DNA of 64,000 nt from Octopus sinensis (taxonomy: Eukaryota), in the NCBI RefSeq assembly GCF_006345805.1, contig NC_043004.1, positions 82,832,001 to 82,896,000 of the forward strand. Reading direction: 5' to 3'. This document shows positions 1 to 64,000 of this stretch, piece by piece (position 1 is the stretch's first letter; the number at the start of each line of letters is the position of its first letter). The notes beneath the pieces are model-generated. The model was not told the origin of the DNA and made no database searches. It saw nothing but the letters and a program-made list of their open reading frames with translations. Position numbers and translations under genes: made by a program.

Positions 1-209
1 TATATATATTATGTACGAGATGTTTTGATCTGATTTACGCTGTTCACCCCAAACAGACATTTTATCCACTCAAATCGTAGCCACAAAATAATAGCACATT
101 TTCTGGAAAGCGGATTGTTATGATGGCAAATATGTTCAAACCTATTATAATTATTAAAATTACCAAGTAAACCGCTACGCAACTGATATAATTGCTACAG
201 TGTCATAGT

Positions 210-256
<47 letters not shown>

Positions 257-1629
257 AAATTAATATGGAAAATACACACTCTTTACATAGTTTTAATATA
301 ATTTTTAATATATCAACAGTTCGCTTTCGCTATTCATGATATTGTGGTTTACTTATTTGTATATGTATTTTCTTAAGACGAAATGTTGCCCACGTTGTGT
401 GTAATGATATTTACGAGTGAATGACTTCACAAGTAGAAAAAATAAGGGGAGGTATTTAGTTATCATTATTATTGTTATTTTTGTGGGTAAGGGAGATAAC
501 TGTTCGGCTTTCGGTAAGGGTAGGGGTACAGACAAAAAAAAACGGGTTTCGAAATATTTGTTTAGTGAGGTGATTTATGTACAGTGATGTAATTGTGAAT
601 TGAAATATTTAAAAAGATAAACGTTGGTTATACGTGTATATTAAGACATGTTCTGTATTTTTCAATGAAAAAAGTTTGTTTATTTAAACGTTCTTTTGGA
701 GAGATTGTGTCTTTGCACTTGTAGAAGGGGAAGAATTTGAAATTTGGCTTGGTGTTATCTGCATATTTTTGTATATGTTCAATCCGGGAAACGGATTTGC
801 TCTTTATGTAGAGTGGATATTTTTCTCAGGGTCATACTCGTCTATCCAAACGCCAGAGGACTTAACCTTAAGACCCATTGTAGCTGGGCCAGCTTCTGAA
901 AGCCACCGCTTACGCAATTTTCAAGACATCCCACTGAAACCCTTGCTGTAATACATCAACATTTTCATTAGCTATTTTAAGTTCAAAATGTATTTGGTTT
1001 ATTAGTGACTCATGAAAGATCGTGAATACAACTTCAAACACAGCGATAAATAAGAAATAAAACGCGAATAATAAAAATAAAAAGAGTATATAATACAATT
1101 AAAGAATTGAATTTCAAATAAATAGAAACGAAAATATTGCGAAGGAGAATTTATTTGTTATATGCTTTGTTACTTTTGGGGGCCGAGATATAGCTTCTTA
1201 AAATAATCCTTTGCAATGAAATGCGTTTTATAACCTCTGATTTTATAAAACGTTTGCAATATACCCCTACAACCGTTTATCTTTTGAGTTCAAACGTTAC
1301 CAGTCTTGACATTCTGTCGGTCATAATGCACCCAGCAAAATCTGCCTGCTTAACATTTCGATTCGACGTTCAGTCGCACACCTAACTCAACCATAAAACA
1401 TAATTGAATAACTGATAATTTATGGGCGCCTTAATGAAAATCGGTAACGAATATATCAGAAGATCTTGAAATCATGACCTAAATGTTTAGTGCCCAAAAT
1501 TGCGGTTGCTTAACTGAAACAACCAGCTTACTTTTCTAGTATAAGTAGTACATAACGACCTTCAATCCGTATAATTCTCTTCATTCACTGAAAATAGCAC
1601 ATATATAACGTCTCTTTTCTGTTTTTCAG

Positions 1630-1686
1630 ATGATTGGAAGTTTCATTACTTACATACTTCTGGTTATTCAGACAAAGCAATTATAA
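1630..1686 (+). CDS. GRL-A: terminal (TM7b) exon of a gustatory-receptor-like 7TM gene whose upstream exons lie before the window; MIGSFITYILLVIQTKQL*
   Basis: Polypyrimidine acceptor (tctcttttctgtttttcag|ATG), phase 0, TY-x5-Q motif, stop TAA 1684-1686. Closely similar to the GRL-D last exon, with a homologous 3' UTR and AATAAA at 2089-2094. Confidence 0.85.
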   Translation: MIGSFITYILLVIQTKQL

Positions 1687-3642
1687 ACGATGTCTCATTT
1701 TATTATGCATTTTCGATTGTAAGTAAATTCAGTACGAAGACGCCTTTAGCAGCACTACCTCACTATTTCACCATTAAATACCTTTGGAACGTGGGCACAT
1801 CTGCACTTTCTCAAGCAAGATTATTTTTTCTTAAAAGGTAAAGATGGGTAATGCTGAAGCGAGATCGAACGCCTTCTACCGGCGAAACCTCAGGATGATT
1901 CTATACTCTTTATTATCAGTCATGCAGCCATTGATTTTTCTGCTGGATTATTTATAACTGTCTGCCATCTTTTAAGTAAAATTGTATAAAAATATATATA
2001 TTCACACAATGATTTTTCCGTCTGTATTTTAATTTTCCTGCTACCACATCTGCACATGTTCTACTTGTCACCTTTTCTCATTTACATAAATAAAAAGCAC
2101 CAATATATTACAGAAAATACATTATAAATGCTCAACCTTTCATTTCCAAACTTAATCTTTCGTATATTCTAGAAATAAAATATCAGAATGAAACCAATTA
2201 CTGAGTTCAGTTTTAATTTACTTTACAATATGTATGTGCATCAAAGTGAAAACAAATATTTCAAGGCAAAGATTCCTTTTATTTCTAAGTGATGCATATG
2301 TCATTTTATGCAACAAGGACGAAATTAGCAGATATAGGTTATCTCAGTTAGTTCAATCTCAGATAACAAACTATGATTGCATGTATGGGTAACGTGAGTG
2401 GTAAGACCCAGATACTTAATTATATGGTTAATACAAACATGAACAAACAGAAAACACAACAACGCGAGGACGTGGAACAATTATAGTGTTCTTGGACGCT
2501 CAGGAAAGGAAAGAAAGAAGGATTAATCAACGTTTCGAGCGGAGCATTTGCTTGTATATTATTATTATATGTTGCTACAATCATGGCACTCCGTCGGGTT
2601 CGACGACGAGGGTTCCAGTTGAACCGATCAACGGAACAGCCTGCTCGTGAAATTAACGTGCAAGTGGCTGAGCACTGTCTTGAATAAAAGTGAGAAGTTA
2701 TCCTAACGGTTTCGGTTGCTGTAGAAAGACGACTTAGTCATGATGAAATTTTAACAAAAAATGAATAGATTGTATTTCATCAATGTTCCATGATATTAGT
2801 TCTTCAATCTCACTTTTTTTTTTACGAAATTCACATGCTGCCGTTGTTTTGTTTACTTTTCTATGTTACCTGGTCGTGGTGGTTTTCGCAACAATAGCAG
2901 CCTGAGTGGACGTCGCTAGTTGCAGTGACAAGTGTGGCAGCCGGTAGCCGCAGCAGTTGGAATGTTGGTAAGTCAATCGGTTGTGTAATGTCAAGCAATT
3001 TACCACTACCAGTAGATGTGGCAAATTTACCGATGATTTCAGCATGTTTATGGCAACTAAAACAAAGATTGTGGTTGGTTTAGCAATCGATAGACAAGCA
3101 TGATTGATATTTGGTGATGGAATTTGTTTCTATAGCGATACGTTGTAATTTCATCGCGGAACCCGTACCATCTGAAGAAAATGCAGCTGTAAATATGAAT
3201 TACTTTTTTCTGGTGAAACCATGGCGAAAAATAGTTTCAAGTATCATATTTAGAAAGGGAAATTTGAATTATTGAGAGGTTACTTATGGGGTAAGTAAAG
3301 ATTATGAATTACGAATATGACTACGAATATTCAGAAATATCTTCTTCACATATATACTATAAAGCTGGACACATACATCGACGACAGAGTCGTTCTATGA
3401 AATGAAAGCGTAGAGAAATTAAAAGAATTCAAAACACTCCACTTTAAGTTAGAAAAAATGTTCACCATGGAATCTAGCAGGACACAACTCATTTTTAGTA
3501 AAATTCATCAGCGAAGTCAACGACTAAAGAGAGATAGTTATGATGAAGCTTAGGCTTAAAACAATATCTTCTTTTGAGTTCAATACATTCCAAACAGAAG
3601 AGAATGTTTCTTATAACGTTAGCCTAAAGAAGTTCCAAACTG

Positions 3643-3712
<70 letters not shown>

Positions 3713-3713
3713 C

Positions 3714-3752
<39 letters not shown>

Positions 3753-3754
<2 letters not shown>

Positions 3755-4269
3755 GTATATCCTCGAGTATAGTCCGCACTTTAGTATAAACGCAGGGGAT
3801 GGTTAGGGCGCTTTACCTCTGAAAAACCTAAACTTTTTGTATAATGCGCACTCCTTCTCTAACTTGAGTCAAAGATGTCTATTTAACGTCTTTGGTTTGT
3901 AAAAATGTATAAGGTAACATCCTTTATTATTATTATTATTGTATATAGAACTTAATGCAAACGTGTAACTTTTTTGTACATTTTGTTTGCAGTAAATAAA
4001 GAAATAACAGTAATAACGTGTAGTAAATGTTGCTTACTGCAAGTTATGGATGATTCCTTTATGACTTCATTGCTTTCAGGCTTAGCTTAATGTATTTTCG
4101 CGCCCGACATCACAAAATGCGTCTGAATAAACATTGCCGGACGTCAAATAGAAACTAGGACATTTCTTAGAAAATATTTTTCATTTTTAACGTCGTATAT
4201 AGTACGCACTAGGGATTTTGACCTTTAAATTTTGGTGAAAAAATGCTGTTTATACTGGAGGATTTACGG
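3753..4269. mobile_element. Non-autonomous Tc1/pogo-type DNA transposon (MITE)
   Basis: Terminal inverted repeats CCGTATATCCTCGAGTATA ... TATACTGGAGGATTTACGG flanked by TA on both sides, inserted in a (TA)n tract. Confidence 0.7.
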
Positions 4270-4998
4270 TATATATATATATATATATATATATAAGAGC
4301 AACAGCTCCCCCGTCCAGTGGACGGTGCTGAGTTATTAAACATTGGAACCAAATTTTCTCAAAGCAAATTGTCCGACCATTCCATGGCCTCCCCTTTGAG
4401 AAACACTGATTTAACCTAAATTTGAGACACCGGCAAAAGAAGAAATAAAGATAGACGTTTTTTCTATTCCCAAAAAAACGATTTTATTCACTTTATCGGT
4501 CGCATTCTCACGTGGTATCGATTATTGTAATTTTCGTCATGGTTTATACACGCCCTGATACCGTCGGTATGTACGTATCAAATTTGAGTGCAATCGGCTG
4601 GAGGATGCCCGAGATCCTAGAAGACTCACACACAGACAGACAGAACGAATTTCATATCATATATATATATATATATATAACATCATTTATGAATGGACAT
4701 ATATATTTATATATATATACAGAACGAGAGACAGGAGAGAGAGGGAGATAGAGAAGGAGATTGAGAGGCATAACAATTTAGCTTTTGATATGTTGTATAT
4801 AATTTAGTTATTGTACATCGAGTTCTTCCTCTTAAGTGGAAAAAATTATTATAAGCTTAATCCTGAAGTAGCAATTCAATAGTGATATGTATTTTTCTAT
4901 CATTCCTGGATCAAGGTGACATATTTAATCATGTATACGTAAACATACATATATAAATAAATACATACATGCATACATACATACATACATACATACAT

Positions 4999-5054
<56 letters not shown>

Positions 5055-6134
5055 CAGCGAGGAATTAAAATGTCAATCCCTTCAAAACGTTAACCACTTT
5101 AACAGTACCAGAATCTGCATCTCACTCCATATACACATTCAAAGAAGTTTGCCAACGGCCCTCCAGAATTAACGCACCTTGGTAAGCTCAGTGGCTACTA
5201 CAAATCCAGGCCACACAGAGATGATGTTCTTGTAGCTGATGATTTTAAACTTATGGTTGGCATCGTTACCGGGAGAAGAAATTTATTTCAGAGAGAAAAA
5301 TAAGATGGCGGGGGAGAGGATAATACCATAAATAATTTTTACATAACTATATAAATTTGAAACTTACCATTAAATTTGTTTGAGTTAAGGTTTACTTGAC
5401 AACATGCAATATTTATTATTAAAATATGTAATTTGTTATTAATATGAATAAAAAAAGATTTTGATAAACAAATTAAAAAAAAGAAAAATACAGTTTATAT
5501 TCCATATTATATTGTATACTGCGATGAATTTCAAACAAAGAGAGGTAATGTAGCAAAATACATGAAATTAAGTAACTAATATGAAATGCTTTTATGTTTT
5601 AAAGTAAGTAACATTTGGTATAATATATACAAAGGTTTAAAATTATGGATTAGTAGAAATAAATACATTGGGTTGGGATAAGAGAACGGAAGAATTCCAT
5701 ATCAATACATCAATATATTATTATCTCATATATCGATATATCCATATATCGATATAGAGCCAGAAAATGTGGTAAACAAATATACAAGTTAGTCTGAAGT
5801 ATATTTACAGTATGATACAATACACGAATAATAAAGAGAAGTAAATAATATGTGTATATGAGATATAAATAAATAAAGGTGATAAAATATGAGTATAACT
5901 ATCAAATAATACAAAGAGATAATAACAGGGGTTGAGAAACCAGTGAATGAGAATAACAGAAATATCAATAGCAACATTACATAACAATTAATTTACCTCA
6001 ACCGGTCCAGCTCCCTTTAATACCTTACCAAAATATCTCCAAACGGAAACGGATCCCATAAAATTCAAATGTTCATTAGACAAATTTATTCAATATATCT
6101 CAGACCAGCCTTCTACACCCCGATGCATCTCCAG

Positions 6135-6218
<84 letters not shown>

Positions 6219-7004
6219 GTACATACATATATATATATATGAATAAAAATATATAAATAAAGGTGATACAATGGCTTGATAATAAAATATTCTATGAGAT
6301 AGGTACAAGGTATAACGTAAGTAGAATATGTTTATAATGTGTATGAAAGTCTAAAATGATGTTGTAAATGCATAAACGATTAAGTATTGAGCAAAGTGAT
6401 AGGAAAATACAGTGATTGGATAGCTGTGTAATTATAAATGAGCAGAAATAAATACAAATGTGGAGGAACAAAAAGAAGGGTTCAAAATCAATATGAAGCC
6501 TGGAAAAGGATCGGATCGGATATACGAGTTAGTCTTGATATAGTAGTAAAATGAATCAGAATAACCAATTATGTATTTATCCATATATAGAAAAGAAACT
6601 TTACCATGTGCAAACAAGTTTATTTCGCTCATACCTATGATTAAGTAGTGGGAACTTTACAGAGAGAATCAAAGGTTTTTCGCTTAAACCTAAAAAATAT
6701 TTTTTTTATTAACTTGATAAGGTGCAGAGGTTAATAACTCCACTATTAAGCCATTACGCATATTCTTATCCACCTCATTGTTTTTATTTCTACTTAATTA
6801 TAATTACACAGCTATACAATCGTAGTGTTTTCCTACCACTTGGCTTAATATTTAAACCTTCATGTAGTTACACTAATCATTTTATGCTTCTATACAGCTT
6901 ACAAACATATTCTACTTACATTATAGCTAGCACCCATCAAGCCAATTTATCACCTCTATTTACTTTTTTGTTCATTTATATATATATATAGCATATAAGC
7001 TATT

Positions 7005-7510
7005 GGGAAAGACTCAAGAGATTGAGACTCTATTCCTTAGAGTGTAGGCGAGAAAGATATGCCGTAACATACATCTGGAAGATCCTAGAAGGACTTGTCC
7101 CAAACTTTGGCATCGAGAGTTACACAAATGCCAGAACTCGGCGCCACTGCATAGTGCCAAGGACTCCAAATTTGCCCTTAAGATGTAGGACGAGATACTG
7201 TGATAGCTTGGGCTTCCGAGGCCCACAGCTTTTCGATATCTTCCTGAAGAACCTAAGAGACATGTATGTGGTGGATGCAGAGGTTTTTAAAATGAAACTG
7301 GATCTCTTCTTGTCAGGTATCCCAGATGAACCAACTTCTCGGCAGGACGTGCAGATGAGCGCAGCTGCATCGAACTCTCTCATGCACCAGATGGCATTTG
7401 CTAGAAAGCATTCGTGAAGTAAAATCATGTAGCAACACCAAATGTTGGTGCCCCAGCATGGCAACACCTTGTGAGCTGAAACTAAATAAAATAAAATAAA
7501 TAAAAAAATA
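7005..7510 (+). mobile_element. 3' fragment of a CR1/L2-group LINE (post-RT C-terminus) with A-rich tail
   Basis: ORF 7022-7417 (YSLECRRERY...IWKIL.GL.P...FK..LD.FL..IPDEP) followed by an (AAAT/AAAAT)n tail. Confidence 0.7.
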
Positions 7511-7599
7511 AAAATAAAATATATATTCGAAAGACAATTGGTTAGTATTGTTGCAGTATGTATGATTGTAGTATTTTACGAAATTCTTTTTACTAAGCC

Positions 7600-9400
7600 T
7601 GCAAAATCTTCGGATTCAAAATGTCAACAAATCTGAGCTCAAAGATTTCAAACAATGGTATTTTAAATCAAGGCCGTAGAATCAACAAGAATTTGCAGTT
7701 AAGTCTTGGAAATAACTAATGACTGGGACATCACTTATAAGTCTACCCCTGTATTCCAGTCTCTCCGCCAGTGAGGATTTGATAATTTATATATTCATGT
7801 TCAGTCTTCTCTGGTTTTAAATATTTAACAGTTTTGTTTTGTTTGTAGTTTATGCAGCCATCCTAATACAACAAATACACATACCGCCAGAATACCAAAA
7901 GATTGTCTTTTGACCTTCTCAACCTGAGAAATACGCCTCCAAAAATATTGGGAACGTTTTTGAAGAATCGAAAACAGAATCCATGGGCCACTGAATATTT
8001 ACTTCAAAAACCGCAATAAGTTTTAAACTGAAAATCTTGGATTGTAATTAATTCCTTTGTCTGTTCTAATTCTGAATCACTCCAATACTATGGACATTCT
8101 AAAGCTCGAAGTCTAGGTAATCATGCTCGTTCCATCATAAGTTTGTTCGATGCTGTTTTGGCTAAGTTTGAAACCTGACATCGGCGAATCTCAAAAACTT
8201 TGCCTGAAATTTTTTTTCTGAAAAACAAATGACAAAATGTATGGCAATTAAGAATTCATTCGAGTGTGTATAGTCTCATCAATCTTAATAGAAACAAACA
8301 AATTCCATTTTTTCGATCATCGGCTTAATTTCACCCTCGCTGGTTGTTGCTATAAAATTCAAAGAAACCATTTTGAATATCACTTGAAAATCCATGTGCA
8401 GTTATTTTTCTTCACGAAATATAAATACGATTTTAAACATAATTTTATTCTTTTAGTGCTTCACATATAAAAACAAAATTACTCCTTTTCTTTGATTCTT
8501 CGGCTTCATCTTGTCAGATCAGAATATCAATAGAATGAATTAACTTTATTCTGTTGTGTCTGGGGAGAATCATTTCGTTTTTGTGCCTTATTATTTAACT
8601 CACTCACCGGTAAAATTTCCACTTATTGCATACTTTCATTTTCCTAAAATTTTCGTTGGGTGTTGTGAACTTTAAAATAGTTTTTGCCCAAGAGAAAAGG
8701 ATGCAACACCCAACGAAATGTTTTGGAAAGTAGAAATAAGAAATAAGTGAAAATTTTACAGGTGAGTGGTTTAAATAATAAGGCCCCAAAATTGCATTAC
8801 TCCAGGCATAACAGAATATGCTTCAACACACGAACTCATATAAAGAATCTTGCAAAACCAATCCCAAAACGGAATTAACTTTAATTCTACACTATATGTA
8901 TGTAACACTTTCTTACAAAAATACATTGGCACAGATGCAGAAATACGCAACTAAATCTACATTTCATTCTATTTCAAATTTTCTACTGCCTTTGAGATAC
9001 ATGTTCCATTAGCTTAAATCTTTTAAGAGAAGTTGGGTAATCACGATGGTCCCTTAACTTGAGAAATGCATTGTCTCCTTTCCCCTATATAAGTATATTT
9101 TATCATTTCAAAATCTCGATTTGTTGAAGAGCCATTACTCAAAAATTGAATCAGAGTGGATAACAAGAACAAGCAAGGGGCTTAATTGCAAACCTAGAAG
9201 ATTTTTGGATAAATCATTTTCTGGGTTTTGAAATAATATTCAGCATTCCGGGGATTCTGTTTTGACTCTTCAAAACCATTCGCTAAATATTTCAAGGCGT
9301 ATTCGCCAGGTTGAGAACTGTATGTTTGTTCAGAAATATCAGCGTTCAAAAATATCAACTACTCTCATGTCGTCAATATAAGCCAGTGTACTAATGATTT
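7600..9400 (+). mobile_element. Possible heavily decayed hAT-like transposase remnant
   Basis: Stop-riddled hand translations give motifs loosely resembling hAT catalytic and dimerisation regions (e.g. SRRIRQVENCMFVQKYQRSKISTTLMSSI near 9290-9380). No intact ORF. Confidence 0.3.
8585..8784. repeat. Imperfect foldback / MITE-like inverted repeat, ~80-bp arms
   Basis: gccttattatttaactcactcaccggtaaaatt...cgttgggtgttg is mirrored by caacacccaacg...aattttacaggtgagtggtttaaataataaggc. Confidence 0.75.
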
Positions 9401-9634
9401 AAGTACACATATCTAAGTACCAATAGGAATAATTTGTTTTATTAACATAACACATTGAAATGTATTGCATATTAATGCTTTATGTACGAGGAATATATTG
9501 ACGGCAATATAACTTTAATGCATTAAATTCCCCCCCTGATGGACGGAAATTTCATATTGAAAGTTCCTTGTCGCAACAAACACACACACGTACACACATA
9601 TACCCTCACACATGCACACACATACATACACACA

Positions 9635-9686
<52 letters not shown>

Positions 9687-10238
9687 TATATGTACCTGCA
9701 TTTATACGTAGAAACACCCTCCACACACGTATATATGTATATATATATATATAGTTTGATATGTGTTTGTATATATATATATATATTTATATGTGTATAC
9801 ATGCAGGTAACATTAGCAAAACAACATATGTATACGTATAATTATCGAATATAAGGTCTAATAGCTTTTTTTCATAGATTACAAATTGAATCATACAGGT
9901 AACTGAACCGTTGTATGCAGTCGACAGTCAATGCATCTTACTGAAGTTAATCAAATCTATTTCCTTTTGAAGACGGAATATATTGTGTAGCAGATTATAT
10001 GCAACGTTTGTTTTACCCATAACAATCTAACATCTATATGGGAGCACATATATATTAGTATCTTAGTGATTCCCCCGAAATTAATTGCAGACATTTTTTT
10101 CTGTAAATGAAATATCAAAATTAATATCAAGCATCTGTCAATATTGTATATCTTGTATATATTGTATATATTGTATATATTGTATGTCAATAATTTATAT
10201 CATAATTCCACATACAAGGATTATTAAACTCATTAAGA

Positions 10239-10245
10239 TATAAAA
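10239..10245 (+). promoter_or_regulatory. Putative TATA box of GRL-B
   Basis: TATAAAA 82 nt upstream of the ATG; the same motif and flanks occur 81 nt upstream of GRL-D. Confidence 0.45.
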
Positions 10246-10320
10246 CCTGCTTCTTCTATTCTAAGGATTTCGTTTGCTAAATGGGAAGAATTTTCTGGAT
10301 GTCACAAAATTAGAATAAGC

Positions 10321-11048
10321 ATGAAATCAGATGAAACACAAATCTTTAAACTGCTGGAATTTTATTGTAAAATAAATATTTGGAGATCGTTTGCGAATAC
10401 AACGCCATTAAAATTTCACAAATTTATCTCAATCTTCTTCTATAGTTTTTACGCTGTGTACTGCTTACATTTGACTGTAGCTCCAATTTTGAACACTATT
10501 AGTGCAATACAAATGGAAAATAGATCAACTGATGAAACCCTTTTTTATATTTACACGATATTTTACCAGATCTTTTTAACAATGTATGGTCTGATGAAAC
10601 TCTTCAAGAAACCGAACGACACACAACTAATTGAAGCATTCACCGAACTTAAAATTAAAGAAGATGATAGAAAATTCTGTAACTCTAATATATTCTTTTC
10701 GTATAAATCACTATGCTTTTTTATATTGTTCCCGTTAACTGCTTTCATGATTCTAGATTATATTTTTACAGAGTCCAATCATGATTTTATGCGTTTCATT
10801 CTATTTCCTGTACCAATCAACAATACTTATCACCTTCTAGTTTTCGCACTATATGTTACGTTTAACTGCATGTCATTCGTTTCCGTGCAACTGACTTTTA
10901 CGTAAATCTAATGATCGGAAGCACACTGGATTATGAGTTTAACAAAGTGACGAGTGATGTTCAACGCTATGTAAAGGAACAGCAATCAGAGAAGTTTATT
11001 TTAGTGGCTGATAGTAAGTGTTCGGTTATTAGTCAAGTGACTATGTAA
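10321..11048 (+). pseudogene. GRL-B: frameshifted and 3'-truncated GR-like paralogue of GRL-D (TM1-TM4 only)
   Basis: ORF 10321-10905 aligns to the GRL-D N-terminus (MKSDETQIFKLLEFY vs MKLKETQFFKLLEFY; HDFMRFILFP vs NDFMRFLTFP). After a 1-nt shift near 10892 the other frame continues DFYVNLMIGSTLDYEFNKVTSDVQRYVKE (GRL-D: DLYVDLVAAFTLSCEFNKLASKFELYVTE). Homology ends ~10985; no TM5-7 or exons 2-4 seen. Confidence 0.8.
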
Positions 11049-11190
11049 TCGTAAGTAGCAAAATATTTTCAGAGATCCTCCTGGAACTGGAGAATGTGAC
11101 AAGTGGGAGTATAACAGGCTGTATTACAATTCGACTGTCACCAAACTTTAGATGATTAATCTGAAGCAACTCGAAAGGAATTGCCCTTAA

Positions 11191-11305
11191 TTTGCTTCAC
11201 CACATACCGAAATTTAGAAATAGCAGCCAAGAAAACTAGCTATTTCTCTACCAAACCTAGTTTTCTTGGATGCTGTTTCTAAATTTCGGTATGTGTTGAG
11301 GCAAA
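11191..11305. repeat. Hairpin inverted repeat (~48-bp arms, 17-nt loop)
   Basis: cacataccgaaatttagaaatagcagccaagaaaactag / ctagttttcttggatgctgtttctaaatttcggtatgtg. Confidence 0.8.
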
Positions 11306-11399
11306 TTTTTTTGCTGAAACCTAATTATATTTATACGCTTAATTATAACTATTATTGTTTAAGTTTACCGATAATGATTCTTTTAACATGCCGAAAATT

Positions 11400-12150
11400 A
11401 TTCTATCAATGGCCAGCATATTAAAAAATACCTTTAAAGGTTAAATTTATAAACAATTCTTATTTATTCTCGAGGAGAAGATTCTTATAAATTAACTCTG
11501 AAATCGTGGCCGTGATGAATTATTTGGTTATTGACGATTTGTCTATTTTCGGCATATTTGGCATAAGAATTTTTATCTTTTACCCTTGTTTATAATTTGT
11601 TTATAAATTTAACCTTTAAAGGTATTTTTTAATATGCTGGCCATTGATAGAATTCTTTCCAAATAATTTCATCCTATATTAGATGTAAATTTAATTTTGT
11701 TCACTACCGGACTCTCTCACTCTACGAGAGTTTTCAGTCCGATCGCACGTGATTCGAGGTATGCTGAAGAATTTCTATTTTGGCTATATTTGGGGTACTT
11801 AATTAAGCTCATGACTTAGTGCTTGCTTCTTCCATAGGTATGATAAGTATTTCATTTATTTCTTACCGTATTTTTCACTGACGAGGAGAAAATTCGTATG
11901 AATTACCTCTGAAATCGGGGCCGATGAGATAATAACGGAATTTTTTTTTAAATGTCTGTCGGTTTACTTCGAGACGCGTGCGTATAGTGCTGAATTATAT
12001 GGTTATTGACGATTTGTCTATTTTCGGCATATTTGGCATTAGAATTCTTTTCTTTTGCCCTTGTTTATATGCTGTTTATAAATTTAACCTTTAAAGGTAT
12101 CTTTTAATATGCTGGCCAAAGATAGAATTTTTTCCCCAAAATTTTATCCT
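11400..12150. repeat. Compound inverted plus direct duplication
   Basis: Perfect 57-bp inverted pair 11400-11456 / 11597-11653; ~11470-11690 is repeated directly at ~11880-12150. Confidence 0.8.
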
Positions 12151-12153
12151 ATA

Positions 12154-12255
<102 letters not shown>

Positions 12256-12549
12256 CTTATAAGCAAGGGCTAAAGAAGATTATTCCAAAGCCAGTACACT
12301 GATTTTCCACATATAATTCACTTGCTGCAGAAAAATTGAACTGAAGTCGGGCAACTAACCGTTAGAATATTTAAATTTCGTTATCTCTATATTGAATCAA
12401 TTTCGGAATTAATCTCATAAAGAATTTGTTCTTCATCGGTAGAGCTTACGAGAGAATATAATTAAGATACTTACATGCGCCTATGGAAAAAAGCCGAAGG
12501 AAAGAACATAAGTACATTTAAGTACCTCAGATATATCTAAAAATAAAAA

Positions 12550-13045
12550 TTGTTGGTATAAAAGGTGGGCTAGAGCAAATATTCTGCTCAATACCACAGA
12601 TTTACTTGTCAGCCTTTTGACCTTAACCAGTTGAGCATGTCCCTTAGTGTCTGATGATATGTGCATCTCTGATCACGAGCAGAAGTGGTGGGGGAGTATC
12701 ATAGCCATATGTTGAGAGGGATCCTTTGGAGTTTGAATAATTCATCTCTGGAAACATGGGTGTTTCGTTCAACATCCTTAAACAAGCCTTATTCAGGGAC
12801 CTTTTGCGCAGGATGGGTTACTCGACGAGAAGAAAATTCTAACTGGGCCCCACCTACAAGGTCATGTGCTGTTTATCTTTATATGTGATCATCATGTCGC
12901 GCACATATTGTTGTGATCCATGTGCCTGGTGTACCCTTATCAGACGGGTAGTCATGATGAGTATACTGGGCTTAATATATTTTACCCCCAGTGTCACTTT
13001 GATGGCATGCACTACTCTCTCACTCAATAATGATGATAATAATAA
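12550..13045 (+). mobile_element. ~0.5-kb interspersed non-autonomous repeat with (TAA)n-like tail
   Basis: Reverse complement of 28109-28665; ends ...gatggcatgcactactctctcactcaataatgatgataataataa. Confidence 0.65.
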
Positions 13046-13129
13046 ATGCATGTAAACATGAACAATATAAAAAATAATAATAATAATAAAACAATTAAGA
13101 ATAAACAAAAACAAAAACAAATTACAGAA

Positions 13130-14230
13130 ACGTATATATATAGAAGATACAAATATTACAGGCATTCCCCCCCACACACATACACACTAACTAAACATAG
13201 ACGCACATATAGATATTCGCAAGCGCAAATGAATACACATACAATAGAAATACAAAATGACTGAAGGTTAATAAGGAGAGACACAAATAAGAAAGAAGAA
13301 AGCAAAGGACCACTGATGCGGTCACAGGAGTGTGGCGAAAGAACTCTGGCCGAAAGAAAATTAAGCTTAATGTAAAAAATAAATAAAACTGAAGCAAAGT
13401 AACACCAAATATATAGTGCGTGTGTTTTTATTGGCTAAACTGGCAAAATGACCATTCCTAAATACAACAATATCTGTTTCAACACATGAATTCACATAAA
13501 AAATCTTGCACGACAAATATATAAACGTAATAACGTGAGCCATAGCCAGGCTCACAAGAAGCTGAAGGACACTATATTCTGTTGCCTACGAAAAACTGTG
13601 ACAACTCAACAGTTTCAATTTATAAAACAATCTGTCTCGTCCAAAATATCTATCAACAAAGTAACAGCCAACGTTGAACGGCTTGATCTCACCAAAGGAC
13701 AGACTGAAAAGCTAAAAAGGACGCTGATGGTAAATATTAAAATCAAAATATACAGAGAGCTAAGCGAGCAAGAAAAGCGTAAACGTATATTTAAAAAAAA
13801 ATTAAAAACATCACCACACGAAAAGAGAAAACGTCACTTATGGATATAATATATGAAGAATAGAGACACGTAATACACCAGTGCAATATCCATTTTAAAA
13901 AGAAATTGTCGTGGTTAAAACATAAACATCATTATAATCTCGCAAAAGAAGAAAAACAGAAGTATCCAGATACAATAAACGGAATTATTATGGAAGATGT
14001 CCCACTACCAGCAGAATTCAATAAGGAGAATGAAGCGAACATCTATGGGGGAATAACAAAGGTCCCAGATGAAATATCGATACTTCAACTACCACCAAAA
14101 TATGCAATATATAGTAAGGTGAATACCATCCAATGCCTGTCCGAGATTGAAAAGTCGTTCACAAAAATGCGTTGGAATTTAAATAGGTACAATGACAACA
14201 ACATTAAATATTGTATTTATAGACTGTAAT
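13130..14230 (+). mobile_element. Penelope-like element remnant: pLTR-like segment with hammerhead-like motif plus decayed N-terminal ORF
   Basis: 13130-13460 recurs inverted at ~49270-49640. ORF pieces 13535-13849 and 13906-14229 (LQLPPKYAIY...EIEKSFTKMRW) resemble PLE N-termini. Confidence 0.5.
13307..13351 (+). ncRNA. Hammerhead-ribozyme-like motif, variant core CUGAUGC
   Basis: GGACCA-CTGATGC-G-GTCACA-GGAG-TGTGGC-GAAA-G-AA-CTC-TGGCC: stems I and II plus core recognisable; second copy at 49387-49431 (-). Confidence 0.45.
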
Positions 14231-14564
14231 AGATTAATTACTACAGATTAACGTACTTCGATGTTAATCGGATTGATTCTTCTGATATCGAATTAGTGAT
14301 TTACTCCAGGGTATGTTGTATGGTGTATATAAATTATGATCGGAATACATGCGCAATGACAAATAAGGTTGGTAAGGACAGTATTTCTTTCCCCGTTGAT
14401 TGTTAGGTTTTATCCTGAGAAATATAAACATAACAGAATTTAATGGAAAATTAAATCGAGTAACCCATTGAAAGTATATGTAGATTGCGTGATTAATCTT
14501 ACAGATCTTGGAAGTTGACATAAAAATATGTTACAAGAAGTACGAAATTAGGAAAAAGAAAAGA

Positions 14565-14672
14565 ATGAATGGAAAAGTAACACAGTTCTGTAAAATCTTA
14601 GAATTTTATCAAAAATGTAATTTTACGAAAGCACATATAAATATTACGGAGATGTACTTGCATAGCAAGTGA
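14565..14672 (+). pseudogene. GRL-C: 35-codon 5' remnant of another GR-like paralogue
   Basis: MNGKVTQFCKILEFYQKCNFTKAHINIT matches the GRL-D start MKLKETQFFKLLEFYQKYDDFSKSCMNIS; not in the ORF track (<60 aa). Confidence 0.75.
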
Positions 14673-15266
14673 CCTGATCTGAGAATGTGTGCTGGAACAA
14701 AAACAATTGCAGCGTGAAAGGTGTTTATAAGCCATTTGAGAAACACACAAAAACTATTAGATTCACTTCAGCATTTAAATTTAATTTGTCAAAATATTTT
14801 CGCCGCTATGAGACCGCGACTTGTTCACTGACAAAATTCCGTGCTACATATAAATATATTCTCGCTGAAAATACGTGATATTAAAAAAAAAACTTGTTTG
14901 CAAACGTTTCATATATTACTCTCTAGATATTTAATTACAAACCCTATTCGCCTATGTATTTGTTTGATGGAATAGGAAAATTTAAGCACCGGTCGTGTAT
15001 TTACATATTTATATATAATTACTTTTAGGTGTTTCATTGCCATGGCTTGTTTTAAATTCTTCAGAAATTCTGGAAACAGTTGATATATTCATATATGCAC
15101 TTATATATATTTTTACTCACCAATGTTGTTTACATCTGAAGAAGAGCGTAGGCTCAAAAAGTTAAAGACTTCTTCACTTCCCGAGCGTTATACTAATACA
15201 TATGTTTGTTGTCTACACCACCTGTCTTCGTCTTCTGTTTCTTTTTGTGAATTCTCTCCCTAAGAT

Positions 15267-15325
<59 letters not shown>

Positions 15326-15364
15326 TGTATGTATTATGTATGTATGTATATATGTATGTATATA

Positions 15365-16055
15365 TACTTCGCATGAACTTGATCGAAGTTCATGCGGTCA
15401 GACAACGTACCAACAGGTCGAATGGTGATCGGCAGTGAAGAAATAGAAGAGGTAAAGGAATATGTATACCTGGGACAGGTAGTGAATAAGTGCCGAGATA
15501 ACGAAAAGATCTCACGAAGAGTAAGGGCCGGATGGAAGGCGTTTACTGGCATAAGGGATGTGCTCAATTGAAGGTTGGACAGGACCACCCGCGCCAACCT
15601 CATCAATAGCACAGTTCTACCTGCAATGTTATATGGTAGTGAAGCATGGGCTCCAACAAATAGAGTAGAACAGAGATTGGTAACGGGTCAAAGAGCCATG
15701 GAGAGGTCAATGCTTGGTATCTCGTTGACAGAGTACATCAGTAGCGAGGTCATCAGAGAGAAGTCCGGCGTTTGGGATGTCATTGCAGAATATACACGCA
15801 GCAAGTTTAGATGGGCTGGACACGTCACCCAGCTGACCGATAATCGGTGGACCCGTGCATTTATCGAGTGATACCCGCGCGAGCAGAAACGACCACTCGG
15901 AAGGCCTCCACGACGGTGGAATTACGATCTCAGGTGTGCGATTGGGATCAAATGGATGAGTAAGGAACGATCCAGAGAGGAGTGGACAGTGTGATTACAC
16001 GAGCGGTGTCAAATGGACGCCCGACGGACTGGTCAGTCAAGGTGATCAAGGTGAT
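15365..16055 (+). mobile_element. 3' fragment of an RTE-clade LINE
   Basis: MLYGSEAW...RAMERSMLG...FRWAGHV...RW motifs (ORF 15575-15871); short tandem tail gtcaaggtgatcaaggtgat. Confidence 0.8.
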
Positions 16056-16088
16056 ATATATATATATATATATATATAATATAATATA

Positions 16089-16128
<40 letters not shown>

Positions 16129-16161
16129 ATAATATATATGTTTATATATGTATATATATAA

Positions 16162-16247
<86 letters not shown>

Positions 16248-17861
16248 ATATATATATATATATATATGAATAAAAAATGGAGTTAACGCAGGTGTAAACA
16301 AATATTTTTACTTTCGACACATGTTTCGGAAATTCCACTGATACTATTCAAAAGAATAAATGGTATAAACAATGCAATCTTCTCTTATTATGTTTGTCCG
16401 GGCAGCACGGTGAAATATAAACTGTCAGAATTGAATTAATAAACTAATAATTACAGATACAACACAATCTATGTGTGTGTTTGTGTTGAGTATATGCTTA
16501 GTATTATGCGTTTTATTGCTAAGTGCTTTCTGCTACGTCTTTCAATTTATGTATATGGATATATTATGCATTAGACATACAAGTTTCTTTCTGTACTTAC
16601 ATAAGTGCGACATATTGCAAGGGTTTTGCATTGTCTTATGTAGTGTATGCATATGAGAATAATAACACTTCAAAGTGAATATATAATATGAATGCATTTA
16701 GTTGGATACATATTAAAATATGCATAAAACACGATCCCAGTTCATGTCTTAACATGTCAATTGCTATATAAAACTCTTTATTTCGAATTAACACACAAGG
16801 ACACTTAGGTAATAAGTTAACATTTTCTATATGCAAAGGAAACGAAGAAATCGGATTACACACACAAACATTCATTCAAATAAACATAGATATGCACACA
16901 CATGCACGCCTATGTATTTAAAGAGAACATTAAATATATTTATGAGCGTCTATGTATACATGAATTTACGCTATCGACAGACAATTTCAAATTAATACGT
17001 GTATATATACATTTGTGTGTGTGTGTGCCTGAGCGTGTGTGTGTGTTTGTGTGTGTATGCATACATACACACATAAACAAACATGCATACATGCATATAT
17101 GTATTTTATATATTATATATCAGAGGAAAAATCGAAAGCCAATAATATAGATTGATTTCAAGTGGGTTAAGTGAATTTCAAGTCTTACAGCCGTTTCTGG
17201 GATACTCAAGTGTTAGGTTAGCGTCTCCTCACGATAATTCCGTTCTCAGAGACAAGGTATGAATATTTTAAACAGGGAAAATTCACAGTTTACAAAGAAT
17301 AAAATTCACAGTTTATTAGGGATAAAGCACAAGAATGAAGAGTAAACGTAGTTAGATGAATATAGGGAGAGTAATGTTCACAAATCTATAAACTCTGGAA
17401 TAATATGAGTTGTGAACGTTATTCTCCTATCTATATTCTTCTGACGACAACTATTCTTTAACTTTTTATTATTCCTTTATTCTTCTATTTTGTCCTTATA
17501 AACTGTAAATTGTCCCTGTCTAAAATATCCATAGCTTGTCTCTGATGACGGAATGCCCGACGTGTGGTTACTTCAGAAAAGGATGTAAGACTTAAAATTC
17601 ACCTTATCCAAATCGAATTATTGTAATGAATTGAGATACTCGGTCTGCCTTGTTGTTTGATTTTTCCTCAAATATAATATATGCTTGCCATAACGAAATC
17701 CAAATACGGATCTAGCCTTAGCTGTGATTTTGAAACCTAGCGGTCGACCAGCTATGGCCCTTACTCAGCGTACATTTTCGTTTAAATGACAAGTGAATTA
17801 ACGAAGACAACAATGCACGGACCCCATTACATTAGATATTTTGACTATAAATTCTAAGAAA

Positions 17862-17954
<93 letters not shown>

Positions 17955-18385
17955 GTATAGGAAAGAATGGAGCTGAACGAAGATTTAACAAAATTCCTTT
18001 ATTTTATTTTCGACATATGTTTCGATATGTCGAAAATAAAAAAAAGGAATTTTCTTAAATCTTCGTTCAGCACCATTCTTTCCTATACTTAATATATAAA
18101 CTTCAAATTTCCGCACTAAGGCACGGATTTTATGCCCTATGGTCGTAACTTCAACCGTGCCCTTTCTGTTGTGAATTTTGCTACCCAGGTATCGGTTATC
18201 TTTCGAATTATCCGTAATAAGATAATTCATTTGTCTACTTATATATATATATATATTTTTTTTTTTCTTTGTACTTGTTTCAGTCATTTGACTGCGGCCA
18301 TGCTGGAGCACCGCCTTTTAGAGTGGTGAAAGAGTACAGCAGGGATCACCACCTCCTGCCGGAGCCTCGTGGAGCTTTTAGGTGT

Positions 18386-18483
18386 TTTTCGCTCAATAAA
18401 CACACACAACGCCCGGTCTGGGAATCGAAACCGCGATCCTCCGACCGCAAGTCCGCTGCCCTAACCACTCGGCCATTGCGCCT

Positions 18484-18523
<40 letters not shown>

Positions 18524-18617
18524 AGGCGCAATGGCCGAGTGGTTAGGGCAGCGGACTTGCGGTCGGAGGATCGCGGTTTCGATTCCCAGACCGGGCGTTG
18601 TGTGTGTTTATTGAGCG

Positions 18618-18621
<4 letters not shown>
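18386..18621. repeat. 236-bp perfect palindrome: two head-to-head tRNA-derived SINE heads around (TA)17
   Basis: 18386-18486 is the exact reverse complement of 18521-18621; the head carries A-box TGGCCGAGTGG and B-box GGTTTCGATTCC. Confidence 0.85.
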
Positions 18622-18654
<33 letters not shown>

Positions 18655-18826
18655 ATTTCAGTCAACATATCCCCGTCTAAGATTCACACACTTATTGCAG
18701 CGGTCCTTCAGGTTTTCTAACTCCCTGTACAATAATTCTGAATGTTGGACATCTAGCTAGGCCTTTCGTGTTTCCCTTCAAAGCAGAATCTTTTCAGCGC
18801 CCCTCGTACACACACAGAGACACACA

Positions 18827-18898
<72 letters not shown>

Positions 18899-19597
18899 TC
18901 TGCAATCAGTTATGAAACCTGGGCGATATGTATTGTTTGGCGAATATCAGTTTCTTTAGGGATGATAATTAAAATATCAATAGCAGTATATTAATACTAA
19001 ATTATAGTTTAGTACCGTAAAATATCGTTATATATTAAGATATCAATCGAGCATTGATGCGAGTGTTTTAAAACACCATGTTTTGTTTGAAATAGATATC
19101 TGTTTGTGGACGGGGAGGAGGCGGAAATACTGTAACTGAATCAATCAATGGAAGTTAAGTTAACCTCCGCTACTAACGGTGTTACAGTGTCATCTTCCTT
19201 TCTATACTACGACATAACTACGTTGCAGGAAATGCACCAGTACTCACTACATACAGTGACAACAAAGCGTTTAAGTGAGCGCAAAGATTATATGTTTTAT
19301 TCAGATAAAAAGCGAGGAAACACGCATAATTAAACAAAAGTAAAGTATTATTTCGAATACCCTAACAAGGACAATGCATGGATGCCATTACATTAGGTTT
19401 TTTTCTTATGTGGAATTCATAGACTGCCTTGGATATTAATCAAAGTTACACCATAATGCAATATTTGAAGTTGATGTTATGAAAGTGCGTATAACATTTA
19501 TTAGTAAAGGGATGCATGGTAGTTCCGTTGTTTAAATTATAATACACTGCCCAAGTATTATTAGATAGATAGATTGACAATTCAACTCGCAAAGAAA

Positions 19598-19604
19598 TAT
19601 AAAA
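19598..19604 (+). promoter_or_regulatory. Putative TATA box of GRL-D
   Basis: TATAAAA 81 nt upstream of the ATG, followed by GCTTACTTCAATT...AAGATTT as in the GRL-B upstream region. Confidence 0.5.
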
Positions 19605-19678
19605 TTACATCGCTTACTTCAATTGCTTAAAAGATTTTTGCATAAGCCCACTGTGAAGGAGACAAAGTTCGAAGAATC

Positions 19679-20632
19679 ATGAAACTAAAAGAAACTCAGT
19701 TCTTTAAACTGCTAGAATTTTATCAGAAATATGATGATTTTAGCAAATCGTGTATGAATATTTCATCATTGAAATCACCAAAGTTTAAAACAGTTTGTTT
19801 ACAAGCATTTTATGTTTTGTTATTTATATATGTGATTTTAAACCCCATCCGTATCATGGTTGCTTTAGCTCAATATGAAATCGGTAAAAACTTTCGTATA
19901 TTTACGTATATTTTGATGCTGGTTTACAGAATTATTATTCCTGTTTTTACTTTTTTGAAGCTCTTCGGAAATTCAAAACTCAAACAACTGATTGAAACAA
20001 TGGCCGAAATCAAACTTGAAGATGAGGGTAGAAAATGCTGCAGCATTAACTTCATATATTCATCTGTGATATTTTCGGCACTTATATGCATGATATCCAT
20101 TTGTATTATATTTTTAGATTGCATTTGGCCGTATTTAGATAACGATTTCATGAGGTTCCTAACATTTCCTCTATCTGCGAATAATATATCTAAAGTACCG
20201 CTTGTAGCAATACATGCTGCATTTCATTATTTTCTACTTGTCTTTATGATAATTGATCTGTACGTAGACCTGGTAGCCGCATTTACACTTAGTTGTGAGT
20301 TCAACAAATTAGCGAGCAAATTTGAGCTATACGTAACGGAAAAGCGATACGACCATTCGGAATTCACCGAGAAGCATAAAGATATTACAGAAATATGTAA
20401 CGCTCATGATGTTCTGACCAGGATACTGAAAATTATAAATGAATCTTTACAACTATCATCAGGATTTGTCGTAACTGCTTCCATTTGTGGCAGCTGCATT
20501 GCAACTTACGGAATAATAAATTACTCGTTAAAATTAAGCTTTTATCCGTTTCTATATTTATCAGCGGCGGTACCTAACCATTTTTTCTTTACAGTTTTAA
20601 TATTTTGGTGTGGAATTCGCTTAAATAGATCG
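19679..20632 (+). CDS. GRL-D exon 1 (318 aa, TM1-TM6) of a complete GR-like 7TM ion-channel-type chemoreceptor
   Basis: Six hydrophobic segments; GR-type H..L..(I/L)L...N motif (HDVLTRILKIINESLQ); phase-0 donor TCG|GTGAGT at 20632/20633. Confidence 0.9.
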
Positions 20633-21299
20633 GTGAGTTTGTTTTGCGATATTTCTGAATAATCCAAACTTCATTACATATTTTATGTTTTTGTTGCACA
20701 AGACCGTATGTTGTGACCATGTTACATCATAGACATTGGTGTGGCTAAGCTTTCACTGATTCTGCGTTTGTAGTTGACATTTGGCGGATGAGGAAATACG
20801 AAGTTGATACCACAACTTTATATCGTATGGAATTCTAAATAGTACACGATCTGTTTACTTTATGTTAACATCTACATTCACACTACTTGCGTCACTCATA
20901 AATTTCAGATAAAATATTGACAATCTGTGGGATTCCGAACGCAAAGCCATTACGGTACCTGGTTTTAATTCTAATGTTTGGCGCTATACAAAGGCACTCC
21001 GTTCGGAGATTACTACCGCTTTGTGGTACATGTCATTCCAGGATCAATCACAAGTATATTCTGCATTTCACTATATTGAAGAGAGTCGTAATAATTTTCG
21101 TCATTTCTCAGTATCGGATTTATTCTTCGAGTCAACGTCGGATTGATGCAATAGCATCATAATCGACTGCAAGTTGGCAGGTTCGATTGATACCAGTTAT
21201 ATATAAATGCAGATATGAATAGCATATGGGAACCGGTATTAAGGAAGGATAGGAAAATATTAGATTTATAAGCCCTAAAATTCACTCCATAATTGAACA

Positions 21300-21360
21300 C
21301 GGGCATATGGCGTAGTGGGTAAGAGCGCGGGCTACTAACCCCAAGATACCGAGTTCGAAT
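21300..21360 (+). mobile_element. tRNA-derived SINE head fragment
   Basis: GGCGTAGTGGGTAAGAGCG...ACCGAGTTCGAAT with A/B-box-like motifs; lacks the acceptor stem of a real tRNA. Confidence 0.55.
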
Positions 21361-21471
21361 AATAATAATAATAATAATAATAATGATGACGTTGATGATG
21401 ATGATGATAATAATAATAACAACATCGAAAAATACCTTAGGAATGAGAAACCAGGTTTGAAATTTCCTCAA

Positions 21472-21517
21472 GACACCTGATGAAGGCCGGAGGGTATATC
21501 TGCCGAAACGTTGTGTT
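21472..21517 (+). ncRNA. Minimal type-I hammerhead ribozyme motif (Penelope pLTR type) in GRL-D intron 1
   Basis: GACAC-CTGATGA-A-GGC...GCC-GAAA-CGT-T-GTGTT: stem I GACAC/GTGTT, palindromic ACGT stem III, GUU cleavage triplet. Confidence 0.55.
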
Positions 21518-21749
21518 AACAACAAACAAGATGAGGACAAATATCCGTCAAATTTAACTAATGTACATAATTTCTAATTTCTTAAATATAGAATTGTATA
21601 CTCACTAAGTCTAAATCCCGCTGAGTCATTTTTGACTTTCATCTTTACCGGAATCGATTAAATAAAGTACCAGTTGCATACTGATGTCCTTCGAATCGAT
21701 TAAACACTCTTACCAAAATGTCCGTTAGTGTGACTATGTACTAAACATT

Positions 21750-23330
21750 ATGTTAGTATTTCTGTTTTGCTTGTTGAATTGTTTTTCGATTTTAACCAGT
21801 CCTTGATAGTGTCCGTTAACATATGAATGATTTCTTTGGAGGAAATTGATATCTTCTCAATCAGTACTTCGCTATTTCTAACTAATTGGAATGCTGAAGG
21901 GGTTACCAAAGCCAATCTACACGACAAAATGTAGCTGATTGTGGGGAAGGGACTGGTAAATGATTTATCAGGTGAGAGGAAAAGCAGAATTTGGGCCAAG
22001 GATGGAAACAAACGTAATAAATACTGCTAATGATGTGCCTTGCCACTCCGATGTTAACCAAGAAAAGTCAGTGAGACTGCAGATCGGAATTCGGAGAGGT
22101 AAGTCCACGCCGACCAGTAACGTTGTGGGACGCTGGTCGGAGGAACTGGTTAAATTCCAAGGGCTTTGGTTTGGTCTGGAGCTCCAGATTGAGAAGAAGT
22201 GGGGTGAAGTGAAGGGTAAAAGGATCAATCTCACACAGAAATCGACTGAGAGAAAGCTCTCTCTGAAAGGTCGTACAAAGGTAGAGAATGCTTACATCAC
22301 CTCCGTTATATATGACCCGCAACCATCGTGCATTGTCCCAATTTACGTCTGACCAAACTGGTGCGCGTACTCTTCCCCTTTCTCTGGAAGGGATGAGTTT
22401 AAATTCCCAGGTGCCCCATTTGCTGTCAACACCTAATGTATGGATGGATGGGCATTCCGTAGCTGCTAATGCACAGATATACACTGAGGTTACGATATCT
22501 CCAGTGCTTCCTTCACGATAAGCAAGCGTGGTCTCACTTGACAGGGGATTTTCTATAGTTCGTCTCATTATCCGTGCTGCAGTCCTTCATCAAGCGTAAA
22601 CCGAGGCAGGACATTTAGTATCTAGGTGCTCACAATCATCTGACAGTTGAGCAATGTGGAATTTTGACTCAAGCGTTCTATAGAAGATTAGTGGCGGGTA
22701 AGTGCGACGTTGCTCTCGAGGACACACTGGATATCGATGAGAATGAGCAGAGTGGTCTGTTCTGGAAAACTTATTGGCAGTGGCCTCCTAATCATTTCCA
22801 GAAATATTGGTTTGCCAGTTCTAGCTTTAGCAATCGCGGCTCCAGGTAAACTTTACCACCAACCGGGCTTGCCAGAAATGCGCACAGAACGGCAACAGTC
22901 TTACACGCCCTCATCCAGTGCCCGAGTGTTGCTGACCGGTAATCTTACGTCGAATACTTGCCATCGCGGGTGGAGCGGATCCGACTATCTGTTGTGTCCA
23001 TCGTGCAGTGAAAATAGTTACACTGCCTTCCTTTGGCCGGGAAAGTTAGGTGCTGTTTCTTTGTATTGTGGCCATAGCGAAAGAGGACGAGTGGTGAAAC
23101 AGGTATAAAAGCCTGAAGATACAGAATTTCCTCTTTGGTCAAGCCTCCTATCATCTTGGAAAAGAAATTAAGGGTAGGGAGCGTAATGCTGCTTCCCAGC
23201 TATTTCCTTAAGATGTAGCGCGAATGGCCCGATTTACTCTAAGCATGCGCCACTAGCTTCAGACAGATGAAGATGAGCGGACACTTGCCGGAGCGGGAAG
23301 CGTGATCGTAGCTTGTAGGGTTTCTACAAG
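21750..23330 (+). mobile_element. Decayed L1/Tx1-like LINE fragment (RT C-terminal region)
   Basis: Broken ORFs with GLWFG...W..V..K...W..RKLSLKGR..V.N.YI.SV.Y motif (21960-22352). Confidence 0.6.
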
Positions 23331-23492
23331 CAGCTCTTGGAAATCTCCGTCTTTTAGATACTTTACTTGTTAGAATTTTCATTACTTTTTATTTACACTT
23401 TTCAATTCTACTGCATTGTCCTGTACCGTCCCCAATCTTTTTATATGATCCTTTACTGGTTAATAGTGAAAAGATCATCATTATCATTATTA

Positions 23493-23546
<54 letters not shown>

Positions 23547-23547
<1 letters not shown>

Positions 23548-26500
23548 TTTTTTTTTCCTTCTTTCAAATTTGCTTCCATTTCTTGCCAAGTGTCTTCCCG
23601 ACTCCTAGGGCAAAGCAACTCATAGCATACATTGGTAGGCCATTAAACCAAACTCAGTAGTTCGTTCATTTATTTTTATTTTTTTATTTTTTATTTTTTT
23701 TAAAGTTAACTTAAAATACATGAGCAGCAACAGTTCTCACATCGACAATGCTCTTCTCAATACGTGTGATGTACCAGTTAAGACAATCTTTTGCACTTCT
23801 TGCAGGGATGGTAAGCCAGGGATCATTCTCATATAATTTTCGGTTCCCTTCTTGATCATTCCTAGTGCTCCTACAATCACTGGTTTTGTAACCGCCTTGA
23901 GATGCCACATTTTCTCAATTTCAATGAGTAGGTCTTTATATTTTCTGAGCTTGTCAAACTCTTTCGCTGAGATATTATGATCACAGGGGATGCTCATGTC
24001 GATCAATAAGCAAACTTTATTGTTTTGGTCTTTCACAACAATATCTGGTTTATTGGCCTTGATGGTTCGGTCTGTATGTACTGGAAAGTCCCACAGAATG
24101 GTTACATTTTCTCCTTCAGTTACAGCCTCAGGGTGGTGATTATACCACTTGTCGGCAGTTTTGATATTGTAATGCCGACTTATTAGCCAGTGGAGATATT
24201 GGCTAACTCTGTCATGTCTTAATTTATACTCCACTGGTGCTAAGACTTTACATCCAGAGATTAGGTGGTCCACTGTTTCAATCATGTCATTGCAGAATCG
24301 GCATTTTGGGTCTGCTCCATTTTTCATCACATTGGCCTGGTAGTTCCGGGTTAATAGGCTTTGATCTTGAGCAGCCAGGATGAAACCTTCGCTCTCTGCT
24401 TTTAGCCCTGAGCTCCGTAGCAACTGATGGGTTTGCTTCTGGTCAACATCAGTTTGTTTGCTGCGGGTCACATATTTGCCGTGCAGAGGTTTCTCCTCCC
24501 ACCTATCAGCCAATTGCTCGTGCGCTTTCTTCATTGCCATCATTTTCACCTTCTTTGCAACAATAGTTGCCGTACTTCCCTCGGGTTGTTCAGTTTGGGT
24601 ATCCTTTTGCTTTCCTTTATAATAGAATGAAGCTTCTTTCGTCTCTCGTGATTTTCCACGAGCTTTAGCATCCAGTCATTCGATATTTCGAGATATTTGG
24701 CCAGTCCAATTGTGGTCGTTTTGTAAGCTAGTTCAAATTGGATCAGGCCTCGACCTCCTTGAACTCTGGGAAGGTAAAGACGATCTACGTCTGCCTTTGG
24801 GTGGTGCATCCTATTACAACTCAGCAGCTTGCGTATTTTTCTATCTATATTCTTTACTTCACTCATATTCCAGTTCAACACATTGTAGCTATAAGTAACA
24901 ACTGGAACTGCTAAGGAATTTATAGGTAACACCTTGTTACGTGCATTTAGTTCAGATTTCAGGACTGCACGAAATCTCCTATAACATTCCTTCCTGATTT
25001 TCTCTTTCATGCTTGCATACTGGATACCAGAGCCTTCATTTATCCCTAAATATTTGTATGTTTGTTCTTGCTCAAGCTCTCTTATGACTGTGTCAACATC
25101 TAACACGACTGAATTTGTGGTCTTCACTTTCCCTTTCTGGAAAGTGGCCTTGGCACTCTTCTCAAGTCCAAACTCCATCCCGATGTCATCGCTGAATGCT
25201 TTCACGGTGCGCAATAGGCCTTCAAGTTCATTATTGTCTTTACCATAAAGTTTTAAGTCATCCATATAAAATAGATGGCTTATTTCTTTATTGGCAATTT
25301 TATACCCATACCCTGTTCTGTTTAATTCACTTGTAAGGGGTATTAGTGCTATGCAGAATATTAAAGGTGAAAGTGAGTCACCTTGAAAAATTCCACAGTT
25401 AATGTTTATATTTTCTGAGGCAAGTACTCCATTAGAGTGGTATAATTGGAGATTCGTATTCCACAACGACATATTGTGCTTCAGGAAGTTTGAAATCACA
25501 GGGGAAATTTTGAAGATGTCCAGCGATCTCAAGATCCATGGATGCGGTATACTGTCGAAGGCCTTTTTGTAGTCAATCCATGCGGTGCTGAGATTTCTGC
25601 GCTTGTTGTGACAGTTCTCAAGGATCATACGATTGATTAGCAGTTGATCTTTGCATCCGTAAGATCCTCGGCGGCACCCTTTTTGTTCAATGGGGAAAAT
25701 ATCGTTCTTCTCCATGAATGCATATGTTTTCTCTGCCAGGATAGATGTTAGGATTTTATACGTGGTGGAAAGACAGGTTATAGGCCGATAGTTTTTTGGA
25801 AGGTTGGTTTCGTTATTCTTTGGGAGTAGGTGAGTAATGCCACTTGCTAACCATTCAGGTGTTTTCTTTGGGTCTCTCATAATTCCATTAAGCAGCTGAA
25901 CTAGCTTACCGTGTGCGCATGGGAGCGATGCGAGCCAGAAATTCGGCACCCTATCTTTACCGGGGGATTTCCAATTATGGGCCTTCGTGAGTGCCTTTCT
26001 TAGGTCTGCTATTGTGATGTCTTCCCATGCTTGTTGTTGTAAATTTTGGTAGGATCCTTCAGTTTGTATAATACAGTCTGCATTTATGTTGTACGTCTTC
26101 TTGTCACTCCAAATCCTTTTCCAAAAGTTTTGAACTTCTTCCATGGGAGGGGGTCTTTAACGGTTACTTTCTCCTTCCCTATTTCTCTGTAGAATTTTTT
26201 GGCATTGGATGTGAACAGCTTGGACTTTTTGTTTCAGCGTTTCTTTTATTGATATCAGTTCTTCTCTTGGTGAGGATCCAAATTTTCTCTTCATCTTTCT
26301 TCCTGTTCTGGATCTTACATCATTTCCACATATTAGTTCATTTAATATTGATATTTCCCCTCTCATAAATTCAATCTCTTTCTCAATTTTACTTCTCCAG
26401 GTTTGATTTCTTCCCAGGTTTTATTTTCTTTGTTTTTTCGGGGGCATACAGCTGGTTTCAATTGCCCTAGCAGAAGCGTAAATAATTTCATTTAACTCAG

Positions 26501-27318
26501 TAAAATCAGGTTTTAATTCTCGTATTATTTCATTTGTTACATAGTTGCCAATTTGGATTTGTTTTTTATTTTGGTTTGTATTTGAGAGTTTATGAAGTGG
26601 TTCTCTATCATTCATACTTGTATGTCTTACAACTTCAAGCGTATTCAGGATTTTCTGCCTCATTTCTGCCATAGACTCTCTGTGTTCTTCAGCAAATGCG
26701 AGATCTTCAGTTACTGTTGTTTTTTTTCGTTTTCCTGGCTATCTTTAACAGGTACAATAGAATTTCTTGTATCTTCAGGCCTTTGCGTACTTTGGTCAGA
26801 TGGCAGTCTTTCAATTAAGCCTCGTGGCGGGCTATACTATTCATCTGATTCTTCATTTCCTTTGTGTCTTATATTTATGTCATTTTCCGTTGCGTGCTTC
26901 ATCGCGCTTATTTCACTGTCTGTGAGTCTGTTATTTCTAAGGATATCCCTCCTCACATTTGCTAATTTGTTCTCGTCCAAATAGGGCCTACTGTCTTGAT
27001 TCCGTGTTCTCCATATACTGTAAGAGTTTGCGGTGTGTCTCTCTTGAGATGGCCTACCTAATGCATAGTAATAAGCGTATATTACTTCTTTATACTCTTC
27101 TCGGTTCCATTTGTTCCGCTTACATTTTTCTTTCTGTGGTGGTTGTGGTGGTGAACTTGGAGGGCTCGAGTTGGGGGATTTCCCGTTCAAGTGACCATCC
27201 ATGTCCGTATTCGGAGAAGAGTTTGTGCCAGTTGATGACTTTTCGATCCCAGGCTGGCTCTTCCCTGGGGGACGCGCTTCCAGATTAACCATAGGGCAAG
27301 CGATTTGGTATTCTGATT
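23547..27318 (-). mobile_element. Near-full-length Dong/R4-type non-LTR retrotransposon (RT + CCHC zinc knuckle + restriction-like endonuclease), with a few frameshifts
   Basis: RT ORF 24546-26144 (DYKKAFDS, QGDSLSP, YMDD); ORF 23737-24549 (CRFC..ETVDHLISGC, KPDIVVKD...LLIDMSIP); N-terminal ORF 26837-27292. Flanked by (TAA)n at the 3' end and (TAA)n(GAA)n at the 5' end. Confidence 0.9.
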
Positions 27319-27388
27319 TCTTCTTCTTCTTCTTCTTCTTCTTCTTCTTCTTCTTCTTCTTCTTCTTCTTCTTTTCTTCTTCTTCTTC

Positions 27389-27435
<47 letters not shown>

Positions 27436-27438
<3 letters not shown>

Positions 27439-27716
27439 TAGTTTTATTTTTATAGCGTGCTTTCATTTCACTACCGAGCGCAGCTCTGTGTGCCTTGGGT
27501 ATGTGCTGTGATTTGTTGTGATGCTCTGATGGTTATTGTATGGAAAGTGTTCTGCGTAGGATGTGTGCAGTGCCTAGTAGTGCAATTTTCTGTATGTTAT
27601 ATGTGTTTGTAAGTCCTGGTGTTTTTGTTATGTATTTGTCTGAATTTTTTTTATCATGCCTAATGCACCTACTATGATAGGAATTGTTTCTGTTTTAGGA
27701 ATTGTTTCTGTTGAAG
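27436..27716 (-). mobile_element. 5'-truncated 3' end of a related RLE retrotransposon
   Basis: Minus strand encodes TIPIIVGALGMIKK...IQKIALLGTAHILRRTLS, paralleling the end of ORF 23737-24549; (ATT)n on both sides. Confidence 0.75.
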
Positions 27717-27747
<31 letters not shown>

Positions 27748-27748
<1 letters not shown>

Positions 27749-27980
27749 TTTTTTTTTTCTTCTTTCAAATTTTCTTCCATTTCTTCCCGAGTGTCTTCCC
27801 GACTCCTAGGGCAAAGAAACTCATAGTGTATATTGGTAGGCCATTAAACCAAACTCAGTAGTTCGTTCATTTTTTTTTTTTTTTTTAAGTTAAATTAAAA
27901 TGCATGAGCAGCAACAGTTCTCACATCGACAATGATCTTCTCAATACGTGTGATGTACCAGTTAAGACAATCTTTTGCAC

Positions 27981-27981
<1 letters not shown>
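27748..27981 (-). mobile_element. 5'-truncated copy (3' UTR plus last codons) of the 23547-27318 element
   Basis: Closely similar to 23547-23800; embedded in (ATT)n. Confidence 0.85.
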
Positions 27982-28011
<30 letters not shown>

Positions 28012-28043
28012 CATTATTATTATTATTATTATTATTATCATCA

Positions 28044-28108
<65 letters not shown>

Positions 28109-28661
28109 GAGTGAGCGAGCAGAGCATGCCATCAAAGTGACACTGGGGTAAAATATACGAAGCCTAGTATACCCATCATGACTACCCGTCTGATAAGGGT
28201 ACACCAGGCACATGCATCACAACCATATGTGTGCGACATGGTGATCTCATATCAAGATAAACAGCACATGACATTGCAGGTGGAGCCCAGTTAGAATTTT
28301 CTTCAGATCGAGTAACCCATCGCGCTCAAAAGGTCCTTGAATAAGGGTTGTTAAGGACGTTGAACGAAACACCAATGTTTCCAGAGGTGAATTATTCAAA
28401 CCCCAAAGATTCCTTCTCAACACATGGCTATGATGCTCCCCCACTACTTCTGCTCGTGATCAGAGATGCACATATCGTTAGCCACTAAGGGACATGCTCA
28501 ACTAGTTAAGGTCAAACAACTGACAAGCAAATCTGTGGTATTGAGCAGAGTATTTGCTGTAGCCCATCTTTTATACCAAGACAAAACAATGTACATGATA
28601 ACGCTTCCAATCAGTTAAGATCAGAAGCTATGAGAGCCACTGCCTGGTACTGCATCAGGGC

Positions 28662-28665
<4 letters not shown>
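28109..28665 (-). mobile_element. ~0.55-kb non-autonomous repeat with (TAA)n tail, same family as 12550-13045
   Basis: Reverse-complement match to 12550-13045; bounded by (ATT)n. Confidence 0.65.
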
Positions 28666-28694
<29 letters not shown>

Positions 28695-28739
28695 CCTTAT
28701 TATCATTATTAGTATTGCTGTTGTTGTTATAGTCTTTTT

Positions 28740-29750
28740 TTTCAGAGCGCTCAGTTTGCTCTGGTTGATCCTGTTAGAGCCGAGAGCAGATTACTGTTAA
28801 ATGTCTTACATGATCTCTTTCTGCACATTATAAGCTTTGATAATTGTGGAAGACATTCAACACTCAAATATCAATCGCAAAATCCTATCTATTCTCAACA
28901 GAGCAGACATTTGGGCTTACTCTGCTTTCATGCCAATTCAGATTTGTCTAACATTTTTCGAACCTGGTTGTTACTGTTCCGAGTGCGCCTACAACAACTG
29001 GGGTGACAGACGCTCTCCTCATAGCCGACATTCCGGCAATTTCGTCTTTTAGCAGTCTGTACTTAGCAATATTTTCTAGGTCTTTGTCACTTACGCGTGC
29101 ATCTTCAGTATCTATTATCATGGTTTCCTTTCTTTCCTTATCTACCTCAACAATGTCTGGTCTCCTACCATCGATATTGAGTCATATTTAATTGTAAAAT
29201 GCCGCAGTATCTTATATTTATTCTTCTCAGTGACTCCTTTTGATTCGTGTTCGCATAATTTCCGTACTCTGCTCAGGCTGCCCTTTTCACGTAGTTTCCA
29301 ATGAACTAAATTTTCCACGCTATCGCGCTTATTTTTGCAGTGCTTCCTATCCGGCTTGCTACATTCACTCACTATATGTGAGATTGTTTCGTTTTTGTTG
29401 TCAAAGGGGTGATTGTTATGCATTTGGAACTTGGTGTAATTAGTTCTCAGAGCTTGTTCCTGGACCTTACATATCAATGCCGATTACTTTCTCGTAGTCA
29501 CCACCAAGTCTTGTCTTTTATTTCGATTTCTCTGAGGTATTGACCATGCATGCTTATTCATTCTTCTTCATGTTGCTTTTAAATGTTTGTGGGTGCGTCA
29601 CATTTTTGGTAGATCTTGTATTGCTAATTCTAAAATCGGCGAGCAAAGAGTCACTATACTGTTTGCTGTACCATTCCAGACTGTTCGTTGACTACACAGA
29701 TATGGCATACTATGAGGCACCTTCCACCCAGCCTATCAGTATCGCTTTTG
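28740..29750 (-). mobile_element. Decayed RLE-type LINE 3' fragment
   Basis: ORF 29142-29477 (ETISHIVSECSK...VHWKL) and VVVGALG motif resemble the CCHC/RLE region. Confidence 0.6.
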
Positions 29751-30137
29751 AGCTGTAGTCTTTTGTCAATTGCCATCACCATTCTAGCTTTCCTGTCCAT
29801 TTTCTCGTGCTCATTTTGACCACTTAACAATATAATGAATTAAGGAAATATCCCATGGGTTTATTATCATTATCTTGTTTTGGCCGCTGAGATTATTTTC
29901 CATAATAAATTTGCTTCTTCTACGATATTATTATTATTATTATTATTGCGCTATTTCGCACGTTGCACCGTTCTATGTCCATATTCCGCGCAGGTTGACT
30001 TTGCCTTTCATCCCTTCTGGGGTTGATAAAATAAATACAAGTTGAACACTGTGGTCGATGTAAACGAATAATTCGAAATTATTATTATTATTATTGTTCT
30101 TCTTATTATTATCATTATTATTATTATTATTATATTA

Positions 30138-30175
<38 letters not shown>

Positions 30176-30191
30176 TATTATTATTATTATT

Positions 30192-30540
30192 AGTGTCGTT
30201 GTTGTTATGTGATGAAAACTCATAGCATATTCTGTTGGGTATGATGTAAAGTGTCAGCTATCCACAGCCATCAGATTAAGGTTGCATTTAGTTACTGTTC
30301 ATGTTTCAAAAATCGTGTGAAGAATTCTTACAGTTCCAAGCAATGCTGATTTTTGTAGGTGTTCCACCTTCACACTTGTACCAATCACTTTGGTAGTTGC
30401 GTGCTGATACTTCTAATTGTACCAATTGCTAGTGGTATTGATATTACTCTCTTCATTGACCACCGGTCCTCTGTATCTGTCTGGGCGTTCACATCTCTTA
30501 CAAACTGAGCGTACATTTTTCTCCTAGCACGCTGCTTTTT
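30192..30540 (-). mobile_element. Short decayed RLE-type LINE 3' fragment
   Basis: Minus strand reads ...VISIPLAIGTI... and LQKSALLGTVRIL; sits in (ATT)n/(GTT)n tracts. Confidence 0.5.
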
Positions 30541-30633
30541 AAAAATTATTATTATCATGATTATTATTGTCATTGTTGTTGTTGTTATTGTTATTGTAAT
30601 TGCTGTTGTTGTTGTTGTTGTTTTTGTTGTTGA

Positions 30634-30664
<31 letters not shown>

Positions 30665-30732
30665 CTTCTTCTTCTTCTTCTTCTTCTTCTTCTCCTCCTC
30701 ATTATTATTATTATTTTCTCTTTCATATGAAG

Positions 30733-30801
30733 GTACACAGCATTACGGAAAGTATTAATTTCATGCAATTCCAGGGCATAAAGCAGGAAGCCGTTTCGAA
30801 G
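30733..30801 (+). CDS. GRL-D exon 2 (23 aa, VHSITESINFMQFQGIKQEAVSK)
   Basis: ttttctctttcatatgaAG|GTA ... AAG|GTAAAG; 69 bp, phase 0/0; same length as GRL-F exon 2 (shared EA[VI]xK end). Confidence 0.85.
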
Positions 30802-30890
30802 GTAAAGAATGTTTAATATGCGGTCATCTTACATTAAGTTTTCATAAAATTTTTCTTTTTTTAATATATTTTCCCTATATATATATATAG

Positions 30891-30957
<67 letters not shown>

Positions 30958-31013
30958 ATATATATATATATATATATTATATATACATATATGTATAAAT
31001 TAATTAATAATAA

Positions 31014-31640
31014 AATATTAGGAATAAATCCAAACTTACGGGGAAAAATCAGATTTAGGATTGAATCCAATTTTATAGTAAAATATTATAGTATATTAAA
31101 TTAGAGATAAAACCACTATTAGGCAAATCATACAATGAAAAACTTAAGCCACTACATAAGATTATTTAATTTATATTATTTAAATATATAACAAAATTAT
31201 TAAAAATGATAATATTAATTATCTTTTTTAATAATTTTGTTATATATTTAAATAATATAAATTAAATAATCTTATGTATTGGCTTAAGTTTTTCATTATA
31301 TGATTTGCCAGTAGTGGTTTTAACTCTAATTTAATATAATATATATATATATATATATATAATATATATAAATAATATTAGGGAGTAAATCCAAACTTAC
31401 AGGGAAAAATAAGATTTAGGATTAAATCTAATTTTATAGTATAAATATATATATATATTATATTAAATTAGAGATAAAACCACTATTAGGCAAATCAAAC
31501 AGTGAAAATCATGAACCAATACATAGAAATAAAATTAATTAATAAAAATATATAAAATTCAAAATTTAAAATATTTAAATTAAAGTTAAAATTTTAAAAA
31601 ATATTCAAATTAATAATTTATACTTGTAAATTTTTAAATA
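31014..31640. repeat. AT-rich unit present as an inverted pair (~31090-31340) and a direct duplicate (~31373-31500); related sequence inverted at ~53350-53520
   Basis: Shared block attaaattagagataaaaccactattaggcaaatca seen in both orientations. Confidence 0.65.
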
Positions 31641-32330
31641 TATATGTATATATATATTATTATTATCATTATTGTTATTATTTAAAAAAAAAATATAACT
31701 ATCAAAGAGTATTAAAAGTTTAAAATAAGATAAAGAGTAAAACCACTACGAACGTTTCATGTCCATTAACCAATTCCAATAACAATAATTTAAATTCAAT
31801 TAATAAGTCGAATTAAGGTTATAGTCAATCTTCAGGTTAATTATAATATTTAAATGAATAATCAGAAATATTTAAACAATATTTTTTAAGAAAAAATAAA
31901 ATAATATTTTTTCTTATAAAAAACTCTATTATCAAACTAGAAACTTAACGATTATGATTATGTCATACAATCGATTATAATGTTAAATATTAATTTTGAA
32001 TTTTTATGTACTTTTTAAGTATTTAAGGTAAGAAACCCACAAATAATCTAATATCAGTTATAGTCAATATCTAATTACATAAATATTTTACAAAAATTGA
32101 CTATTCATATTATTAAATATATAATATTTGAATAATAAATAAATTATCAATGAAAATATATAAATGTATATAAATATTAGAATTAAGATCTGAAATTATC
32201 TCTATAAATAAATATATATGCACGTATAATAAAGACCTAATAAATTAATTATTCATTATTACTAATAAAAATATTAAAATATTAAAGATGAAATAGTTAA
32301 TTACAAAAAAACAAACAAACAATCTTAAAT

Positions 32331-32365
<35 letters not shown>

Positions 32366-32769
32366 CTATGATGATGCTGCTGCTGCTGATGATGATGATG
32401 ATTATGATGATGATGATATATTGTATCAAGAAGTTTTCGTGGGTTATTGTGCAGAAGGTCGCAGAATTTGCTTGCTGCAAATGCCGTCCCCAACAATTTT
32501 CTATGCAATTCTTATCTATGCGTCTAATCTTGGCCGAAGTTTACTCCACCAAGATGTAATTCTTTATTGAAATTATTCTTTGAGCATAGTTCAAAACTTT
32601 CCGATTTGTAGGAATATTTATGAGAGGTCAAGCAAATCAGGAACAGTTTCCCCAGGCACTACCTGGGAAAACATAACAAACATATCTCAGTCTGATGTAT
32701 GAAAAGGTTTTTAAACGTTTCTTGTTGTACAATCTCCGCTCATGTTATCTCTCTTCTTGTGTATTACAG

Positions 32770-32859
32770 ATATTTGTTCTCCTAAATCGTCTAATGACTG
32801 AAAGTCATGAAATTGATGTTGGTGGTTGTTTTGTAATAACTCCCTCGTCAACGCTTACG
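32770..32859 (+). CDS. GRL-D exon 3 (30 aa, IFVLLNRLMTESHEIDVGGCFVITPSSTLT)
   Basis: ctcttcttgtgtattacAG|ATA ... ACG|GTAAAT; 90 bp, phase 0/0; GR-type L.RL...I..GG.F.I pre-TM7 motif. Confidence 0.9.
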
Positions 32860-33199
32860 GTAAATGTCACAGCGATTAATAATTACTGCATTTGATTCTA
32901 TAAAAAGTGCTATATATATATATCACGTGATCACGTGACCGACCTGACCATCATATGTTGTTACACATCGCTGGTCACAATGCGTTCGCATTGTTTTTAG
33001 CCTTCGAATGACGCCACCCCACTGGCTAAGCGAGCAGGCCAACAGAAGAAAGAGTGGTGAAAGAGTACAGCAGGGATCACCCCCCCCCTCTGCCGAAGCA
33101 TCGTGGAGCTTTTAGGTGTTTTCGCTTAATAAACACTCACAACGCCTGGTCTGGGAATCGAAACCGAGATCCTACGTCCGCGAGTCCACTGCCCTATAT

Positions 33200-33372
33200 A
33201 GGTGCAGGAGAGCATGTGAAGTAAGTAGCTCGCTTACCCAACCACATGGTTCCGGGTTCAGTCCCACTGCATGGCATCTTGGGCAAGTGTCTTCTACTAT
33301 AGCCTCGGGCCGACCAAAGCCTTGTGAGTGGATTAGGTAGACGGAAACTGAAAGAAGCCCGTCATATATATG

Positions 33373-33411
<39 letters not shown>

Positions 33412-33625
33412 ATGTGTGTGTGTGTGTGTCTGTGTCTATCCCCCCAACATCGCTTGACAACCGATGCTGGTGTGTTTACGTCCCCGTAACTTAGCTGTTC
33501 GGCAAAAGACAGCGATAGAATAAGTACTAGGCTTACAAAGAATAAGTAATGCGTTCGATAAGCTCGACGAAAGGTGGTGCTGCAGTCAAATGACTGGAAC
33601 AAGTAAAAAAGTAAAAGAGTAAAAG
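33200..33625 (+). mobile_element. tRNA-derived SINE (family abundant in this window)
   Basis: Head ...ggttccgggttcagtcccactgc..., internal (TA)(TG) tract, 3' end agtaaaagagtaaaaga; other copies at 47050-47505 (-), 54650-54980 (-) and in the 36-41 kb array. Confidence 0.7.
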
Positions 33626-34927
33626 AATGAATAAATATATATATATATATATATCGATAGAAATGGTAAGACAACAAAGGAATAAAAGAGACCTCGACAT
33701 GATGTAAATAGAGGAATTTATCTATAAATGTAGTATGTGACAATTATTCGGTAAGCATGATAAAAATCCGAGTTTCGGATGTCGGAGTGGAAATCCACGC
33801 CGCTATCTCTTCAGTTCTCTGGCCATCGGAAAAAATACTATGAAAAATGACCGTTAAACAAAGAAAAATTACTGCTAAGGGGAGCGAGTAAAAGTCAGGG
33901 GGTAAATATGTTCATATTATTCACGTAAGCGGACATGTCCATACCTACACATGCGCACCCGCATATCCACACACATGCGCCTATAAGCATACACATTTTC
34001 ACCCACATCATTCTCCCCCAAAAAATATATATATACAATCTCACACACGCGCACAAGAAGGTTCATATACACGTCTATATACGCACAAGCACAAGAAAAG
34101 ACAGGTCTAAGGGCAACAATACAGAAAAAAGTGTAAATAATTATAAAAAGATGATTAAGAGTAAAAACGGCTATATATGCACATACCCGTATGGACGCAT
34201 ACAGACACGTCTATATACGCGCATATACGCACACGTCTATATGCGCGCATATACGCACACGTCTATATGCACGCACACACACACATGCACAAATATATAT
34301 ATATATATATATATATTATCATCATCATCATCATCGTTTAACGTCCGCTTTCCATGATAGCATGGGTTAGACGGTTTGACTGGGGTCTGGGAAGCCAGGA
34401 GGCTGCACCAGGTCCAGTCTGATCTGGCAGTGTTTCTACAACTGGATGCCCTTCCTAACGCCAACCACTCCGTGAGTGTAGTGGATGCTTTGTACGTGCC
34501 ACCGGCACAGGTGCCAGGCGAGGCTGGCAACGGCTACGATCGGTTGGTGCTTTTTACGTGCCACCGGCATGGAGGCCAGTCGAGGCGGCGCTGGCAACTG
34601 CCACGTTCCGATGGTTCTTTTACGTGCCACCTGTACTGGTATCACAACTACAATTTCCATTGATTTTTGATCTATTTCGATTTCACTTGCCTCAACAGGT
34701 CTTCGCAAGCAGAGTGTTGTGTCCCAAGAATGAAAGGTATGCATAAGTGGACTGGCTACATTCCAGGTAGAGGCCACGCGTTATGGTATCATATATATAT
34801 ATATATCATGCCTTTAAGTTGTTAAATATTTAATAAGCCACCCATATTATAAATAGTTTCTATGTAATAATTTTATTAATTCTCTGAAAATAACAATTCC
34901 TTCTTTTCTCTCTTTTCGACTTTTCAG

Positions 34928-34987
34928 ATGATGGGAAGTTTTATTACTTACATAATGGTGGTGATTCAAACAAAGGATTTAGAATAG
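34928..34987 (+). CDS. GRL-D exon 4 (TM7b, MMGSFITYIMVVIQTKDLE*); spliced protein 390 aa
   Basis: Long polypyrimidine tract + cAG|ATG; TY-x5-Q signature; stop TAG 34985-34987; AATAAA at 35358-35363. Confidence 0.92.
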   Translation: MMGSFITYIMVVIQTKDLE

Positions 34988-36213
34988 TATCTCTTCTTTA
35001 TTAAAGTAAATTCAATATGATATCGGATCTAACTGCATTAAATTACCATTAAATGCATTCAGACCAATCCCTGCTGCACAAAGTACATCAAGATCAAATT
35101 TTTCTTTGAGCGTAAAGATGGACTTGACACTGCAGCGTGTTCCGGATCACCCTACCGTTAAAAATCTGTTTTTCTTCTATCCTCTTTCCTATCAATTGCT
35201 GATTGATTTTTGCTTGACTAACTTACAACTGTCTGCTATCTTTTAACTGATATCTTACCATAAATAATATTTTGTCAAACCTTTTTTTTTTCATCTATTC
35301 TATTTTTCTTATTCTCTCGTCTGCACACTTTGTTTGTCACTTACTCACATTTCCATAAATAAATAACATAATATATTACTAAAAGTGTTAAACCTTAGAT
35401 TTTTTCATTATTGTAATATATTTTCTAAACATTAAATATCACTATGAATCCAGTTGCGTTAAAAATTTCTTTAACTGAAAAATATGCATGAGCATCACAA
35501 TGGAGAATGCTATCTGAAAGGAAGGAAAGATATCCATAATACATGCGCCACATGACACAGTGATATTTCGATCAATTTCATGTGTGTTTGATCAGAAAAA
35601 TCTCTTCCACTACGGCCAGACCGATGAATGTTAAAAGAACATGATCATTTCGTCATAATAATCAGTACGGAAACTTTATTTAGTTCGATGCGAACAGTTA
35701 TGTGCTAAACGGATGAATATAAGTGGGAGGATGGAGTTAAAGAATAAATATGAGACATAAGGACCTAAAATGTAAACAAAATAAACTAGTGACAGGTTGA
35801 TATTGTTCAGGGGACGGCAAAAATTTATATGCCCCTTTGTAAATGTATTTTCTCTTGCAGCAAATGAAGATAAATAAAGAAAGAATATATATGTGAAGTA
35901 TCGAAGAGGAGGCTGGAAATCGATGCACCGTACTAATCTTTCGGTTCGGTACACATTGTCATCTCAGCATTTGATTGTGCATAAATTTGCATTGAGTGTT
36001 TTTGGTGAAAAGTTGCATAGTTGCTAGGAAGTTCGCGTCGTAAATGCGTGGATTGTAGTCCAGTTAGATAGTGTGGTTCCCCGGGTAAATATTCCTTATA
36101 TAGCTGTGAACTGACGAAAGCTGGGAAGCTCGGGTTGTATATATATATATATAGGCGCAGGAGTGGATCCGTAAGAGGAAGCTTGCTTCCAAACCAACTG
36201 ACAGAAGACGTCG

Positions 36214-36278
<65 letters not shown>

Positions 36279-36309
36279 AATAATATATATTTGTGTGTGT
36301 TGTGTGTTG

Positions 36310-36773
36310 TGTATAAATATGTACATATACATACATATATATAGTCGAACAAATCGACCCCAGGATTTATTTTTTGTAAGCTTAATTCTTATTCTATCGG
36401 TTCTTTAGCCGAACCGCCAGTTTACGGGGACGAAAACAAACCAGCATCGGTTGTCAAACGAAGGTGGGGCGACAAGCACAGATACACAGAGATACACACA
36501 TACGCTGACACACACACACAAACACACACCACACACACACACACACACAAACACGCACATATATATAAAGTTAAATTAAATATAGGTATACCATTGAATT
36601 GGATGTTTGACAGAAACCTTTGAAGGATTTCTTTTCCTCAGATTGTTATTATATATATATATATATATATTTATATATTATATACAATATATGTGTGTGT
36701 GTATGTTTATTTATATATATGCATATATACACATGTATAAATATATGTATATATATATAAATATATATATATG

Positions 36774-36818
<45 letters not shown>

Positions 36819-37173
36819 GAATATACTCTTTTACTTGTTCAGTCATTGACTGCGGCCATGCTGGAGCACCGCCTTTAGTCGAGAAAATCGACTCCCAGGA
36901 CTTATTCTTTGTAAGCCTAGTACTTATTTTATCGGTCTCTTTTGTCGAACCGCTAAGTTACGGTGACGTAAACACACCAACATCGGTTGTCATCGATGTT
37001 GGGGGGACAAACTCAAACACACAAACACACACATATATACGACGGGCTTTTCCAGTTTCCGTCTACCAAATCCACTCACAAGGCTTTGTTCGGCCCGAGG
37101 CTATAGTAGAAGACACTTGCCAAGGTGTTATGTATATGTATATGTATATATGTATATGTATATTATATGTATA

Positions 37174-37213
<40 letters not shown>

Positions 37214-37361
37214 ATATATATATTATATATATGCATGTATGGGCTTCTTTCAGTTTCCGTCTACCAAATCCACTCACAAGGCTTTGTTCGGCCCGTGGCT
37301 ATAGTAGAAGACACTTGCCCAAGGTGTCATGTATATGTATATGTATATATGTATATGTATA

Positions 37362-37394
<33 letters not shown>

Positions 37395-37732
37395 ATAATA
37401 TATATATATATATATATTATGCATATATGGGCTTCTTTCAGTTTCCGTCTACCAAATCCACTCACAAGGCTTTGTTCGGCCCGAGGCTATAGTAGAAGAC
37501 ACTTGCCCAAGGTGTCATGTATATGTATATGTATATATGTATATGTATATGATATGTATATATATAGATATAATATATATATATATATATGCATATATGG
37601 GCTTCTTTCAGTTTCCGTCTACCAAATCCACTCACAAGGCTTTGTTCGGCCCGAGGCTATAGTAGAAAACACTTGCCCAATGTGCCATGTATATGTATAT
37701 GTATATATATATATGTATATGTATATGTTATA

Positions 37733-37803
<71 letters not shown>

Positions 37804-37813
37804 ATGTAGATAT

Positions 37814-37865
<52 letters not shown>

Positions 37866-38254
37866 TGTGGTGTGTGTGTGTGTGTGTGTGTGTGTGTGGT
37901 ATAAATATGTACATATACATACATATATATAGTCGAACAAATCGACCCCAGGATTTATTTTTTGTAAGCTTAATTCTTATTCTATCGGTTCTTTAGCCGA
38001 ACCGCCAGATTACGGGGACGAAAACAAACCACCATCGGTTGTCAAACGAAGGTGGGGCGACAAGCACAGATACACAGAGATACACACATACGCTGACACA
38101 CACACACAAACACACACCACACGCACACACACTAACACACACACACACGCACATATATATAAAGTTAAATTAAATATAGGTATACCATTGAATTGGATGT
38201 TTGACAGAACCCTTTGAAGGATTCTTTTCCTCAGATTGTTATTATATATATATA

Positions 38255-38299
<45 letters not shown>

Positions 38300-38394
38300 A
38301 ATATGTGTGTGTTGTATGTTTATATATATATATATATATATGCATATATACACATGTATAATATATATATATATATATAATATATATATATATG

Positions 38395-38433
<39 letters not shown>

Positions 38434-38954
38434 GAATATACTCTTTTACTCTTTTACTTGTTTCAGTCATTTGACTGCGGCCATGCTGGAGCACCGCCTT
38501 TAGTCAAGAAAATCGGCTCCCAGGACTTATTCTTTGTAAGCCTAGTACTTATTTTATCGGTCTCTTTTGTCGAACCGCTAAATTACGGTGACGTAAACAC
38601 ACCAACATCGGTTGTCAAGCGATGTTGGGGGGACAAACTCAAACACACAAACACACACATATATACGACGGGCTTCTTCCAGTTTCCGTCTACCAAATCC
38701 ACTCACAAGGCTTTGTTCGGCCCGAGGCTATAGTAGAAGACACTTGCCCAAGGTGTCATGTATATGTATATGTATATATGTAGATGGATATGTATATGTA
38801 TATATATAGATGCATATATGGACTTCTTTCAGTTTCCGTCTACCAAATCCACTCACAAGGCTTCGTTCGGCCCGAGGCTATATATAAAACACTTGCCCAA
38901 TGTGCCATGTATATGTTATGTATATATATATGTATATGTATATGTATATATATA

Positions 38955-38992
<38 letters not shown>

Positions 38993-39029
38993 ATCTATAT
39001 ATATATATTATATATATCTATATCTATGT

Positions 39030-39081
<52 letters not shown>

Positions 39082-39464
39082 GTGTTTGTTTGTGTGTTTG
39101 TGGTGTGAGTATAATAAATGTACATATACATACATATATATAGTCGAACAAATCGACCCCAGGATTTATTTTTTGTAAGCTTAATTCTTATTCTATCGGT
39201 TCTTTAGCCGAAACGCCAGATTACGGGGACGAAAACAAACCAGCATCGGTTGTCAAACGAAGGTGGGGCGACAAGCACAGATACACAGAGATACACACAT
39301 ACGCTGACACTCACACACAAACACACACCACACACACACACACTCACACACCCACACACGCACATATATATAAAGTTAAATTAAATATAGGTATACCATT
39401 GAATTGGATGTTGACAGAACCCTTTGAAGGATTTCTTTTCCTCAGATTGTTATTATATATATAT

Positions 39465-39508
<44 letters not shown>

Positions 39509-39996
39509 TATGTGTGTGTGTGTATGTTTATATATATATATGCATATATACACATGTATAAATATATATATATAATATATATATAATATGTATGTATATA
39601 TATAATATATATATATATATATGTATATGAATATACTCTTTTACTCTTTTACTTGTTTCAGTCATTGACTGCGGCCATGCTGGAGCACCGCCTTAGTCAA
39701 GAAAATCGACTCCCAGGACTTATTCTTTGTAAGCCTAGTACTTATTTTATCGGTCTTTTTGTCGAACCGCTAAGTTACGGTGACGTAAACACACCAACAT
39801 CGGTTTCAAGCGATGTTTTGGGGGACAAACTGAAACACACAAACCACACATATATACGACGGGCTTCTTCCAGTTTCCGTCTACCAAATCCACTCACAAG
39901 GCTTTGTTCGGCCCGAGGCTATAGTAGAAAACACTTGCCCAAGGTGTCATGTATATGTATATGAATATATGTATGTATATGTATATGTATATATAT

Positions 39997-40027
<31 letters not shown>

Positions 40028-40153
40028 CTATATATATATATATATATATATGCATATATGGGCTTCTTTCAGTTTCGTCTACCAAATCCACTCACAAGGC
40101 CTTGTTCGCCCGTGCTATAGTAGAAGACCTTGCCCAAGGTGTCATGTATATGT

Positions 40154-40186
<33 letters not shown>

Positions 40187-40320
40187 TATAATATATATGC
40201 ATATATGGACTTCTTTCAGTTTCCGTCTACCAAATCCACTCACAAGGCTTTGTTCGGCCCGAGGCTATAGTAGAAAACACTTGCCCAATGTGCCACGTAT
40301 ATGTATATGTAATATATATG

Positions 40321-40405
<85 letters not shown>

Positions 40406-41318
40406 TATATAATATATATATATGTATATATATAGATATATATATATATATATATGTGTTGTGTGTGTGTGTGTGTGTGTGTATAAATATGTACATATAC
40501 ATACATATATATAGTCGAACAAATCGACCCCAGGATTTATTTTTTGTAAGCTTAATTTTATTCTATCGGTTCTTTAGCCGAACCGCCAGATTACGGGGAC
40601 GAAAACAACCAGCATCGGTTGTCAACGAAGGTGGGGCGACAAGCACAGATACACAGAGATACACACATACGCTGACACACACACACAAAACACACCACAC
40701 ACACACACACACTCACACCCACACACACGCACATATATATAAAGTTAAATAAATATAGGTATACCATTGAATTGGATGTTTGACAGAACCCTTTGAAGGA
40801 TTTCTTTTCCTCAGATTGTTATAATATATATATATAATATATATATATATACATATATATGTGGTGTGTGTGTATTTTATATATATAATGCATATATACA
40901 CATGTAAAATATATTATATAAAATATATATATATATGTATGTATATATATATAATATATATATATATATATAATATATATATGTATATGAATATACTCTT
41001 TTACTCTTTTACTTGTTTCATTCATTTGACTGCGGCCATGCTGGAGCACCGCCTTAGTCGAGAAAATCGACTCCCAGGACTTATTCTTTGTAAGCCTAGT
41101 ACTTATTTTATCGGTCTCTTTTGTCGAACCGCTAAGTTACGGTGACTTAAACACACCAACATCGGTTGTCAAGCGATGTTGGGGGGACAACACAAACACA
41201 CAAACCACACATATATACGACGGGCTTCTTCCAGGTTCCGTCTACCAAATCCACTCACAAGGCTTTGTTCGGCCCGAGGCTATAGTAGAAGACACTTGCC
41301 AAGGTATCATGTATATGT

Positions 41319-41351
<33 letters not shown>

Positions 41352-41533
41352 TATGCATATATGTATATATATGTATATGTATATATATATGCATATATGG
41401 GCTTCTTTCAGTTTCCGTCTACCAAATCCACTCACAAGGCTTTGTTCGGCCCGTAGCTATAGTAGAAAACACTTGCCCAATGTGCCATGTATATGTATAT
41501 GTATATATATATGTATATGTATATGTATATATA

Positions 41534-41598
<65 letters not shown>

Positions 41599-41680
41599 TA
41601 TAATATATACATATATATATATATATATAAACATATATATATATATATATATGTACATTATATATATATATATATATATA
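36310..41680. repeat. Four-copy tandem array of a composite SINE/microsatellite unit (~1.2-1.6 kb)
   Basis: Marker tagtcgaacaaatcgacc at 36342, 37930, 39141, 40512; each unit has one to three sub-repeats of the SINE segment gggcttctttcagtttccgtctaccaaatcc... Confidence 0.85.
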
Positions 41681-42289
41681 CTATGAAAATTATAACGGTA
41701 GAAAATTTAGAAAAATTTTCATACCAGTGGATAGCATGTGTAATAAAAGTAAACAGACTGCATATATACATATATAAAGTTTATTGTATTTATATACAAA
41801 ACGGGCGGCCCATTACAGGACGCCTTACATGCTAGAGAGGGCAGCAAAACCCAAACCACGAGAAACAGTAATTCCGAAGAAATTGAAAACAAAATTATTT
41901 ACAGTTAATCCCAAACTTGAATTTCGTATTCTGAACAAAAAAAAAAATTATTTGTCACCTTTATTTCATCAGTGGTATCACCTTAGACAATATATGATTA
42001 TGTAGCAAATACGCAATGAAATTCCAAGTGCATACTGAGCTGAACGCTTACATGCACACAGAAACAGATTAACATATGTACTTTCCGCTGCACCTTTACA
42101 TTCACGTGTGTATTAATATGAATGTTTATGTGTATAAACATTCATATATGTGTATGTGTGCATCTCTCTGTATCTATTACCGCACCGCTTGAAAACTAGT
42201 ATTAGTTTGTTTACCTCGCTGGAAGACAGCGGAAATAGAGATCAATAGAAAGTTACCATCCATAAAATGAATTGATGTTGTGACCCCCT

Positions 42290-42790
42290 TCGGTCATGAA
42301 TGCCTATAGGATTGCACCTAGAAAGTTACCCTCCGAGGCACAAGTCTGGGCAAGGTTATTTATGGAACACAAGCCGTCGCCCACGCATAACAGACTCCCC
42401 TCTCCACGCCACCGATGTTTTCCAAGGGAAAGGCAAAGGCCGATACAGCTTGGCACCAGTGACGTCGCAGCTCATTTCTTAACGTGCAATTGGCTGAGCA
42501 CTCCAGAGGCACGTGTACCCTTTACGTAGTTCTCGGGGAGATTCAACGTGACACAGAGTGTGACAAGGCTGGCCCTTTGAAATACAGGTACAACGGAAAC
42601 GGGAAGAAAGAGTGAGAGAAAGTTGTGGTGAAAGAGTGCAGCAGGCTTCACCACAACCCCTGCCGGCGCCTTGTGGAGCTTTAGGTGTTTTTCGCTCAAT
42701 AAACACTCACAATGCCCGGTCTGGAAATCGAAACCGCGATCCTACGACTGCGAGACCGCTGACGTAACCACTAGGCCATTGCGCCTCCAC
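42290..42790 (-). mobile_element. tRNA-derived SINE (second family)
   Basis: Minus-strand head GGAGGCGCAATGGCCTAGTGG...GGTTTCGATTTCC, same as in the 18386-18621 palindrome; partial copies at ~33050-33190 and ~63290-63405. Confidence 0.7.
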
Positions 42791-43188
42791 ACGTAAAGTG
42801 AATATGCACTGATCAATCCTTTCTTTAAACACTTTAAGGTGGCGCTAATATATGATCACATGTCAATAAGAGAGAGAAATAAATGAATTAAAAAATATAC
42901 TTCTTAATGTACATAGGAATACAGCATCATTCTGCAAGAAAGATCTGAAGTTTTCGAATTGTTTATAATCAGATATATTTACCTGTAAGGTAGATATGAT
43001 TATATGTGGGACGAAAAATATGATTAAGAAAGAAAATTCGTTACACAGCCTTGGAATTCCACGTTGCGTTCGATTGTAAATCATTTTGGAATGTAGTTAT
43101 GTGAGGAAAATTTCGGCAAACAAAACTGCGCACATGTGCAACCGTTATAGTGATGAATGAATGCATGAATTTATCTATCCATCCATCC

Positions 43189-43269
<81 letters not shown>

Positions 43270-43320
43270 CGTATCTGTTGTCTGTCTGTCTATATATCTA
43301 TCCATCTAGCTATCTTCTCA

Positions 43321-43376
<56 letters not shown>

Positions 43377-43426
43377 TCATACACATATATACACATATAT
43401 ATGTATGTATTTTTATATATATGTAA

Positions 43427-43483
<57 letters not shown>

Positions 43484-43741
43484 TGTATGAGTGTGTGTGT
43501 GTGTGTATCTGTGTGGCGAGAACAGGAAACGAATATATATATATATCTGTTAGTTTTTGAGTCAGAGCAAATTCTAATATAGGATGAGCACATCAGTATT
43601 CTGCTTCCAGTATTTTCATAAGACAATATATAAATGTACCGTACAATATACACATGTAGGTCCGATAAGATTCCGTAAGTTACAGTCGAATGTGGTTCTG
43701 GTGAATTTCTGAAAGTAATCAATATATTTATATATACTTAC

Positions 43742-44740
43742 CTTACTATACAGTGTAATGCCTTCGCCAAAATACACAAGCATCGCATAGGCGCTTCCAA
43801 GTAAGAAACATGCCATAAAAATGATCTCTTCTTTAATTAATATGTCATTCAGTGTTCCATATATTATACAAAAAATGCCGCTTGGGACGAAGAATATAAT
43901 TATTGCTAACACGATTTGGAATTTATCATTGCATAAGTCCAGCAATTTACAAAGTGCTCTGTGCTTTTTTGAAGCTTTGGTTATCAAATTACTTTTAACT
44001 TTGCACTTATCTGTGGATCCTCCATGATTTATATCGAGCATATTTTGTCGAAAGTCTTCAGTAAGTTTATCGAACTCTTCTTTCACGAATATTATAAGGA
44101 ACTTGGAGACTAAGTTATCGTTATCAAGCATTAAGCTAATAGATAACTTTAGCATATAGGCTGTTATTATAATTGGTAGAAATAAGTAGTCATTGTCTGT
44201 CGCTGGGAACGAGTAGATCTCTAGGAAACGTATATATCTAAAGCGAACTGGAAAAATTACGATGTAAACAAATTGTGTAATGTAATTCATTATGAGCACA
44301 AAGAAAACAACACGCTTTCGTTTATACCATACGTTGGCGAAATGTTTCCGGCGATCAGATGATATCCTATAATCAGTAAAATAAGTTGATCCCTCAAACT
44401 GGTCATACTTTTGCATCAGGAAATAAAGTAAGCCTATTATACGAGACAATTTTGTTAATAAAATAAAGATTGATACCATTAATAATCCCACTTGTTTTTC
44501 TTTATATATTGACCAAATGAACAGAAAATATCGCAGAGCGTCAGCCAATATCAGAGCATAGAGTAAACAATAAGATATATATGAAATGCGATCGAATAAT
44601 CCAAAGGAATTCCAAGTATTTCGTGTCATTTTCATGCGGCGTAGAGGGAAGTAATCAGGTGACTTTAAGGAATGAATAAAATCATAAAGGTTACATTCTT
44701 TTGTATGTCCTTTGTTTCTATCTGAAGTCGAAGACGCCAT
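43742..44740 (-). CDS. GRL-E exon 1 (333 aa, TM1-TM6) of a divergent GR-like gene; exons 2-4 not located
   Basis: Open 999-bp frame with six hydrophobic segments, EEFDKL and HRALCKLLDLCNDKFQ motifs; donor AAG|GTAAGT at the same position (G..L.SK) as GRL-D/F. Confidence 0.82.
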
Positions 44741-45499
44741 TTTAAAAAGTAATTAAGGGAAAAACGTATACCAATAACTTTTAAAGGTCCGAACAAATCT
44801 CAAATCACGATAGTATACGAAACTTCAAATCACGTTAGTGTATGAAACTTCCTTTAATATGTATGAAAATTCCTTTAGTATATGAAATTTCCTTTAAAGT
44901 GTATGAAAATTGATGAAAAATATATACATACATACAAACATATATGTATTTATGTATTGTGTATTGCTATTTGATTTTAGTTGGATTTAATTATGCCTTC
45001 CCTGATAGTGAATTACTGATTCAGTTCTGCAATGTTATCCAGCAGAATCCACTAAAGAAATGATGTATAGAAATGAAATATGTATTGTTTGTTTCAGCAG
45101 TGAACGAAACTAGGCGTTGCCTCTTACTGTTACCATCGTTATCATGTGGCAAACCTCATTTGTGTAAAGGCGTAATTAATTGTTATTGATTGATACTTAA
45201 ATAGCTAATTAGCTTTTATTGGACAGCATTGATAGTTTCCCTGCAACTAACAAGCGACTGATCTTGTTGCACATGTTTCATTGGAAACTATGAGAGAAAT
45301 ATATACATACATACACACACATATAAATATATATGTATATATTATATATACATACATATGTGTACATATATGAATATATATATTTGTGTATATATATGTA
45401 TATATGTATAAAAATCTATTTATATATATAGAGAGAGATCGGTATAAATATACATACATACATATATGTAATATATATATATATATATATATATATTTA

Positions 45500-45532
<33 letters not shown>

Positions 45533-45710
45533 CTATATATATATTATATATATATATATAATATATATTATAATATATATTCATTGAAGAAGAAGGAGAT
45601 GGTCGATTCAATTCGATGCTGCTGCCGCATTATGTCGTACGGGAACGAGAAGATTTGCATCCCCAACCAGAATTTCGGAAGTAACACATGTCCTTGTGGA
45701 AGCTGTTGTC

Positions 45711-45788
45711 GCGGGCTGAAGAAGGCCACAGACATACATTATGATTTGTTATGAATCTGTCTAATAAGGCCCGAAACATATGTACCGC
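45711..45788 (+). ncRNA. Hammerhead motif with one extra G in stem I
   Basis: GCGGG-CTGAAGA-AGGCC...GGCC-CGAAAC-ATAT-GTA-CCGC. Confidence 0.55.
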
Positions 45789-45833
45789 TGAATCCTTCGC
45801 CTCATGTTTTTATTTTTATTTTTATTTTGATCA

Positions 45834-45878
<45 letters not shown>

Positions 45879-45991
45879 AGAAATTCGGGGTGAGACTTTG
45901 ATAATTATAAGCACCTGTGTATACCGTTTGGTGGTGTAGGTGGTGGAGTAAGTTGATCAAAATAAAATAAAAACATGATGCGAAGGATTCA

Positions 45992-46069
45992 GCGGTACAT
46001 ATGTTTCGGGCCTTTATTAGACAGATTTATAACAATGCATAAATTCTGTCTGTGGCCTTCTTCAGCCGC
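45992..46069 (-). ncRNA. Type-I hammerhead ribozyme motif (minus-strand copy)
   Basis: GCGG-CTGAAGA-AGGCC...GGCC-CGAAAC-ATAT-GTA-CCGC on the minus strand. Confidence 0.7.
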
Positions 46070-46162
46070 GCACAACAGCTTCCACAAGGACATGTGTTAC
46101 ATCAAAAATTCTTGTTGGGGAAGAATTTTTGATGTAACACTGTCCTTGTGGAAGCTGTTGTG

Positions 46163-46243
46163 GCGCGGCTGAAGAAGGCCACAGACATACATTATGCATT
46201 GTTATAAATCTGTCTAATAAAGCCCGAAACATATGTACCGCGC
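46163..46243 (+). ncRNA. Intact type-I hammerhead ribozyme motif
   Basis: Stem I GCGCGG/CCGCGC, core CTGAAGA...GAAA, stem II (A)GGC/GCC(C), stem III AC-ATAT-GT with palindromic loop, GUA cleavage triplet. Confidence 0.75.
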
Positions 46244-46266
46244 TGAAACCTTCGCATCATGTTTTT

Positions 46267-46320
<54 letters not shown>

Positions 46321-46544
46321 ATATATATAACGGAAGCTTTATGAAAATAAACAAAAGACGAAGGCAGGAGGAGTACAAACGAACAATTGTATTAGTATGG
46401 CGCTCTGGAATATAAATAAAACAAGTCTTTACGTTTCGAGCCTACGCTCTTCAACAGAGAGATACACAGAAAAGAAACACGGAGAGAAAAAAATGCGTGC
46501 AGAAGCTAGCAATTCAACATGGCGATATATATATATATATATCT

Positions 46545-46770
46545 AGGGTGGTGAGCTGGCAGAATCGTTAGCACGCCGGGCTAAATGCGTAGCCGTATTT
46601 CGTCTGCCGTTACGTTCTGATTTCAAATCCCGCCGATCGACTTTGCCTTTCATCCTTTCGGGGTCGATAAATTAAGTACCAGTTATGCATTGGGGTCGAT
46701 ATAATCGACTTAATCAGTTTGTCTGTCCTTGTTTGTCCTCTCTGTGTTTAGCCCCTTGTGGGTAGTAAAG

Positions 46771-46773
<3 letters not shown>
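46545..46773 (+). mobile_element. tRNA-derived SINE with Meta/MESC-like core
   Basis: gtggtgagctggcagaatcg...cgactttgcctttcatcctttcggggtcgataaattaagtaccag; related copies at ~62870-63260 (-, partly duplicated), ~61020-61160, ~50460-50600 and ~29990-30070. Confidence 0.65.
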
Positions 46774-46805
<32 letters not shown>

Positions 46806-47049
46806 ATTTTTTTGCGCAATAAGATAACATAAATGTAGGCTGTGTAGATATTATAACATTTATAGATAGAAAGTCTTACAGCTGTTTCCAGGATATTTAT
46901 TAATTATATCCCTTTATCGGAGACGGTGTGAGAGAATAGTTAAGTAATAGTTATTTTGGATAGGATACAAAACAGAGAGTGAGGTGGAGGAAAGAAAATA
47001 GATGTGAGGTATCAGGGATATTGAAGTTGTAAATCCAATTTTTAGGCAG

Positions 47050-47285
47050 AATGGTATATACTCTTTACTCTTTTACTTGTTTCAGTCTTTTGACTGCGGC
47101 CATGCTGGAGCGCCGCCTTTAGTCGAGCAAACCGACCCCGGGACTTATTCTTTGTAAGCCCAGTACTTATTCTATCGGTCTCTTTTGCAGAACCGCTAAG
47201 TGACGGAGACATAAACACACCAGCATCGGTTGTCAAGCAATGCTAGAGGGACAAACACAGACACACAAATATATACACACACATA

Positions 47286-47359
<74 letters not shown>

Positions 47360-47505
47360 TATATACGATAGGCTTCTTTCCGTTTCCGTCACCAATCGGC
47401 CCGAGGCTATAGAGAAGACACTTGCCCAAGATACCACGCAGTGGGACTGAACCCGGAACCATGTGGTTGGTAAGCAAGCTACTTACCACACAGCCACTCC
47501 TGCGC
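47050..47505 (-). mobile_element. tRNA-derived SINE (same family as 33200-33625)
   Basis: Minus strand starts gcgcaggagtggctgtgtggtaag...ggttccgggttcagtccc. Confidence 0.75.
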
Positions 47506-47657
47506 TTATATATGTAAGATTACAATACTTTATGAGTGAGATCCCGCAATATTTAAACTTAGTCATTCCAAGAACAGAATTTATACAAAATGTAGAATCA
47601 AAGGTTTTTATTTAAAATGTTTTCAATGGCACTATTCCCTTTTATAACCTCAATATG

Positions 47658-47690
<33 letters not shown>

Positions 47691-47719
47691 ATACACACAC
47701 ACACGCATATATATGTTTC

Positions 47720-48310
47720 ATTGGTGTCACCCATCCTTAACTTACTCCCTCCATCTGTAGCGATGACAGGCATTGCTCTCCTGCATATTACAGGCCTGTA
47801 ATGAAGACTTGTGGCAGTCCATAAATCGCAGCTTTGTTTTCCGCTGGGGTCTCTTTCTAGTAACAACTTCCCCATATAGCATCTGGTCATTCTATTCTTT
47901 CTAATAAGGTGTACATTCCAACGTAACAGTGCTTGCGCATTATCACATCGTTACTCAAGATATCAGCTTTCCTGAAGACTTGTGTGCCTAGAGTTTTTAA
48001 AGTTCAGCCAATATTCAGAATGTGTCTCACACATCTCTGATGAAAGCGTTCAAGGACATTTACATGACATGTGTAAAGGGTTCATGTCTCACATGGGTAA
48101 AGGAGCGATGTAAGTACACATGCACGGTATACAGTAATTTTTGTTTGCCTTGTGATGCTATGCAAGGGCCAGACACAAGACTGAAGAGACCGGTAGTAAT
48201 GAGTTCTTCTTTGCAGTGTGAATTTAAGCGTGCTACTCGAAAGCGAACTGCTAGCGTAGTGAATGGGGAAAGCTTGGATTGCAATGACTGCAGGCACGTA
48301 TGTTTGTCAA
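47720..48310 (-). mobile_element. Decayed RTE-clade LINE fragment
   Basis: KITVYRACVLTSLLYPCET motif (ORF 48082-48297). Confidence 0.65.
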
Positions 48311-48479
48311 GAGCGAGAGCTCTTTAGCCACCAACGGAGCCGCAAATGCAAAATAAAAGTTACTGCTAGAGCGCACAATCTGTATATATATCCGGAGATA
48401 CACGCATGTTCATTTATTCCATATGCATTCATGACGTTTTCACATAAAAAATATATATTTAAGAAAAAATGTGTCTAAT

Positions 48480-49640
48480 TGAAACGGTTTCCAATAGAAA
48501 AATATGAGAATGACATAAAAGAATAAAAGAAACATATATTTGTGAGTCGTAGCTTATCTTTCTTTTCTTGTGAAGAAGGAAACCAATATTGTTTTTCGAA
48601 TGTACTTGGTTGAGTGCGGGCAAATACCAAAGTTTCGCTGTTCGCATTCAGAGGGATACTACACTCCAGTAAGCTCTTCAGATTAGCCACTTTTCTACAT
48701 AGTAGTGACCGCGACGTCTGAAGCGTCTGACACAGGATTTGCCTCTCTTTAAGACTTCGTAGTCCTTGGATAAGTGTTGGCTCTGTCGTTTATATCCTGT
48801 ATATGACAAGGGTGTTTTGAGGAGTATATTTTGTTGTAGTTTTGCAAAAGAGCAATTGTTACATTTCTTTTGTTTGCTTCAGTTTTTTTTAATGCTTTAA
48901 TTGTTATTTAACTTTTTAATTTTGTGTAACGCCAAGGTACATGTAAGTCTATCCCTATATTTATTACTGGATGTATTCCATATTATTTTAATCTTAACCA
49001 TACACGAAAGCAGAAGATACTTTTAACCCTTGAACGGTTAAAACCTCTGTGGTATGATATCTTTTGATATTCTCGTATGAAACATGCAATGATAGCTGAG
49101 GTGTGAAAGCGAGGATGTAAGAAATCGGTGTTGGGAAACTCAATGTTCCATACTCGTATACTCGTGGAATTTACTAAATTTAGTACTCTTCTTTCAATGC
49201 TAGTAAGGTCTGCTTTTCTTCTTATATCATTAAACAAGATACCTGTATATATATATATATATATATATTGTTGTATTTAAGAATGGTCCTTTTGCCAGTT
49301 TAGCCAATAAAAACACACGCACTATATATTTGGTGTTACTTTGCTTCAGTGTTATTTATTTTTTACATTAAGCTTAATCTTATTTCGGCCAGAGTTCTTT
49401 CGTCACACTCCTGTGACCGCATCAGTGGTCCTTTGCTTTCTTCTTTCCTATTTGTGTCTCTCCTTATTAACCGTCAGCCATTTTGTACTTCTATTGTATG
49501 TGTCTTCATTTGCGCATGCGTATATCTCTATGTGCGTCTATGTTTAGTTTGTGTATGTGTGTGTGGGGGGAATGCCTGTAATATTTGTATCTATTGTTTA
49601 TATACGTTCGTGTAATTTCTTTTTGTTTTTGTTTATTCTT
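48480..49640 (-). mobile_element. Penelope-like remnant (pLTR segment 49270-49640 shared with 13130-13460, plus decayed coding sequence)
   Basis: Direct sequence match to the 13.2-kb copy including the hammerhead-like motif at 49387-49431; downstream CPHSTKYIRKT resembles a GIY-YIG motif only weakly. Confidence 0.45.
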
Positions 49641-49798
49641 TCGGTATGCGGCAAAGCAACCTGTTGCCTGCCCTTTTACTTAAATACAATATATACTGAA
49701 CTTCACAGAAGTTCCCACCGCTAATGGTCATATTTACATACCCAAATCTACCGGTAAATAATTGTTGGTTGTCTGAAAAACCATCGAAGAAATTACCC

Positions 49799-49961
<163 letters not shown>

Positions 49962-50126
49962 AATAGATATAGATACAGATATAGCCTGTAGTCTACGTTG
50001 TCAATTCTGAACTGAAATTCCGAGACCTTGTCTCTTGGAATTAAATGAAAAAAATTCAGTGATTTGAAATTTGTGTGTCGGCAACATACTTGCAAGTGTA
50101 GCAATATGTAATTACATAACTAAAAC

Positions 50127-50292
<166 letters not shown>

Positions 50293-50317
50293 GTCTGTCA
50301 GTCTGTCTGTCTCTCTG

Positions 50318-50378
<61 letters not shown>

Positions 50379-50915
50379 GTCTGTCAGTCTATATGTCTAT
50401 CTATATACACGACTGTGTTTATTTTAATGTGTATTTTCGAATATATACATACAGGTTAAGCAGCAACTTGGTGGAATAGTTAGAAGGCCGGTCAAAATAC
50501 TTGGCAGCATTTATTCCGTCTTTACGTTCTTCTGAGCTAAAATTCCGCCAATGTCGAATTTGCCTGTCTTCCATTCCAGCTTGATAAAATAAGTAGCAAA
50601 TGAGCGATGGGCTCTATACAATCATCTTACCCGCTACCCGACTTCACGGTATGCTTGAAACCTGGAAGCCATCATTCACTTTTAGCACACTCATATTCCA
50701 ATTTGGGGCTATTTATGAAAGAATTTATCATTTGCCATTATAATGCTCTATGATTAATCCGCTCCTTTTTTTCGATACCCTCCAAGCTATTCCATCACAA
50801 CTCAGTCATAATAACTACACTTTTCATCCTTCATATTTTCACGATTGGTCATTACTTTTCCGAATCACAGATGGCATAAAACTTCAATATTTTCTCCCTT
50901 GCATATAGTTATGTA

Positions 50916-51141
50916 CAGGGTTGGCCAAATGTCTCCTGACAGCAAATCAAAACTATTTACTTCAGAAATTTATGTTCAACAACTGAATAGATTTAATAAA
51001 AGAATCTAAATATGAAACATCATGAAAACTGTTCAAACTTAAGTCCTCGAGTGATACATTTTGCCATTCGAGTTAATACAGAATTACAGATAGTATTAAT
51101 AGAATTTTGATTTACTGTCGGGTGACTTTTGACTAACCCTG
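50916..51141. mobile_element. 226-bp Tc1/mariner-type MITE
   Basis: ~37-bp imperfect TIRs CAGGGTTGGCCAAATGTCTCCTGACAGCAAATCAAAA / TTTTGATTTACTGTCGGGTGACTTTTGACTAACCCTG, TA on both sides. Confidence 0.8.
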
Positions 51142-53515
51142 TATATATGTATGTGTATTTATACACACGCACATACAATTCTATCTGAGTGTTTTAGGCG
51201 AACATATTACACTCCCCGCTGGTGAGTGTCCAGTTTTTAAAATCCCGATAGTTATTTTATAACTATGATTCTTTTGATTCTTATTAGTTTTGCGTAGCTT
51301 AAATTCAATCATCGATTTAATATTTATTACTATAAGATATAAACTTAGTTTATTTACTTAAAATTTCCGATTATATTTTTTTATATCTATACAATTGGAA
51401 GGGGGAAATAGATTCGCCTTTGAAGTTTTAGCTTGTGCAGAGCCCTGATAGCGAGTTACTGTGAGATAATCTATTCTATACCAACCTTGCAGAATTAAAC
51501 ATTTTCACTTAGAGGAAAAGAATACACACAGAGAAAAAGAATACATACAATAAACAAAACATATTCTTTTTCTTACAAGTTACATCAATCTTAAAATTTG
51601 TGAAATTTTGTGTTTTTAACACTTCACAGTGATTAACCGTTTCTGAAAACAAAACATAATGAAAAAAACAAATGAATTGGAATCAAATGAAAATAATGCA
51701 AAAGAAAATGCGAATTGGTTGGATAAATGTTTATTTATACACCGTCATTTATAAAGATATAATATTATAATGCAGCAAAATTATTACGTTGCGATACTTG
51801 TAATTAGTTTACGGTTAATACTTCGTAAATTCGTAATGCTTGTATGTTTATAATAGCGTGGGGTTCATTACATAAACCAACACTCAATGTGGATAGCCGT
51901 TTCCTTCGTTAGTCGACAGTATTGCAGACAAATGAAATAAACCAGCTTTTCAGCGATTTGACTGTTTCAGGAAAGATGTGCCTCGCCACGAGTACATTTA
52001 CCACCTTTCATGGATATCTCACGATGGAAAGACAATCCCATTCGTTCGTAGCATTCATGGTACTTTGTGGGATAGCAGATAGATATTAAATATAACAGTA
52101 CCTATCTGCTTTAGTACCTCTCCTATAGGCTGTCTGTATATATTTACTTCCGTAATCGTTTTACACGCTTAACCCCTCCCATCTCACATACATACGCATA
52201 TTCAGATACCGACAAAAAACGAATGTATATATATGTTTCATTAAAGAGAAGATAATATCCAAATTTTAATGGTCTTTCGTTGCAAAATTTTCCATATTTG
52301 CCTGATAGTTTCTTATAGTTTATACTAATTCAAAAACCGGAGGTTTGATTGCAGTATCCTCCTGTTGCTATTTTTCCAGATAATTGAACAGTCCCATGTA
52401 TGAGTTCCATCTTTGGACAGACTACATAATTATGAATGCACAGCAAATATATATAACACAAACTTTCGATCATAGTGAAGGCCACGGGGAATCATTACAA
52501 ATAATGTTACACAAAAAATATATATTTGTGACCTTCATTCATAGAGATAATGAGATATTTATTATTCAGTCATTACTATATTGATTATAACCAACCAAAT
52601 CATCAACAAACTTTTATTTTTTTAAATATCATCAGAACCCTTAATTATATGGGAAGGTGCAAAATCAGGACCGAGTTTGAAACCGGAATATTTGACTAGG
52701 AAGACTAAATTGTTGATTCTTTTCTTTATTTTGATCCGTTGGAAAACCGATTATAGCAGCAACTCCATCTAAGAATATCTGAAGAAGGAATATTATTCCA
52801 AAATATCATCAGACTATGGATGACTAAATTACAACAGGTATATAGCCCATTGTCTGTATTATAGTGAATTGTTGCACTATTCAAAACATCTTATTATTTA
52901 CAAACAATACACAATGCTTCAAGCGAACTACAATACTTTCGATCTTTTGTTGTTCTGATTAAGCTAGGCTGTTGATTCAGTTCACTTATATAATATTTTT
53001 ACCTTATTTTTCAGAAATTTACATTTAACTATATATATACAATTGTTTGCATATGTATATACATATATATACATGATACATGTAGAGGATATGGTTGTTT
53101 TAAACTCTATATGGATATCACTGCCGCCTGAAGTTCTAGAACAAAAAGCTCGGAATCTTAATTAAATAAATATCTTATTACCTGTACGAATGAGGGTCAT
53201 AAATATATTGTTTTTTTAACATTATATATGTATATTTAATAAATAAAAAATAAAAAAATTAATTAATTAATTAAAAAATAAAAAATAAAAATAAATATAT
53301 ATATATATATATATATGTATATAAATACATATATAGATAAAAATTTATAAATATAAATTAGTAATTTTAAATTTTTAACTTTAAATTTAAATAATTTAAA
53401 TTTTGAATTTTATATTTTATATATTTTGTATATTGTATTAATGAATTTTATTTCTATGTTTTGGTTTATGTTTTTCACTGTTTGATTTGCCTAACAGTGT
53501 TTTGTCTCTTATTTA

Positions 53516-53600
<85 letters not shown>

Positions 53601-53662
53601 CACGTGTAGCAGTATTAGTAGTAGTAGTATCAGCAGCAGCAGCAGTAGTAGTTGTAGTAGTT

Positions 53663-53705
<43 letters not shown>

Positions 53706-53709
53706 CAGC

Positions 53710-53747
<38 letters not shown>

Positions 53748-54076
53748 CAGCCGCAGCAGTAGTAGTAGTAGTAGTAAAATACCAAGAAAATGGAGAGTTT
53801 GATACAGCAAATTGCATTTATTTACATTACTCGATTATTTAATGTCTACGATCGCTTAAATATCCACCATTTATTTTCACAATTAACAATTGCCTTATGA
53901 GTTCAGGAGGCAGAAATCTCTGTAGGGTCATAAATTGACGTATTTATCTTTACAGATTGAGTGTTCAGTATAGAGTCAGATAGTTCCATGCGTTTTTAAT
54001 TCCAGAGACAAATTCCAGTAAATTCACAGATATAGATGAACTGGGTTTTTGACCCTTCTCTGTCTATCTGCCTCTG

Positions 54077-54107
<31 letters not shown>

Positions 54108-54325
54108 GTTTCTCACACACACAATCTATATATATATATATATAGAGAGAGAGGCACATCTACATAAATACTTATATACATATTCACATGAATACATACA
54201 GGTAGAGTAACATACATAATATTTGAATGCTTGCAAGCATACATACACATAATCAATTTACAAATCCATTTAATTCTTCGTTTCAGTTTGAGAAATTAGA
54301 CTTTCTCGTATAATGTCTGCCACTT

Positions 54326-54379
54326 CTAACTCCTTGTCTGATACGCCACTATGGAATAGGTGATGATGCTTCCAATGAG
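54326..54379 (-). CDS. GRL-F exon 4 (TM7b, LIGSIITYSIVAYQTRS*)
   Basis: atatattgcAG|CTC acceptor, TY-x5-Q motif, TAG at 54328-54326. Confidence 0.88.
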   Translation of the reverse strand, partial: LIGSIITYSIVAYQTRS

Positions 54380-55003
54380 CTGCAATATATAATATATAAC
54401 CGAGTATTAACAATGACTAATAATTGTGTATATATCGTAATTATATAAATGTGATACTATTTTTATAATGCTTTTATAGAAGTTAAGTTATTCACGTTTA
54501 ATTTAAACATTTATATACAGAACATTTATATATAGATGTATAAAATACCTTTTATACATCATATATTTTATCTGTTACTGAACTGTTGCCTTTCTTGAAA
54601 GACACCACGAAGGTTTTAGACGAATAACTCAAGTGCAATACTAATTTTCCAAGCCTAGTACTTATCGGAATGCTAGTCTTTGACCACCCGCAAATTTATG
54701 AGTACGTAGTAAGCCAATGCCGGTTGTTCAACGGCAAACAGCCAAAGACGTTCACACGTACATACCTACATACGCATACACAAGCACGCACACACACATA
54801 CAAACATATACGTATACGACGGGCTTCTTTCAGTTTCCGTCTACCAAATCTACTCAAAAGGCTTTGGGCGGCCCGAAGCTATAGTAATAGCCACTTGCCC
54901 AACGTGTCACGCAGTAGGGCTGTACCCGTAACCATGTGTTTGGTAAGCAAGCTATTTACCACATTGCCTCTCCAGCGCATATATATATATATATATGTAT
55001 ATA

Positions 55004-55115
<112 letters not shown>

Positions 55116-55353
55116 CGGAGGGATTCCATATAGTTTCCAGCTATCAAACACATTCACAGGACAAAGTTTTTGAATTCTAAAGTACGTAATTCAAAAGCGA
55201 CTAGTTTAACCTCACCGCCATACATGTGTGTATTATGAGCTTTACAACATGATTTTTTATATTAAGGACTCAGAAAATAGACTATTTGAGTAATCGTATA
55301 TTCTGAAAGTGTTTGGAATGAAATTTTGAAAGAAATTTAGAAAGCATAATACT

Positions 55354-55375
<22 letters not shown>

Positions 55376-55416
<41 letters not shown>

Positions 55417-55809
55417 GAGAGAGAGAGTGAAAGAGAGACTGAGAGATAGACAGAAAGAGGAGAGGTGAGAGATGAAGATCACATTTTAAATATGGTAAAC
55501 CACGGGAGAAACATTAGCAGATTTGTCAGCAGACTCCAGCACTGGAAAATTTTTTTCTATACAGTATTTTAATGAGAATAAGTAAACTGCAATATCACTT
55601 TACTTATTCTCATTAAAATACTGTATAGAAAAAAATTTTCCAGTGCTGGAGTCTGCTGACAAATCTGCTAATGCTTCTCCCGTGGTTTACCATATTTAAA
55701 ATGTGATCTTCATCTCTCACCTCTCCTCTTTCTGTCTATCTCTCAGTCTCTCTTTCACTCTCTCTCTCTCTCACTCTCTCTCTCTCTCTCTCTCCCTCTC
55801 TCTCTCTCT
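55376..55809. repeat. ~430-bp near-perfect palindrome (~210-bp arms, 12-bp spacer) in GRL-F intron 3
   Basis: Arms end ...gagaataagtaaa|ctgcaatatcac|tttacttattctc...; one substitution in the unique part; the outer ends are (GA)n/(TC)n. Confidence 0.9.
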
Positions 55810-56249
55810 GCAGTTTGATATTGCAGTTTGTCTATGGCATATGGACTAATTTCTAAACACATAATCAGGAGTTTTCAAAGATCTGCATCTGATTATTCGA
55901 TTGATATTGTTAGCACTATTCTATAACTCAGCTGTATTGGTTGCATCAGTTAACTCTCAACTTCGTTTTTCAATAATATTTTCGTAAAGTTATTTTGTAA
56001 CTTCAAAATTTATAAATATATCTATATGTATACGTGGATTTATGGCAATTATCATAATGACGAATGGAATTAGAACGACTTTGTAATTGGTTAGCATTGT
56101 CTCGGAAAGTCAGTACGTCATATACATGTATACATATATTCATATATGCATATACATATTTATCTGTATATGCATAGACACCTCCCCCCAGTCTAATTGT
56201 AAATTCAATAATGTAGATGAGATTTCTAGTCGTAAAAGAATTATTGATA

Positions 56250-57400
56250 AGAAACATAACTTACGCACCGATACAGAGCGAATGAAGGCAGATAACCCTT
56301 ATTTATTCCCCTATTACCGATCTAAAAGTATATATAACACCTTCAAAAGTAATTACGCTATGAATACTAGTAAGAATATTTGGTTAATAATTCCTTACGG
56401 GAGACAAATTAAATCTAATCTCCCACTGCTGTTTCGTTAAGCTATTGCTAGGAATTTTCCAAATAATTCTAGATATTACTCTATAATTAATTCACATAAG
56501 GTTAGGATAGGTTTTTCAAACACAAAAAATCTCTTGCAAATTATATCTTCTCATAATAACAAACTGTTAAATATTAATACATTTACTAATACTAACATTA
56601 ATTTAGCTAATACCATCCAACCCTCTAGAAATATTAATAACAAGGTTATTGCATCTGAAGTCAATTCCAATAGAATTAAGTTTATGTCAAGTAACTCTAA
56701 GATTAAAAATTCTATATACCAGTGTATAATCACTACTCGTAATAAAGTACGATTTTACATTGGAAGCACATCGTTAGAGTTATCTAAGAGAATTTCTATC
56801 CATTACTCAACATTTAGGGATAGAAATAAACGGAATAGTACCGGTCTCAGCAAACTGATTTGGGATTTAAAAGACCACAATGAACAATTTCATTTAGAAT
56901 GGTTGATCCTCTCAATTTCGATACCATATGACAAAGGCAAGAAATTCTGTCTTCTCTGCAATTCTGAGCTATTTTTCATTATTTTGTTTTCTAAAAATAC
57001 TCTAGTAAACACGGTTATAGAACGAGCATACAGATGTAAGCATTGGCAGAAACATACTTTTAGTGCATATAAGTAGTCTCTATCATTATATATAGTTTAG
57101 ACTTTAATTTCCTTTATATTTAACATTCACTATTAATATCCCTACTCTTTCTGTTAGCTACTTATGACGTTATATCATATAACGTTTTTTTAAACAATAT
57201 TAATAGCGTTCTGTCTATCGCTATACGAATCCATTATTTTTTGCTAAAATGTCGTATTGACAAGTTTCGTTTTTTCACTTTCCCGAAGAGAAGATTGCAT
57301 TGTTTATACCTTTTATTCTTTTGAATAAGTATCAGTGGAATTTTTGAAACATATGTAGAAAGTAAAAATACTTGTTTAAACCTGCGTTAACTCCATTTTT
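56250..57400 (+). mobile_element. Penelope-like element 3' portion: GIY-YIG endonuclease plus pLTR
   Basis: ORF 56534-57076 (IYQC...FYIGST...RI..H...F...NSTGLSK.IW.LK...W.I...C.LC..E...RC.H); upstream IIPYG...NFP...IINSHKVRIGFSN..N...IISSHN.KLL linker; pLTR hammerhead motif at 57277-57363. Confidence 0.85.
57277..57363 (+). ncRNA. Hammerhead motif in the Penelope pLTR, with a U4-to-C core change (probably impaired)
   Basis: ACTTTC-CCGAAGA-GAAGA...TTTTT-GAAAC-ATAT-GTA-GAAAGT; a 5'-truncated copy with GUC triplet lies on the minus strand at ~16270-16385. Confidence 0.55.
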
Positions 57401-57402
57401 TA

Positions 57403-57445
<43 letters not shown>

Positions 57446-57554
57446 GATAAAAATGTCGAAAATAGTTTGGTATGTTTGTGAATAAATCTATTTTAAACAT
57501 CTACACATATTTCAAATTTGGGTGCAATATCAAACCCCTAAACAAATTTTCACA

Positions 57555-57596
<42 letters not shown>

Positions 57597-57612
57597 AATA
57601 TATAAAAATATG

Positions 57613-57687
<75 letters not shown>

Positions 57688-57688
57688 C

Positions 57689-57724
<36 letters not shown>

Positions 57725-57867
57725 TTACGCACACATATTTGTGTATGTTCTGAGCATGCTAGAGTGAGACAGACATCAGGAAGATACACTGAAGCAGATA
57801 AAAGCAACGAGTAACATAGACACTTCTCAACTTGTTATAAAATATAATAAAATTAATGAAATTTTAC

Positions 57868-57957
57868 CGTGAGTACAGAAGCTGGATTGATCACAAAACA
57901 ACCACCTATACTTATTCCAATTTGCTCTGATGTCAATCGGTGGAGGAAAAACGAGAG
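57868..57957 (-). CDS. GRL-F exon 3 (30 aa, LSFFLHRLTSEQIGISIGGCFVINPASVLT)
   Basis: ttatactgcAG|CTC ... ACG|GTAAAA; 90 bp, phase 0/0; shares L.RL..E..I..GGCFVI.P.S.LT with GRL-D exon 3. Confidence 0.92.
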
Positions 57958-58464
57958 CTGCAGTATAAACAGATAATAACATATTACTACAATAGATTAT
58001 GATATGATGCTTGGAGAAATATTTAGGGCATCGCTAAATATACCTTCTTATATGTGGTTCCATTACATTGAAAATCTGTTTTCTTTAGGGATTGTATTCA
58101 TGCACATCATTTTCAGGGAGGATAGAACAGTTACCATCATCATTCTAAGATTGCTTTAATCCACTTCTTCAACTCATAAATATATTAACTGGTCATATGC
58201 GTTACCTCATTAAATGCCGAATCTAAAATATGATATTTACTTGTCCGTATATACATACAAACGCCCATTTATGTATGTATGCATATATGCACATGTATAA
58301 ACATACATTCATACTGACATACATACATATATCTGCCTATCTACGTTTCTGTCTATACACACACATACACATGCATACATACAAGCAATATATATATATA
58401 TATACACGCACACACACACACACTCACACACACACACACATATATACACACACACACACACACA

Positions 58465-58500
<36 letters not shown>

Positions 58501-59483
58501 AGAGATATGTATATATATAATAAAATAAGAAAATAGAGATGATTAAATTAACAATCATTTATTAATTACAAAATTTGGACTTCATCCTTGAGAGCTGTGT
58601 CGGTTCAATTTTTCACCAATTAATTAGTATAATTAAAAATTTACAAAATTAGGTTGAATCTCATAGGTGGTGGCAAAAGATATACATTTACATCTTCAAA
58701 TTTAATGTGTACCAACCTAAAACGATGCATCGCCTGAATCATTAAAACATTAGACGTGAAACTTTAATCATTTTATACCCGTACTTATGGTCTGAGTTCA
58801 AATCCTGCAGTTCATAACTTAGTAGATTTACTTTATTACTTTAAATATGCAGCGCCACCAAGCTTACGAACGTCTTTTGTTAAAGCTGAGGAATCTAATA
58901 TGCTGCAATCATTCCGAACAAATCCTCAATGTATGGCAAACTTCGGTAATCTTTCGTAATGCATACTCAAGAAAGCACCACAAAATTTATGAGAAGTGAC
59001 TTTCATTTCTGCTTAAATGATTAAAATATCTAATTGGTGGTATTACATTGACAAATTGGAGACATGTCAGACAGTAAAAGGTAAATGATTGATAAATTAA
59101 AACAGTCTCCATCTCGAAACGATGTATCTTAATTAATAAATTGCAATTAAGGCCAGCGCAACTTGCGAAAGAGATTTAAACTAAAAAAATCTGAATCTCC
59201 AAAATGGACATGTTAAGAAAAGCGAAAGACACTGTCTGGCGACAAAAAGTAAGTTATGGACATAGATTTTTGGCTCTATAGCTGACATTAGCACAACAGC
59301 TAACAGCACGACAGATAAATAGCCTTATATCCAGTAGACAAATGACACAGTATCAGCCAATGTGATTTTCATACCTTCCGCTATTCAGATCCTTTCCTCC
59401 ATTCAAAACACATTTACTTTTTAGTGAAGCGATTTACACCATTGCTAATTCTCAAGTATTATAAGTATTTAGAATATACGAAC

Positions 59484-59552
59484 CTTTATTATAGCTTCGT
59501 GTGATAAGTCATGCAGTGGCATTGCGTAAATATGGTCCACCAGCTGATGAGC
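59484..59552 (-). CDS. GRL-F exon 2 (23 aa, AHQLVDHIYAMPLHDLSHEAIIK)
   Basis: ttttctcactacatttAG|GCT ... AAG|GTTCGT; 69 bp, phase 0/0. Confidence 0.87.
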
Positions 59553-59887
59553 CTAAATGTAGTGAGAAAAATTTATAAATAATATATTGAAAGAGTAAAA
59601 AAAAAAAAACGATGAAAAGTTAATAAAGAGGAGCGGTGTGATGGAGAAAGCCATTTAAATAAGACGAAGTTCATTCGATCGGTTTTGGGGCGAATAATCT
59701 CTGTAAAAAGATTTTAAAATGTTATAAATTAATTATAAATTAGTAATTCAATATAAGTTAAAATACAACAGAAATTACATTAGTTTCCCAAATTATTCCA
59801 CATTAAGTATCTATCTATCTATATATCTGTCTAGCTATCGCTATGTATATATATATGTATAAATATATATATGTATGTGTATGTATG

Positions 59888-59988
<101 letters not shown>

Positions 59989-61587
59989 TATTGGAGAAGG
60001 AATGAGAAATGTGAGGGTATGGCTCAATGTAGGTTCCAGAGGATGTTTTTCCTTTTATTGAAACTGGAACGGAGAGTTTTTCTTGTGACTTGAGTTCCAG
60101 TTTCAATTAAGAGTATCTAACGAGTTGCTTCTCAGCCACACAGATCCTAGTTCAGATCCCCTGTATAGCACCTTAATCAAGCATCTTCCGTTATAACCTC
60201 GGACCGACTGGAGCTTTGTCAGTGCATTTGGTAGAGAGAGAATATAAAAGTATACATACATACATTCCCAAAATTCTTAATCATAGATTATCATTACCGA
60301 ACAGATGCTGTCATTTGGGTATATACATCAACAGTTCAACAAACACTCCAACTCTCAACATATTTATAAACACCGGGAAGTCTCTTAATTCCTAATGACG
60401 TGACGCTTTGTTAGTGCTTCAGCTCTTTCATGAAGAACTAGAATTAAACCCAAAGAAAAAACATACAAGCATGTATGCATGTGTGAATGTGCGTGTGTGT
60501 GTGTGTGTGTGTGTGTGCATGCGCGCGTGTTTGTGTATCCCTATGCATACACACAAATTACTGCACGCTCATACACAGCTATTCTCTGCCTTTGTTTCTC
60601 ACACGTATACATATATCAACACTTAGATAAATAAGAAATCATTTACATAACTAAAATCAAGTAGCTGTACATCAGGGTCATTGTTAACATAGACCGCCTT
60701 TACGGCCGTGTTTCAAGCATCCTCTCTCTTTGCTTTCATGTGAAACAAACGACAACATATTCAATATAATAACCTTCTTAAATTACTTGCTCGACCTAAT
60801 GTCGTAAAATTCAAAATGACATTATGCATTCCCGGAACGATTATTATAAAGGTGTTTGTACAGTTACCAATGAGGAAATTACATTTATTGCCATATACGC
60901 AAATCCGAATTCTAATTATGCCTGCATGGTTATAAGACGTTATAGCACAGGCGTCTTCATCACTGATTCGAGGCTGAGTTATTTGATTTGAAACGTTTTA
61001 ATATTTCGCTCGTTTAACGCGGCTAGCTGACAGAATCGTTAACACACAAGGTTAAATTCTTAGCGATATTTTGTCCCACTCTACGTTCTTCTGAGTTCAA
61101 ATGTCGTCGAGGTCGACTTTGTCTTTCATCCTTTCGAGATTGATAACATAATTACCAGTAGAATTCACATGTCCACTACCCCGATTTTCCTGGCATTGTG
61201 CCAAAATGTGAACGCAAATTTTTCACCTTGTAATATTTTTTTCATTCTTCCATTCGTGTGTTTTTGCTTAAGTTTGTGAGAATTTTTTTTACTATGTTGA
61301 AGGGAGGAGGAATGCTTATGTCAGGCTTGTTCATTTAATAAATTACAAGTTCTCGCTCGTCTCTCTCTATGTATCACTCTTTCTGTCTTCTCTGCGTGCA
61401 CATGCGTATCTTTGTTTACCTCCAGTGCAAAAAACAAATGTCAGCCGCACAGATTCCTTGTCCATTCAGCCGCCCCAGATCAGTAGGATCTAAACCAGCT
61501 GCATCACCCATTTCCTTGTCAGTTCATCCCGTAAATAACAATACCGCAATACCTAAGATAGTAATAAATACTACTCCAGAAGATTGC

Positions 61588-62630
61588 AGGCCGTCACAAA
61601 GGTGAGGGAGACAGTCGTCAGAGACTCTCTTTGCTGACGACTGCGCCCTTAACGCAATCGATGAGCAGGAGATGCAACTCGGGATGGACAGGTTCTCATC
61701 AGCCTGTGACAACTTCGGTCTCACCATCAGTGTCAAGAAAACCGAAGTGATGTTTCAGCCAGCCCCCGGCAAACAATACCATGATCCTCAGATAAAGGTG
61801 AACGGACGGATCCTACGAGCGGTGGAAAACTTCACCTAACTGAGCAGCACTCTCTGCTGCAATGCCAACATAGATGCTGAAATCATCAACAGAATCTCCA
61901 AGGCAAGCAGCGCATTTGGGAGACTGCGAAAGAAAGTCTGGGAGCGGAGAGGAATCAGCCTCAACACCAAGCTGAAAGTCTACCGGGCAGTCGTGCTTAC
62001 CACCCTACTATACGGCTGCGAGACGTGGACTGCTTACCGAAGGCACGAGCGCCAGATAAACCACTTCCATCTCAGGTGTCTTCGGAACCTCCTTCACATC
62101 CGCTGGCAGGACAAAGTCCCAGACACGGAAGTTCTGAAGCAGGCAGATCTCCCTAGCACCATCACGATCATGCGCAAGGCCCAGCTGAGATGGGCAGGCC
62201 ACGTCTCCCGCATGTCCGACATTCGCATCCCAAAACAGCTCTTCTACGGTGAACTCAGCCAGGGCAAACGCAAAGTCGGAGGGCAAAAGAAGCGCTTCAA
62301 GGACAGTCTCAAAGTCTCTCTCACGGACTTCTCCATCGGCACAGAGACTTGGGAGACACTTGCTGCCGACCGCTCATCTTGGCGCAGCGCAATCATCACA
62401 GGAGCAAAGACAGCCGAGGAGAGACGGATTCAGTCAGCAGAACAGAAACGCCAGATGCGGAAAGCCAGAGCCACCTGCACCAATAGCACAGCCCCTACCC
62501 ACTTCTGCCCCACCTGTGGGAGGGGCTTTCTTGCCCGGATCGGCCTCACCAGCCACCTCCGGTCTCATAGCAGCAATTCCACCAAATGATGTCAATGGTC
62601 ATCTTCGAACCCGAAGGACGAACATTATTA
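61588..62630 (+). mobile_element. 3' fragment of an RTE (BovB-like) LINE
   Basis: LFADDCAL...GLTISVKKTEVM...LLYGCETW...QLRWAGHV...C..CGR.F..RIGL.SH.R.H; one in-frame stop near 61837. Confidence 0.88.
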
Positions 62631-63524
62631 TTAATAAATACTAGAAAATTAATTTAATGTAATGATTGTTGTTTGTTCCTTCTCGAGCCATGCCTGGCTC
62701 ATAAGGGCCGGTTTTTCAATTTGTGGGCGTATAGGTTCCCCACCTGGTCGGGACGCCGGTCCGTCGCAGGTGAGCTGCAAGATGTAGGAGAAAAGAGTAA
62801 GAGAAAGATGTGGCGGAAGAGTCAGCAGAAGTTCGCCATTACCTTCTTATTTTTTTACTGCCCACAAGGAGCCAAACATAGATGGGACAAACAAGGACAG
62901 ACAAAGAGATTAAGTCGATTACATCGACCCCAGTACGTACTGGTACTTAGTTTATCGACCTCGAAAGGATGAAAGGCAAAGTCGACCTGGGCGGAATTTG
63001 AACACAGAACGTAACGGCAGACGAAGTACCTATTTCTTTACTACCTACAAGGGGCTAAACACAGAGAGGACAAACAAGGACAGACAAACGGATTAAGTCG
63101 ATTACACCGACCCCAGTGCGTAGCTGGTACTTATTTAATCGACCCTGAAAGGATGAAAGGCAAAGTCGGCCTCGGCGGAATTTGAACTCAGAACGTAGCG
63201 GCAGACAAAATACCGCTAAGCATTTCGCCCGGCGTGCTAACGTTTCTGCCAGCTCGCCACCTTATTTCGCCATTACCTTCTGCCGGACCCGCATGGAGCC
63301 TTGGTGTTTCGCTCATCAACACACACATCGCCCGGTCTGAGATTCGAACCCGCGATCCCTCGACCAAGAGTCCGCTGCTCTAACCACTAGGCCACGTGCC
63401 TCCACTAATGTAACGATAGTGTGTCAAAAAGGAAACAGCACATAGGAATACCATAGTATTTTTCTAGGTTTCCAAGTATTATATAAGTCGGCGGGGGATG
63501 TATGTAGAATATTTATATATTTAC

Positions 63525-64000
63525 CTTTGAATTGATTTGTAATCCGTTGTATATTAATAGTATGCTATAAATTCCATTCAATGATCCGAAAATGATCTGA
63601 AGTGCGTAAATGGTTGGGGTTTGTACCTGCCTCGCAACTTCGTTTACTATAAGGCAACAAATAACCAATGAACTCACAACAGCGATAGCAGATGAATATT
63701 GAAGAACTGCATTCATATATTTTAATAAATCGCAGAGCTTGCCATGATTATTTATTATCTCAGTTAGATCTTCGTTGCAAGTAACTCTTGTATGATTTTC
63801 TTTATATTCGTTCAAAATATTTAGGAACATCTGCGTTATATGTTTAAATTCATTTGTTACAAGTAATAGGAATGTATGAAGACTTACATTCCAAGCTGAT
63901 TGAAGAAAAAAGACCCAGATATTTGTAATACAATTCAAAACTAACATAATATTATAACTGAAAGATTTGTGATTTTCAGTTTGTATAGGATATGTTAATA
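63525..64000 (-). CDS. GRL-F exon 1, 3' part (TM4-TM6); runs off the window end
   Basis: Frame open from 63998 (LTYPIQTENHK...) through NEFKHI and HGKLCDLLKYMNAVLQ to NGLQINSK; donor AAG|GTAAAT at 63525/63524. Confidence 0.88.

What the first reader, a model, noticed from the sequence alone, without database searches (positions are those of the whole stretch)
19679..34987. Complete 4-exon, 390-aa GRL-D gene reconstructed across 15 kb
Exons 19679-20632, 30733-30801, 32770-32859 and 34928-34987 join in frame with canonical GT-AG phase-0 junctions (318+23+30+19 aa). The product has seven hydrophobic segments and ends in MMGSFITYIMVVIQTKDLE, a typical GR length. The ORF track shows only exon 1 with read-through, so the pore-forming C-terminus would be missed.
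Basis: partly seen in the sequence, partly recalled or inferred. Interest (0 to 1): 0.85.

Follow-up and report, generated by a model that had tools for sequence, protein, structure and literature searches.

The report
Octopus gustatory-receptor-like gene, four exons
The four exons join as claimed into an intact 390-residue octopus relative of insect taste and smell receptor channels, a sound but fairly ordinary annotation of a gene missing from the public protein collections searched.

Summary
Exons 19679-20632, 30733-30801, 32770-32859 and 34928-34987 join in phase 0 through GT..AG introns into a 390-aa ORF.

The interpretation also holds. NCBI models from Octopus sinensis and O. bimaculoides (389-390 aa, about 47% identical) have the same 318+23+30+18/19 layout. 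A paralogous cluster in O. sinensis and a neighbouring minus-strand gene in the window put their 3' exons at the same positions.

Membership of the GR/GRL family rests on four results:
- The octopus-only profile reaches proteins that all pass Pfam 7tm_7.
- A wider profile hits Drosophila Gr64a at E=4e-10.
- The TM7 motif is present as TYIMVVIQT.
- The charge distribution favours an intracellular N-terminus, and the fold search returns only insect GR/OR/Orco structures, not GPCRs.

- Exons 2-4 are "constant" exons of a cluster built like Drosophila Gr28b/Gr39a. Here, two upstream first exons (10321, 14565) are decayed.
- An in-frame acceptor at 30775 would give a 376-aa form, as in NCBI X2 isoforms.
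- The 10-kb intron 1 holds an antisense retrotransposon.

No transcript evidence was available for this gene. It is a new member of a known kind, of modest interest.

The parts
19679..20632 (+). Exon 1, the variable exon: 318 aa from the start codon to donor TCG|gtgagt. It encodes the cytoplasmic N-terminus and TM1-TM6.
   Evidence: It aligns from Met1 with P0001/P0048. The exon-1 HMM scores 488 bits. Hydrophobic segments lie at 46-64, 78-96, 131-149, 176-204, 262-280 and 291-309.
20633..30732 (+). Intron 1, 10.1 kb. It is enlarged by an antisense non-LTR retrotransposon, and a (GTT)n(CTT)n(ATT)n tract lies just before the acceptor.
   Evidence: RVT_1 ORF at 24546-26144(-), E=1e-29, with adjoining ORFs 23737-24549(-) and 26837-27292(-). 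The equivalent intron in O. sinensis L001 is 3.4 kb. No exon-1-like or 3'-exon-like sequence lies inside.
30733..30801 (+). Exon 2, constant exon 1: 23 aa, VHSITESINFMQFQGIKQEAVSK. It starts the intracellular TM6-TM7 linker.
   Evidence: It is 75% nt identical to L001 46673-46741 with the same boundaries. The first 14 aa align with a conserved (A/I)H...L block in distant GRLs.
30775..30801 (+). Alternative short exon 2 (9 aa, GIKQEAVSK), using the in-frame internal acceptor ttccag|G. It would give a 376-aa product.
   Evidence: Read from the sequence. NCBI isoform pairs differ by exactly this 14-aa segment: P0008 vs P0005, P0048 vs P0002 and P0051 vs P0003.
32770..32859 (+). Exon 3, constant exon 2: 30 aa, IFVLLNRLMTESHEIDVGGCFVITPSSTLT. 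By homology it covers the TM7a/anchor region.
   Evidence: It is 88% nt identical to L001 47649-47738, with 6 synonymous and 4 nonsynonymous codon changes. tblastn E=4e-11.
34928..34987 (+). Exon 4, constant exon 3: 19 aa plus TAG, MMGSFITYIMVVIQTKDLE. It encodes TM7b with the family motif.
   Evidence: G374, T378, Y379 and Q385 are invariant across 14 GRLs. It is one of only three G...TY.....Q exons in the window.
10321..11009 (+). Decayed upstream variable exon. It is homologous to exon-1 positions 1-231, has a frameshift near 10785-10890, and lacks TM5-TM6 and the donor.
   Evidence: It is orthologous to L001 59371 onward.
14565..15356 (+). Second decayed upstream variable exon. Fragments match exon-1 positions 1-29 and 26-105, with a weak match to 288-309. 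Stops and frame changes are present.

Best explanation
GRL-D is an intact protein-coding gene of an Octopus genome. It encodes a 390-aa member of the gustatory-receptor-like (GR/GRL, '7TMIC') superfamily.

Exon 1 carries its own start codon and, by inference, its own promoter. It encodes the cytoplasmic N-terminus and TM1-TM6, the part that forms the ligand pocket in solved insect GRs and ORs. Three short phase-0 exons lie 10-15 kb downstream. They encode the intracellular TM6-TM7 linker, TM7a, and TM7b with the TYxxxxxQ motif. In Orco and the GRs this region makes the tetramer's anchor domain and lines the pore.

The three short exons are the 'constant' part of a variable/constant cluster of the type known from Drosophila Gr28b and Gr39a. 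In the paralogous O. sinensis cluster, at least five intact first exons share one such 3' set. In this window only the proximal first exon (19679) is intact, and two upstream ones have decayed, so the locus now yields effectively one receptor.

What is shown: the exon anatomy, the homology and the family membership. What is inferred: transcription, use of the 30733 acceptor rather than 30775, tetrameric cation-channel function, and a chemosensory role.
For: Exon anatomy:
- Junctions and frame are confirmed.
- Full-length collinear alignment with P0001 (389 aa; 47% identity, 100% coverage) and with the X1 isoforms P0048 (390 aa) and P0051 (389 aa).
- L001 has first-exon copies at 1457, 6109 (partial), 10001, 16398, 27567 and 42321. 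One 3' exon set follows at 46673-46741, 47649-47738 and 49533-49586.
- NCBI isoforms P0001, P0009 and P0010 join different first exons to an identical C-terminus.
- The constant exons are 83% nt identical between window and L001, with 14 synonymous and 14 nonsynonymous codon changes. dN/dS is 0.23, against 0.57 for exon 1.
- The window's minus-strand neighbour has the same 23+30+17 aa exon layout.

Family membership:
- The octopus-only profile A1 found 40 relatives among 1.84e9 representatives. All 10 distant ones tested pass the Pfam 7tm_7 gathering score.
- Profile A3 hits Gr64a at E=4e-10, Gr43a at 6e-6, MhOR5 at 3e-5 and Orco at 4e-3, aligned through TM7.
- The TM7 motif residues are invariant.
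- K+R count is 26 against 5, favouring N-in.
- Foldseek's top 11 hits are all insect GR/OR/Orco (TM-score 0.46-0.55), while GPCRs reach only 0.16-0.19.

The GR hallmarks of three 3' phase-0 introns and TYhhhhhQF are as stated in PMC9998090. The Gr39a architecture is as described in PMC2204066.
Against: - No transcript data exist for this gene. Its 390-, 376- and 327-aa forms are absent from the 15-billion-protein collection.
- GRL-D alone gives no Pfam hit even at E<=10, so membership is transitive, through profiles.
- The AF2 model is poor: pLDDT 53.5, with residues 324-390 below 50. Foldseek E-values are only about 0.01.
- The exon-2 acceptor is AAG, a less common form, and a CAG|G acceptor lies 42 nt downstream.
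- The last motif residue is T, not F.
- No ortholog above 52% identity was found, so conservation of this particular exon 1 between species is untested.
Confidence: 0.85

Rival explanations
1. The main product is the 376-aa form. Exon 1 splices to the internal acceptor at 30775 (ttccag|GGC), which skips the 14 residues VHSITESINFMQFQ.
For: The acceptor at 30733 is AAG, whereas the one at 30775 is CAG|G. NCBI models the same 14-aa skip in paralogs: P0002, P0003 and P0005 against P0048, P0051 and P0008.
Against: The 14 aa are conserved with O. sinensis (10 of 14 identical). They align with a conserved (A/I)H...L block present in all distant GRLs. The long forms are the X1 isoforms in both species. 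A long pyrimidine-rich tract precedes 30733.
Confidence: 0.2
2. GRL-D exon 1 is a silent or dying relic like its two upstream neighbours. It is either not transcribed or yields only the 327-aa read-through product lacking TM7, so no functional receptor is made from this cluster.
For: Two of three first exons in the cluster are already decayed. No annotated ortholog was found. Intron 1 has been enlarged by a retrotransposon insertion. Exon 1 has a fairly high dN/dS of 0.57.
Against: All 390 codons are open, including the 318-codon exon 1 (p about 4e-11 by chance). All six splice dinucleotides are intact. The constant exons are under constraint, with dN/dS 0.23. A dN/dS near 0.55 is also seen between intact, annotated O. 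sinensis first exons.
Confidence: 0.12
3. The protein is a GPCR-like seven-helix receptor with an extracellular N-terminus, not a GR-type channel.
For: It has seven hydrophobic segments, and GRL-D on its own has no direct Pfam hit.
Against: Profile hits go to Gr64a, Gr43a, MhOR5 and Orco and to no GPCR below E=5. Relatives pass 7tm_7. Foldseek gives GPCRs TM-scores of 0.16-0.19, against 0.46-0.55 for GR/OR. The K+R bias of 26 to 5 favours N-in.
Confidence: 0.02

Closest known systems
Octopus sinensis LOC118764608 isoform X1 (P0001, 389 aa). Also the X1 isoforms of O. bimaculoides LOC106880719 (XP_052825891.1, P0048, 390 aa) and O. sinensis LOC118764607 (XP_036361417.1, P0051, 389 aa). NCBI names all of them 'uncharacterized protein'.
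   Same: Same length and the same exon layout, with one long first exon and 23+30+18/19 aa exons. The constant-exon peptides are nearly the same and the TM7 motif is identical. The window's first 10.5 kb is collinear with the 3' end of the LOC118764608 locus at about 90-96% nt identity.
   Different: Exon 1 is only 38-52% identical. The constant exons differ at 14 of 71 aligned codons (57 of 71 identical). GRL-D is therefore a separate, tandemly duplicated cluster, not an ortholog of any protein in the collection.
Drosophila Gr39a, Gr28b and Gr23a loci, which have alternative long 5' exons spliced to shared short 3' exons (Gr39a as described in PMC2204066; Gr28b and Gr23a from general knowledge).
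   Same: Several large tandem first exons, each encoding most of the receptor, lie upstream of three small conserved exons that encode the C-terminus with TM7. Exon gain, loss and pseudogenisation occur within the array.
   Different: The host is a mollusc, not an insect. It was not tested whether the architecture is inherited or convergent. In this window only one variable exon is still intact. No transcript proof is available here.
Solved insect 7TMIC channels: DmGr64a (8jme), BmGr9 (8vc2), Gr43a (8zdz), MhOR5 (7lic) and Orco (6c70).
   Same: Profile-level sequence homology through TM7. They are the best and only coherent fold matches. The seven-helix, N-in layout is shared.
   Different: Structural alignments show 11-16% identity. 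The motif ends QT rather than QF. The model is of low confidence. Channel activity, ligands and oligomeric state are untested.
GRLs of other non-arthropod animals, including Mollusca, Annelida, Echinodermata and Cnidaria (Robertson 2015, Saina 2015 and Eyun 2017, as cited in PMC7746228).
   Same: The same superfamily, defined by the TM7 motif and conserved 3' introns.
   Different: In the paper library searched, no paper describing octopus or cephalopod GRLs, or their clustered first-exon organisation, was found. That is the absence of a hit, not proof of novelty.

Membership tests
GR/GRL superfamily (Pfam 7tm_7 PF08395; 7TMIC) | Significant sequence similarity to the family profile | tested here: met
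   The direct test fails: GRL-D alone has no Pfam hit at E<=10. The transitive test is met. Paralogs hit 7tm_7 with a best E-value of 3.4e-7 (2 of the 6 A1 members; P0002 and P0005 carry precomputed PF08395 hits). All 10 distant hits of the octopus-only profile pass the gathering score. Profile A3 hits Gr64a at E=4e-10, and also Gr43a, MhOR5 and Orco.
GR/GRL superfamily | TM7 motif TYhhhhhQF at the C-terminus (as given in PMC9998090) | tested here: met
   The motif reads TYIMVVIQT, so T, Y and Q are present with five hydrophobic residues between, and the final F is replaced by T, as in all the octopus paralogs aligned. G374, T378, Y379 and Q385 are invariant in the 14-sequence alignment.
GR/GRL superfamily | [quoted passage not shown] | tested here: met
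   The gene has exactly three introns. All are phase 0, all fall in the last 72 codons, and the last lies immediately before MMGSFITY. Positional homology with annotated insect introns was not tested.
GR/GRL superfamily | Seven TM helices with an intracellular N-terminus and an extracellular C-terminus | tested here: met
   A Kyte-Doolittle scan gives seven segments. K+R is 26 in the loops assigned to the inside and 5 in those assigned to the outside. These are heuristics only, with no dedicated predictor or experiment.
GR/GRL superfamily | Fold like solved GR/OR/Orco subunits | tested here: inconclusive
   The top 11 Foldseek PDB hits are all GR/OR/Orco, with TM-score 0.46-0.55 and probability about 1.0, and the next hits fall below 0.2. 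However, the best E-value is only 0.011, and the model is poor (pLDDT 53.5, C-terminus below 50).
GR/GRL superfamily | Forms a tetrameric ligand-gated cation channel | not testable with these tools
   This needs expression, electrophysiology or cryo-EM.
Alternative-first-exon GR locus (Gr28b/Gr39a type) | Tandem long 5' exons, each with its own ATG and donor, upstream of one shared set of short 3' exons | tested here: met
   In O. sinensis L001 there are five intact first exons and one partial one, followed by one 3' set. The window has one intact and two decayed first exons (10321, 14565) and a single 3' set, with no other plus-strand 3' exons between 1683 and 30733.
Alternative-first-exon GR locus (Gr28b/Gr39a type) | Transcripts that join different 5' exons to the same 3' exons | not testable with these tools
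   Only model-level support exists. The NCBI isoforms P0001, P0009 and P0010 of LOC118764608 have different N-terminal parts and identical constant regions. No RNA data were accessible, and in the window only one isoform could be productive.
Rhodopsin-like GPCR | GPCR fold and extracellular N-terminus | tested here: not met
   GPCR structures give TM-scores of 0.16-0.19. The only GPCR sequence hit has E=5. The charge bias points the opposite way.

The most novel reading that the evidence does not exclude
Octopus GRL genes are organised as tandemly duplicated variable/constant clusters. Promoter choice among many TM1-6 exons, joined to one shared pore/anchor module, would generate receptor diversity. 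This would be a second, so far undescribed, ionotropic chemoreceptor repertoire in octopus beside the nicotinic-derived chemotactile receptors. Its architecture would either go back to the protostome ancestor or have arisen convergently with Drosophila Gr28b/Gr39a. The window would capture one such cluster decaying to a single isoform that current annotations miss.
Probability: 0.35. Interest if true: 0.55.

Novelty: new member of a known kind. Interest (0 to 1): 0.35.

Why it matters
For annotation: ORF-based or short-range gene callers see only exon 1 with a false 9-codon read-through tail. They lose the 72 residues that carry the family-defining TM7. This gene is absent from a 15-billion-protein collection, although its paralogs are present.

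For biology: octopus chemosensation has been explained mainly by nicotinic-receptor-derived chemotactile receptors. A clustered GRL family with shared pore exons is an additional candidate receptor set. It also allows a comparison with insect Gr28b/Gr39a on how chemoreceptor diversity is generated.

None of this is very surprising to a specialist. GRLs are known in molluscs, and NCBI already models the neighbouring paralogs.

Tried and rejected
- A direct Pfam scan of GRL-D and of three other window ORFs gave no hit for GRL-D. There were only sub-threshold 7tm_7/7tm_6 hits for the minus-strand exon at 63513-63947, and a spurious sub-threshold SDF hit for 44740-43616.
- The thin octopus-only profile A1 against PDB sequences gave only a chance ferritin match at E=0.41. 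The wider profile A3 was needed.
- Two word-indexed homolog searches returned only 10 octopus proteins, so no deep alignment could be built. As a result the AF2 model is poor.
- The locus of LOC118764607 could not be fetched through P0003, because only the longest isoform is on record.
- I looked for a conserved promoter element upstream of ten variable exons. Only a short AT-rich stretch just before the ATG is shared, and nothing was convincing.
- I looked for 3' exons for the divergent minus-strand ORF at 44740-43616 and found none.
- I considered that an upstream extension of exon 3 might replace exon 2, as suggested by tblastn overhangs. I rejected this because the overhang residues do not match.
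- Species identity was not resolved. The window is about 92% identical to O. sinensis over collinear non-coding DNA. It is 68/70 aa identical to an O. bimaculoides constant region.
Full report
**1. Observation**

The four segments exist as described. They translate without stops to 318, 23, 30 and 19 residues followed by TAG. Joined, they give a 1173-nt, 390-codon ORF. All exon lengths are multiples of three, so the three junctions are phase 0.

The donors are gtgagt, gtaaag and gtaaat. The acceptors are ...catatgaag|G...gtattacag|A and ...cttttcag|A. The mechanical ORF list shows only 19679-20662, which is exon 1 plus nine read-through codons.

An open frame of 318 codons has a chance probability of about 4e-11 at this window's 33.7% G+C.

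**2. Independent support for the exon model**

A search of 5.8 billion protein clusters returned only octopus proteins. The best is O. sinensis LOC118764608 isoform X1 (P0001, 389 aa, 47% identity, 100% coverage).

Its C-terminus is ...GIRLNRS VHSITQSIHYMQFQGVDQEVVAK ILVFLNRLTTESHGIDVGGCFVITPSSTLT MIGSFITYILVVIQTKPL. The X1 isoforms of two further genes have the same layout: P0048 from O. bimaculoides (390 aa) and P0051 from O. sinensis (389 aa).

I fetched the P0001 locus as L001. There the three small exons lie at 46673-46741, 47649-47738 and 49533-49586, with the same boundaries and phases.

Against the window they are 75%, 88% and 83% identical at the nucleotide level. Codon changes are 14 synonymous and 14 nonsynonymous. 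dN/dS is 0.23 for the constant exons and 0.57 for exon 1 (only 71 codons, so this is rough).

tblastn and an exon-1 HMM find no competing plus-strand exons between 1683 and 30733.

A neighbouring gene on the minus strand has the same 23+30+17 aa 3' exons, at 59552-59484, 57957-57868 and 54379-54326. Their spliced product is 68/70 identical to O. bimaculoides LOC106880487 (P0047/P0026).

The exon structure is therefore a family trait and not an accident of this locus.

**3.

In L001, first-exon copies lie at 1457, 6109 (partial), 10001, 16398, 27567 and 42321. All are on the same strand, and a single set of 3' exons follows them. The NCBI isoforms X1, X2 and X3 of that gene (P0001, P0009, P0010) have different first-exon sequence and an identical constant region.

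This is the architecture described for Drosophila Gr39a, with four or five large alternative exons spliced to three small conserved exons (PMC2204066). From general knowledge, Gr28b and Gr23a are built the same way.

The window's plus strand shows the same layout in a decayed state:
- A first-exon copy at 10321-11009 carries a frameshift and stops matching after about residue 231.
- Fragments of another copy lie at 14565-15356, with stops.
- The intact exon follows at 19679.
- One constant set follows that.

The whole window contains only three TM7-type exons, at 1630-1686(+), 34928-34987(+) and 54379-54326(-).

Window positions 1-10538 are collinear with L001 47947-59588 at about 90-96% identity. 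GRL-D is therefore the next tandem cluster downstream of the LOC118764608 ortholog, in an Octopus species close to but distinct from O. sinensis.

Its exon 1 is most like the last variable exon of the upstream cluster (L001 42321; 52% aa and 74% nt identity, with similarity extending about 150 bp upstream of the ATG). This points to duplication of whole clusters.

**4. Alternative acceptor**

Inside exon 2 there is an in-frame ttccag|GGC acceptor at 30775. Using it removes VHSITESINFMQFQ and gives 376 aa.

NCBI models exactly this 14-aa difference in three isoform pairs: P0008/P0005, P0048/P0002 and P0051/P0003.

I favour the long form as the canonical one for three reasons:
- The 14 residues are conserved between clusters.
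- They align with an (A/I)H...L block present in all distant GRLs.
- They are present in the X1 isoforms.

The AAG acceptor at 30733 is a weaker form, though a long pyrimidine-rich microsatellite precedes it. Only RNA data can settle the ratio.

**5. Family membership**

GRL-D alone has no Pfam hit. Two of the six sequences in alignment A1 hit 7tm_7.

The octopus-only profile was scored against 1.84 billion representatives. It found just 40 proteins at E<=1e-3. All ten of the distant ones I scanned pass the 7tm_7 gathering score, and several also match Trehalose_recp and 7tm_6.

A profile that includes those relatives hits DmGr64a (E=4e-10), Gr43a (6e-6), MhOR5 (3e-5) and Orco (4e-3). The alignment runs through ...GTIVTYELVLLQF.

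In the 14-sequence alignment, G374, T378, Y379 and Q385 are invariant. This is the family's TYhhhhhQF motif (PMC9998090), here ending in T. [quoted passage not shown]

A hydropathy scan gives seven segments. Lys+Arg counts are 26 against 5 in favour of a cytoplasmic N-terminus.

The AlphaFold2 model from a 12-sequence alignment is poor: pLDDT 53.5, pTM 0.48, and the C-terminus below 50. Even so, its 11 best PDB matches are all insect GR/OR/Orco subunits (TM-score 0.46-0.55). The next matches are ABC transporters and GPCRs at or below 0.19. The Foldseek E-values are only about 0.01, so I count the fold test as suggestive only.

**6. Mechanism**

The following is inferred from homology with solved GR/OR channels, which is general knowledge of the family. 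Four subunits assemble. TM7b, encoded by exon 4, lines the pore. TM7a and the preceding linker, encoded by exons 2-3, form the cytoplasmic anchor domain. TM1-6, encoded by exon 1, form the ligand pocket.

The variable/constant split thus places ligand specificity in the duplicating exon, and keeps the assembly and pore module shared and more constrained. The dN/dS contrast fits this.

**7. Novelty and score**

GRLs in molluscs are known (PMC7746228). Close octopus paralogs are already modelled by NCBI, though they are unnamed.

This particular gene is absent from the collection in its 390-, 376- and 327-aa forms. No protein more than 52% identical to it was found. I found no paper on octopus GRLs in the library.

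It is a new member of a known kind. The clustered architecture in a mollusc is the most interesting aspect. Interest: 0.35.

Noticed in passing
window 1630-1686 (+), and window 1-10538 as a whole: The last (TM7) exon of an upstream GRL cluster encodes MIGSFITYILLVIQTKQL*. Its flanks are nearly identical to constant exon 4 of O. sinensis LOC118764608. The first 10.5 kb of the window is collinear with L001 47947-59588 at about 90-96% identity.
   Followed up: yes
window 64000-63525, 59552-59484, 57957-57868, 54379-54326 (-): A second GRL gene lies on the minus strand. Its exon 1 runs off the window end, and it has the same 23+30+17 aa phase-0 3' exons. The constant region is 68/70 identical to O. 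bimaculoides LOC106880487 (P0047/P0026), whose annotated first exon is a different one. This locus too probably has several first exons.
   Followed up: partly
window 44740-43616 (-): A divergent 374-aa exon-1-like ORF with read-through after ...ITLYSK|gt. It matches the exon-1 HMM at E=2e-5 and is 25% identical to P0022. No TM7 exon or other constant exon was detectable downstream on its strand. It is either an orphan first exon or its 3' exons have been lost in the repeat arrays.
   Followed up: partly
window 23737-27292 (-): An antisense non-LTR retrotransposon sits inside intron 1 of GRL-D. It has an RVT_1 ORF of 532 aa (E=1e-29), a weak sub-threshold zf-RVT match (E=5e-4) in the adjoining 23737-24549(-) ORF, and an upstream ORF. 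It accounts for much of the difference between the 10.1-kb intron here and the 3.4-kb intron in the O. sinensis paralog cluster.
   Followed up: partly
window about 36000-43600: A dense array of TA-rich microsatellites is interleaved with repeated copies of a SINE-like unit, translating as ...[21 protein letters not shown].... It generates many spurious long ORFs. The same repeats occur many times in L001.
   Followed up: no
window 61993-62589 (+), 7022-7417 (+), 56534-57076 (+): Further ORFs that look like retroelement fragments or are of unknown origin. None has a Pfam hit at E<=1e-3.
   Followed up: no
L001 1457-43274 (O. sinensis CM016866.1): Five intact first exons and one partial one sit in tandem. 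NCBI isoforms were recovered for three of them (X1-X3: P0001, P0009, P0010). I did not map P0009 and P0010 to individual first exons, so which of the other copies, such as 1457 and 27567, are covered by protein models is unknown, and the array may be under-annotated.
   Followed up: no
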